From Vairimorpha necatrix (lineage: Eukaryota), in assembly GCA_036630325.1 (NCBI GenBank), contig CP142727.1, forward strand, positions 372,001 through 436,000: a stretch of 64,000 bases of DNA. The letters are read 5' to 3'. The notes below the pieces were generated by a model. The model ran no database searches. It was given only the letters and a program-made list of their open reading frames with translations, and was not told the DNA's origin. The translations under genes and the position numbers were made by a program. Shown piece after piece: positions 1 to 64,000 of this stretch (positions within the stretch are counted from its first letter, which is position 1; every line of letters starts with the position of its first letter).

Positions 1-608
1 AATATTTGTATAATTTTTATACTGGGTTCTCTGGTAAACCAGTTTATAATAATTTTTTCTTAAATTATTATAATGTTTTATTTACTTCCTTGATTCCTGC
101 TACTATTTGTTGCTTTGACAAAGATCTTCCTGAAGATTATTTACTTAGAAATCCCAGGGAATACAAATCGACAACGAGCTTTTTCTGTAAATCCGTGATC
201 TTTCTAGGAATAATTTACGGAATTATTCAAGGTTTGGTAGTTTTCCTTCTTGTACTTGGCGTGTTTTTTATTAAAGATCTTGTCAGAAGAGACGGGAAAG
301 TGGCTGGATATAATGGCATGAATAATCTTATGTCTTTGATTGTATTTTTTAGTGTCTTTCTTGGACAAATAAGGCTGATATCTTTTTATACAATTTATTC
401 TTATGTGGCTATATTCTTGAGCCTGTTATTACTTTTCTTGACTTTATTTGTAATTCAAGATACTTCCTTAGGTGGGAATATGTGGATATTAATGAGTATA
501 CCTTCAGCATATTTTACATTTCTATTTATTATGTTATTTACTTATATATCTGAGTTATGTCTTAGTAAAATATTTTATAAGCTTGTAAATAAAAAAGAAA
601 TAAATTGA
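1..608 (+). CDS. C-terminal part of a P4-type ATPase (phospholipid flippase); 5' end lies outside the window
   Basis: Translation has YNFYTGFSG...YNVLFTSL.P...FDKD.....L...P.EY, the typical C-terminal membrane region of DRS2/DNF-family flippases, followed by several hydrophobic helices. The ORF-track TTG start is an artefact of truncation. Confidence 0.88.
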   Translation, partial: YLYNFYTGFSGKPVYNNFFLNYYNVLFTSLIPATICCFDKDLPEDYLLRNPREYKSTTSFFCKSVIFLGIIYGIIQGLVVFLLVLGVFFIKDLVRRDGKVAGYNGMNNLMSLIVFFSVFLGQIRLISFYTIYSYVAIFLSLLLLFLTLFVIQDTSLGGNMWILMSIPSAYFTFLFIMLFTYISELCLSKIFYKLVNKKEIN

Positions 609-707
609 AAAAATTTATTTTTTATGCATTATGACGTAATGTGAAACAAACAAATTGTTGTTGTGACGCAATAAAAAATTTATTCATTTTTTTAGTAAAA
701 TTAAACT

Positions 708-2852
708 TTATTTCTTATTTTTAGTTTTCTTAGATGGAGTTTCGATGACATTTTTTTGTTCAGAACTTACAGATGCACCTCGCTTGACTCTTTTTGGTAC
801 TGCGACTGGGACTGTCTCTACGCTTTCATGAGCCCTTGATGCCCTACGTGTGGATCGTGGGGTCACAGTTAATTTATTAAATGATGACATTTTTTGATCT
901 TCTTTCTTTTTTGTATTTTTCTCTGGGGTATTTTCCTTCTTTTTTGTATTTTTCTCTGGGGTATTTTCCTTCTTTTTTGTAGTTTTCTCTGGTAAAGTTT
1001 CTACTTTTAATTTTTCAAACCCTGCTTCTGATTCTCTTTCACTGTCTTTAACTTTTTTAGTGGCCTTTGATTTACTTTTTTCAGTTTCCTTAAGAGGTCG
1101 TTTTTTAGTATCTTTTCCTTTTTTTACTGGTTTATCTTTTTTCTTTTCTTCTTCACTTTCGTCGTCACCTTTTTCTTCATTTATTTCGTCTTCTCTTTCT
1201 TCAGTTACATTTTCTTCCACTCCAATTGGCTCTGCTTCACTTGGCCTTATTTCGCTTGGCTCTGGCTCACTTGTCTTTTCCTCTTCGACTATGTTTTCAT
1301 CTTCGTTTATACTTGCCTTTAATATTTCTGCTTCACTTTGTTTTGTTTCACTTGGCTTTTCTTCACTTAGCTTAATTTCGCCTGGCCTTTCTTCTGATTC
1401 GCTTCGTTTTATTTCACTTGCTTTTTCTTCTTCTTCTTCACTTAGCTTAATTTCGCCTGGTTTTGTTTCACTTGCTTTTTCTTCTGTAAAATTTGTCTCT
1501 GTTTCACTTGCCTTAAACATTTCTGTTTCGCTTGGCTTTTCTTCATCTTCGTTTACACTTGGCTTTTCATCTTCTGCTTTGATTTCTTTTGCTTCTGTTT
1601 CAGTTATTATTGGTACTTTAAGTGCTTCACTTTCTCTTATAAATATAACCTCTTCTTTTTCCTCTTCTGTTTCTGTTGCCTCGATTTTCTCTTGTTCTTC
1701 TCTAATCTTCTCATGTTTCTCTTCTTCTATTTCTTGGTTTATCATTTCTGTCAAATTTATACTCTCTGTTGATTTATTAATTTTATCATCTACTAATTTC
1801 TCCGCGTCTTTTAAGATTTCTTTCTCAATTACCGCATCTCCCAAATCTTTCACTTGTTTTTTAGAAATAAGTGGGTCAATAGGCGTGTCGACTACTACTG
1901 ACAAGTCAATGGTCTCTTTTATTTCTTCGTCTAGATCTTGTTGTTTATTTACAATGGCTTCTTTTATTAAACTGAGATCTCCTCCTTCTAAAGCTTCTTC
2001 TGCTTTTGTCTCTGAAGATGAGGCGTCGATGATTTTTACAGCAGCTTGTACTTCGAAATTATTTTTAAACATTTCTTGTTCTACAGTAGATTCTTGTTCT
2101 AAAGTAGATTCTTGTTCTAAAGTAGTTTCTTGTTCTCTTACTTTATTTTCTTCAGTTATTAATTCCTGTTCCCCGATTTTATTCTCTTCTGTAAATTCTA
2201 TCTCTTGAATTTCATGAATTTCTACTTTCTCTTTTATTTCTTCATAAATTATTCCATCTTTAATAAAATGACTACTTGTTATTTCTGATTCTATATTAGT
2301 CTTCTTTTTACTTGTCATTTCATCTTCAATTTTATTCTCCATAATATTTTGATTTTTCTCAATTTTTTCATTATTTTCTAATGTTTCATTTTTTTGATTT
2401 ATCATTTCTGGGTTCCACATTTCTTTGTTTATGCTGCTTTGATTTTTTTCTCCATTCATAAACAAATTTGTATCAAATTCGTAATAATTACAACATTCTT
2501 TAAGAGACTCAGGACAATCTTTTATAACCTTATTTTGATCAATTAAATCATTCTGTTTTGTCATTTCTATCTGAAATGCTCTTCCATGAATCTTTATAGT
2601 ATCACCAATATCAAATTCTGATTTTTGGCCTATCGTAAGATTCAAGTCATTTAATTTGACATCATTTCCAAAGGCAAGAACTTTCTTCTGTTCTAAATAA
2701 ATTTTAAGATGTATTTCTAAGATAGAAGGTAATTGTATTCTTATACTATTGAATAAGCCACTACCTATGGTAAGAACTTCACTGTTGGTATAAAGTGTTT
2801 CTATTTTAGTACCTTGGACATTGTAGACATTGATAGCGTATTTGGCCTCCAT
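708..2852 (-). CDS. FHA-domain protein (Ki-67-like N-terminal FHA) with long acidic/repetitive disordered region and basic tail, ~714 aa
   Basis: Likely start is ATG 2852, preceded by CCCCCTCAAA, rather than the ORF-track start at 2978. N-terminus LTIGSG...IRIQLP...H..I...GDTIKIHGRAF resembles FHA. It is followed by E/K/S-rich repeats and a K-rich tail with TPxK sites. Confidence 0.75.
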   Translation of the reverse strand: MEAKYAINVYNVQGTKIETLYTNSEVLTIGSGLFNSIRIQLPSILEIHLKIYLEQKKVLAFGNDVKLNDLNLTIGQKSEFDIGDTIKIHGRAFQIEMTKQNDLIDQNKVIKDCPESLKECCNYYEFDTNLFMNGEKNQSSINKEMWNPEMINQKNETLENNEKIEKNQNIMENKIEDEMTSKKKTNIESEITSSHFIKDGIIYEEIKEKVEIHEIQEIEFTEENKIGEQELITEENKVREQETTLEQESTLEQESTVEQEMFKNNFEVQAAVKIIDASSSETKAEEALEGGDLSLIKEAIVNKQQDLDEEIKETIDLSVVVDTPIDPLISKKQVKDLGDAVIEKEILKDAEKLVDDKINKSTESINLTEMINQEIEEEKHEKIREEQEKIEATETEEEKEEVIFIRESEALKVPIITETEAKEIKAEDEKPSVNEDEEKPSETEMFKASETETNFTEEKASETKPGEIKLSEEEEEKASEIKRSESEERPGEIKLSEEKPSETKQSEAEILKASINEDENIVEEEKTSEPEPSEIRPSEAEPIGVEENVTEEREDEINEEKGDDESEEEKKKDKPVKKGKDTKKRPLKETEKSKSKATKKVKDSERESEAGFEKLKVETLPEKTTKKKENTPEKNTKKKENTPEKNTKKKEDQKMSSFNKLTVTPRSTRRASRAHESVETVPVAVPKRVKRGASVSSEQKNVIETPSKKTKNKK
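904..992 (-). repeat. Coding tandem repeat, ~33-bp unit (KKKENTPEKNT) x ~2.7
   Basis: ttctttttttgtatttttctctggggtattttcc repeats in tandem; the protein reads PEKTTKKKENTPEKNTKKKENTPEKNTKKKE. Confidence 0.85.
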
Positions 2853-3155
2853 TTTGAGGGGGAAAAAATAAATGAAAAAAAAAGATAAAATAAAAAAAAT
2901 CAGCATGAATAAAAAAACAGCATAAAAATAAGAAGATGAAAAATTTATCAAAATTTTGATCAAAAAAACACGTGTCATTATTTGATACTGTCAAAAATTT
3001 ACCTTCATTTTATAAAAAATAAAAATTTAATTTATTATTTGTAAAACATAAATTAAAACATATCTAATTTAATAAATCTTATGTATATAAGATTTATTAA
3101 ATGAATAAATTATAATTGATAAATTATATTATATATAAACATGTAAATATATTAT

Positions 3156-3323
3156 TGTGGACGGCGGATAGTCCGGACCAATCAGATTGTCTTCTTGACA
3201 TCTGAAACATGATGATTCTGAAACAACGTTTCAGAATTAAATATAAATACATCCTCGAATTTATGAGGATGGGCAATAATAAAAAGAATACTCTAAAACC
3301 TCATATTTCGGCTAACGTCAACA
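3156..3323 (+). ncRNA. Probable RNase P RNA (highly reduced); RNase MRP RNA less likely
   Basis: CR-I-like GCGGATAGTCCGGA (3164-3177) pairs with CR-V-like TTCGGCTA (3307-3314) to form P4 with the conserved bulged U. P1 is TGTGGACG (3156-3163)/CGTCAACA (3316-3323). Internal hairpins: CAGATTGTC/GACATCTG, ATTCTGAAAC/GTTTCAGAAT, CATCCTC/GAGGATG. It is a GC-richer island in an AT intergenic region. Confidence 0.62.
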
Positions 3324-3500
3324 TATTATAATTGATATTGGATCTTATATACAGATGAAAATTAATTAAATCTTGCATATTAAAAAAAAGGGAATTTCTA
3401 AAAAATTAATAAATATGAGTCAGAGTGTAAATTTGTTTGTTTCCAAACAAATTCATGCTACTACTAATTTATAACATTACTAACAATAAGTTATAAAAAT

Positions 3501-4388
3501 TTAATTAGCTTTAAGTGCTGATAATTTCTCTTGTATTCTCTTCTTTCTCTCTTCTAATGATAATTTCTCAACTTTAAATTTCTTAAATCCACTATAATCT
3601 TTCTTTTCTTTTTCTTGTCTACTAGGGTTCTTAATAATGCCATCTAAAGCATTTTGATAAATTCCTGCAATATTGTCTGGTTCAATATTTTTCTTAATAT
3701 AATCACTAAATTGGATTTTAAATTTCTCTTCGTCATTTTCTTTTAGTGTTTTCATGTACTCAGAGACATGTTTACAGAAAATTCTGTCTCTTAATTCGTC
3801 AGCCTTAAAAGGCTTATTCTTCTCATAGCCGATAAATTTAGATTCAGAATGAGGAATATAAACTCCTGCATCAGAACACCCTTTCATGGCAATAAAAGTG
3901 TTTCCTCCTTTGGTACTTCTAGATAAACCAATATCAAGGAATACTTTTAATGCTCTACGTTCTTCATCAATATCTTCAGTGACTGTATAAGTTCCATCTG
4001 TTTCTTTGGCTTTATAAAGATCGTCCATTTCTAATTTGGCCAAAGCTCGTCTTGCTGCTAAAAATCCTGTAGCATAAAAAGCGAAATGATTCTTTAAGCC
4101 GAAATCTACGCCATAATTTTTAAGCTCAGTGGAATCTGCAAATGCAAAGACTCTGTCCCCGTCAATGTAAGATCTGGTGATCTGACAAATGACTTTAGTG
4201 TTAGTTCTTCTTACTACAAGTCTGAACTTAAGAGCACCTTGTTTATTATAATCTTGTTTTATAAGATTGATTCTGTGTCTGTAATTAGTCTTACACTCTC
4301 TTCTTCTACGCCTCTTGACTTGGAATCTACTTCTTTTAGTAGCAGCGGATTTAGCTTTTTTATTTCTTCTACCAGCCTTTCTTGCCAT
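3501..4388 (-). CDS. RPL5: 60S ribosomal protein L5 (uL18)
   Basis: [62 protein letters not shown] are uL18 motifs. CCCCCCTCAAA precedes the ATG. Confidence 0.96.
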
Positions 4389-4729
4389 TTTGAGGGGGGC
4401 AAAAAAAAAGAAAATTTGTATTTTAAAAAGAGAAACATTTTCAAAGACAAAGACTTGGCATGGAATAATGTCAAACTTGATTATTGATAATTATACAAAA
4501 TAAATAAATTAAATAAAATGCATAAACAAGTAGAATTTTCAGAGAAAAAAAGTATGGGAAAAGTTTTTTACTGGAAAAAAAAAATATCGACTTATATTTA
4601 AAGCTTGAAAGAAGAGACAACAAAAATAAAGTAAAATATTTTCTCTTAGTAGAAGGCCAAAAAATTATATTGAAAATTATTAACAATTATTGTCCATGTC
4701 AAAGTTTATCTAAATTACATAATAATATC

Positions 4730-5760
4730 TTACTCACTAATTACTCTTCACAAGATACGCTGTCCCTCTTAACATTTCCTGAGTTTCTTATGAAATTTAT
4801 AAATTGCCTCTCGAATTCTCCTTCCTAAACAAAATCAAGCCCAAATCCAATTGACATAGTTTAGCTTTTCTTTTGTCATTTTCAAGGATCTTTGCAAGCT
4901 TTTGTTCTCGTTTCTAATCGGAGCTTTTTATAAGCGCGCGGCACTAATTAGTTACTATTTCGGTCCAAGTCATCACGTAAGAAATAGTTTTCGCATAATT
5001 TTGTAGAGAGAACCCTAGAATTTAAAAGCAAGCCGCATTTATGTTTCTTTTTTGTTTCTACATCATGCATATTGTATAAGCTTGGGATTCCAACCTAGAC
5101 AACGGACATCTTTCCTTAATTCGTCACAATTAGTAGATAAGGCTTGTTATATTTTACTTTGATATTTAACTATCTCGCCGTCAATTTGTATCTCAACATA
5201 CTCGTTAGCTACACATTCCTGGACTGAATGATTTCTAATTCTTTAAGCATGTGATAATCCATTGCTATTACACAACTGCAGGTGTATGCATCGCAGTGCC
5301 TGATTGTGATGTCTCATGAAATCATGTGAAAGCACACGATCACATTGATGGCTATACGATCTAATGTCTTTGTGCATTCGGACAGTGCGGCAATTTATCT
5401 GTTTCTCTAAGAAATATTTCGGCCTGTAATGCAGATAAATTTCCTTCTTCTCTTGAGCTTAAATTTCCTTTATTAAGCCACGTAACAGCCTGTGTATTCA
5501 ATAAGTAAATCGTCTCACAGTCCAAATCGCTTTCATTGGTTAATTTTTGTTTTTATATCGCCATAAAAAGTTTTGATTAGAGCTAATATTTGTATTTTAA
5601 CTTTTATATTTTCATGAAGTTTATATTTCTCTATTATATATCTTTCGATGGTTGATAAACATGGGTGGCCGGTTTTCTCGGAGTAAAAAATCGTTTTGCG
5701 TCTTGTAACAGATTCTTTCGTGCTTCAAATATTTTGATTAATTGTAATAGCTTTTTTTCT
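4730..5760 (-). mobile_element. Degenerate 3' portion of an RLE-type non-LTR retrotransposon
   Basis: Minus-strand fragments across frameshifts: PHCPNA..TLD.IA..CDRVLSHDFMRHHNQALRCIHLQLC (CCHC-type knuckle), NEYVEIQID, V*VGIPSLYNMHDVETKKKHKCGLL, YVMTWTEIVT. Confidence 0.75.
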
Positions 5761-7090
5761 TTATGTTTTCAGTACTGGAGCCCTTTCCTGATTAGTTTTT
5801 TTGGTTATACGAAATTTTATAAATAAAAACAAAAATCTGATGTTTTATCTATATTTTTTTTCAAAGTGCTAAATTTAACATAATTTTTTCATTTGATACC
5901 ATCAGATAAATCTATATTTGATATTAATCCAGTCGTCATTATGATATATTGAATTTTGTAAATCTTTCTGTTTTATAAGCTTTAGTTTTCTCTGTCCAAT
6001 TTTCGTGAATTTATAGTGCTAATGTAGCAAAGAGATTAAATATGTATAAAAAAAATTTCTTATGTGAATTTTAGAATACAGCTCGATGAAAACTAGTATA
6101 AATTTAATTTTAGTCGTTGTGATGAAAGTCATCTTAGAAAATTGTCTTTTCTTTTTTTTATGCATTCTTATCATGACTTACGTGCATTAGTCTTCACAAT
6201 TTTTTTAATTAAGTATTTTTTGTAAAAAAATTTAATAGATAAAAAATACATTACAAGCAAAATCAATATACTTCATTGTATTTATGTCTTTTCTGGCACT
6301 AGGTGATATACATTTTCTGTCTTTGCTTAGAGCTTGTTATATAAATTACTGGGGAATATTTAGTATATTCAAGTTGTTGAATATGATGCTTTCTCATCAC
6401 AATATTAATATTTTAAATATAATTTGTGATTGTTATTTATCATCTTTTTACAAGAAAACAGAATATGCTATTGGATCATTTTGAATTAAGAATTTCAAAA
6501 TAACGCTCTAAAGTCTAATTCTGAAACTGCTAGAAGGTGTACAATGAAGTGTATGCAAAAGAATGTCTTAATGTCGGAACCATGATTTATCTAGGATTAA
6601 TGGCAACCCGATCACTAACTTATGTACAAATTAAGTGCAAAAAAAAAATAGACTCAAACTTATGTTAATGTGATTACAATTAAATTTAAATTAGCCTATT
6701 TGTGTATGTAAAATTCTTATTGGATAAAAAATTTTAAGGGGTTAATTTTAAATAGTTAGGTATATAATTGTATTGAAAATTATAAACAACATTTTAACTC
6801 CCAGCCTGCTTAAATTGAAAAAGCATAAAAAATTCGAGAAAAATTACCTTATTAGACATATGACAATCAAATCTATCCCCTATTATTTTTACAAAAAAAA
6901 TTTATACTCCTTTTTTAAAATGATGTACTTTAAAAATGTACTAAAAATTAATATTTTAAAATGAAATATCTTTGTTGTGTATTATTAATTAAACATTTTG
7001 ATTTTTACTCCTTTAAACCACAAAAGAGTAAATTATAAAATTTTTTTTATTTGATAAATACAATATAAACAGATAATTATAAACTAACCC

Positions 7091-7999
7091 ATGCTTCTAT
7101 TTATTTTGTTGATAAAAAGTACTGAATATAATTTATCTACAAGAGAAACACAATCACAGATTCAACAAAATAATCAAGTAACTGAAATATACGTTAACGA
7201 CCTTGAGAAAATTTTAGCAGAGCCATATGAAGAGATAGAAAGTATGGACATAGAATATCTAGACGATCTCGAAATGTGGTTGTCAGGAAATGTTTATTTA
7301 GAAAGTGAAAAAAATTTTAGTACTGGCAATCAGAGTCAAATGATATTTGACGATGAAAAAACTCTACAAATTAAAGAAAATTTAAATAAAAAACTTATTG
7401 ATATGAATACAAAGTATATTGATTTTTTAAGGAAAAAACAAAAAAAAATCGATGAGATTATTTCTAAACCATCGAATGTTAAATTAAATTTAGAAGAGAA
7501 AAAAACAATAAATAAGAAAAAAATTGCATATAATATAATTTTTAATAAGTATCGAAAAATATGTAAGAATCGAATTTCATTGCTTAAAATTAAAATCTTG
7601 GAAATAAAAATGCTGGATAAAACAATTATACTTAATGCTTTAAATTTCATTGAAAAATTTAATAAGTTTTTTGTATCAGAAAATCGCTATCAAAATATAA
7701 AGCCCGCCCCTTTAAAGTTTTTAGATAGATGTAAGATAGATATTTGGAAAGTTGAAACGTTAATTAACCTTAATTTTGTACCAGATTTAATTGAAACGAT
7801 TAAATACTACTATGAAAATATTAAGAAACATGATGTTGAGACTATAAATCAAATTATAGAAGACTTGGAGGCTATAAATATAGAGTATTATAATTTCTGT
7901 GACAATAAGAATCTTATTATTAGCTCAAACAATGAGATTATCGACATCATCAATAAAAAGCAGAAAATAAAAAAAGCCCCTAAAAATATAACTAGATAA
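7091..7999 (+). CDS. Secreted protein, family A (302 aa), unknown function
   Basis: CCC-ATG start, short hydrophobic signal peptide MLLFILLIKS, and family motifs DLEKILAEP and IDIWK shared with five other ORFs. Confidence 0.85.
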   Translation: MLLFILLIKSTEYNLSTRETQSQIQQNNQVTEIYVNDLEKILAEPYEEIESMDIEYLDDLEMWLSGNVYLESEKNFSTGNQSQMIFDDEKTLQIKENLNKKLIDMNTKYIDFLRKKQKKIDEIISKPSNVKLNLEEKKTINKKKIAYNIIFNKYRKICKNRISLLKIKILEIKMLDKTIILNALNFIEKFNKFFVSENRYQNIKPAPLKFLDRCKIDIWKVETLINLNFVPDLIETIKYYYENIKKHDVETINQIIEDLEAINIEYYNFCDNKNLIISSNNEIIDIINKKQKIKKAPKNITR

Positions 8000-9139
8000 A
8001 ACATTTTGCGAAAATAAACAAATCATTATCATTTAGTGTAATTTATGTTGTTTTAAAATTTTCAAATTCATTTACAATTTTTATATAAGTCAACATTTAT
8101 ATTTTAACATCTTTCAAATTTTACATAAGTTATAATAAATAATTACATTCATATAATAAAAGTTTTGGCATGTAACAATTGTTACTACGAACTGATACTG
8201 TTTAACATCTAATATAAATTTATGTGGAAATTGTTTGATTGTTTCTTGCTACTCCCATGGTCATTTTTTTTACAATTTTAGCGTTTTCGAACAATATTTG
8301 GATCATTGGCAAAAATAATATACAAAATCCTTCCCATGGTAATCTTGATTGTAATAATAAGTTGTTGCTAGTATATTAAAATACATAATGTTAAAGATAA
8401 TTGTAAGTTAAAGGTTAAGTTTATTAAATATATATTTTCAACACATAAAAACCATACTTTCATCATAAAACACGTTGTGAGATTGTTCTATCTTCATCTC
8501 TTATCATGTATTTATTTGCATATTTTAAAATAAAATTAAGTATTAATAGACTCTTAATTGTCAAACTCTATACAAACAAGTTAGATTAGAATTATTAAAT
8601 AAAATCTAATATAATACAGGCTACTAAGGATAGAAATGTGCTGTTTAGAAGGTCGTGTTTTTATTGTTTTGAAAAATTATTAACAAACAGGAAATATACC
8701 AGATATAAGTACATTTTGTAAAAACTTAATAAGCAATGAGCGCAACTGGCGAAGTCCTATTATTACCTATTTTTTACTCTAAACCCCGTGATCAGACCGC
8801 AACGAGGATAAATGTTTGCTATAAAAACTTATTAAAGTCAGAATATTATCTCTCTAATCTGCTAAACCTTTATCTTTGATATTAAAATTTTGCTCTTAAG
8901 TTAATTTTTTAATTATAGTTTCATCTGGTATGTACAGAACTTTTTTTAATAAATCAGAAATAGTGTAAAATAGTATGAGACAATTTGGTGTCAAAAGAAA
9001 AAAATTTAGTGAAAAACTTTGCGAAATTGCGGATTGTAATGTAATAACATAATAGCGAAGAAAAAATTTACATAGATTGGTACATTAAAAATATGTAGTA
9101 ATCTAAATATAAATTTAAATCCGATCCACTGACCCAAAT

Positions 9140-11150
9140 AGCATATATTTAATGTCTGGACATAATTATTTATATATAAATTTTTTGTACCCAACTAAGA
9201 CTGTACAACGAGATAAAAACAAAAACCTTACATAAAAGGTTGAACTGAGGAGGCCAAACGAAAACGTACCTGTAAAAGACTCGGCAATAAAAAATAACAC
9301 GAATCATTCTTATAAGGCGGAAAGCTGCCCTCTGTTACTTGAAAGACAGAAAAATATTCTGTGGAACGAGAATGAAATGTCTACATTGTAGAGAAGCTAA
9401 TATTACAGTTGAGCACCTGACGTCTAGATTCAAAAAAATGTCAGGACCAGATTACACGAGAAGAAACAATGATCGGTGCTTCTTTGGTATGCGATCGGAT
9501 ACCAAGACTCCCCTTGTAAAGGAAAAAAACGAAAAAAATATGAAAAAAACGTTAAAAAATACTAGAAATTTGATTTAATTGAGTAAATTATATAATAAAT
9601 CAACATAACAGTCATAAAACTTCTTAAAATTGTCTTCTATACAAAAACCTTTTCTAAATATAAATTCATTGAGCCATGAATCAATTTCCTTACGCTTAAC
9701 TCAATGTTCTTTAGTCATTTCAGATTTTATCTTCAACCATACATTCTCAATGTTATTAGTATGAGTACCATCTTCAGATTTAACCCCGATAGATTGCTTT
9801 ACTTCCTTATGTTCAAGACAAAGATTTTGTGCTATACTAGATAACTCGGATGACCATCACTATGTAAAATCGAACCAACACCTATTTTACCTTCTAGAGT
9901 AACTGTTAAACACTCGACTTTCCTATTATCCACCACTGTAATGTAAAAGTTTATAGGATTAGATGCTTCTACTATACCAAGTGTTCAAACAGTATCAGGG
10001 ATTATATCATCACAACTGGGTGCATTTCTTATTTTACCTCTTCTAAAAATTACAGACTCATCAACTTGGACAATTTTTCCTGGTCCATCAATAATAAGCC
10101 TCTTAGACATTTTGTTTTTACATTTTTCTTTAATTATTTTTTTTTGCATCGAAAACTATCGATGATGAAACTCCTAGTTTTGCCTCTAAGGTTAAATAAA
10201 TACTCCTACACAAAATTAAAAATATTAATTCACAAAAATTATATAAAGGTAACTTTCTTCCTTTGTTAACTGACCTTTTAGCACTGCATTTATAATTAGC
10301 ACACCTGTATAGCACACTTTTAACCTCTCTCTCCTTAAATAATACAACATTTAAAATCTCATTGCATTTAAAGCACGTCTTTTGCTCTTTCAAGACTTAT
10401 AACTCAAGTCGTGAGTTTAAAAAGTCGTTAATACCATAGAAAAGCCTTTGTATTGCCTTTATTTTGATTTTCATGCTTTTCTTTGGTATGCGATCAGAAA
10501 TTTTAAAATCATTATTTTTCATTTTTAGGGGGTCAGAATTTTTTTTAAAAAAAAATTTTATCGCCTACCAAAGAAGCACCAATGATCTATTAAATGCATT
10601 CACCTATTACTGTGCAAAAAATACGATTTTAAATTGAAAAAGAAACTTAAGAGTCATTCTGTACAGAAAGTAGTCTCAAATAAAGACGTCGAAATAAGGG
10701 TAGACACATTCATTGAGACGATATAAAGATTAAACTTAAAAGACCGGTTCTTTTAGTTATAGACAGAAAGTATGAAGAAATGCTCATAATCGAAATCGGA
10801 GTCTCCTTAATCGATAATTTCAAGAGGTGGAAACGCAGAAGCTTAAAAAATATAATATTCTGGTAATGATATGTCTCGATGTATGTCTTTAAATGTAGAT
10901 GTATTTATATGTATTAACATGTGACGACGTGGTTGTCAAATACCAAGGAATGCACTGAAGAAGCCCTGATATACCAACATTTGTCGAAGTAAAAATCAAA
11001 TTTCTTATTTTGAAAAGAACTTGAAAGCATCATGATAGAATATAGAAGATTGGAAAGTCGGAAGTGATGAGGAAAGACAAGTGACGGCAAGTCTAATCAT
11101 CTCTACTACAAAGAGAGACATATATAGACTGAAATTGAGACATAAGAAGA
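9140..11150 (+). mobile_element. Degenerate RLE-type non-LTR retrotransposon 3' fragment, split by a Merlin insertion
   Basis: KCLHCREANITVEHLTSRFKKMSGPDYTRRNND (to 9474) resumes after 10580 as KCIHLLLCKKY..KKLKSHSVQKVVSNKDVEIRVDT..KRP.LLVIDRK..EMLIIEIGV. Confidence 0.8.
9475..10580 (-). mobile_element. Merlin/IS1595-like DNA transposon with inactivated transposase
   Basis: TIRs GGTGCTTCTTTGGTATGCGAT / ATCGCCTACCAAAGAAGCACC and flanking duplication (C)AATGATC. The minus-strand transposase starts at ATG 10522 (CCCCC upstream) and has a CFKC..C..C zinc motif, GPGKIVQVDES, HSDG and HTNNIENVW, interrupted by stops and frameshifts. Confidence 0.88.
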
Positions 11151-11517
11151 AAAGGGTTTTTTTTACAAATTAATGTACGATATTGGTCTAATTTATAAAT
11201 ACATGAAAAAAATTTCATTTTTATGTTATTATGTTATTTTCTATTCGCCTATTGGCCTTTATTTTTATAATTCTTATGCACGACAATATAATCACGAAGA
11301 TATCGAAAATTGATCCTTGGTTTTATATATGTACAAAATGAAAATCGGCCCATTTTTGATGCATTCTTATTGTATCATAACTTTAATGACTACCAATTCC
11401 CCCCTTTTGAACATAACTACAAAGAAAATTATCTTGATTATCGTAAAATTTGAAAGTTTTTGCGTAGTATGGCAAAAAATCAATTTTTAATTTACTTGTT
11501 TTGTCAGATCTCAAACA

Positions 11518-12294
11518 TTTTTTTTCTTTGCAAGAAAAGGGGGAGGGCGAAACCTATATAAAAACTAGAGGGATTGGGCGTGATTCTTATCTAACTGGCA
11601 TTTTGATTCTTACTTAAAAAAACTATATAGAAATATTTTGCTGACGCAGCAAGGTGCGCCTTATTTATTGAACCTTGGCTTCAATAGAACCTTTTTTATT
11701 TATAACTCAAATCGCACCCAGAGTGACCTCACAGCTGAATACACAACGAAGATGGTTATCTATAACACGAGGAGAGAACCATCTGGCAACTCAATGATCC
11801 TCACGTTCATTGTATTCCACAAACGGCCCAGAACTTTGACACATCACCAGTTTGGCATTTTTACTAGGCTGTGTTGACCACCAGTCTCCCACTAGTTTAG
11901 TCCACCGTCCTTCCATTATCTTGTAGGATAGGGTCCGCGAGACCTTCTATTGCTCTTCTTCGTCTAGTCGCTTAGTTATCTCTAGGTATTACTCTAGAGT
12001 GCACAGCCAAAGGCTTCGACTTAGGCCGTCCCCATTAGATACTTCGATGTATGATTAAGTCACCTCAAGAGTAGTACTGCTTTTTTCGGCCTTAAAGTGC
12101 GTTTTCACTAGATGCTAATCCCTTTTAAAAGGACACACACAAATTTCATTGACAATTTAAATATATAATTGTATGCATTTTCATCATCTTAGTTGTCAAC
12201 TAAATCATAGAAAGTAAAAACAATTCTGGTCCTTCTGATTCGACCCCATTATTGCTTAATGTAAGCACAGCTTCTGACTCCGGGTTAAAGGACA
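11518..12294 (-). mobile_element. tRNA-headed SINE-like element, copy 1 (head decayed)
   Basis: Colinear similarity over ~770 bp to 21341-22120, with shared blocks CCAGAGTGACCTCACAGC, GTTGACCACCAGTCT, TGTAGGATAGGGTC, CTTCGTCTAGTC and ACTCTAGAGTGCA. It has a residual B box GGGTCGAATC and a TGCAAAGAAAAAAAA tail. Confidence 0.8.
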
Positions 12295-12314
12295 TTATAA
12301 ACCTAATCGGCGCA

Positions 12315-13240
12315 ACGGCCCGAGCCCGGAATTTTTTTCTCCAAGGGACCTTAAAAAAACGAAAAAAAATAATAAAAGCATTTTATTTTAAAAAAACTTT
12401 GATTACTTCAATCAAAATTCTTTGATTCAAATGATATTTTTATATATTGCGCAACTTCTTCTCCATTCGAATTCCTCCAAAAATCTGGGATACACTTTCT
12501 TTGATCCCTTTCTAGCCATTATATTACATTGTAGATGTGCCCAGGCCCCCTCTATTAAATTTGTAGTCTCTTCTGCATCGTATCTAAAGCCGCCACCATG
12601 GCCACAACGCGATGATCAACGTTATAAATTTAAGGCGCATCGGCGGGGCGGGCTTCTTTTTTCTATAGGGGTTCTACCTTAAGATAAACGAAAAAGAATA
12701 AAAGTAGTATAATTTAAAAACCTTAAAAAGTTTATGTCTATCTTGTCAACTCTTGATTTTTAATAAATTACACGTGTTCTCCAACATTTAAGTTCATCCA
12801 ATAATCAAGATTTTCAAATCCTTTAATCCTGCTTTTAGATATAATAACACAGTTAAGATATGCTTAGACTACTTCTATCAAATTTGTAGTCTCATACGCT
12901 TCGTTTATATAACCTTCATCATAAATTACAGTGAGGATTTGTCTTGTTAAGTTTGTGCACTTTAGATAGAATTTATTTTCTATGTTATACGGCTCTTTCG
13001 TTTTTATGTATATCTAAGAAATTGGGAAATTGTATGTATAGTACGGTTAGGTACTATTTTAATCTTCAATTCTAATGTGGCTCATTTGTTGTCCCTAATA
13101 AACAGTTTATTATGAGTATTTCTTCTATTGGCGACTTTACAAATTCCTCTTTTGCAATTATTTTTTTAACGATTTTTGCCACCTAAATAACCCTCCTATT
13201 ATTTTTGATCTTTGATATAGCCATTTTAGTGGACATAAAA
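12315..13240 (-). mobile_element. Two stacked degenerate Merlin/IS1595 transposase 3' fragments
   Basis: Minus strand gives HGGGFRYDAEETTNLIEGAWAHL...FLEEFEWRR (~12450-12600) and a second IVPNRT...EGYINEAYETTNLIEVV*AYL (~12780-13060). Each is followed by a GC-rich TIR-like end (~12318 and ~12641). Confidence 0.65.
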
Positions 13241-15474
13241 TTTTTTAGTCCTGAAGATACTGGAAGCTGACACACGAGAATTTTTGTGTAAGTATAGTTT
13301 CTAATGTTTTATAGTATATGAATGCAAAATATACAAATAATTTCGTATAGGTAATCAGCATTAGAAAATGAAGTTTTTAAAAAATTCTATTGATGTCCCA
13401 CAACCAGTCTTTCCCCATTTTTGAACCTGTGGCAGTCTATGTATGAATCTTCAATGATAAACTATTATAATAGGACAACTCGTACATTCTATAATTATTT
13501 TTAGTAAATTTTCGCTCACTAGCCAACATATTGTCTCATTAGGGCCTTAGAAGATTTTTGATTTACTGTCAAGCGGCTCCAGACATACCATAAGGGAAAA
13601 CTATTTCTAAAAAGAAAAAAAGTTTCTAACTCGAGGAATGTTAATCCGAATGAAATTTATATAAATTTAAAAATTTAAACTTCTAGGTACATGTTCATAC
13701 AAAACAATCTCGCTTCACGGCCTGAGCTCAGATTTAGCACGTAAAAAAGAAGAATAATTTCGGGATTAGAATGTTGCATAGCTTTATTCAAGAAGATCAT
13801 ACTCTTCTTTTGTATTGTTTCATTATATACCTGATGTTGAAAATATTTTCAGATAAATATATTGTAAATATTAGATTCTAATTTTTTTTCTTTGACAATT
13901 GGTTTGCTCTGTAGTTTTTGGTTTTTAAAATTTGTTGGATTCGAAATTTGTAGACGTACAAGTTTATATCTAAATAGTGAATATACTGTAGAATCTGGTA
14001 TTAAAGATCCTTGATTATAGTTATGGAAATATATCAATAATCTATAAAAATCGAGGTTAAAAATCAAGTATGGACCACGAAAACACAAGAGCCTGGAACA
14101 TCCATGATAAAACATTCAAAGTTCTATTACATTAATTGTACGAACCATGTTAAATTATGTTACAGTCCCTTTTCAAAATTTATAAAATGAGTCAATAAGT
14201 GTAATATCTGTTAGTTTGATGCAATCTTAAGAGATTTTGAAATGGACTGTTGTAAAAATAAAAACAGTGTGATTTTTCTATAAAATCCACTAAGGTTTTA
14301 TTAGAACTTAATAAATTTATACTTAATGTTATTTTTTAATATTTTTCGATAGTTTATCTTCACGAGAGAGAAATTACTTTCAAATCGATCTCCCATCAAT
14401 TTTTGTTGTCATTATATAAATGATTATGTAATAGACATCCTTCTTGTACCTCTTGCGATAAAGTAGGACATAAAGACTCGAAACCGCCGGCTGTCATGTC
14501 TCGATTACAGCAAAAACGTAGACGTAAAAAATGACATCGTCAACACACAAATGACGGACTAAAAAGTATACGTTTGTGCGCATAACATCATAATATGGAA
14601 AGCTGCATAGAAAACACCTTTCTTATCAAATAAAAACTCATTACTAACATAGAAAAAACAAACAGGACAGAATTTCATCTTTTGACCAAGTCATGAATAG
14701 AAACTAAGAATAATTGACAAATATATGAAAATCCTATTTAGACACGCCGAAATACCAGGTACAGTTCATGCTTCAGAATATAAATCTGCCATTTTTGAAT
14801 ATGAAAAAAAAATAAATAGATTGCACCATTTTAGGAGGAAAAACTTGCTAAGCTGCGAATAAGAAAAAAAAATATGTAGGTATTATTGAAATTTGATATA
14901 TTAGCATAAGAGTTTATTAAAATTTAACATTGCAAGTTAAAATGAAAGAGTGAATTTGACTTTGGACAAGATTATATCAAAATACACCATCAATTATACC
15001 AAACCGATAATACAAATAAGTACACACATAAATTAAAATAACTAAGACGACGCTATTTAATTTTTTTTTCAACAGACTTGCTCGAAATTTTATCCGAGTT
15101 CAGCATCATAATGAAAATACTTAGAATATGGTTAAACCTTTTATAAAAAAAAATACTTGTAAAATAATAGCACAACGTGATAATTTCTCTATTAAATGCT
15201 TATAATTAAAGTTAGTTTTTATTTCACAGTTAGTTACCACTAAAAAACAAATCAAATAATATAAAAATTTATAGATTATAAAAAAAACCCTTTTGCACAC
15301 TAATAGCTAATAAAAATTTATGTATCTTAGAATTAATTTCAAGATCTTTTTGCCCCGAAACCTGTATTTGATTTCATATTAAGAATTTTTTAGAATTTAG
15401 ATTCGACAATCTGAATTTAACAATATTAAAAACATTTTTCACTGTTGTTCTAAAAAAATATTTTTACTCCCCTT

Positions 15475-16353
15475 ATGTTTTTGCTTAATTTGTTGATAAA
15501 ATGCACAAAACACAATTTTTTCACAAGCAACATAGACCCCGAGATTCCTCAAAATAATCAAATTGATGAAACTTTTGATCTCGACATTGAAAAAATATTA
15601 GCAGAACCACACGATGAAATAAAAGATGTAAGTATGGTTGATTTAGATGAAATTTATATGAAGTTGTCGCCACATAGTAGTTTAGAAAGCAATAAAATTT
15701 TTGATCTTAACATAAAACAAATTATATCTGACAACGACAAAACTCATAGAACTAAAGAATATTTAAATAATCAACTTGAACACATGGAGAGAAAATTTAG
15801 TTTAATAGAAGAAGAAAAAAATAGAAAACTATCAGAATTTACAATTAAAACATTACAAATTAAATTTGATGAAGATGAATTAAAAGTAATTAATAACATA
15901 AGAACTAATATAAGCCATAGAAGTAATAAATATCGAGACGTTTTTAAGACCACGCTTCAATCACTTATTGACAGAATTAAACAATTGAATCTAGAAGACA
16001 ATACTGTAACTATCAACATTTTAAAGTTTATTGACAGGTTGGCGAGATTTACTATACCTGAAAGTCATAATATTAAATTAAAATATGATTCTTTACTTCT
16101 GAAAGATTATTACAAGTTAGATATTTGGAAACTAAAAACAGTCATAGAGCGAATAAATTTAAAAGATACAATTGAAAATATTATAAACTTTTTTGAAGAT
16201 AAAATAAAAGACAATTATGAGGATTTTAGGCAAATTCTAGAGGATTTACATAAATTAAGAAAAGTCTATTTAAAATTTTGTAAATATAAAATGCAAATAA
16301 TTTCTAAAATTGAAGAAGTAATAAACATCATTACTAGAAAACAGACAATATAG
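15475..16353 (+). CDS. Secreted protein, family A (292 aa)
   Basis: CCCCTT-ATG start, signal MFLLNLLIKC, motifs DIEKILAEPH, FTIPESHN, LDIWK. Confidence 0.87.
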   Translation: MFLLNLLIKCTKHNFFTSNIDPEIPQNNQIDETFDLDIEKILAEPHDEIKDVSMVDLDEIYMKLSPHSSLESNKIFDLNIKQIISDNDKTHRTKEYLNNQLEHMERKFSLIEEEKNRKLSEFTIKTLQIKFDEDELKVINNIRTNISHRSNKYRDVFKTTLQSLIDRIKQLNLEDNTVTINILKFIDRLARFTIPESHNIKLKYDSLLLKDYYKLDIWKLKTVIERINLKDTIENIINFFEDKIKDNYEDFRQILEDLHKLRKVYLKFCKYKMQIISKIEEVINIITRKQTI

Positions 16354-19300
16354 AAAATCAAATTATATTGTTAAATTTATTCAATTTTATGCATTAACAA
16401 ATTGCAGTTTTCTTACAGATATATTTTTTTTTAATCTTAAAATTATCATAACTTTGAATTTTATAAGATCTAATATTATGTACAAGTCTAAGTGGAATTT
16501 GAGGTTTATTTCCTAAGAAATAAGTTTTGGGCGAGTGTGATTGAAAACCAATAAACTAATTGACTTTAATTTGAGTAAGCATGATCCTTTTATGTAATCA
16601 GAACCAAGAAAATATTCATTTGAAAAATGTTTTTGCAACAAAAATATTTCCTTTTTGTCATCAGCAATTATATAAACACAACACACCCCTGGCAGGATCA
16701 ATTTGAGCAAAGAGCTAACGTGGAGGCATATAAGGAGCGGCAAATAACAGCCATTTTGTATAAAAACAATATTACATTTATAGGTAGGGGTATACATAAA
16801 CCCTACTGGCCAATTTAGAAAGCGTCATTTGAATTGTAAATAATTGCTGAGATGCATATTCGCATACTTAAAATTTAGTGTCGTCCACGAATTTTGCGAA
16901 CAAATGGTTGTTCTCATTCAAATTTTTTTTTTCGATTCCTCATGCATATATCTCAAAATTTAATATTTTATCGCGCTATGTCTCTCATATAAAATAAATC
17001 CAAATGGTATAAAGATAAAATATGTATTATTGATGATAATTTTGGCATTAATTTAAATGTGTAATTTTATAAAAATTTAATCATTTATTCAAAGTCCGAA
17101 TTTTTACCAATAGAATGTTGTGTTAATTTAAATTCCCTTTTCTTCATCCTTTATTTATACTTAACTTGGTAAGAATAAAATTAGCGTAAAAAACAAAATG
17201 CTTTGCCCATATTTACAATAGCATAAGAGAAATAATAATTGCAAGATCGTAATATATGTTGTTTTAAAGACTTCTATATTTTTATTTAAAAAAGAGGGTT
17301 CTATGTGAATTCTAAATCATTGTGGTTAATAAAACAAAAAATCCATTATACTAATAAAAGAATATACTTGAAGTCTTTCTTTAAGTGCATCTAGAGTATT
17401 TATTTTTATTAGACTAAATTATAAAATAATAATATGTTGCTTTTTTATTTCTATTCTTCTTCATAATCAATTTTTACCAACTCACGTATATTATATTTGT
17501 GTAGTGCGATGACTATAGCATTGAAAAAGCTTACATTGGAAATAAGACTAATATGATATTTCAAATATCAAAATAATATTTAAAATCCTTCTTTCTAAAT
17601 TCGTCCTGTTTCCCTCCAACATTAATTTAAATATTTTACTCAGAATGGTCCACGATAGAATAGAAAAAATTACAAAAATAACAACAAAAATATTTTGAAT
17701 ACTTTCCTCATGTTGATATTACAACAACATATAAAGATACAAATTTACTAACGGTAGCATGGTATAATACAAATGCGTCGGGTATTTTTGAAGTATCTAA
17801 TTACATTATTTCTTATATAGCTCAGCCTTATGAAGGCATTTTGTTTGGAACAATTTGAAACAACATTGTTTTTTTCATTCTCTATACAGCTATTTACTAA
17901 AACATTAATGTTCTCCCATCTTTTACCTTCATAATTTATGTAGTTGTATATCTTCCAAAGATTACAGCCAAATCAAACCATAAAAATAATTGTTTTTGTC
18001 TTTTACTAGAATTATATCATAAAATTTTGATGTCTTCATATATAATTGCTTTTCCACAAATATATAAAATATTTTATTGTCTTAATTTATGGCGGATCTA
18101 GATTTTGTTAACATACAATATAACGTTGTCTCTTTTGAACGGTAATCCTTCATATTCTAGATACAGTAATGTTATATATGAGCTCAATAAATCTTCTAGC
18201 ATTCGTGTCTTTACACTACATTCCCTTATTAGTTGCCTTTACAAGAAGTACAAGAATATTTAAGGTTGTTTTTTTTTGTAAATCTTAGTTCCATTCTCAT
18301 CTTTAATTCTATAAAATAGACTTTTTAGCTTTCTTCAGGACATTAGACTTAATTTATGCTTTTATAAGATTTTTACTTTTGTTTTTAATAAACTTTCTAA
18401 GATATTTTGACATATCCTTTTGCTTTCTCACATTTAGATGTTTGTACGAATTCAAATACTAGACCCAGTCCAATTTTAAAAAAATCATTTATTTTAATCT
18501 TCACTCTCGACTGTAAAAGTCTTCCCGAATTTTTTATCAACTCTACAATTGATATTTAAAGTTGCATTTTACCGATACAAAATAGTGTGATAAATTAAAG
18601 GTTGTTTAAATGCTTATAGATATTCTCGTGTACAATCTTATTTCTGCTCATTTTTACATAATCTATCGTACTGTATGCCAACTTATTTTTTATAACATAT
18701 AATTCATTTTTTTTATGTCAATATTGCCTGTTCCAATTAAAAACAATATATAATGCTTGAAAATAATTTTTCATAAAATAATATGTTTTTTTAGTAATTC
18801 AAAATAAACATCTTTTTTTTCTTAAAAATCGCCTTTTTCTGTCTAACATCGTAAATTATTAATGCCAACTAGTTAAAGAGATTTCACAATAGTAACTTGA
18901 CTACAGTGATATATAAATACTTTTAAAATATAAATATGTCCATTATGCTTTTATTCCCATTAGGTGCTATATTTTTCTTAATTACTACCATGACTTGCGA
19001 TATGTTAGACTTTTTTAAAAGTTAAGTATTTTTGTAATTTTTTATCAAGTTTCATATTATCTATGGGTAATCTAGTTGTTAAGTTTTGAAACGTCTAACC
19101 TTCACACCTTTTACAACACTAATCAATATTAAAATATAAATCTATACTTTTGAACTTTAAAATTCAAATTTACAATAGATATTTATATTAGTTGCATAAT
19201 AAAGAAGTTGCACTTAAATTTTTATCTTTGTTTTTAACACAATTACTTCTCTTTATTTACTCACATGTTCATTTGCGCAGTGTTTCAAATTAAATTAACA

Positions 19301-19889
19301 AAGGTTATTTTAATTTTTGTTTAGTCTTTACTTTTTTACATATTGGTGTGTTTTATGCTTCATAAATGTTAAAAGAAGTAATATTCTAAAGGATTATAAT
19401 TTTAAGTGTAAAATCTTATTAATTTAGATTTCAAAAAATGATATTTTAATATATCTAAACTTTTTTTTTGTTTTTTAATAAAGTTTAACCAAACACAACA
19501 CTGACATTAATTTTCAAATTATTTGTTAAAATATCTATAATGATTTTTTTGACATTTATGTATTGATATATACATAATTTACAACAAACAAATAAAAAAA
19601 ATGTACTCATTTTTAATATTTTTGTGCTAATATTAAAACAAGTAAACAAACAAGTTTCATATAAAGCCAGTGTATTCACTTAGCATAACTACACGCACTT
19701 CGAATTTTTTTTTACTAGATAGTTACAAAATAATTAACTTTTTTTACGACCCAATTCTTTTTTTTTCGTTGATTAAAAGTAGTAATATTATATATTCCTC
19801 AAGTATTACACAATCATAAAATGTGCAAAATAATTAAGTAACTATATACTACAAATGCATTTATAAAAACTTGCAAAAGCCACATGATA

Positions 19890-20640
19890 AAAAAAAATAT
19901 ATTAAAAATGCATGATCTATACTCTTTACAAGATGTTTTCAGAACATGCTATGCAAAAATGGTATAATTTTAACTGCTGTAAATTTCATTCAAATTGGTA
20001 TTTGACGTAGAAACCCGTTTGCAATGGAGAAAAAATAAAAATTATTAATAATACCAGAGATTGTTAACAATGACGCTTAATGAATAAGATTTTAACTAAT
20101 ACAAACAATAAAATATGTTTAAATGATGTTACTAGCAAATAAAAAAAATGTTAGGACAACCCCCGAGAAATGTCTTTGAGTATTGATAAGAAAATACATT
20201 TGATAGTACAGTTAAAACAGTGCCTTAGATTTTCTTATACGGCCGATGTTTTTAATCTCTGAATAAAAAGTGTGTATGGTTAAATATATTTTATTATTGA
20301 AAGATCATTTATACAAGATATTTGGAAATGTAAGACCGATACACGAAATTTTATAATAGATTGAATTGAAAAAATAATATATGATTACAAGAATTTTGAG
20401 TAAATCATAAGGAGAAGGTCATCCCTTTTTTAAAAATTTGTATTCAGAAGTAATAACTCGTGCAAATTTATCATATATATATATATATATGTTGATCATT
20501 ACTAAAATAGAAAGAATAAAAACAATCATTACTAAAAAAATAGACAACATACAAAACGGAAAATTATATATATATATATTTGATTTAAGTGAAGAATTAA
20601 TAAAAATTAAATTTTTACAACATTTTTCTAATTTATCAAT
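19890..20640 (+). pseudogene. Decayed copy of family A secreted-protein gene (boundaries approximate)
   Basis: TTATTATTGAAAGATCATTTATACAAGATATTTGGAAA (20291-20328) matches the LLLKD...DIWK coding segment of 15475-16353, with an ALDFL-like segment upstream. No open frame remains. Confidence 0.5.
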
Positions 20641-21340
20641 CTAAATTAATTAGGTGCATAATCGAGTTAGAAATTAAATTTAGCATTTTTTCTTTAGCGA
20701 ATTTTGACTTTTAAACAAGCAAAAATATCTATATTCGTGAACAAAATCTGTAATTTGTGAAAATGATTGCGGAAATTTAGGTTAAAATTTTATGAAAATA
20801 TTAGTACTAAGTTGTTAATTAATTAAATTTAAGAATAATGTGATTTTTCTGCATAATTCTAAACGTTTTCGTAACATTTCTCATCATGTAATATAAGTAT
20901 TAATGACAAAATGTATATGAAACAATTCCGCCATATTATGATACTAGCAACAATAGAGAAATGTTGTCAAGTACAAAGAGTTACTTGTAAAATTCAGGTT
21001 CTTATATCATAAAATTATAAAAAATGTTCTATATTCCTTTTTTGACTTATATTTATTTGATTTTGACAACAATATAGTTACAGTATATATACCGTAGATA
21101 GTTTAAAATCATATTGCAAATAATATTTTTCATATTCTAATTACAATTTATTATGTGTGTACCATGCGTTGCAATAGTCTTAGATTTGTTTTATTTGTAA
21201 AAACACGATATTAACAAAGTGAAAACATAATAGATTATTTTTAATTCGTTGTATAGCTAACGTATTTTTGAATCTTTAAAAAATGCATTGTAGACAAAAT
21301 TAATTATTTATTTCTTTTGTTGATGCCGTATCCATCAAAT

Positions 21341-22120
21341 TTTTTTGTTGCAAGTATGAGGTAGGGAAAAACCTTACTTAGGGACCAAAGGGATTTGGGC
21401 GTGATCCTCATCCAACTGGTACTGTGAGATTCTTACTCACTAAAACTTCCTCCATACAACTTGCCGGTGCAACAAGCTCCGCCGTATCCATTGGACTTTA
21501 GCTCCAGGAGAACACTTTCCATTTATACCTCAAATCGCGTCCAGAGTGACCTCACAGCGGATATACTTTACGAGCATGGTTATCTATAACCCGAGGAGAG
21601 ACATCATAGTACAGACTCAAAGGTCCCTACAATCATCTGTATTGCACACACGGATCCTTACACGATCACATCACCAGCCCGGCGTTTTTTGGGTTGAGTT
21701 GACCACCAGTCTTTCACTAGTTTCGGTCACCGTGTTACAGAATCATGTAGGATAGGGTCAACGAGACTTTCTATTGCCCTACTTCGTCTAGTCTCTTAGT
21801 TAGCTCTAGGATCCCACTCTAGAGTGCATCAGTCATGGGCTCCAACTAGGCCGTACCCATCATACACTTTTATGTATCACTTAGTCAACAAGGGTGATAA
21901 TTTGTTGGCCTTAAGGTACGTTTCTACACTAAATGCCAATCCCCTTGTGGCTGGACACACACAGGTTTCATTGAAATAACTTAATGATTATTTTGGACAT
22001 TTATATCGTCTAAGTTGTTCCAACTGCATCATAGAAGGAGAGACAATTTTGGTGCGTCTGGGAATCGAACCCAGCCATTGCTCAATGAGCATCGCATTCT
22101 ACCACTGAGCTAAGGGCACC
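21341..22120 (-). mobile_element. tRNA-derived SINE-like element, copy 2 (best preserved, 780 bp)
   Basis: 5' head GGTGCCCTTAGCTCAGTGGTAGAATG...CTGGGTTCGATTCCCAGACGCACCA carries A box, B box and T-arm. 3' tail is TGCAACAAAAAAA. Flanking 15-bp near-duplication CCGTATCCATCAAAT (21326-21340) / CCGTATCGACCAAAT (22122-22136). Confidence 0.85.
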
Positions 22121-24738
22121 TCCGTATCGACCAAATATGGGATCTAAAAAATTTACTAATTCAAAATAAGTTTTTATGTGGTATTGCTTGTTATCAAGTA
22201 TGAGATAATATATAAAACATTTGCTATGAATATTAAGAAAATATAAAATTGTGATATTCTGCGCGTCAAATTTTTACTTGACATTTTGCTACACACAAAC
22301 AAAAAAACAAACTAAATTAAAAAGTTTATATCCAGGAGCATGGTATATAAAACAGATAACATTTTTAGAAATTTTTTTTTATTTAGTGTATTTTAATTTA
22401 ATGCACGTAAAAATAGAATAAACAGTTTTCTTTAATACTTAATTCGGGTTAAACATAGATATTTGCGAGTTATTTTGTATGGTCACAAAGATTAGCTTTA
22501 TATTTAGTATTTAAAACTATTTATTTCGAATGTTTTTAAAATTTATAACATCATTATGGGGGTGTTTTGTGAAATTGTCTAAAAGCATGTATTTTTTTTT
22601 CTTACTTAATTAGAAAACATACATATATTCGGATCTATTTTCTTAGGAGACAAGGCCCTCATAACAACAATATTGGATTTTTATTTAATGTTCTTAGACA
22701 TAGATCTGCAATTTTAATCTAGCAGAATTTCCATGAGTTTACTCAGCAATTTCAAACATCGGGAAGTCTTTTTTGGGTCTATTTGATGTCTTAGATTGTT
22801 CTAGAGTAGTAAGAAAGTACAACAATTTTAGCTCAGTATGATGAATTTTCAAAGCAATAAAAAAATTTTAGGTGCCATTTGATGATTTCCCCAAGTATAT
22901 CAATTTAAACCCTAACCAGGGTGAAAACCGTAGCAATCCGACAAAGTTTTCTTTTTAAATAGAATTTTAAAATATCATACGGATATATAACCAACCTTAA
23001 AATAAGTCAAAAAAAAAGAGTACGGTGTTGTGAAATACTACTCGTTGTAATTTTAGGTAAAATAAAACAAGAGAAAATAGATCTTAACCTGATCAAGATA
23101 TTATTATATGGCATACTGGTATTTACGGCAGTATTGAGATTATAGAAAGAAAATTTTTCAAAGACATGAGAAAAGAAATATAATACTGATATTAGACGAG
23201 GAGCTATTTAAGACTAGTAATATATCTAGAAATATGATAAGTATATCTTAAGTACTCCGATCTTTCATCTAAAGAATACAATAAATAATTAAAAGATATA
23301 TTACCATAAGATTCCAAAAGTGTATGACCGTAAGACAATTATAAATCTCAATATTAACAAATAATAGCCATTTACTTTACTTTCATTGATGTTAATAATA
23401 TCAACTTCAACAAACATTATTTTAACAAAAAAATTTAAGCTACTTAAGTAATTGCATTGCATAAAAATTTATCTTTATGCTTATATGTATTCACTTACGA
23501 AATTGAACAAATTTTATAAGTTTATCATAAGAAACGACATATGCATTCTTGCAGGTCACTGGATGCTTAAATGTTTTTTTATAAAATCCGCTTTAAAATT
23601 AAATTAAATAAGGTTATAGAATTAATTACCAACTATTATTTCTTCTTTTCTAAGCTACCCTCACTTTATCGGGCATCTACCCTTGATTTTATTAAATTTT
23701 CTATGCGGACATCAAATGGTCTTTCTGCGGGCAAAAGGCATGTCCGCTTGTCTTGTTATAGCTTTGCCGGTAATGTTGGGGATCATTGTTTATATACGCT
23801 ATCTTACAACAAAATCAAGCTTTTTTGTTTTACGAGATACAAGTAAGTAACAATATCATTGTAAATCACCTCTTGAGAATTCGAGGTTATGTTATCTCGG
23901 ATTGCATAATAGTCTTAAATCCAAGGAAAATATTATTCTTTTAATATCATCTCTTCTTTTCTTACACATTTTGTTAAAATTACTTTTAATGTTTACGAAT
24001 ACAAATCCTCAAATTAAAAGCACGTATATAGTCCCATTCAGCAATGATTTTTAGTTAAAAGCCGAATAATTCGCTTTTGGGTACATACTACTTAAATTTT
24101 TATTTATATGTTTCTCAGAGTGTTTTGGAGAAATCACAAGTCTATATCTAATCAACGAATTGCCAAAACTGACAAAATATTTGTTTTAAAATTAAAGAAT
24201 TTACTAAAAATTTCAATTGTAGACGAAACATGATAAAATGCAGGATTAGCTATAATTTTTTTGTTCGGGACAAGTGTTATCAATGTCATAACAAAAGTCA
24301 ATATTAAAAAATTAAATATAATAACGAGTGTCAAGATCAATAAAATTAGTGTAACATTTACATTAATTATTACGTGTAATGTAATTAATAACAATCATTT
24401 AAGACAAATATGGCAAATTGGAGCTGATAATGTGTTTATTTTGAAATTGAAGAGATTAATATGTCTTATAGAAACATAAATATTTGAAAATTTAAATTTG
24501 TCTAATGTCTAGAAAGTATTTGTGTATTTTGTGTTTTCGACATATGCAAATATTTTTCTATAGTTTTTTACGAAAAATTAAAAAAGACAATAATTTTCTT
24601 TACATTCACATTGGTTTTTCTTTTGTTACCATAAAAATAATAAAACTAATTATGCAATGACTTATTTATTAAAAACGACAATTATATAATCTAAAGAAAC
24701 CTACATAATTTTTTATACAATTAAAAAAAAAGATCCCT

Positions 24739-25626
24739 ATGCTTTTCTTTATTTTGTCTATAAAATGTACGGAATTATTTTTTCATAAAGTTGAATTACA
24801 TCCACAAGCCCAGACCGGAGATAAAATAAAGGAAAATTGCGATTTCGATATTGATTCAATTTTAACAGAGACATATAAAGAGACGAATCCTAAATACATA
24901 TCAGATCTAAAAGAAATTTATAACGAGTTATTGGGATCTTTTGAACCGGAAAATAACAAATTATATAACCTAGATAATGAAAGTCAAATGTTCTTTTATG
25001 AAGAGAAAACATCTAAATTTGAAGAACCATTAAAACAAAAACTTGAAAATATGAATAAAATTTTCTGTCAAATTGAAGCCAAAGCACAAAATAAATTATT
25101 CAATACTCCAACTAAAACTATGATTATTGAATTCGATAAAAGAGAACTAAAAAAAATAACCCAAAATAGAAATTATCTACATAAAAAATGTTATCCCTAT
25201 CGAAATAAGCTATTAAAAAAAACGAGAATTCTTTTAGAAAAGATCGAACAAATAGATCTTATTGATAACACAATTTTTAATGATGTTTTAGATTTCATTA
25301 TTGATATATTTAATTTTATAATACCCAAAAGTCATAATATAACAATAACTTCTAGCCCTTTTAAATTAAAACATCTTCTTAAATTAGATGTTTGGAAAAT
25401 AAAGAAAGTATCAAAAAAGATAAATATATCAGATTTAATCGCAGCTTTAATCGAATATTACGTTTATTTAAATAAAGATAAGGATGGTAAGATGCACGAA
25501 ATTGTGGAAGACTTTAATAATTTAAATTTGGATTATGTTAATTTTTGTATACAAAAAGAAGCTATTTATATTCGTATAAACAAGATAATAGAAATTATCA
25601 ATGAAAAGAAAAAGTTTTTAAAATAA
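24739..25626 (+). CDS. Secreted protein, family A (295 aa)
   Basis: CCCT-ATG start, signal MLFFILSIKC, motifs DIDSILTE, FIIPKSHN, LDVWK. Confidence 0.87.
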   Translation: MLFFILSIKCTELFFHKVELHPQAQTGDKIKENCDFDIDSILTETYKETNPKYISDLKEIYNELLGSFEPENNKLYNLDNESQMFFYEEKTSKFEEPLKQKLENMNKIFCQIEAKAQNKLFNTPTKTMIIEFDKRELKKITQNRNYLHKKCYPYRNKLLKKTRILLEKIEQIDLIDNTIFNDVLDFIIDIFNFIIPKSHNITITSSPFKLKHLLKLDVWKIKKVSKKINISDLIAALIEYYVYLNKDKDGKMHEIVEDFNNLNLDYVNFCIQKEAIYIRINKIIEIINEKKKFLK

Positions 25627-26399
25627 AATACATTATAGTTGGTTTTAAAAAAAATAATTTAGATTTTTTTCAGACCCTATTCATTGTGCCTATAAAATCA
25701 TTTTTATAATAATTAGTGTATAAAAAATATGTATGGTTTGTAATTTAATTAAAGGATATGCTGAAAAAAGATAACACAAGCGCAAAATTCTAAATTAATA
25801 AGCTAATTTAAAAAAATACAATGGGGCTAATTTTATGGTATAGTAGCTATTTTATGCCATTTTAATATTTTTATCCATTTTTGATCCATGTTCAGTTTAA
25901 ATCATCATTAAATTACGGCATAATGACTAAATCTCGTTTAAAAAAAATGTAGTGGGTCAAATATCAAGTGTAACTGCTAAAGTCAACAATTTATAATAAA
26001 TCTACGTTGATTATAATATTTTTTCTTACTTAATTTTATTATACCATGCAAATAAAATAATTTTCTAATAATGACACGCAAAATATCTTTGACGTATAAT
26101 TAATCTCAACAAGACGCTTTGTAAATTATTATTAGCAAGTATGAGCATTTATATGGTTTGATCTGGAATTATTCAGTATATTTAACGTAAAAATGTTATG
26201 ACACAAACTATTGTTTAGTAATCATTAAATATTAAATTATGATGGTTTAAATGAATAAAAAACGAGAAAAGGTATTTTTATTTTATACGAACGCTATTGT
26301 TATTTTCAACAATGATAGAATTTAATTATAAGGTTAATAAAAAAATATAAAGAATAAATTACTTTTGAAGCTATTATTTATTTAATTTTCTTCAGTTTA

Positions 26400-26600
26400 C
26401 CTTCACTGGCGCGCACTCTATCTGGTTACAACACTGTAAGCTATTTCTACTTGTTCTTGGTTCCAGATCCACTCTTAGTGAGATCTGCCGGTGTTTAAAG
26501 AATATGATTTCAGCGTCTTCATTAAATCTGAATTGGATGTAGGCTTCGGTACAGTCGATATATTATGTGTTGCACGCATTAAATTTTGATTTATTGTTCT
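26400..26600 (-). mobile_element. Possible extreme 3' remnant of RLE-type non-LTR element
   Basis: Minus strand EAYIQF...MKTLKS resembles EAYIQSIVMKKTLESISL of the 59.6-kb copy. Confidence 0.4.
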
Positions 26601-29600
26601 ATGACTTTTTTCTTCTTTGTTATCGGCTTTCTTTTATTTAACTAACTTGTGAATATTTGATACATATTGTTAAATGACCTATCTAAATTAAAATGAAAAA
26701 TCACATAATAATACGGCAATAAAATTACAATATTTAGAATTATCTGCAGTATAAACTGTATTCAAAGTACGAATGATATTGAATTACCTATCTATAAAAC
26801 TCACAATTCTTATTACCTCCGAAAAAATTATAATTTAACAATCTTAATGTTCTTTGTTAAACGTTCATATAATTTGCTTTCTTAAGGTCCTAAATAAAAG
26901 TTTTAAAAATCTCTAAACCTAGTATAGTTATCGTGTCAAAATAATGTTTCATGTCTCTAACCTTCTAAGGCAATTGTATTTATACTTAATACTATAAATA
27001 TAAATTTCATCTTAACAATATGTTTAACGAAAATAAAATATTTCATAGATCCATTGCGTATTTAAGATTTAAGTCAGGACTAGAACTAGGTACATTTATA
27101 GAATCAAGACTAAAAGGCTATCACTGGCTGACCTTGCGACTTAACTTCAAAGAATAATTAAAATTACTTGTAACGCTTAGTTAACGCTATAAAGATATAT
27201 GAAAAAATTATAAAATTTAGAGAATTCATAGTATTTAAATAAAATTTTTTAATTCGATTTTTAAGATTGCAGATATCGAAGAATTCATATATAAAAGAAT
27301 TAAAAATTGTGCAAATGAAAGCAATATGATTCATAATGTACTAACAAAATATGATAAGTAATAAATTATTATATCATACAAACAAACGACTTTATCTTCA
27401 CAACTACATAAAAACTTAGATGATGATAATTATATATCGTAAAAATTTACAGAACAATCAAAAAAGGTCTAAAAATAAATATATAGTCGTTTAATGGCAT
27501 AATAAACTTGTAATAGGAAAAAATAATCTACACATAAAAATATTAAAAATTTGAAATAACACAAAACAGCAAAAGGGATTCACCAATAAAATTGTTGCAT
27601 AATATTCATAACTAAAAACTTTTCAAAGGTAATAAGGATTAATAATTTAAATAATTTTAAGAACTTTTCGTCGTGTTCTTTTTGCAGAGTAAAATTTTCT
27701 ATGTGACGTAAAACGATATAGCAATTTTATATTGTGGTTTTTATTATCATCTACGCTCTTAAATATTTTTTTAAATCACATGTAAAAAAAACAAGCCAAA
27801 TTTGAAAAACTTCGTATACAAAAGTACAGATTTTATTTTTAAATAGTGTTGTGCTCTTTAAAGATTCAGCTTACTTTTAAAGTGAAAGGAAATTTCTTAT
27901 TTAATTTTGCAACAATTTTAGCTGAGAAACATGGCGAAATGGGTCTGTAGACATTCATAAAAATTTAAAACCTTTGAGGAGCTATCTAAATCATGTAATA
28001 TGTAAAATAAAAAAGGCTTTGGTGAATTTAATAACAGTCCAATATTTTTGTATAATAAGAAAAGTAATGAAATTTTAAAAAATTATGACGGAGTCTAAAT
28101 ATATGAGGAAAGGTTTTGGTTCTTGTAATCAAAGCAAATAAATCATCAGAAATTCTAACTGTAAACATTTAAATTCAATTAGATGCAGACAACTCGAAGA
28201 AATTAAACACAAAAGACCACATTTAAGCACTAATGTACTTTTTTCAAAAAAGCTACTATAACTTGCCATAAAGACCACTAATAACATCAAAGACATGCCC
28301 TTATATAAAATATGTTATTACTATGTCTGTAGTTTATTATTTCTATAATTATTTTTTCTATGCAAAAATATATTATATGAAAATATCTATACGTTTTTTG
28401 CAGTTAAAACATCATCTTAAAGTAGATATATGGAAACTTATCCCAACAATTAAAAAAAATTAATAAACTAGATCTAATTGGAATTACAATTTCTTATTAC
28501 GATGATAAAAAACGATTAAAATATGAAAAATTTAAAACCATTTAAAGTTTTGCATTATCATTAAAATTTCTGATCAGCAAGATTGATAAAATTGTACGCA
28601 ATAAAACCAGTTAAATATTTACAAAAAAAAATCGAAACGATAAATTGTATTAATTAGGAAAAATTCATTAGTTTTATAAGTATTTGAAAGTGTGCTTTTT
28701 ATTATATATTTAAATTGTTTTAGAACCCTTATATATCAACAATCTAGGGTTTTTTAGAAAATAAAGATATTTATTTATGACCATAAATTTAACAAACTTA
28801 TAATCTTGTCTGCTTAACTGATTAACCCTTATAATTACTTACGAAGTATTATTACGTTGTTTTAATAACTGTCTGTGGTTTAAAAGGAACTTTTAATGCA
28901 AATATTCTCTTAAATATTTTTTTTTTAACTTACAATATTATTAAGATCGTTTAATGAGACAGTTTCAATTTTATTTTTTTTGTCTAAAGGTCCATAATAC
29001 CTACTAACTAAATTTAATGTGAATAAAATATAATTTATGATTTGTTTATGACTCTATTATTGTTGGTCTAAATAGTATTATAAACTCTTTTTATTGATTT
29101 TTGTTCTTATAAATTTTTAATATTTTACAGTAAAAATATTAAGCCTTAAAGTTAAAAGAAATGACACAAAAAAAAATTTTATTGCATTCTAATTAGTTGC
29201 ATTAAGCAAGTACAGTTAATACAAATAAGGACGCATAAATAGCAAAGGAATACAATATTAGCGGTTTTAAAATTCATATGAACATCGACAAACATCTCTA
29301 GCCTGCCTATCGCATCAATTGATTTATAAACTTTCTAAAATTACAAAAATAAAACAGTAAGTTTATTTTGTAAGGTTTTAACTAAAGCGTCTACCACTAG
29401 CATCTTGTTACTGTTGAATTCTTAAATATTTTTTTTTTAACTAAGAGTTCGGATAGATCATAATTTAAAAGTTATTTTTTCAAAACAAATCATGTTAAAC
29501 CTCACATAAACATATAAAAATTGAGTGGTTTATAAAAAATCTGTAAATTTATAGTTCTTATTATGTTTTGGGGAATTACATTTCTCTTCTATACCTGACG

Positions 29601-32435
29601 GGATATAAAATATGAAAAACAGAAAAGTTCGGCTAAGCCGTTGAGCGTATTATAGATATCAAGACAAATAAGCCTAAAATCTTATATATTATGCTTACCT
29701 TGTTCAGTTCATTTCTAAAGACCTTACAAATGTTAAAACCTCGGAAATTTTAACTAAAATTAGTACCATCTTCAACTCTTCAATTAGTGTAGATCTGCAA
29801 AAAGTATATCTTGACAGTTTCGCCTTAAATAACACAACATTACTCACTCTATCATAGCTATTATTAGATTAAGACTAATTATTCTACTTTATCTACATAA
29901 TAATCTAAATCAGCCTTTAGAAATATTTGATAATTTTGATTGATTTAGCTGATTATTTTTTTGCGTACTAAAGTCATTTTAAAATTCAGTATCTAGATAT
30001 ATTCAAGCATAATTTTGTTTTAGTCCAATATAAAGGCTTTTAATGTTTCAGAATGTATATAAAAATTTCGAAGCAGAGCTTTAATGAAATTATAAAATTC
30101 TTGGGTAAATTGATGTCTCAATTTGTTTATGCATATTTTTCTCATTTTATATCGTATGTAGTAGTTAGCCCACACACTGTTACTTGTTCCGATACACAAT
30201 ATAAATTGATTTACCTAACATGGAAACTGTAGTAAATGAAAATAATCAAGTTTGTCCTATTTTACAGTTTATAATGATATTAATTAGTCAAATATTGTTA
30301 TCTACAATATGTAGTTAGAAAATATAAAAAGTAATAGAATACGTCATCTTGTAACTATATATGCGTTAATATATGAAATAAATGAGAAAATTGCAGAACC
30401 CTTTAAGGCAATACCTTATATTTATTAATTATTTTGTGTAATTACATTTTTAAAATATTAAAAAAATATTTATTTCATTATTTGGGTGCGATTCCTATGT
30501 AACTTTCCATTTATTGTTCCAATACGTACTTTAATTAGAAAATTTTCTGTTTATGACTTGCAATTAAACTAATTGTACTTAATTTTTGCACTATCTCTTT
30601 TAAATCTAAAATTAATTGAAAATAAGATTTTATACATTTTTATTATGTAGATCTAAAATAACGTTCGCTATTTTTATAATCGAAATAATCAAAAACTTCT
30701 GGTGTTAATTCTCTCTCCAATATTTGTTTAAAACTTTAAGAAGGTTGACATACGTCAGATTGTGAAGCCAAGAAGTTTTAATTTCCTAAATCATCAAGCT
30801 CTTATTTTAAACTACATTGACAATTAAAAGAGGAAATTAAAATGTAAAAAAGTATAACAAAACAAGAATAAATTGCATTATTGATTTGTATCTATGGTTG
30901 TAATACCAGTAACATTATAATCGTTAAATCATACTCAGATGCAATAAAAAAATTCCAATTAAAATTGCAGATTTGATTTTCACAAAGTCAAAAAGTTGTA
31001 AGATTACTTCGTTATACATGTTGAAGAAATTTACTGCTCTTCGGATACACATTCTAAAATAATAATTAAAACAAAATGCACCACAGGTGAAAATTTATGA
31101 AATAATATTTTAAATTGATGTATACAAGTATTTTTATTATGTCAAACTTTTTTGTTCAGCGATGTAGACAAAATATATATTTCATTAAGGTGACTTATGA
31201 TTCTCTTTTTTTTGATCATTGTAAATTTTATGTGTTTTCCTTTTTTAAACATAGATAAAAAGATCATGAATTATAAATAAATGTGAATAAACACCATGAA
31301 TGCATCATTTTCAGTTTTTTACGATTAACAAATTTTTTATGAAATTTACGTCTAATTTATTATATAAATATATAAATAATTCGGTATTAAACAAACATGC
31401 ATATCTTATCAAATATATGAAAAATTAAACATAAATTTTTTAGGTACTATAACTATTACTTTGTTATAAGAATTAATAGATTTTTTTTAGAAATTAAGCT
31501 ATGTTTTTCCTAATGTTTGAACTGCCTTTATGTAATTTTATTCCACTTAATCTTGCTTACAAAGTTTCTGTACAATACTCGTAAAACAATTTCCTGAAAT
31601 ACTTTAAAATCTCTTTGAAAAATAATTGTTATGAAGATTTAGAATTAAGTAGTATTTATGTGTTAATATTTCTTTTCTTGCCCATAGTGTAAAAGATAAC
31701 ATGTTTTCATAAATTTACCATGTATTTGATGCGGTATTTTTGCATATTACAAATTGAGTCATATATCAATAAACAATAATTCTATTATTACAAACATCAT
31801 GCGTATTTTAAGTCTTTACATTTTTTAAATCACCAAAAAAAATTTAAAACGAAAAAATAACACTAAAGACGTCAGCAACGATTCTCAAAATTGCGTGTTT
31901 GACAAAAATCTATAAAATACATAGAAATTTTTGTTTTAGGGATGTTTTTGAAAATATATTCACATACAACCTAACATATAGTCCTTTTTTTCTTATTTTA
32001 GGGATGCAGGGAATTAATCGACAAAGATATGTTTACTATGTTTCTTTCCTTTTCTTCTCATATTGAATGCTCGAAAATCGAAACCACCTAAAAAACAAAA
32101 GTTGAGATATCAAAAAATTGAAAATTTAATTATGAACATGTTAAATTTACCTATAAACGAAACAAAAATGATTTTATGTGAGGCTTAGCATGTGCCGTAT
32201 AAACAATTCTTTGTACATAAATATTTCTTGCATTAATAGCCGAATTAATATATAATTCTTTTAATAACGCATTGGAATGTTCTTAAGAGCATTTCAGTTA
32301 AAATTAAAAATTAAGTTTGTAAAAAATCTTGTAAAAAAAACTTCATTTGTTTTCTATTATACAATATAAATTAAATCTAGGGATATTGAGATAAATTATC
32401 ATATTTATTTAAATATTATTAATTTTAAATTTTTT

Positions 32436-32702
32436 TGTCAAGAACATCACATGTACGGAATAAGCTGTTCAGCCTCTTCATGACTAATACTGTTTTTTAT
32501 TTCCTTATCGTTGTAATAGCTTGCTCTCAAGTGTCTTCTTATGGGATCGAAAAATTAACGTCTGCGTTCGGTCAATGATTTTAAGCATATTTCTATGTTT
32601 TGCGTGGTGATTAGTAATAAATTGTAATGAACAATATTTTTATCTAAAATTATCAAACTCAATTGTTGGTGGAGAACAAAATGTATAAGACACTTTTATA
32701 TG
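32436..32702 (+). mobile_element. Possible truncated plus-strand LTR + PBS of another Ty3/Gypsy element
   Basis: TGTCA... segment with AATAAA, followed by TGGTGGAGAAC (32667-32677, the same PBS type as the adjacent element) and AAAATG. It is cut off at the neighbouring LTR. Confidence 0.35.
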
Positions 32703-32803
32703 TGTTAGACATATCCAAGTTAAGGGTTATTTATTTATAAAATATATTTAGGATAATAATCCACAACATCCCCGCGACTAGGTATTTGTACCACCTCCCC
32801 CCT

Positions 32804-35536
32804 CTAAAGATAGAACTCCTCCTTTTTGATTTTACGTAGTTGAGTAATATGCCTTTTACTAACTTTACCTTTAAGATTAATCAGATACGTATCGTTATTC
32901 AATATACCTACAACTTCGCCCATAGCGGAAAATTTAGGCTGTCCTTTATATTTATGAATATGATCTTCTATCAGAACAAAATCGCGTAGCTCTAGTTTTA
33001 GATAATTAGGGTTCTTAAACATTTTTTTGTATTTTTTAATTCTATTTTCGAAATATTTATTCTTTAGTAATTCTAAATTTTCTGTGTTTAAAGCCTCTTT
33101 GGGTGTCATGTTTGTAGCCGAATGGCAGATACTATTATAACTATCAAGTACATTGTCAACTCGTTTTGACAATCTTATTGTTTTTTCTTGTTTGTTTACC
33201 CCTTCACCCATAGTTCTATTAAATCGTTCAATTCTACCATTTGAACAATGATGATATGGTGAAGTTACATGATAGACAATCCCGTTTTCAATCATCCAAT
33301 TTTTTATATATTCACTGTTGTTTTCTTTTGCAGCGTCAGAGACAAATGTCTTCACTTTGAACTTCTTATGTACTATTTCTAAAAACATTAATAAGTTGAG
33401 ACTGGTTTTATTCTTAAATACTTTGGCTATTGCATATCTTGAAAAATAATCTATTGCTGTAAAAATATATGAACCTTTTATTGGTCCTATAATGTCAAAG
33501 GCTACCTTTTGCCCCGGTTCAAAAGCTTCGATGAATCTATAACCCGTTATTCGTACCGGATTGTATTCTTTACACTTAAAACATTCTTTAACGATTCCTT
33601 TAACTTCTGTTAATTTAATGTTTTTCTCAGGTTCATTTTCACATAAATATTCGTAAGTTGCTTTAGCTCCTCTATGTACCAGCTTTTCATGAGCTTGTAC
33701 TAAACTCTCTTTATTGTCAGTTACGCTGATATTGTTTATTTCTTTATGTTGGCGAGATAAAGCATCGACATGTGCCAATTCCGTAGGTTTTTTGTATTTA
33801 ATTTCAAAGTCATACATTTGGATCCTTTCTATCCATCTAATTATTCGTGATGACTTAATTTCTCCTTTTAAGTTGAGGGCTTCTAACGCTCTGTGGTCTG
33901 TAAAAATTATAAATCTTCTACCAAGTAACCAATATTTAAAATGCTCCATTGCCCATAATGAAGCCAACATTTCTTTCTCCGTGATCGTATAATTTAATTC
34001 TGCATCTCTCAGTTGCCTGGATGCAAATGCTATGGGTCGTTCTATTCCATCACAAATTTGGCTGAGTATTGCACCAAGTCCCGTGTTGGACGCATCAGTC
34101 GTTAAAATAAAGTTAGAAGCTAGATCGGGTTGATATAAGCATAGTTCTGAAGTTAATATTTTCTTAAGCGTATTAAATGCCTGTTCTTGACTTTCTCCCC
34201 ATTCAAACTGTCGATTTTTCTTTAACAAAAGCACTAAGGGGTTACAGATATCAGCACAATTCTTAATAAATTTTCTATAATAATTAATGACTCCTAAAAA
34301 TTTTCTTACGTCGTCTGCACTCTTGGGTGTTTTGTACATATTAATTCCTTCTGTTTTATCTATTATTGGTCTAATTTTATTTTGTGAAATTTTATGACCT
34401 AAAAACTCAACTTCTTCTTTTAAAATTGTGATTTTCTCTTTATTTGCAGAAAATCCTGCTCTATTAAGCAGACGGCAAACTTTAGCCAAAGCTTTGTAAT
34501 GCTCTTCAATAGTTTCGGAGTAAATCAAAACATCATCAACATATGCAAAACATGTTCTCCCAATTCCCTCATTCAAGACTTTATCAATTACTCTTTGAAA
34601 CATTGCCGGAGAGTTTTTAAATCCCATTGGCATACGGACATATTCATATGTTTTATCTTTTATTCGAAAAGCCGTTTTCTCTCTGTCCGCTTCACGTAGT
34701 TTGACCTGAAAAAATGCTTCTTTAAGATCTATTTTCGAAAAGTATTTGCTTTTGCCTAAGCAATAAATATATTCCTCTATCCTAAGCAGGGTATAACTAT
34801 CTAGCTCAACAATATTGTTGAGTTTAATTAAATTTATGGTCAATCCAGCGCTGCCATCTTTCTTTTCAACGGGCCTCACATTATTTAACCATGTTGATTT
34901 GGACTCTCTAATGTAATTATTATGCAATAATCTTTTTATTTCCACTTCTACTTTCTTCTCCCAAGCCTGTGGAATTCTATAAGTTCTTTCGACAACCTTT
35001 TTTCCTTTTTCTGTGTCAATTCTACATTCAAACCCTTTTATTCCTTCTGGTTTCCATGTGCATAGATTGTCAATTTCGTCTTTATAGTTACAAATCTTTG
35101 GTTCTTCAATGTTCTGACCCCCATGGGACATCCATTGTCTTCCTATAATAACTGTTAAATCTGTTCTTTTTGGTAATATAAAAAATTTTTCTCTGAAAGT
35201 GTTTTCCTTATAGCTAAAAACTATCCATACATATTCTGTAATTTTAAATTCTTCTAGTAAACAAGTATACAGGCTGATAGGCTGCTTAAGTTTATATCTC
35301 TTCTCTTGAATTTTATTTACAATATTATTTGTAACAAAACTATACTCAGAACCAGTATCAAATACAGTTCGTAATTTAAAATTTTTTATAAAAATATAAT
35401 TGTCTTTGGTTATTTCCTCAATTTTTTCAATATTATTGATGTTCTTATTTATTTTTCCTTCTCTTGAAGATGACTTTTGGATTTTTCTATAAGTAGCTTC
35501 TTTAATTACTACTTCTAATCTTTTAATTATTTCCAA
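32804..35536 (-). CDS. pol: Ty3/Gypsy Pol polyprotein (protease, RT, RNase H, integrase)
   Basis: FDTGS (PR), MPMGFKNSP and YVDDVLI (RT), TDAS..GLGAILSQ and TDHRAL (RH), H..H..C..C, SD..KE and SNGRIERFNRT (IN). No ATG start; the frame is continuous with the upstream gag across one TAG. Confidence 0.93.
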   Translation of the reverse strand: MEIIKRLEVVIKEATYRKIQKSSSREGKINKNINNIEKIEEITKDNYIFIKNFKLRTVFDTGSEYSFVTNNIVNKIQEKRYKLKQPISLYTCLLEEFKITEYVWIVFSYKENTFREKFFILPKRTDLTVIIGRQWMSHGGQNIEEPKICNYKDEIDNLCTWKPEGIKGFECRIDTEKGKKVVERTYRIPQAWEKKVEVEIKRLLHNNYIRESKSTWLNNVRPVEKKDGSAGLTINLIKLNNIVELDSYTLLRIEEYIYCLGKSKYFSKIDLKEAFFQVKLREADREKTAFRIKDKTYEYVRMPMGFKNSPAMFQRVIDKVLNEGIGRTCFAYVDDVLIYSETIEEHYKALAKVCRLLNRAGFSANKEKITILKEEVEFLGHKISQNKIRPIIDKTEGINMYKTPKSADDVRKFLGVINYYRKFIKNCADICNPLVLLLKKNRQFEWGESQEQAFNTLKKILTSELCLYQPDLASNFILTTDASNTGLGAILSQICDGIERPIAFASRQLRDAELNYTITEKEMLASLWAMEHFKYWLLGRRFIIFTDHRALEALNLKGEIKSSRIIRWIERIQMYDFEIKYKKPTELAHVDALSRQHKEINNISVTDNKESLVQAHEKLVHRGAKATYEYLCENEPEKNIKLTEVKGIVKECFKCKEYNPVRITGYRFIEAFEPGQKVAFDIIGPIKGSYIFTAIDYFSRYAIAKVFKNKTSLNLLMFLEIVHKKFKVKTFVSDAAKENNSEYIKNWMIENGIVYHVTSPYHHCSNGRIERFNRTMGEGVNKQEKTIRLSKRVDNVLDSYNSICHSATNMTPKEALNTENLELLKNKYFENRIKKYKKMFKNPNYLKLELRDFVLIEDHIHKYKGQPKFSAMGEVVGILNNDTYLINLKGKVSKRHITQLRKIKKEEFYL

Positions 35537-35560
35537 AAATTCATCATTTATGACCGAAAA

Positions 35561-35980
35561 CTATATAGTAGCTTTCTCAATCTCTACCCTCATCTTCTTT
35601 AACCCAAGAAAACTGACTAATAAGATTACTTCTTCGTCTTCAATTATGCTATCTCCTAATTGCTTCATTCTTTTAAGATAAGTATAACAAGTTTCATCCT
35701 TCTTCTGAAATTCTCTAAAAAAATCTCTTTTTGAAACTTTATTTTCAAAGGTACCAATCATGAATTCTTTCCATTCTTCATAAACAAATTTTTTTAGTTT
35801 CTTTGACTTTTCAAATTTCTCGTTGGCTTCAAAAATTTCAATGCTTGCCCTTTCCAGTATATAATCAATCTTGTCATTATCTGACAATGACTTAAAGTTT
35901 TTTTTCCTTTCTAATCTTTTTATTTTGACTATTATATCTTTACCCGATATTTGTAGGGTGAGACTAGCCAACAACTCCAT
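35561..35980 (-). CDS. gag: Gag (capsid-like) of the Ty3/Gypsy element
   Basis: ATG about 20 nt after the PBS and a Q...ET..TY..R major-homology-like motif (FQKKDETCYTYLKRM). Same frame as pol. Confidence 0.75.
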   Translation of the reverse strand: MELLASLTLQISGKDIIVKIKRLERKKNFKSLSDNDKIDYILERASIEIFEANEKFEKSKKLKKFVYEEWKEFMIGTFENKVSKRDFFREFQKKDETCYTYLKRMKQLGDSIIEDEEVILLVSFLGLKKMRVEIEKATI

Positions 35981-36081
35981 GATGTCTGTTTTTTTGTATT
36001 CTCCACCATGTTAGACATATCCAAGTTAAGGGTTATTTATTTATAAAATATATTTAGGATAATAATCCACAACAAATACCA

Positions 36082-36647
36082 TATTCTTTTTGATTTTTCT
36101 CAAATTTGATTCTAAGACCTCTTTTTGTTCTTCTAAAATCTCGAACCGAACTTGACTCTGATTCACTACCTACTTCTATTTTGAAACTATTATCCTTGTT
36201 ATTTTTTTTATAATATTTATCTCTGTTAATCTTCAGTCTGCATTCAAACACCATATGCCCTTGTCTATCACAATAGAAGCATCTCGGTACTCTCAATTTT
36301 TGTCTGCGTTGTTCTCTACTAATTTCTTCATTTACCGCCCTAGAAACCCATTCTCTATTTCCTCATATCTCTTCTCTTCCTCCTATACTTCCTTAATTCT
36401 CAACAGTAGCTTCTTCCTTATTCCTTCAATATTTTCTTCTTTTTTTGATATTTCTCACAATAGAATCTTTTAAATCTATCGAAGCCAACTTGAACAGCTC
36501 ACTCTTCCATTTCTCTCTATCGACCTCTCTCAAATCCAATTCATAGAATATACGCTTTAACTCCTGTAACATCTTTCTGACCACTTGGCCACAGTCCTCT
36601 CTTGTGAACTCTTCTTTAGGTATCGCCCCCATATAAGTGCTTAACAT
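36082..36647 (-). pseudogene. Disrupted gag of a second retroelement, truncated by the Ty3/Gypsy element
   Basis: CCCCAATT-ATG at 36647, then a frameshift and stops, then the CX2CX4HX4C knuckle CFYCDRQGHMVFEC. It ends at the 5' LTR of the neighbour. Confidence 0.7.
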
Positions 36648-37269
36648 AATTGGGGTTTAATATAATAACTAATATAACATTCTATATTTTTTTTGTTGTT
36701 TGTATCATGACAAAAATGAATAATTTCACTACGTATTAACCGAGCATTGTTAATGTTTAAATCGTCAATTTTAAGGGCTATCTTTAATCTTGCCAAATAA
36801 TAAGACTTCAGACGTATCGTATTAGCTAAGAGTAATTAAAGATTATTTTAAAAATGAAGAAGCTCTTCAATTTTTTAATACTGATAATTAATCGACCTGA
36901 CTAAAAAAATACAATATTTCTATCTTTTAATTCTAATTAAAAAACAAATAAAATGATTGGGAAAAAAATTACAACCCACCCTATGCCTCTATTTTTGAAA
37001 AATCGAAAAAATGCAAAATCGATTTTTTGGATATTATAAATTAAAGTTACTATAGTAAATTAATATTTACAAAAGAAATAGTCGACAGCCCATTTGGTAA
37101 GATTTAAAACTAAATTAATATTGATAGTATAACTCTTAAAAAAAAGTATTCCAGGCAAAAAAAAAACAATAATGCTCGTATTTTTTCTCGAAACGAATAT
37201 AAAGAATAGTTACTTTGGATACAATATCCGACTATTGGTAAATTAAAAATTATATTAGTAAAAATTAAA

Positions 37270-38000
37270 ATGTTTATTTAGCTCAATGGTAGATAGCAGA
37301 TTGTCATTAAGCATGGATAAATTTAAACTTTGGGGAAAAAATGTTTCTTTTTTTAGGATGCAGTCAGAACGATTCAACTATTGTAATAACTACGGTAATA
37401 TTGAAATGATTCGAATGATCTTGCGTCGTTTAGATATAAAAAGATTCGAATCGAGTTGAAAACGCATCATATCCTTGTGATGACTTATTATAAATAGAAA
37501 TATCTGCTAGGTATGGCTGTTACACAGTAAAGTGGGATATTAGAGCATATAAGAGACTGGATATAGTGGAACAATAGAAGGCTTTGTAACCATATGCTAA
37601 AAAATTCTAAAACACGGTGCGCGAAAACTAGTAGAAAAATATAGGTAGGCGCAGCCTATCAAAAGCCGAGCTGATGGCATGGCACTGTAAGGTGCCTTAT
37701 ACGCATAAAGATGATTGTGAGAACTTTCTAGCTTGTAAGACGTTGTCTCTCGGGGCATCAAATAATTTCATTTTAATATATTCACTATGAGTTACTCTAG
37801 GCAGTTTCATGATAGTGATGAGCAATTGTTATTTTAGTCCAAGGTACCAATGGATACGGTAAAGCTTGATGCAAATGCAATTCATATGCAGGAAATTTTC
37901 GTAAGTAATAACCTTACAGTATCAGTTATAAAAGGTAATCTAAATTCCCTCTGCCGCCTATGTAAGATTTCTTTCTTCCTCTACATGCAATGAGAAAAAA
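37270..38000 (+). mobile_element. tRNA-headed SINE-like element, copy 3 (old, diverged)
   Basis: Starts with A box TTAGCTCAATGGTAGA. Colinear blocks AGTGGGATATTAGAGC..TAAGAGACT, AACACGGTG, AGATGATTGT, CCAATGGATACGG and ACAGTATCAGTT match the reverse complement of copy 2. Ends TGCAATGAGAAAAAA. Confidence 0.72.
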
Positions 38001-38536
38001 TTTCTTGCTATTCTTAAGTGTTTTCGATCGTATAACTAATATGTTACAAACTAGCGGTTCAACTTATATGCCGTGTCAATGCCTACTAGGATTATCTGAG
38101 GATAGTCTATATATCTATTTTTCTTATTTCTATAATATTGGTAAACATAAATTTATGAAATGGCGTAATTATTATTTTTGTTCACTATACAAAAAACTTT
38201 GTAATGAATCATATATTGATTTAGTATTATATAAAGAAACCAAAATTCAGAATGAGAATGTCTCTAATAGGAATATTAAATTACTACACAGAGAAAATTA
38301 TATCGGGCTGAAGAAAGACGATTTTTTTTTCATCAAAATATCGTATTTTTGCAAAAACCCCTATTTTATAACTTATTTAAATAAATAATTAATTATGTTT
38401 AAAACAAGTAATGAAAAAAATCTTTTTCTCAATAAATTTGATTAGTTTGGTTGTAATTTTTTAACTATTATAATCAGATAATTATTGTTTATGTCAATTT
38501 TACTATTGTAATATATTGTTATTAAAAACAAACCCC

Positions 38537-39487
38537 ATGTTTTTATTTCATTCTTTATTAATCACTTCAAGTCTGGTTTTAGAAACAAGTGAACATTCTG
38601 TAGTGATACAATTTAATCAACAGATGAATAAAATCGAAGACATTGATATTATGACAATTTTAGCAGAGGAGCATAGCGGATTGCCGCAGGAAGATTATAT
38701 TGATCCTACAATGGAAGAACTTTTTGAACATTTAATAAGCGGAGGCAGTTTAAATGATCTTTATGACATAAAGTCCCAAGATACGCTTCAACATATTTAC
38801 AATGCCGTAATTGAAAATCCTTCAAGTATAATAAACTGTATTATAACATTAGAAAATCAACTAAATCAAATGAAGTATAAATTATATCAAATCAAAGAAG
38901 AGTCTAAATCTCGTTATGTTCAAATGCCAAATTTAATTCACGAACATGAATTCGGCAATGACGAAATAACAAAGCTTATGGAATACCGAACTCAATTACG
39001 GCGATTTTTTTTAAAGTATGAAAAATCTTTGTTTGAATACTCTGAATATATAAAAGAAAAATACATCAAAATTCCCATTATATACAATGAAGTTGTAGTT
39101 TCAACTTTCAATTTTTTTATTGATGTTTGTGATTTTATAATACCTATAAATTCCCATTTATCAGTACGTTATAATACAATGATTTTACTGAATAAATTTT
39201 TATTGGATCATTGGAAAATACAAGAAGTGTTGAATACTATTTATTTACCAAACCTTATTGAAGCCATTATAATATATTGTAAGAGTATGATAACTTACAG
39301 TGGTAAAGATCAAAAAGAATTTAATAAACACTTGAAAACTTTATTAAATAATTTTAAAAACTTTTATGACGAAAAAGATGATATGTGCATTCGATTATAT
39401 GAACCATGTCGGCTAATGTATATGAATCATATGTCGATGAAAGAAAATATTTTCAGTAGTAACTTATTTTATAGAATACTTAAGTAA
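38537..39487 (+). CDS. Secreted protein, family A, divergent subgroup (316 aa)
   Basis: CCCC-ATG at 38537 (not TTG 38516), signal MFLFHSLLITS, motifs DIMTILAEEH, DFIIP and LDHWK. Confidence 0.85.
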   Translation: MFLFHSLLITSSLVLETSEHSVVIQFNQQMNKIEDIDIMTILAEEHSGLPQEDYIDPTMEELFEHLISGGSLNDLYDIKSQDTLQHIYNAVIENPSSIINCIITLENQLNQMKYKLYQIKEESKSRYVQMPNLIHEHEFGNDEITKLMEYRTQLRRFFLKYEKSLFEYSEYIKEKYIKIPIIYNEVVVSTFNFFIDVCDFIIPINSHLSVRYNTMILLNKFLLDHWKIQEVLNTIYLPNLIEAIIIYCKSMITYSGKDQKEFNKHLKTLLNNFKNFYDEKDDMCIRLYEPCRLMYMNHMSMKENIFSSNLFYRILK

Positions 39488-42229
39488 ATTTGACCTTAAA
39501 TCGATAATATTAATAGCATACACAATGTATATCACATGAACCATGTACTAATTCATTATTTATGAAAAAGCTTAGATTTTTTAAAAAATGTTGAAATTAA
39601 AGCAAAATTTTGAATCTTGCACCAAAAGTTTTATAGGAAAGTTATTTTTTATTAGTTTTCGGGCGATATGTATTTAAGCACTTTAATTTTGAATTTCAAC
39701 TTTCTATTTATAACACTTTGTCAAAAATAAAAAGCAAATGCTCATAAAAAACCATTATACAACATATAAAAGGTCTTTAATAAAAGTGAATGTATAAAAA
39801 ATTGTTCAAAGGCTGTTAATAGTGTGCGTATTACAAACTTGTTTTTATTAGATGTCAAAACACATATTTTAACTTAATAATGCCTATATATTTTTTGTTT
39901 TTGATTGACTAGAGTATTATAAAATTTAAAAAAAAATTGATAAAAAAGTTAAGGGTAAAGATTAGGGCCACAGTTGTTGCGGTAGGTCCTGATTATGACG
40001 ATTTATGTTACTTTTTTGTTCCAGAGTATTATATAGTGTCCAATATTTTTTTCTGCTGTCGCAATACTTTCTACATATATTATATTAAAAATGAATATGG
40101 ACGCTAAATTTTAATTAAATTTTTCTTACAGTAATTTTTTCAACAATTGTTTGGTTTTATTAACCACATGTAAAAAAGAATTCCACTACATATATTTTAG
40201 CATAAGTTGTACGTATAAAGTGAAATTTTTTGTCATTGTTTTTATCTACAACGTTCATAGATTCATAAATGAAAAGGACTTAAAAATATAAATAGGGATT
40301 AAATGTACAAGATAAAAAATTGGGCATAATATATATTAATGAATCCTTTTTTTACTTAGTTTTTGAAATTTTTATGTTCATGGGGAAATGCAACTTTACG
40401 ATATACATTCATGTCTTACGTTTTAAATGTTAGAAACAAGACTGAATAATCATAAAAAGATAAAGACAAATTTTTCAGAACCAACTGAAAGCGCAAAATT
40501 TTGCTTTAAGCTATAACAAAAATGAAAGTATATCTTGACGGACATTGTCAAGAGACAACGGTTAATAGTATAATGCTGTATGATTTTAATTTTTTTGTCC
40601 TTTGCAATGAATTGATTCGTCTACTATAAATTAAATGCCATCATAAAAGTATTTTACCTACAAGACACAAACAAATGTTTCTGAATTGCATATAAAATGT
40701 CTAAAACTTATTGTTTAAGTATTTTTTATAGATTAATAGAATAATAACTTGCGCATAACAAATGTAAAATTAATTGGATTAATGATGTATACAGATTTTG
40801 TTTCATTATATTATATAAACAGGTAAAACATATCCACATATTGAATTTATGCAACCGAAGTTCATAATAATATACATATCTTTATATTTTATATTTAGCG
40901 AATTATATGAGAGTAGCTTAGTAGGCAATTACTTAATTTTATAAATATAGGCAGTGGTCGCCTTAACCTCATCCTCGACTTTTCTGCTAAATATAAGTTA
41001 TGCCTGCTCTAAATGACAAAAGTTGAGACGAAAATTTTTAAGAAGTTAGAAAACGTGTTGCCACACTCAAAACAAATACGCTGGCAAAAAATGCTACTTT
41101 TTGCTTGAGTTAATGTGTATTCTAATTCATATATATACTTATACTGTATTGGCTGCAATAGCTCTCGGTGATGCACTCCGAGGAGAGATTTATCATATAA
41201 AATTACAAAGCAACACGAACGCTGTAAACTTATTACATAGGTTTATAACACCCTAGCTATATTTTACTGTATAAAGCGACAATTAAAGCTTAAAAAGGCA
41301 ATTTGGTGTCATGGCGTATAATGAGACTGTGCGCGAGAAGCAAATGATAATAAGAGTATTTTTATGTCCGACGTTCCCTTTCTTTGTTATTTAAACTACG
41401 TCTAATAATTATCTTATGTAATTTATATAAAAAACATTTTCTTATGTAGTAAACGAACATTAAATAAATATATAGGCATAGAAGAATTGTAGAAATTATA
41501 AACTTTGAGTAGGTTGAGATATAGAAACACAGTATTAGTTAACATCCTTACATTTACTAAAAACATTATTATGGTTTTGTCCTTTCGCGCACTTTTAAAA
41601 AAAATTAATGATCATCCCCTTATAAATTATTAGTAAAATTTATATTTTTTAAGGAAAGTCCATCATTTATGCAATGGTTTTTTAATTACATAGTATTAAA
41701 AATTTAGATAAGACATATTGTAAATAAAGGTTATGCTGTAAATCGTAAAATACCATTTTTTAAAATACGAAAAATAAAAAATTTTCAAAAACTTTAGATA
41801 GCATTAATTCGAAATAAAGCTAGAAACAAAAAAATAGATGATTCTCAGTAAATATTGCCGTAGAAATATAAGACAAACCAAAATTAGCTTTATTTAAATG
41901 TTTTTTTATTTTGCAGAAGATTAAACTAAGAATATAATAATCAGCGAAAAATGAATAGCTAATTTTATGGCAATATTTTTTAATAAAGATACATTCTCAT
42001 TTTTTTATCAAAACCTCTTTTTTATTAATCAATAAGCCTTTATACAACATGATAAAATGACATATTCATGTGTGTACGACTTGAAAATTTATGTTTATTT
42101 GTAAAATATTTATACTTGTTATATTAAACTATCTTAGATCAAATTATACTATTTAGCAGGTCACGTGTTTTTCTTTTAAGTGTCCTTGCTTAGATTATAA
42201 AGAGTTACAAAACATATCTAACACATTAA

Positions 42230-43147
42230 TTACATTAAGATATTGAATTTAGCATATGTTTTCTTAATTATTTCACATATTTCATTTAAACGTTTACAAA
42301 ATTGATTTTTTTCCTCAATAAAATTAACGAAAGAACGTCTCAAATTATCAACATTTTCGACTATTTGCCACTTCTCATTGTCTCTTATTTTCAATGCATT
42401 TTTACAAAAATAAATTATTTCATCAATCAGAGACATCATACATATATTGTTCGTCACTGTATGTATTTTCCAAATGTCTCGAGAACACGTATCTAGCAAA
42501 TTTCGTGAATAATAGCGTAATGATAAATTGGTTTTCTTAAATATTATGAAATTGGCAACATCTTTCATGAAATTAAGAGAAATAATTATCTTTGCTGTGT
42601 CGTCGGATTTAATTAAAGAAAGAGTATTTATAATGTGTTCGATATAATTAGAAAGTGCACATTCATATATTAATGAACATCGTCTTAAATAATTTCTATT
42701 CCTTTTGATTGTTTTCATATCAAAATCTGAAAAAATAATTGTTTCGAATTTAAATTGTTTTAGTGTAAAAATTGTTTCGTATTCATTTTTAATCTGATTA
42801 AATTTATCATTCATTAGGTTAAGTAAGTTATCCAATGACACGAAACTATATATCTCAGTTACCTTGTTATTGATTTTACAATCATAGATATGTTGATGTG
42901 TACTTGCATATGTGTCCACTTTATAATATTCCAATTTTCCCCCGCTTAATAAATACTCGAATAAATCTTCGGTAGTATGATCACTATAATCTATATGTGT
43001 CAAGTCGTTACCTCCTTCTGCTAAAATTGTCATAATATCAAGATCTTCGTAATTATTTATCTTATGATCATAATGAAACAGCATAGAAATTTCATTAGAT
43101 TCGAAATGAGGACTAGAACATATTAACAAAGAAATAAATAAATACAT
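42230..43147 (-). CDS. Secreted protein, family A, divergent subgroup (305 aa)
   Basis: CCCT-ATG at 43147, signal MYLFISLLICS, motifs DIMTILAE, EDLFEYLLSGG (shared with 38537) and DIWK. Confidence 0.85.
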   Translation of the reverse strand: MYLFISLLICSSPHFESNEISMLFHYDHKINNYEDLDIMTILAEGGNDLTHIDYSDHTTEDLFEYLLSGGKLEYYKVDTYASTHQHIYDCKINNKVTEIYSFVSLDNLLNLMNDKFNQIKNEYETIFTLKQFKFETIIFSDFDMKTIKRNRNYLRRCSLIYECALSNYIEHIINTLSLIKSDDTAKIIISLNFMKDVANFIIFKKTNLSLRYYSRNLLDTCSRDIWKIHTVTNNICMMSLIDEIIYFCKNALKIRDNEKWQIVENVDNLRRSFVNFIEEKNQFCKRLNEICEIIKKTYAKFNILM

Positions 43148-43863
43148 AGGGCTATTATTTTTTAGTCTCATTTATCACTGATTAATTTAGAAATTATATT
43201 CAAAAATAACTGTTAATGTTTGTAAAAAGGCCAAATAAAAAAATATAATTTATTTGTTCGTGTTAGAATTATGAATTTGGACAATTTATCTATATGACGT
43301 GTATTTTCGGGACTAAATTGAAATATTAGGGGGTTTCGGAATTTTTATCTATAGTATTCGCTTCAAAGCTCGGTTTCTTGATTTTCTCAACGTCATTTTA
43401 CTCTCTTGTCAAAAATAAATTTCAATTAAGTATGTCGTCTTCTACCATTACTATTTTTCGATAATATTGTTGTCAAGCATTTTTTAAAAAAATATTTGGC
43501 TTTTGTTAACATGTTAACGTAGTGTACAGATTAAACAACTAAAGACTCGTATCTGTACTTGTTATTGTGTGTTGTATCATCCGCGGACGAATTTTTTAGA
43601 TAGGCTTATTTCGAATCTGCTGCTGTACAAAATTCAAAATACAGCAATTTTAGTCAATTAGTTTCTTATACGAATATTCTAGCCAAAACATCTCATAGAT
43701 ACATGTATATTTATACGTATCCGACATTTACAGTTATTTATTGCGCGCACACTATAGAGGTTCGATTAAAATACAAACAAAAGCACAAATACAAACTTTT
43801 CGAAAAAATGACTTTAGAAGGCTAACAAATAGTTGGGATGTTTGGCTTTTTTTTCTTTGTTGG

Positions 43864-45897
43864 TGTCCTGTATAGACGGGACTTTGCTATATTTATAATA
43901 GCTTTCTAAATAATTTTTAATATTATATAATTTATTGATGGTTTCTCTATTTCTCTTATACTCCATATATACCATACCCTTCACAGACAGACTTTCTTTT
44001 ATATTTTATTTTTAATTAATTATTTCTTGTCAACACTAAACACAAACATTGGCGTACTTACGAATGTAGTAACGACCATGCAACTTTCGTTTGTTTGTTT
44101 GTTTGTTTGCGTGACTCATCATTACATGCCGTTTAAGATGTTTGACGGCTGATCGTTTTGACAGTTGTCTATGTGATGTAGTCATGTACATCACATTCTG
44201 CCCTCTCCTAAAGCTTTAAATTTTTTAAAGATACCACTTCATTCTTATATATTCCTGACCACTCTTAATGTTTCAATATTTCGTCCGGCGGTTCTACTAT
44301 TATATTATTTTTATTAATTTTTATTATTTCCTGCTTATTCTTCGTGTTTATATTTTCTACCTTTTCTTTAAGCTTATTTCTTATTTTATATGTCTTCATT
44401 TGTTTATCTTTATCAAGGTATTTTATTTTTGTTAATTTAATATCTCGATTTCTTTTATACTCCTCATTATTATTTTCCTTTTCTTTATTTTTTATCTCAT
44501 TGTTAAGCTTTTGGTCAACATCTGTGTTTCTTTTAATATTTTTATCTTTAACTTTAAATATATTTGTTTCAACTACCTTCTCGCGTAGTTTCTCGTTACT
44601 AAGCGTGTTCGCTTTAATTTCATCATTTGTTGATGTTTCATATTTAATTTTCACTTCTTTTGAATTTTTTTTATTTAATGTTTCTTCTTTTAATAAGTCA
44701 TTATTCTCGACTTTATTTTTCGTTTCTTTAACTTCCTTCATCATGTATAGCTTTACTGGAACATCCTCTTTGACTTTTCGATGTTGCGATGTTTTCCTTA
44801 GCTGTTCGGAAGTATTATTTTTTATCGTAAAGCATTCGTTTGAATCGTGCGTAGTATTTTTGTGTAAACTGCACCATTTACTATTCATATAGTTATCATT
44901 TTGATTCCTAAATCGTTCTCGATCCATGTCAATTTGTCTTTGTTTGAGACCTCGTCTCTTACCTTCTAATATTAGGTGTTCTTCTACTGATTCTAGATAT
45001 GCAACGATATCCTCAATTTTTTCCATTTTTAATTCTAAAATTTTTAATCTAGTTGAAAATCCTAAGCCCATAAAGAAACTCTCTCTTAATTTTCTTTCAT
45101 ATTCCTTTCTAGTTAAACCTTCAATTCTTGCATATTGATCAATTAAATCTTTTAATTCAGCTAAATATTCTTTAATATATCGGAACTGTGTCTGCCTACA
45201 ATCCATTATTTTCAGCTGGAGCATTTCTGAACTCACTTTTTTAGTTAGATTTTTTTCTATAAATATTTTTATTTCTTTTAAATCTGATAAAGAAAATATT
45301 GGTTTTAAAATTGGGTCTTTAACAAGCTCTCCTAAAGCAATTCTCTGTTTTTTGAAATCCCATTTTTTATGTTTACTTATTTGGTTAAACTCATTAAACC
45401 AATGTTCTATTTCAGCATGATCATACTCTCTGATGTCTGCTATTATGTCTAAGTGTTTTTCCACTTCTAAATCGATCTCCTCGATCGTGTATTTAAATTT
45501 TAATCCTTCTCTGGATTTTTTTTTCATTTTTTCCTGCAATACAAGTTGCTCTTTGAATTCAAATTTGTCCTGTATAGACGGGACTTTGCTATATTTATAA
45601 TAGCTTTCTAAATAATTTTTAATATTATATAATTTATTGATGGTTTCTCTATTTCTCTTATACTCCATATATACCATACCCTTCACAGACAGACTTTCTT
45701 TTATATTTTATTTTTAATTAATTATTTCTTGTCAACACTAAACACAAACATTGGCGTACTTACGAATGTAGTAACGACCATGCAACTTTCGTTTGTTTGT
45801 TTGTTTGTTTGCGTGACTCATCATTACATGCCGTTTAAGATGTTTGACGGCTGATCGTTTTGACAGTTGTCTATGTGATGTAGTCATGTACATCACA
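43864..45897 (-). mobile_element. Gag-only (pol-less) LTR retroelement, 2034 bp
   Basis: Identical 332-bp TG..CA LTRs at 43864-44195 and 45566-45897, 5-bp TSD GTTGG on both sides, and PPT AGGAGAGGGCAGAA before the 3' LTR. It has a single ORF. Confidence 0.92.
44265..45677 (-). CDS. gag: Gag-like protein with CHHC knuckle and long Lys-rich tail (start uncertain: ATG within the LTR, or MKKK just downstream of it)
   Basis: CRQTQFRYIKEYL..L capsid-like motif, FFMGL, WCSLHKNTTHDSNEC (CX2HX4HX4C). No protease, RT or IN motifs. Confidence 0.8.
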   Translation of the reverse strand: MVYMEYKRNRETINKLYNIKNYLESYYKYSKVPSIQDKFEFKEQLVLQEKMKKKSREGLKFKYTIEEIDLEVEKHLDIIADIREYDHAEIEHWFNEFNQISKHKKWDFKKQRIALGELVKDPILKPIFSLSDLKEIKIFIEKNLTKKVSSEMLQLKIMDCRQTQFRYIKEYLAELKDLIDQYARIEGLTRKEYERKLRESFFMGLGFSTRLKILELKMEKIEDIVAYLESVEEHLILEGKRRGLKQRQIDMDRERFRNQNDNYMNSKWCSLHKNTTHDSNECFTIKNNTSEQLRKTSQHRKVKEDVPVKLYMMKEVKETKNKVENNDLLKEETLNKKNSKEVKIKYETSTNDEIKANTLSNEKLREKVVETNIFKVKDKNIKRNTDVDQKLNNEIKNKEKENNNEEYKRNRDIKLTKIKYLDKDKQMKTYKIRNKLKEKVENINTKNKQEIIKINKNNIIVEPPDEILKH

Positions 45898-46384
45898 GTT
45901 GGAATGTATAAAAACTTGTTTAGAGGATTTCTAAAAGAACTCAAGTATAAATACCATAAGAAGTAATTGTATGCATTATCAATAAGAAAAAGGAGAATTA
46001 TAAACCGGAAAAATTTAAACCTTATAATAATAACCTAATTTTCGAAAACTAACACATCCCGATTTTTACAACACATTTGATCGCAGCATTCTTTAAATAA
46101 GTATAAATCTAATCTTACTAATTTTTTATTTGACCATAATATTAAACTTGTAAATACTTTTTACGACAGATATTAATTCTACAAGAAGATTGTCATCGTT
46201 TTAAATGATCTTTACATAAAAACACAAATAAGTACCAGCCATATATATGTTAATAAAACTTTTGCAATATTGTTCGTAAGAATAATGAACAAGAATACCG
46301 GCCATCAGATGTTTTTTATGTATTTTTAGCTTCTTTTTTAAAATAAATATAAATATATCTATTTATTAATAAATTTTATTCGAA

Positions 46385-47100
46385 AAGACACAACGAGGGA
46401 ATAAGTGCATTCATCTCTTACATGTATTAAATATGGGGTTTAGAAGACAAAAAATACGTGGACACTAAGTACAAGAGATCATGGGAAACGATCGTGCGGA
46501 AATAAGAGTAGATACAGGATATCCCTTGATATAAAGGTGAATCATAATAAGCCTATATTCTTGTGTTTGACAAGAAAAAAAGGGAAATTTTTTAGTCGAA
46601 GTTGGTATAGCCAACCAGGACCGACTTCATAGTGGAAAATGAAAAACTAAAAAAAATAAGCTTCTTGAAAATGAACTGGGACTAATCATAAATCCCGGAA
46701 AGAATAGTTCCTTATGTAATGACATGAGATGGAATGGTGAGCAAATTTCATAGAAAGTCATCGGTGCTGAAACCCCCAACCTTAACTTGAAGCATGCATC
46801 CAGTCTATTGTGTTAAAGACGGTCTAGAGTCCATCTATTTGGAATGACGAGGAGGATACGATCAAAAAGGTGCAGGAGAGGAAGATGTGGCTAAGCTGTG
46901 GGCGCACTAGAAATATGGCGACCGATGAAGAAGTGGTGTCGTTGAATGAGTATGAAGCTGAATCCGAGGTTGAAAACGGAAAAAATTTCACAGAAACCAA
47001 AGTCCGTGAAGATCCAAATCCCATGAGCGATACCGGGGAAAGCTGTGCTATAAATATTAAAAATAATGATAAATTACCCCAATAAATCTTTGCATAATGT
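46385..47100 (+). mobile_element. 5'-truncated degenerate RLE-type non-LTR retrotransposon
   Basis: HNEG.KCIHL, VQEIMGNDRAEIRVDT, VEVGIANQD, NELGL, IVPYVMT*DGMV. Nucleotide-similar to 59470-59950 through the 3' UTR ...AATAAATCTTT. Confidence 0.85.
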
Positions 47101-48358
47101 TCGAAAATTTTAAGAAACGACTAAATAAAAGTATTTAGTTCATATTAGACTGACTACATATACATTTTATAGGCAATTGTCTCTACTTGAATTTGTAATC
47201 AAATTATATGTAATGTTAAAACATAAATGAAAAATTTTGATTTTATTTACTAAACAGAAATTCTTTTGGTAAGTGTAACACATGTCAATTTGCGACATTT
47301 GACATGTTGTTCTTTGAATATTTAATAATAAATAAACCCATGTTTTCATTCCTGCACTTTTAATATGATACGACTTAAAGAGCCATTATATGCTAGAGAA
47401 ATAACGGTGTCAAAAGCTTCAGCATTTGACCATTGTAATCCTAGAAATTAAAGACCATGGACCTCAAAATAAAAATTATTGACATACTCCCAAATAAAAA
47501 AGAGAAAGCATCACAATTAGTTTTGTATCATGATACTTGTATTATCCCCTTTCCCAACATTTATTATTAGTGTTACATTTCTGATTAACTGATTCAAAAA
47601 ACTATTTTGAATTTTTATTTTAATGATTTTAACAATATCCTGACATCCTTTTTATAAATTTCGTGACCACTTGTAACTGAATTGTCTTTTTATTTCTCAC
47701 CAGAAGAGAAATATCTTTTATTTTGTTTTACTTAAAAGTGTTGTACCAAATACGACTTATGATGATTTATTAGTTTAAACAGTTCTTTATCTCTTGAAGT
47801 ACAATATTTTTTGTAATTTGTAGAAGCCTCGATAATAATAAAAAAACTTTTTGACCGCCTCGAGAACTCAAATGCTCTAACACTATGGTTTTAATGCTTA
47901 GAAAATTTATTCATGTTATTTTGCACATTCTTGACTTTCCTTCGGTTTTTAGGGTAATTTATAAACACATTCTTCATGTAACTTTCTGTAATCGAGATTA
48001 TTGTGTATGGCAATTTACATACCAAAAACTCCAATATGTCAATCTGAAACATTACACGACCATAACTTTATATTTCCATACAGTTTAAACATAATTTATT
48101 AATTTAATGCAGTGTGTATATTGTTGTTGTAAATAAATATTGCATAAAATTTGCCATTCTGGGGGGTTGAAATTGTAATGTTTAGATTTCATTTTTTACA
48201 CGAGAAAACAAAGGCTACATGTCGAATTTGTATAATGTTACACTTTTGTGTCTCAATGAAGTTATATGCCTGAAAAGAGGCATTATGCACTACAAGTATG
48301 CTAAATATAAGTGTTAAAAATGTTAGTTATTTTGTTAATTTTTTTTTCTTCTCCCCAA

Positions 48359-49549
48359 ATGATACTATGTGAGATTTGTAAAACAAAATTCAGATGTATA
48401 GACGGGGAATACATTTGCGAAGAAGGGCACATTTCACAGACAAAATTAGAAGTAGCAGATGATTTACATTTTACCACAAGAAGTCAGAAACATATCACTA
48501 AAAAGGAAGCATCAGTATTTTCAAAATATTGTTTTACTTATAGAAAATTGTTACTTTACACCGTCCTATTTAAAGATTTAGTTTCTTTTCTAAAATGCTC
48601 ATCAACAAAATTTATAGATTTGTATACAAATTTTTTTTCTGGCGATAGAAAAATTGTCAGCTCACCAATAAAAATTCAATTTGGGCATTTGATAATTTTG
48701 GGTTATCTTACTAAAAGAACTGAATTGGAAAAAAATGGAAAATTGTATTTTTTTCAAGAATATCTAAATGAAATAGAAACTTTTGATTACCGCGCAAAAA
48801 TTAAAAATATAAAAAATATTTTTGATATGAAAAAAATAATAAATCAAAAATTAGGAATCACAAAAAGAGTAGGAGGTTGGCTAAATAAACATAAAATTAT
48901 GGATATATTGGGGACTGCAAAATATCCTTGCAATAAAAAACATAAAAAAATTATAAGTGAAACATCTTTGGGTCATCCATTAATAGAATATAACAAGGCC
49001 TTAATAAGGCAAGAAATTGGGTATTCAGAAGATTTACTTATAAAATATTTTTATAAAATTCTAGAATATTTTACAATACAATTAAATGAAGATTTGGAAA
49101 ATTATTTTAAAAAATATCTATCGCTTAGAAATTTGTCTAATAAAATGTTTACACCAGAGGACGAAGTTTCAATATATTTATTTTTGTATAATGAACATAA
49201 AAAACTAGAGATCGATTATAATCAAGCGCTAAAAAATTTAAATATTTTTTTGAAAAATAAATATTACGACGAAAATATAGAATCTAAAGAAACATCATTA
49301 GTTGATCTAATTGTTTTACTTACACACACATCTTATCACCATTTTTATTTTTTGGTATCTTCTACATTAAAATCAAGAGAATTCAAATCTACGAATAATA
49401 TTTTTGTGATAACAAAGACAAAGAAACAATATTATAGAAATATAAAATGGAAAGCATTTCGAATTTATATAAGAAGAATCAAAATGTTATTAAAAAACAA
49501 TATAAATTATAAGTCAAAAAAAAATTATATTGAAGATGATAGAATATAA
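48359..49549 (+). CDS. Probable RNA polymerase I initiation factor Rrn7/TAF1B-like protein (396 aa)
   Basis: CCCCAA-ATG at 48359. N-terminal zinc ribbon CEIC...DGEYICEEGH matches the Rrn7-type C-x2-C...DG..C..GH pattern. The remainder is helical. Confidence 0.55.
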   Translation: MILCEICKTKFRCIDGEYICEEGHISQTKLEVADDLHFTTRSQKHITKKEASVFSKYCFTYRKLLLYTVLFKDLVSFLKCSSTKFIDLYTNFFSGDRKIVSSPIKIQFGHLIILGYLTKRTELEKNGKLYFFQEYLNEIETFDYRAKIKNIKNIFDMKKIINQKLGITKRVGGWLNKHKIMDILGTAKYPCNKKHKKIISETSLGHPLIEYNKALIRQEIGYSEDLLIKYFYKILEYFTIQLNEDLENYFKKYLSLRNLSNKMFTPEDEVSIYLFLYNEHKKLEIDYNQALKNLNIFLKNKYYDENIESKETSLVDLIVLLTHTSYHHFYFLVSSTLKSREFKSTNNIFVITKTKKQYYRNIKWKAFRIYIRRIKMLLKNNINYKSKKNYIEDDRI

Positions 49550-50598
49550 TAAAATCATTTTCCCAAAAATTTGTGAAATTAATTTGCTTACACTAGCTTG
49601 TTTTCAGGAAATTTGAAATTTAAAAATCTTGGATACGTCTAATTCTAATTTCTGTTACAAAAAAGTATTAGAGATTTGCTTGAGAAATGTTTATTAGATA
49701 CGTATAGCGATTTTTTCTGTTATCGTAACTTTGTTTCTGTTTTAAGGTATATTTAGTCCCATAACGCCCTTGTATGCACGTATAAAATCATTCTATCTTT
49801 TTGTACATTCGATAAGCTAAACATAATTGTACTTTAAAATCTTTGATAATAAATTTCTGAAATTTTATGAATTGCATTTAAATTAACAAATAATTGTAAC
49901 ACCATAACTTTGCGATTATTTATCGATTATGGTCCATGAAAATATAAAAATAAAATTTTTATTCATTTTATACTTTGTTATTGCTTCTGTCTAGTAAAAT
50001 TTTTTTAAGTAGAAACTACTCTGATTTTTTCTAGTATATTTTGATTAGAAAATATTCAATTGGTTCTGATAATTCTTTTCTTACTTATACTTTGATGAAT
50101 TTCTATCAGAAAATTGTTAATTGGAAATAATTTTGATTAAAATTAGTATTGTAAATATAAATAATTAGAAAATTGTTTTATTTAAAACTAATTTTTATTA
50201 ATATAATCAAGTACCATCATTATATATTAATCTTTATGCCTCCGAAAACGAGGAACTTGATATTTTATAAGATTAAACCATTTATAATCAATAATAGAAA
50301 CATTTTGATAATTTCGTGCGGTGTATTTATTGATTGTTTTAATACTTACTATTTTAAAGCATGATTAGCAAAATTGTAGTTAATATATTATTAAAACTTC
50401 CCTAATAGTTATATAAATGTGAAATTATGTCTGGATATGTTTTTAAATACTATTAAATTTTTTTATATAAAAAACTCATGATATTTACTGCAATGCGAAG
50501 CCAAAAAATCACATTAAAATTCTCTAGCCATCATCATCTAAATTTTATGTGTCAAATCATAAAATAGTATTTGATCTGACAATATTTTTTATACGATA

Positions 50599-51120
50599 CT
50601 AGCGTATGCTTTCCCGTTTTGAAAACGGGATAAATGTTTTTGTTTTATAATATGTCCCGTCTCTGTAAATTTTGTAAAGTATCCATTTTTGGCTGATTGA
50701 ATTTGACAGAGTTTAAACATGATTTTGAAATATACTTTTTAGTAACATATAAGAAGTAAAGTTGAGCTAAAAACATTTAATAATTATAATGGGATAATTT
50801 TGGGAGCTTCTAAGCTCAAGTTTTGACAGTTTTATTCAATTTTCTTTTTTTTGTACATGTTTTGTGATTTTTTTCTAGAAGGGTTAAATAAATTCTAAAA
50901 AACGATTCTGACGATATTTTTGAACTGAGTTTTCTAAAAATAATAAATAGAATAAAAATGCATTAACATACAGTATACGCACATATGATAGTCAAGATCC
51001 TTCATTGAGTTTATATTTGATATTACAATAACACAATAAGCTATAATAAGAAGTTTAGATTTTACAAAACCACAAAAAAAGAGGGGTAAAAAATTAAATA
51101 AAATTCTTTTATATATATGA
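50599..51120 (-). mobile_element. Non-autonomous Helitron, copy A (522 bp)
   Basis: Minus strand begins TCATATATATAAAAG and ends with hairpin TCCCGTTTT-C-AAAACGGGA, then AAGCATACG-CTAG, followed by T. Confidence 0.85.
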
Positions 51121-51635
51121 CTAGCGTATGCTTTCCCGTTTTGAAAACGGGAATTGTATGAGTTTAAATTTGTCCCTCTTCAGTAAATTTTGTTAAGTTA
51201 TTTTTTAAGATAATGAATTTAAAAAGGAGAAAACATGATTTTTAAAAATACTTTTTAGCAACATATAAGAAGTAATGTTGTTTTAAAACATTTAATAATC
51301 TCAATGAGATAATTTTTAAAACTCCTAAAGCTCATTTTTGACACTTTTATTCTGTTTTTTCTCTGGTTAATATTTTTGTGAATTTTTTTCTAGAAGGGTT
51401 AAATAAATTCTAAAAAACGATTCTGACGATATTTTAGAACTGAGTTTTACAAAAATAATAATTAAATCAAAAAAGTATTAACTAATAACATACACACTTA
51501 GAATATTCAGATTAAGGCAATAAATCTATATTTGATATTACAATAACATAATAAATATCAAAAGGGCCGTTTAGAAATTTAAAAATCACAAAAAAGAGGG
51601 GTAAAAAATTAAATAAAATTCTTTTATATATATGA
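51121..51635 (-). mobile_element. Non-autonomous Helitron, copy B (515 bp), head-to-tail with copy A
   Basis: Same 5' TC and 3' hairpin-CTAG termini, preceded by A. The interior is clearly diverged from copy A. Confidence 0.85.
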
Positions 51636-52316
51636 TATTAGGTAATATTTGTAAAGAGATTTGTAATTTAATAAAAATAATTTAAAAAACTAAAAATTTA
51701 GAACTTATAATATGTTTTATATTATTGGAATTTAAATCACTTATCAAAAAATATCTGTAATTATCTTTAAAACTCAAATTTATAAAATAATATTATTAAT
51801 AAAACATATGTAGAATTAATTTTTGTTAAAGTACAACTTGTCTATTATGATTTTCAAGCTTAAAAACTATTAAACGAGATGTTTTTTTGATTACATGAAT
51901 CAAAAATAAAAATGTTACAATAATTATTAATAATCAACATATTAGCAATTATAAAGAAAGAATATAATCAGTCCAAAAAATGAGACTAAATTGTTTTTAC
52001 ATTTTTTTTACAGTAAATTTTTTTTTCTTATCAATCCTGAACGTTATAGCTCTGTTGATTTATTTTATTTTTAGAATTCGAAAATAGAAAAGTTACATAT
52101 TAAACAAGAAAACATGTTTGTTATTTGATCGTTATTTACTTTTTATTGTTCTTCTCTAAATTCTTTATCATTTATCATTGATTTTTTATAATGCATTAAA
52201 TAAGTAAAAATTCGACACATTTTTCCTCTTTTAATTTAAAAATTTTGATCAGTAAATAAATAATTCCTAAAATAAACAATGATGCTTCTATAAAAAAAAA
52301 TATTTAATATTAACCC

Positions 52317-52808
52317 ATGTATATTTTATTAAATTTTACATTAATATTATTAGTGAAAAGTATTAGCACTTATGAGAGGAATTTAATATCCTGTATAATT
52401 ACTGATGATAAAAATCGCGAAGAAAATTTAAGAAACTATTTAGAAATGTGTAGGCCGCTAAACACATTCAATGTATATTTAACAAGTTTTAAGCGATCGA
52501 TTTTTGAAAAACAACTCAATCAGGAAATAGTAATAGAATGTGAAAACATTATAACAGAAATGATTAAATTGTATGAAAAATATAAGTCAGTATGGGAAGA
52601 TGAAGTAAAAATAATTAATGGATGCAAAAGTAATATGAAAGATGATCTAAATAAATTTAATCAAAAGATGGAGTTTATTATTGAAACATACGGTGTACAA
52701 ATGAATAAATTGGAAGATATATTTACTAAAAACTTCCAATTTTTGAGAGAAAACGCAATATGCGTAAATGAAAGCTTTATAAATACAAGCAACAACGTTA
52801 GATTATAG
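52317..52808 (+). CDS. Small secreted protein, family B (163 aa)
   Basis: CCC-ATG, signal peptide ending LVKS, and ENLRNYL motif shared with 53315. Confidence 0.8.
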   Translation: MYILLNFTLILLVKSISTYERNLISCIITDDKNREENLRNYLEMCRPLNTFNVYLTSFKRSIFEKQLNQEIVIECENIITEMIKLYEKYKSVWEDEVKIINGCKSNMKDDLNKFNQKMEFIIETYGVQMNKLEDIFTKNFQFLRENAICVNESFINTSNNVRL

Positions 52809-53314
52809 CTGTTGAAAAAAAATTAATAGTAATTATAGTTAATGTATATTATTTATTATTAAATTAATTAAAAACAATTTATATATTTAAAGCATAAAAA
52901 CTGTTTTGATTATTGTAAACATATAATTTGCTGTATGGAGACTTAATATATGATTTTAACGTTGATTGGGATGTAATATAACACATCATCCATGATTGTA
53001 ATGTGTAAAAAAAGACGCAGAAAAAATATTAGAAAATTAATAATAGCTTGAAGTCGATATAAAAGAAAAAAGTCATCAATATTCCAATTTAACGGAGAAT
53101 CACGTTGCAAATATATTAATAATAGACACAGAATACAATTGCAATAAATGATAAATATCGTCATAATTTATGTCATTTGACATAAACAAAACACTAAAAT
53201 ATGTAAAGATATATTTTACAGAACAATTCTATACACAAGAAAATAAAAAAAAATTATTTGAAAGTCATTTGACGTTTATTATTTGCTTATATAAATAAAT
53301 ACAACTATTATCCC

Positions 53315-53791
53315 ATGAATATTTTATTTGTCTTAAATATTTATGCACAGCTCGTTAAATGTGATAACTCTTCGGAAATACACGATTTATCAATTTTTAT
53401 TGATGATGAAGAAGACAGTTTTGAAAATTTAAGAATTTATTTAGGAAGAATACATAACATTTTTATCTACAACCTATATTTTTCAATGATGAAATATTCT
53501 GAAATTTTTGAAAACACAAAAGAGGTAGTAGATAAATGTCGGGATATTATACAACAGATTTCTTTTACATATGAGAAACTACTGAAAAAATGTTCTAATG
53601 AGCTCAAGTGTTATAATTCAAAAGAAAAGATGTCTGTTAAAGAAAAAACATTCTTTGATGTTAAACATGAGCAGAAATCATTTTATGAAAAAATTGAAAC
53701 TTTTTTTGAACCACATAAATTAGAAATAAGAGAGATGGAGATTGATTTTCTTGACTACATTAATTCTAAAACAGAAATTAAAAATGTCTAA
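53315..53791 (+). CDS. Small secreted protein, family B (158 aa)
   Basis: CCC-ATG, signal ending LVKC, and ENLRIYL, .N.Y and C..II...YEK motifs shared with 52317. Confidence 0.8.
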   Translation: MNILFVLNIYAQLVKCDNSSEIHDLSIFIDDEEDSFENLRIYLGRIHNIFIYNLYFSMMKYSEIFENTKEVVDKCRDIIQQISFTYEKLLKKCSNELKCYNSKEKMSVKEKTFFDVKHEQKSFYEKIETFFEPHKLEIREMEIDFLDYINSKTEIKNV

Positions 53792-55353
53792 TAACCTTCA
53801 CTAACTCAGTTATAATCTATATTTAAATGTTTTTTTGGTCATTATCTGCTTACGTATAATAATATAGTATAGAATTGTACTGTTATAATCTAAATAAAAT
53901 GTATGTTATTTTATATCGTCGGCTATCTATATAAATTGTTTTTTAAGTGATATGTTTATTGAAATGACACTTTAGTAAATATAATTACAAAAAATTCTTA
54001 TCTTCAGAGTTTATAAGACATTCAATATTATTATTAATAATTAGCTACGGATAAATCGTGACACAAGAATTCTATTAGGTAACCCACAAAAAACGTAAAA
54101 CAGTAATTTAAAATATTTCATAAACACCTATCATAGGTTAAAGTTATGCATCAACGAAAATATTAGCAGAAAAAAACTATGTACATCAAAAAAATTTAAA
54201 CACAAATTATGTAAAGTATCTAAAAACAAAAACAACGATTTTTAGATGTTGTCTTGTGCTTAAAGATATTTCTCATTTGCAAATTTGAACCATTAAAAAT
54301 TGAGCATTTAATGGCGACAAAGGCTGATCTTGTATTAAGTCAAGAAACTTTATTGTGTGTGAACTATTAATATCCGAGATGAAGAGATAAATAAACGCTA
54401 AACATTTAGTTAAATTATTTGCTCTAAATCCGAGATAGTTATTGTTTTATGACACAAGAAAATATTAATATTTGAACACACACCCATTTGTTGTACAAAT
54501 ACATCTTAGATCAACATGTTTTTTTATTACGTATATATACAGTCCATTTTTCATTTAATCTTTTCATGATATAGACTTCGGGCGATTCATGCAACTAATA
54601 ATATACACTTTGTGTTTTTTCAGTACAGTATTAATATTTTAATTTTCATAGTGCGTTAAAAAGTAAATCCCTTGATGAAAACTCTATAACTCAGTATAGA
54701 TAGTATTTTTGTTATTTGTTAATAATCATATATTTAGTAAAAAAATTTATCTAGCGGTTCCGTAAAATAGTCCGAATTTCTAGTCGCTTAATATCAAACT
54801 ACAATACAAGCATTCTAAAATGCAATCTTCGTTTGTAAAAAGATTTTTTTTTGAGCATATGTTATCTATATAGAATCTTGAAATTAAAAAAAAATTGATT
54901 CATTAGGATAATGATTAAAATATGAGATTCGCCCATATGATTATATTTTAAGCAGGCCTCATCCGTATGTTATATTTAATCGTTTTACTCTATCCATAAT
55001 ATTTTTCTACAGGGGCAAATTTAAATTAGTTTTTCAAAGCAATATACAGATCTTTACAACTTGGCAAAATATGTCGAATTTAATTAAAATTTCTGATCTT
55101 TAAGTCAATCTAAAAACACTTTTATCAAACATTTTATCTTAGATGCTGTATCAACCTCCAAAATTAATAATATATTATTTTAGAGCTGGAACCTATGAAA
55201 TTATAAACATTGGGTTGGAAAAATATATTTGAATGGAAGACGATATTTAAACTTGATAAAATAATCAACAATATTACATTGCCCCCATGTTAGTAAGTTT
55301 CTAAGATATATAAATTTTTAAATAACATATAAAATAAACATAAATCAACCCCT

Positions 55354-56238
55354 ATGTTTATATATTTTTCGTCATTAATCTGCTCAAATATTAATATTAA
55401 TATAAACAACGGAAATCTTGAATCTCAAAATAATTGTTCCATGAATACTGATATCATGTACGAATTTGAGACGATTTTAGCTGAAAAACATAACGATTTG
55501 ATTTGTGTAGATATGGAAGATATATATACAACCTTTGAGGAGATGATAACAATCGGCAGTCAAAAAAAAATTAAAGACCATAATCAAATCAATGAAATGT
55601 TTTTCAATTCGAATCCTGCCGAAATTAATAAAATTAAAGACCAAATAAGTCATAAAATGAAATTTATGAAAGAAACATTACATATTATTGTGAAAAAGAA
55701 CGAATGTCTTTTGCAAACAATCCCGATTAAAATTTTGAAAATTAAGTTAGATAGAACTGAGTATGCACAAAACAGGTCTTTTAGATCGTATTTATGTAAA
55801 AAATATAACAGTTATAGAGATAAAATTCAAAATAAGCTTTTAAAGCTTATAGATACGATTAATGATCTAGATCAATGTGATAATAAGGTCATTATTGAAG
55901 CGTTGAAATTTATTGTTGATATAATTAATTTTATAATACCAAAAAGTTATTCCCTAAAAATCACGTATTATTCTTTGCAATTAAAAAGTTTTCTATTGCT
56001 AGATTATTGGAAGTTAGAAACAGTACTGAAAAACATCAATATATCAGAACTAATTACACTTATTACAAATTATTATAATAATAAAATTAAAAAAACTGAT
56101 GAACATAGAAAACAAATTTTGAAAGACTTTACAGACTTACATAATGACTATAGTAATTTCTGTATACAAAAAGATGATATTTATTTACGTATTTACAAAA
56201 TCATCAAAATAATAATTGAAAAACACAAATCATTATAA
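55354..56238 (+). CDS. Secreted protein, family A (294 aa)
   Basis: CCCCT-ATG, signal MFIYFSSLICS, motifs ETILAEKH, NFIIPKS, LDYWK and NFCIQK (shared with 24739). Confidence 0.87.
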   Translation: MFIYFSSLICSNINININNGNLESQNNCSMNTDIMYEFETILAEKHNDLICVDMEDIYTTFEEMITIGSQKKIKDHNQINEMFFNSNPAEINKIKDQISHKMKFMKETLHIIVKKNECLLQTIPIKILKIKLDRTEYAQNRSFRSYLCKKYNSYRDKIQNKLLKLIDTINDLDQCDNKVIIEALKFIVDIINFIIPKSYSLKITYYSLQLKSFLLLDYWKLETVLKNINISELITLITNYYNNKIKKTDEHRKQILKDFTDLHNDYSNFCIQKDDIYLRIYKIIKIIIEKHKSL

Positions 56239-56776
56239 TTTACTTGTTAAAATAAACTTTAAAAAAAATTTACAATTTTTTATAGTTTTTAGTCTAAATT
56301 CTTGAAGATAAGCTACAAGTTTTTAAAATAACAACTAACAATTTTGTCAGATGTCTTTTAATTAAATGGTATAAATTGTCAAAATAAAAAGTTAGGGAAA
56401 AAATCATGTCAGGAAAGACCTATCAGATTTATTTGTATGATTTGAATATTAAATAAAATTTTTAGTTCATTTCAAATTAGTTGCGTGTGTATGATTAATA
56501 AATTTAACCTCGGATTTTAAATTAAAAAAAAACTCAATGACACTTTGAAACAATATATTAAATTTAATCTATCTATATAAACCGAATAAAACATATTTTT
56601 TTAATGTAAAATAATAAGATATTATAAGCTAATTAATTGAATTTTTAGTCATGGCAGGCTGATCGTCATAAAATATCAGAGAGATCTAAGAAAAATTTAC
56701 GCATGATACAAAATTTTAAATTTAAAAAAAACAAATATTAAAAGAAGAAAGCAGCAATTATATAAATAAACTGATG

Positions 56777-58042
56777 GGAGGTGGGGTACTTTAGACCCCC
56801 CCCTTTGAAGCGCTTCAATTTTTTTTTCGAACCCCAAAATTGAAGTGCAAAAAAAAAGAGGAGCAAGAAAGGGACAAAAATTTCTTATCACTTTAAACAT
56901 TAAAAATACAAAATAATTATATAAAACGACTTAAAATTAAATTTTATACCAATATCTAAAAATAAAAAGTGTCTACTTAAAATTTCAAACTAAATTTAAA
57001 TTCTTTTATTTTATGATAATTTTCATTTTTTCCCCTTAAAAATGACAGAAATATACAAGGACGTTGAGAAAATACTTGAGGAAGTAATTATATCTACTTT
57101 AAATTCAAGGTTTTGTCCACTTTGTTATGGGAATGTACAAAGACGTATAGGAATACAAAATCAAGTGAGATGTACATCAAAAAGGTGCAGAAAAGAATTT
57201 ACGATAACAAACAAGAAACCTTTTCATGGAGCTAAATTACCTTGGCTGATAATATGCCAGGTCATATTTCTTTTTGTTGAAAATACGGCCATAAAAACTA
57301 TTAAAAAAATTCATAGTTTCAATCGAAAAACAATTTATAGAATTTTCAGAAACTTAAATAAGCATATAACTGGTAATAAAAAAATAGGAGGTCCAGGTAT
57401 AATTGTGGAGATTGACGAATCTAAATTCGGAAAGCGAAAATACAACAAAGGCCACAAAGTTGACGGCGTATGGATACTTGGGATGGTGGAAAGGACTACA
57501 GAACGAGGCTTAGTCTTAATTAAAGTTAAAAATAGAAAAGCCGTGACTCTCGAAAGATTAATAAAAGAATATGTACATCCCGGAAGTATTATTTATACTG
57601 ATTGTTGGAGAGGGTATATAAATTTAAATCAATTAGGCTTATACGAACACTATACTGTTAACCATTCCCTTGGTTTTATAAATCCTGAGAATGGTGTTCA
57701 TACCAACACAATTGAAGGAACATGGGCTGGTGTAAAAAGAGTGATTCCTGCAAGATATCGGACTAAAAAAGATGTAAATCTATTTCTTAATTTTTTTACT
57801 TTTAAAAGAAATTATCCTAATAATCCCTTCATAAATATAATAAAAAGTGTTTTTGATAAATATATCTTGGTTTCTAATAACATTTTACATCTGAATATAT
57901 AATTATTTTGTATTTTTAATGTTTAAAGTGATAAGAAATTTTTGTCCCTTTCTTGCTCCTCTTTTTTTTTGCACTTCAATTTTGGGGTTCGAAAAAAAAA
58001 TTGAAGCGCTTCAAAGGGGGGGGTCTAAAGTATCCTTAACCC
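56777..58042 (+). mobile_element. Intact Merlin (IS1595-related) DNA transposon
   Basis: ~147-bp TIRs (56777-56923 / 57896-58042), identical except the outermost ~10 bp. TSD AAACTGATG at 56768-56776 and 58043-58051. Confidence 0.95.
57042..57902 (+). CDS. Merlin/IS1595-family DDE transposase (286 aa)
   Basis: CPLC..C..C zinc ribbon, GGPGIIVEIDESKFGKRKYNKG, IYTDCWRGY, VNHS, HTNTIEGTW. CCCCTTAAAA precedes the ATG; the stop lies inside the right TIR. Confidence 0.95.
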   Translation: MTEIYKDVEKILEEVIISTLNSRFCPLCYGNVQRRIGIQNQVRCTSKRCRKEFTITNKKPFHGAKLPWLIICQVIFLFVENTAIKTIKKIHSFNRKTIYRIFRNLNKHITGNKKIGGPGIIVEIDESKFGKRKYNKGHKVDGVWILGMVERTTERGLVLIKVKNRKAVTLERLIKEYVHPGSIIYTDCWRGYINLNQLGLYEHYTVNHSLGFINPENGVHTNTIEGTWAGVKRVIPARYRTKKDVNLFLNFFTFKRNYPNNPFINIIKSVFDKYILVSNNILHLNI

Positions 58043-59467
58043 AAACTGATGTTTCTAAACTTCCCCTTGACATTAATTGTCCACGTCAACTCGTTATTCC
58101 TGTCTATGAAATTAGCTACAAGACAATAAGAATATAATTGGGTCAATATTAATGGTATTTAAGAGACAACAATATTAAAGCCGCTGTTATTTTAAGACGC
58201 AATAAAGTATAAATGGTTGTGATTGATTGTATTTTTATACCTAGAATAGCCTCCGTACTCTATACATGACTAGACTAGATATAGCTGAAAACTCGTTGAA
58301 AAAAAAAGCTTAGGGTTTACATCACATTGACTAAAATTGGGAGAGACACTATAAAAACAGGTCATTAGATATAAGACTTTTGTATAAAGGCAAGGGAGCG
58401 TGTTCAATATGCCATTGAGCATGTGCATTCCATATTACAGCAAGATGTCATTTACATTTTACACCTAACTAGGCTTGACAACATATGCGATAAAGAGTAT
58501 TCTGTTAAGGTAATGTGGTTAATAAAATTTCATTTGTTTAAAGCAGTAAAGATTTTGTGATATCAGCTACATATATTCAAATAAGCGAATGACAATTTTA
58601 ACCCCATTTGTTACATGATGTAGCAGAAGTACTTCTGGTCGTATAGTAAACGTCTAATCACAGATATTAACTTAAAAATTCATAAAAAAATAGTATAGCT
58701 CTCATTGAAAATAAAACTTTGTTATAACATAAATTTAGCGAAAAAATCAAACTAGATTTTTTTTTATGATATATAACCAAAAAAAGGTTCGTTATAATAT
58801 TAAAAGTCTAAATTATAGGATGCTAAAATGAAAAGTATATTTTCTCGGCATCCTTATATAACCTGTTTGTGTACTATTAATCTTAACTGTTAAATTAAAT
58901 TGAAGATCACATAAAATGATAACATTCTAGTTCTACGGAATATTATCATGAGAAAACAACCTTTTGATGTATCAAATTTAAAATTTTGATCATGTTTAGG
59001 GCATTTTTTATGCATGAAATTTAAACAAGTGCAAGGAAGTATATCTCGGAGAGTATGACTTGCGCAAACTAAACTATATTGGCTTAAGTATAAATATAAT
59101 TGTGAATTTTCTATAATAAAAAAGACCTGCTCATATGGTTCACATCGTCTATTGACTATAATTTATTCTTCGGGCGTTACATATGTTAAAAATATAGATG
59201 TTTTAGGTCATTTATAGATAATCTTAAAGGAGTTTCAGAAAAAATATCTGTATATATAAACATAGAGAAATATCAACAAGGTTTTAGCAGAACATCTACT
59301 ATAATAGTAATAATGGTTACTTTAATGATGGGAAAAGCTAAAAATAATCTGTCATTAGAATTGTTTTAGAAGGTATTAATGCTTAAGAAACATCAAGCCA
59401 ACTAAAAATAAGAAATATAAGAATTTCAACATTATTTCATATTTAAATATGATTTTTTTAGCTTATC

Positions 59468-59958
59468 TAGCAAATGAACTGGGACTAATACATAGCAAAT
59501 GAACTGGGACTAATACATAGCAAATGAACTGGGACTAATACATAAATCCCAGACAAGAATAGTTCCTTATGTAATGACATGGGATGGAGTGGTGACCAAA
59601 TATCACAGAAAGTACATCAGGGAGCTAGAAATCAACCCTACCTGGAAGCATATATCCAGTCTATTGTGATGAAGAAGACTCTAGAGTCCATCTCTTTGGA
59701 ACGACGACGAGGATACGATCAGGAGGATGCAGGAGAAGAAGAAGTGGCTAGAGCTGTAAGCGCACTAGCGAATATGGTGACTGTTAAAGAAGTGGTGTCG
59801 GCAAAGGGGAATGAAGCTGCTAAAGTGAAGTTGGAAAACATTAATAATTCCACAGAAACCAAAGTCTGTGAAAAGCTGAATCTTATGAGCGATACCGGGG
59901 AAAGCTGTGCTATGAACATCTAATCTTAATGATAAATTAACTCAATAAATCTTTTATA
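59468..59958 (+). mobile_element. Short 5'-truncated RLE-type non-LTR insertion with triplicated 5' junction
   Basis: LANELGLIH...IVPYVMTWDGVVTKYH, EAYIQSIVMKKTLESISLERRRG. A 25-bp unit is repeated three times at 59468-59542. Flanking TTTTTAGCTTATCTA / TTTTTAGCGTATCTA duplication. Confidence 0.85.
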
Positions 59959-62118
59959 TTTTTAGCGTATCTATAATTGATATCTTATTTATAAGAAAAA
60001 AAACTGATAATTAAATCAACACAAAAATTACTTGACACCTACGAAAGATACAGCGATACAGATACAAATTTCATAGAGTAATCTGAATAATAAAAGGCTG
60101 CAAAATGAATATATATACTAATTATTAACGCAAAATTATTCTGCGAGATGACCCATTTAAAAAAAGACAATCAGAGAAAAATATTCAAAGAACATGACAA
60201 GAAATATTAATTAAAGAGAAAAGTGCTTTTTTTATGTAAATATGTAAAAGAAAAAGTTGAATCATGTGCACCTATCAACATATTCCCAAATTTAAAGACC
60301 AACAGCAGGCCACATTTACAAGAACTAGTAGAAAACCATTATACATATAGGAAAAAAATAATATCTAAAACTATTTGTATAAATATGAATGTATAAAATG
60401 TTTTTTCGATGCTAATAGGTTTTACGTTGTATTATGATGAATAAACTAAAATAAAAGTCTTCTTATATTGGAAAAATATTAAGATTTAAATAAAATTTCT
60501 TGTTTGTTATTAAATCCCTTGTATTGATATATTTATTTTTGTTTTAATTAGAATTTGTGTTATAAAAAATTTGAGAAGAATCAAAAAATTCAATGGAAGC
60601 TATTCAAGTTTAATATTAAAATCAAAAACTAAGATGTTATTAGAATAAATGTTATGGTAGTGGTTAATGCATAATCTAATAGAAAAAAAAATTAACCCCG
60701 AACTATAGGATTTTTGTTTGGAATTGTATCTCACTAGTTAATTGAATAAAAAACATTTCAGCCGAAAAATATTAAAAGATGTGTATTCTAAACTTAGAGT
60801 TCGCCAAAAGTATTGATTTTTTTGATTTCTTAGCAAATTGTTATTATATTGATGCAAAAAATTAAGAATTAAAAATGCTTACCAAAATAATCTGTTTCAA
60901 TAGCAAAGGAATGACCAATTTTCACATTTAGCATGATAAGTATTTAAAGTAGAAGATAGCCTATGGTTTAGTTCAAAAAACCAGATAAGACTGATAAAAT
61001 GTTTATATACCAAGCGCCGATTTTGTCAATTTTAAAATAACCTGATAATTCTTCATTTTTGTTTTTAAAGTTCTAAACATTCCTAAACATATAAAATACC
61101 GACTCTTGTTGAGAATAAGTATTTTATTTAGCACAAAAAAATAAATGTGTAACTAGAATCAATCTTATTTATCTGGAGTTATGAAAAAAAAGAGAAGATT
61201 TGAAGATTAAATTTGAGATTTTTTTGATTACACAAATTCGATTTGGATTTATACGTCTTATTATGTAAAAATTATAATAATTATAATAGACTAATAAGTT
61301 CTTTTTATTTAAAATTATTGTTTTAGGAATTACTAGAGACACATTAACCCTTGTTTTACGTATGATAAGGTTTATAAATAGGCTTAAAATTTTTACTTAA
61401 AAGTTAAAAATATCCTACAATGGACTTAAACATTATACAGGTTCTAACATAAATAATTAAGCAGGAGAAAATGTTGAGTTTATACTTACATCGAAACAAG
61501 ATATTTACTACAAATAACTGTCGTACAAAAGATTTTTTTATTTTTTATTGATAAAATAAATATCATAAAAGAATTTCAAAATCATAAACGAAAAATTCGG
61601 ACATATTAAAGTTTATTTGCCAGTTTATTCTGCAGCGTTATACTTAATATTTTACTTATGGGAGATAATTAGGGATTTATAGGAACAATCAAGAAAAAAC
61701 CAAAAAGATATATACTGTGTTCTTCGAGGGTGGCACATATTAACGATGATGTCTTGCAATAAAGCATAATTAATACATAAAAATGCTATAATACACTTTT
61801 TTTAAAAGTGTTAATCAATTTACGTTGACAAGATGTTTCTTTCTTATTTCCATATATTGTTTAGTGATTCGGATAGGAGAGCTGATAAAGTTTCGCAAGA
61901 TATTATCATAAATAAAAAGACCTAATACTATCATGTGTTAATATCTGAAAAAAAATAAAATTGAAGAAATTTAATACTACTTGATAACACATTAGAACAC
62001 GGAATATTTAAAAGTATAAATGAAGCTAAAATAATGCAGCAAAGTAAATTCAAATTTTCTCTTTTAAGTATGTATTTTGTAAACACATCAATCTTTTAAA
62101 CATAAAGCATGTTTTTTC

Positions 62119-63351
62119 TCAACAATTGTTTGTATTTGATAAAAAATATACAATTTCTTCAATTAATCGAACTCCTAAACTTTCATTAATAAATTGCAAA
62201 ATGTCCTTTTTTTCAAGAAATGTTATGATATTCTTTATTACAACAAAGTATTTTTCTTTAATAATTTCATTATCTTGAAATTCAGATGTAAATGCTTGAG
62301 CTAAAACTATATGGAATTCTTTTTTTGCACACCTTTTTACGTTTTCTTTTATATTTAATTTTAGTTCTTGACAAAATCTAGATTTTTCTCTAATTTTATA
62401 CTCATTTATTGTGTCTTTTTTGATTAGACTATTTGTTAAATGAGTCTGAAAAATATCTTCAATAATATTAATTCCCGCATATAATTGTTTTTCTTCAAAG
62501 TCGATTCTTACATCATCATAAAATATATTTTTTATTTCTTTATTAGAAACTTCTGCTAACAATTTGGATATTTTGTCTTTCAGCGTCGTTTTTAGTAATA
62601 TATTTATTATAGTTTCTGTCTCAATTTCTTTTCTTATTCTCTCTCTCTCATAGATCTCATCTTCAAAAATATTTTTTAATAACATGTTTTTAAGAATTTC
62701 ATTGTTCCTTATAACTTCAGCACTATTAACCTCGATAGATTCGATAACGATTGATCTATCAACATTATCATTTTTAATATAGTATATACAAGTTACATTC
62801 TCTATTTTCGAAAATAATGAAGTTACTTTACAAAAAAATTCTAAAACATCTTCTTTAAGAATCAAAAGTTCATCAATTTTTATATTTAATATAGCTTGAA
62901 TAAGGCTTTCTGAGTTTATACCTTTACTATTAGATATTAATGTATATGATTCGTCGCCTTTCAGAGAAATAATATGCATTCCAAGCGTTTTTAAAAATTT
63001 AAATATTTTATCTTCTAACAAATGATTTTCATTTAAATACGTTTCTGCTTCTATTAGTATACAAATTTCGACTAAGTATATGATTGGACAATTAAAATAA
63101 ATTATTGTCATCTCTAAATAAAATGTTATGTAGTCAATTAAAGTTTTCATGTCATTCACGTTTAGTGTTTCTGTTCCTATTATTTTATTCAAATTTCTTT
63201 CGTTTATTACATCAGCAAAAAAAAGCAGATGTGCAAATATCAAATTCATAGCCGATCCTGTGTTATAAAGTATTCTATTTACGATAAATCTTATCTTTTT
63301 GTGGTTCTTTAATAATCCAAAAAAGAATTCTATACCTTTTTCCTTGTCCAT
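62119..63351 (-). CDS. Hypothetical protein (410 aa), possibly the 3' part of a frameshifted longer gene
   Basis: Long ORF overlapping the upstream ORF by 22 nt, with no CCC motif before its ATG. Confidence 0.6.
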   Translation of the reverse strand: MDKEKGIEFFFGLLKNHKKIRFIVNRILYNTGSAMNLIFAHLLFFADVINERNLNKIIGTETLNVNDMKTLIDYITFYLEMTIIYFNCPIIYLVEICILIEAETYLNENHLLEDKIFKFLKTLGMHIISLKGDESYTLISNSKGINSESLIQAILNIKIDELLILKEDVLEFFCKVTSLFSKIENVTCIYYIKNDNVDRSIVIESIEVNSAEVIRNNEILKNMLLKNIFEDEIYERERIRKEIETETIINILLKTTLKDKISKLLAEVSNKEIKNIFYDDVRIDFEEKQLYAGINIIEDIFQTHLTNSLIKKDTINEYKIREKSRFCQELKLNIKENVKRCAKKEFHIVLAQAFTSEFQDNEIIKEKYFVVIKNIITFLEKKDILQFINESLGVRLIEEIVYFLSNTNNC

Positions 63352-64000
63352 GTTTTCAATAAAGAAATATTTTCCAGGATTTTTCGAAATTCATCAAAGC
63401 ATTCTTTGTTTATTATTTTTTTTTCGTCGTTGCAATTTTTATCTTTTCTTATTATATATTTGTATTCTTTATTATTCTCTTTAAAAATTATATATTCGTA
63501 TCGAATCTCAATTTTACAAGCAAAAGTTTTCATTACAATCTTTGTAGACTCGCAAATTATAACGTTTTCAGGAAGTGGCTTTTTTACTTTTTCATATTCG
63601 AAACCCATACTTAAGACAATTAAAGAATTGAGCAGTACTTCTTCTAAATTTTCTTTATTAATGAAATTTATTTTAATTAAAGGGTAAAATTCTTCTGCGT
63701 TTAACTCGAAGAAGAAACAGTAATTGTGAACATCAATTCTAAATCTAATAATTCTTTTATTATCATATTCTCGCAATACGCAATCAATAGTAGAAGCAGG
63801 AAATATGAACTCAGAATCTATGTCATAGAAAGGCGGTTTAATATAATTTATCATCTGGTTTATATGGCTAGCCTTTTCACTTATACTGCTGAAATAAATT
63901 TCCCAGGCTTTCTTGGCCTTTCTTCGTTGTTCATTTATCTTTGTTATATTTTCGATTACCGATTTAAAAAATTCGTAAAATTTTAGATCTAACGAGTCGT
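63330..64000 (-). CDS. Hypothetical protein, partial (frame open to the window end)
   Basis: The frame of ORF 63330-63854 stays open upstream of 63854 to the window edge (DSLDLKFYEFF...EKASHINQ). Confidence 0.6.
   Translation of the reverse strand, partial: DSLDLKFYEFFKSVIENITKINEQRRKAKKAWEIYFSSISEKASHINQMINYIKPPFYDIDSEFIFPASTIDCVLREYDNKRIIRFRIDVHNYCFFFELNAEEFYPLIKINFINKENLEEVLLNSLIVLSMGFEYEKVKKPLPENVIICESTKIVMKTFACKIEIRYEYIIFKENNKEYKYIIRKDKNCNDEKKIINKECFDEFRKILENISLLKTWTRKKV

What the first reader, a model, noticed from the sequence alone, without database searches (positions are those of the whole stretch)
21341..22120. Long (~780 bp) tRNA-headed, structured SINE-like family in a microsporidian
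Seen: a tRNA-like head with A/B boxes, an intact T-arm and an encoded CCA, but a remodelled anticodon arm (TGCTC-ATT-GAGCA around CAT). A ~700-nt non-coding, GC-richer body follows with many hairpins (ATGGG..CCCAT, CTCTAG..CTAGAG, TAGGG..CCCTA, GACC..CTAGT/ACTGG..GGTC, GGTTAT/ATAACC). There is no T4 run on the sense strand until the last ~100 nt despite the AT-rich genome, and it has an A-tail and a 15-bp TSD. Three full-length copies of different ages occur in 64 kb. Established: Pol III head, TSD and tail define SINEs, which are usually shorter. Inference: an abundant Pol III retroposon, perhaps mobilised by the RLE-type non-LTR elements here (a similar ~15-bp TSD flanks the 59.5-kb copy), whose large conserved body may be a functional structured RNA. 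Several RTGATG/CTGA-like boxes raise a tRNA-snoRNA-like origin as an alternative.
Basis: partly seen in the sequence, partly recalled or inferred. Interest (0 to 1): 0.8.

Follow-up and report, generated by a model that had tools for sequence, protein, structure and literature searches.

The report
Long tRNA-headed SINE in a microsporidian
This is a real, roughly 780-base, non-coding jumping element with a decayed tRNA at its front end, present in many copies in a Nosema/Vairimorpha-type parasite genome; it is an ordinary kind of element (a SINE) in a group where none has been described in detail.

Summary
The element is real and lies on the minus strand (head at 22120, tail at 21341). The window holds three full-length copies of different ages: 780, 776 and 729 nt, 58-73% identical, with shared 5' and 3' ends. 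In a public run of a close relative, contigs pile up only over 21367-22142. They leave the window sequence exactly at 21340 and 22121.

The head is a degenerate tRNA with perfect A and B boxes in copy 1. The relative's majority letters restore a perfect 7-bp acceptor stem. Copy 1 has a 13/15 target-site duplication and a short A run.

The body is non-coding: stops in all frames, no codon periodicity, no Pfam or protein relatives.

Not supported:
- The "encoded CCA": its two Cs belong to the acceptor stem.
- The lack of T4 runs: 25% of dinucleotide shuffles do as well.
- A structured body: fold z -1.09, covariation equal to column-shuffled controls.
- A snoRNA origin.

There are four decayed 3' fragments, one with a 14/15 TSD, but no 3' tail shared with the SINE, so the partnership is only inferred.

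Verdict: a new tRNA-derived SINE family, long but with fungal precedents of 700-900 bp.

The parts
21341..22120 (-). SINE copy 1 (780 nt), the youngest of the three; GC 44.6% against about 25% around it
   Evidence: contigs of run X1 leave the window sequence at 21340 and 22121
22048..22120 (-). tRNA-derived head (element positions 1-73). A box at 22102-22112, B box at 22061-22071, intact T arm, anticodon arm shortened by 2 nt
   Evidence: X1 majority letters at 22056 and 22057 restore a perfect acceptor stem. The 1-120 window folds with z -2.72
21347..22047 (-). tRNA-unrelated, non-coding body of about 700 nt
   Evidence: stops in all six frames and no codon periodicity; no Pfam hit; no protein relatives of the 103-aa antisense frame; no Rfam family; no LINE-protein similarity
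21341..21346 (-). short A run at the 3' end (6 A, 7 if 21340 is counted)
22122..22136 (-). 5' copy of the target-site duplication of copy 1
   Evidence: 13 of 15 positions match; null frequency 0.75%
21326..21340 (-). 3' copy of the target-site duplication of copy 1
11521..12296 (-). SINE copy 2 (776 nt), 72.5% identical to copy 1, GC 39.6%, head decayed, no detectable TSD
37269..37997 (+). SINE copy 3 (729 nt), 63.6% identical to copy 1, GC 34.7%, head decayed, no detectable TSD
59470..59954 (+). 5'-truncated 3' end of an RLE-type non-LTR retrotransposon. It has a 14/15 TSD, ends ...CAATAAATCTTT without an A run, and carries three tandem 25-nt units at its 5' junction. Candidate source of the SINE's machinery
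46379..47091 (+). longer 5'-truncated copy of the same LINE family (82% identical over 46669-47091); reaches into the endonuclease domain
4950..5703 (-). decayed fragment of an RLE-type LINE (endonuclease-domain region)
9201..11021 (+). two decayed pieces (9201-9482 and 10571-11021) of RLE-type LINE C-terminal coding sequence, next to SINE copy 2

Best explanation
This is a family of tRNA-derived SINEs (non-autonomous, non-coding retroposons) in a Nosema/Vairimorpha-clade microsporidian.

Proposed working:
1. [quoted passage not shown]
2. The RNA is copied into new chromosomal sites by the reverse transcriptase and endonuclease of a resident non-LTR retrotransposon (target-primed reverse transcription). 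This leaves a short A-rich 3' end and a TSD of about 15 bp.
3. Inserted copies are dead on arrival and decay towards the AT-rich composition of the genome.

Shown: the tRNA-like head with promoter boxes; common boundaries in independent copies; one TSD; the non-coding nature; high copy number in a relative; GC falling with copy age.

Inferred: Pol III transcription; LINE-mediated mobilisation; the identity of the partner. The RLE-type LINE whose fragments lie in the window and make TSDs of similar length is the best candidate.
For: - Three full-length copies with the same 5' and 3' ends and no other fragments in the window.
- In run X1, single-copy flanks lie at 0-5 summed depth and one flank piece is about 96% identical. 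Summed contig depth over 21367-22142 is 98-529. 184 contigs were laid, of which 20 were 99% or more alike, 29 were 95-99%, 47 were 90-95% and 88 were below 90%.
- Loose ends lie at 21340 (3 contigs) and 22121 (4 contigs), and the flanks there disagree with each other (agreement about 0.6).
- Perfect A and B boxes in copy 1 only.
- The X1 majority carries G>C at 22056 and T>C at 22057. This makes the acceptor stem GGTGCCC/GGGCACC perfect.
- ARAGORN draws a cloverleaf for the head at a relaxed threshold, and the head window folds with z -2.72.
- TSD of 13/15, null frequency 0.75%.
- Non-coding: 7 or more stops in every frame; substitutions 70/68/72 by codon position; no Pfam hit; no protein relative.
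- GC is 44.6, 39.6 and 34.7% in order of divergence.
- RLE-type LINE fragments are present at four places. One has a 14/15 TSD of similar length.
Against: - Only 1 of 3 copies has a detectable TSD.
- The A run is only 6-8 nt.
- No RNA data: no run on record as RNA was listed, so transcription and the polymerase are untested.
- A T4 or longer run sits at about position 676 in all three copies, and a T5 at 750 in copy 1. Either could stop Pol III before the 3' end.
- 780 nt is long for a Pol III product and exceeds the 100-600 bp usually given for SINEs (PMC5063351, Introduction).
- No 3' tail or any other block is shared with the LINE fragments in the window.
- The whole genome was not available, and pattern scans of public collections found no further copies. 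Copy number therefore rests on one run of contigs whose depths are not a true copy count.
Confidence: 0.85

Rival explanations
1. A retroposon whose tRNA-like head is a relic rather than the working promoter. It would be transcribed by Pol II or by read-through from neighbouring promoters, like some long fungal 'SINE-like' elements, and still be copied by a LINE reverse transcriptase.
For: - Length of 780 nt, with T4 or longer runs before the 3' end in all three copies.
- The T4-free stretch is not beyond chance.
- Fungal elements of 700-900 bp called SINEs exist (PMC5063351, Introduction).
Against: - Perfect A and B boxes at canonical spacing in the youngest copy.
- The relative's majority sequence has an even better tRNA acceptor stem. 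This points to masters that keep the head intact.
- Copies begin exactly at tRNA position 1.
Confidence: 0.08
2. A solo LTR of a non-autonomous LTR retrotransposon that carries a tRNA-like sequence in its LTR (Helenus/TRIMp3 type), mobilised by the Ty3/gypsy elements present in the window.
For: - A Ty3/gypsy pol gene is in the window at 32807-35560.
- tRNA-like sequences inside LTRs are known in fungi (PMC10886601, abstract).
Against: - The copies are solitary and at least 9 kb apart.
- The TSD is about 15 bp, not 4-5 bp.
- The ends are GG...AAAAAA, not TG...CA.
- The tRNA part sits at the extreme 5' end.
Confidence: 0.03
3. A family of functional structured non-coding RNA genes (a tRNA-snoRNA-like or other large RNA) that spread by duplication.
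For: - Local hairpins are present.
- TGATG occurs 5 times in copy 1; only 67 of 20000 shuffles reach that count.
- The element is richer in GC than its surroundings.
Against: - Whole-element fold z is -1.09 on the sense strand and -0.59 on the antisense strand.
- Body windows give z -1.96 to +0.93.
- The RNAalifold covariation term is -0.08.
- Against 30 column-shuffled alignments, the energy z is -1.27, and there are 33 compensatory pairs against 29.3 +/- 5.1.
- No Rfam family is matched.
- Copy 1 has no RTGATGA, and the TGATG positions are not conserved.
- The copies decay freely, down to 58% identity.
Confidence: 0.03

Closest known systems
tRNA-derived fungal SINEs (MgSINE of Magnaporthe, AfuSINE2 of Aspergillus fumigatus, SINE2-1_BG of Blumeria)
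   Same: A tRNA-like 5' head with A and B boxes, a tRNA-unrelated non-coding body, TSDs, and dispersed copies. AfuSINE2 and MgSINE are as described in PMC5063351 (abstract and Introduction).
Long fungal 'SINEs' mgsr1 (800 bp), Egr1 (700 bp) and egh1/EGH24 (900 bp)
   Same: Length class and non-autonomous retroposon nature (PMC5063351, Introduction).
   Different: Whether those carry a tRNA head was not checked here. They come from ascomycetes, not microsporidia.
'SINE' category in the Nosema bombycis repeat table (0.18% of the genome) and 'LINE Dong-R4' (1.04%)
   Same: Same clade of microsporidia. An RLE-type LINE clade and some SINE-classified repeats are reported (PMC3614468, Table 2 passage).
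   Different: That is only an automated category without any description. Whether it is the same family could not be tested, because no N. bombycis DNA was at hand.
Helenus (TRIMp3): non-autonomous LTR retrotransposons with a tRNA-like sequence in the LTR
   Same: A tRNA-like Pol III promoter carried by a non-autonomous retroelement; found in fungi (PMC10886601, abstract).
   Different: Helenus has two LTRs, a PBS/PPT and 4-5 bp TSDs. This element is solitary, carries its head at the 5' end, ends in A's and has a TSD of about 15 bp.

Membership tests
SINE (tRNA-derived) | 5' head derived from a tRNA, with internal Pol III A and B boxes | tested here: met
   A box at position 9 and B box at 50 in copy 1. 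Rfam tRNA alignment is weak, 16.1 bits. ARAGORN draws a cloverleaf at a relaxed threshold. The acceptor stem is perfect in the X1 majority.
SINE (tRNA-derived) | Non-coding and non-autonomous | tested here: met
   Stops in all frames and no periodicity. No Pfam hit. No relatives of the 103-aa antisense frame. No LINE-protein similarity.
SINE (tRNA-derived) | Many dispersed copies with the same 5' and 3' boundaries | tested here: met
   3 of 3 window copies are full length. X1 contigs pile up over the element only and diverge at 21340 and 22121.
SINE (tRNA-derived) | Target-site duplications flanking the copies | tested here: inconclusive
   1 of 3 copies has a 13/15 TSD with null frequency 0.75%. 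The two old copies have none. No further copies with flanks could be fetched.
SINE (tRNA-derived) | A-rich or simple-repeat 3' end, or a tail shared with a partner LINE | tested here: inconclusive
   A6-8 in 3 of 3 copies. No tail is shared with the LINE fragments in the window. Full-length LINEs were not available.
SINE (tRNA-derived) | Usual length of 100-600 bp | tested here: not met
   Copies are 729-780 nt. Fungal precedents of 700-900 bp exist (PMC5063351, Introduction), so length is a habit rather than a strict criterion.
SINE (tRNA-derived) | Transcription by RNA polymerase III and mobilisation by a LINE reverse transcriptase | not testable with these tools
   No run on record as RNA was listed.
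Functional tRNA gene | Cloverleaf that passes tRNA detectors, with a 7-nt anticodon loop | tested here: not met
   ARAGORN finds 0 genes in the window at default settings. Rfam tRNA scores 16.1 bits against a gathering score of 29. The anticodon loop lacks 2 nt in copy 1.
Helenus/TRIMp3 LTR element | Two LTRs around a PBS/PPT, with 4-5 bp TSDs | tested here: not met
   Copies are solitary and at least 9 kb apart. The TSD is about 15 bp.
C/D box snoRNA | RUGAUGA and CUGA boxes brought together by a terminal stem | tested here: not met
   Copy 1 has no RTGATGA and one CTGA. The only snoRNA match is snoR66 at E 3.8, 16 bits against a gathering score of 43.
RLE-type non-LTR retrotransposon (for the fragments at 4.9, 9-11, 46.4 and 59.5 kb) | Central reverse transcriptase, C-terminal restriction-like (PD-(D/E)XK) endonuclease, no N-terminal AP endonuclease | tested here: met
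   The frame at 59546-59920 matches a Vairimorpha necatrix 'reverse transcriptase' (E 4e-30). P0124 aligns to the C-terminal end of 943-1310-aa proteins. 8 of 8 of those scanned have a central RVT_1 and no other domain at E 0.001 or better, apart from one marginal below-cut-off Anticodon_2 hit. There is only a weak nuclease-family hit, HSDR_N_2 at E 0.025. The PD...E.K motif was read by eye. The window fragments themselves lack the RT part.

The most novel reading that the evidence does not exclude
This may be the first SINE family of Microsporidia to be characterised, and it may be driven by an RLE-type (R4/Dong-like) LINE with which it shares no 3' tail. Such LINEs are usually site-specific and are rarely linked to SINEs. 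Its GC content (45% in a 25% GC genome) leaves open a recent arrival by horizontal transfer, for example from a host.
Probability: 0.25. Interest if true: 0.5.

Novelty: new member of a known kind. Interest (0 to 1): 0.35.

Why it matters
- Microsporidian genomes range from extremely compact to repeat-rich, and their repeat surveys treat SINEs at most as an automated category.
- A defined, abundant tRNA-headed SINE gives a concrete family for annotating the large 'unknown repeat' fraction of Nosema/Vairimorpha genomes.
- It offers insertion markers for strain and species typing of these insect parasites.
- It would let one ask whether RLE-type LINEs can mobilise SINEs.
- It also warns annotators that tRNA-like hits in these genomes can be SINE heads.

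Tried and rejected
- Whole genome: none is held for this window, so no genome-wide census was possible.
- Earlier notes of this scan: nothing by place, sequence or words.
- Public runs: only one holder (X1, share 0.11) was listed, and no holder on record as RNA. X2 and X3, from the same study, gave only short unlike pieces.
- Pattern scans: 0 matches for two conserved motifs in metagenome contigs and for one of them in genome contigs.
- Rfam: no family at gathering score in the window. At E up to 10 there were only chance-level hits: mascRNA 17.2 bits, tRNA 16.1, snoR66 16.0.
- Coding body: rejected.
- Structured body: rejected for lack of signal. The shuffle control looked strong (0 of 500), but the structure had been derived from the same alignment. 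The column-shuffle control removes that effect.
- Terminator avoidance: rejected as not significant.
- Shared SINE/LINE tail: not found. The best block was 39 nt at 74% in an AT-rich internal stretch, E 0.005 under lax scoring, taken as chance.
Open frames of 55 aa or more showed no non-LTR RT. The LINE fragments appeared only by tblastn with fetched relatives.
- PDB sequence search with the LINE C-terminal domain: 0 hits.
- Literature searches found no paper in the held library that describes a microsporidian SINE family. Repbase and Dfam could not be searched. Supplementary files of the TE surveys were not opened and may list such a family.

Full report
WHERE AND WHAT

The window is AT-rich (about 20-34% GC per kb). 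It encodes a eukaryotic ribosomal protein L5 that is 82% identical to that of Vairimorpha apis and 72% to that of Nosema bombycis. It also holds a P-type ATPase fragment, a Ty3/gypsy pol gene and a Merlin-type (IS1595-like) transposase. No whole genome is held for it.

THE ELEMENT AND ITS COPIES

Read on the minus strand, 22120 down to 21341 is a 780-nt unit. BLASTN and an nhmmer profile find exactly three copies in the 64 kb and no fragments:
- 21341-22120 (-)
- 11521-12296 (-)
- 37269-37997 (+)

All three are full length (780, 776 and 729 nt). They begin at the same tRNA-like position and end in CTTGCAA, 2-3 further bases and 6-8 A. Pairwise identities are 72.5, 63.6 and 57.9%. GC falls from 44.6 to 39.6 to 34.7%. 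This fits copies of different ages decaying towards the genome's composition.

INDEPENDENT COPIES IN A RELATIVE

One public run (X1, Logan contigs) held part of the stretch. I laid it at 80% likeness or more.
- The flanks have summed depth 0-5, and one flank piece of 246 nt has 9 differences.
- The bins from 21367 to 22142 have summed depth 98-529.
- 184 contigs were laid: 20 at 99% or more, 29 at 95-99%, 47 at 90-95% and 88 below 90%.
- Individual element contigs have depths of 2.7-4.9, like the flank contig (3.3). The pile therefore reflects many distinct copies, roughly of the order of a hundred at this likeness. Summed contig depth is not a true copy number.
- Contigs leave the window sequence at 21340 (3 contigs) and at 22121 (4 contigs). 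The sequences beyond disagree with each other (agreement 0.62 and 0.58). This is what different insertion sites with the same element ends would give.
- Two other runs of the same study showed nothing on the element.

THE HEAD

- Copy 1 has a perfect A box (TRGCNNAGTGG, position 9) and a perfect B box (GGTTCGANTCC, position 50). The latter is the only match in the window.
- It has an intact T arm.
- Rfam's tRNA model aligns over 22051-22119 at only 16.1 bits (E 3.5, gathering score 29).
- ARAGORN calls nothing at default settings but draws a cloverleaf for positions 1-71 at 80% threshold.
- Relative to copies 2 and 3, copy 1 lacks 2 nt in the anticodon loop. The older copies carry a 7-nt loop centred on CAT. 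The parent tRNA cannot be named without the genome's tRNA set.
- In X1 the majority letters at 22056 (G>C, depth 109 of 124) and 22057 (T>C, 120 of 124) turn the 3' acceptor strand into GGGCACC. This pairs perfectly with GGTGCCC at positions 1-7. The family's source copies thus have a better tRNA head than the window copy.
- The head window (1-120) is the only part that folds better than shuffles (z -2.72, 1 of 100).

ENDS AND TARGET SITES

- Copy 1 is flanked by ATTTGGTCGATACGG and ATTTGATGGATACGG, 13 of 15 positions matching. With the same search freedom, 0.75% of 2000 random flank pairs from the window score as well.
- Copies 2 and 3 show no TSD, as expected for copies 27-42% diverged.
- The 3' flanks of copies 1 and 2 are weakly alike (local score 17, single-test p about 0.003, 20 comparisons made). 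I leave this open.

THE BODY

- Every frame of every copy has 7 or more stops.
- Substitutions between copies 1 and 2 fall 70/68/72 on the three codon positions, and 26/26/26 inside the longest (antisense, 103 aa) frame.
- That frame has no Pfam hit and no relative among 5.8 billion proteins.
- tblastn with 28 LINE proteins finds nothing in the SINE copies.
- No Rfam family matches.
Body windows of 120 nt give z from -1.96 to +0.93.
- RNAalifold on the three copies has a covariation term of -0.08.
- The pair-shuffle control looked favourable, but the structure was chosen on the same alignment. Against 30 column-shuffled alignments, each refolded, the energy z is -1.27 (3 of 30 as good). Compensatory pairs number 33 against 29.3 +/- 5.1 (4 of 30 as many).
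- Three decaying copies are a weak data set, so this is absence of evidence. Nothing supports a functional structured RNA.
- The first T4 on the sense strand is at 676, as stated. However, 6.8% of mononucleotide shuffles and 25% of dinucleotide shuffles do as well. A T4 or longer run at about 676 is present in all three copies.
- TGATG is over-represented in copy 1 (5 occurrences; 67 of 20000 shuffles reach this). None is a canonical RTGATGA, there is one CTGA, and the positions are not conserved.

THE LINE

- No open frame of 55 aa or more has a non-LTR RT domain.
- A second repeat lies at 59522-59954 and 46669-47091, 82% identical. It carries a frame that matches a 'reverse transcriptase' of Vairimorpha necatrix (66% identity, E 4e-30).
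- A longer relative (P0124) aligns to the C-terminal 160-200 residues of proteins of 943-1310 aa.
- 8 of 8 such proteins scanned have one central RVT_1 domain and no AP-endonuclease, RNase H or integrase.
- The domain gives a weak hit to a PD-(D/E)XK nuclease family (HSDR_N_2, E 0.025) and shows an RPD...EVG...K pattern by eye. This is the architecture of RLE-type non-LTR elements. That clade (Dong-R4) is listed for N. bombycis (PMC3614468, Table 2 passage).
- tblastn shows four decayed 3' fragments in the window: 4950-5703 (-), 9201-9482 with 10571-11021 (+), 46379-47091 (+) and 59470-59954 (+). Their 5' truncation points differ.
- The 59.5-kb fragment has a 14/15 TSD, TTTTTAGC(T/G)TATCTA, scoring above the 99.9th percentile of the null. 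It ends ...CAATAAATCTTT without an A run.
- The SINE and LINE share no tail or other block. The partnership rests only on co-occurrence and similar TSD length.

COMPARISON WITH WHAT IS KNOWN

- SINEs are usually given as 100-600 bp. Fungal elements called SINEs reach 700-900 bp (Egr1, mgsr1, egh1), and MgSINE is a 472-bp tRNA-derived one (PMC5063351, abstract and Introduction read).
- Helenus elements carry tRNA-like sequences in LTRs but have paired LTRs, a PBS/PPT and 4-5 bp TSDs (PMC10886601, abstract read). That does not fit here.
- For microsporidia I found only automated categories:
  - 'SINE 0.18%' in N. bombycis (PMC3614468, passages).
  - No occurrence of the word in two TE surveys (PMC4202319 and PMC7313128, term search of the text) or in the V. 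necatrix genome paper (PMC10759460, term search).
  - Zero SINEs in Microsporidia sp. MB (PMC11585130, passages).
- Searches found no description of a microsporidian SINE family in the held library. Subscription journals, Repbase, Dfam and supplementary files were not seen.

VERDICT

This is a genuine, abundant, tRNA-derived SINE family: long, but with fungal precedents in length, and new as a described family for microsporidia. The LINE partner is plausible but unproven.

Noticed in passing
window 43864-44195 and 45566-45897: Two 100% identical direct repeats of about 330 nt, 1702 nt apart. They flank and overlap a 470-aa minus-strand frame (44265-45677) that has no Pfam hit. This looks like a very recent tandem duplication or an LTR-like pair.
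   Followed up: no
window 59470-59544: The 5' junction of the truncated LINE copy carries three tandem 25-nt units (at 59470, 59495 and 59520) of the sequence at which the copy begins. This may be a trace of template switching at the end of reverse transcription.
   Followed up: partly
window 21281-21340 and 11461-11520 (3' flanks of SINE copies 1 and 2): The 60-nt 3' flanks of copies 1 and 2 are more alike than random window segments (local score 17; single-test p about 0.003 among 20 comparisons). This could be chance, a target preference or a short 3' transduction.
   Followed up: partly
window 56784-56968 and 57851-58035: 185-nt inverted repeats, 90% complementary, bracket the Merlin/IS1595-type transposase frame (57000-57899). 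This looks like a fairly intact DNA transposon.
   Followed up: no
window 38524-38745 and 42939-43160: 222-nt inverted repeat arms (71% complementary), 4.2 kb apart. They overlap the 5' parts of two divergently oriented frames of about 315 aa (38537-39487 + and 42230-43171 -) that have no Pfam hit. This may be an inverted gene duplication.
   Followed up: no
window 12292-12922: Two tandem units of about 300 nt, 66% identical, lie directly upstream of the head of SINE copy 2 in a GC-richer stretch. Their nature is unknown.
   Followed up: no
run X1 laid on window 21401: Four contigs of the relative leave the SINE at 21401, which is element position 720. This hints at a subfamily with a different last 60 nt, or at rearranged copies.
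   Followed up: no
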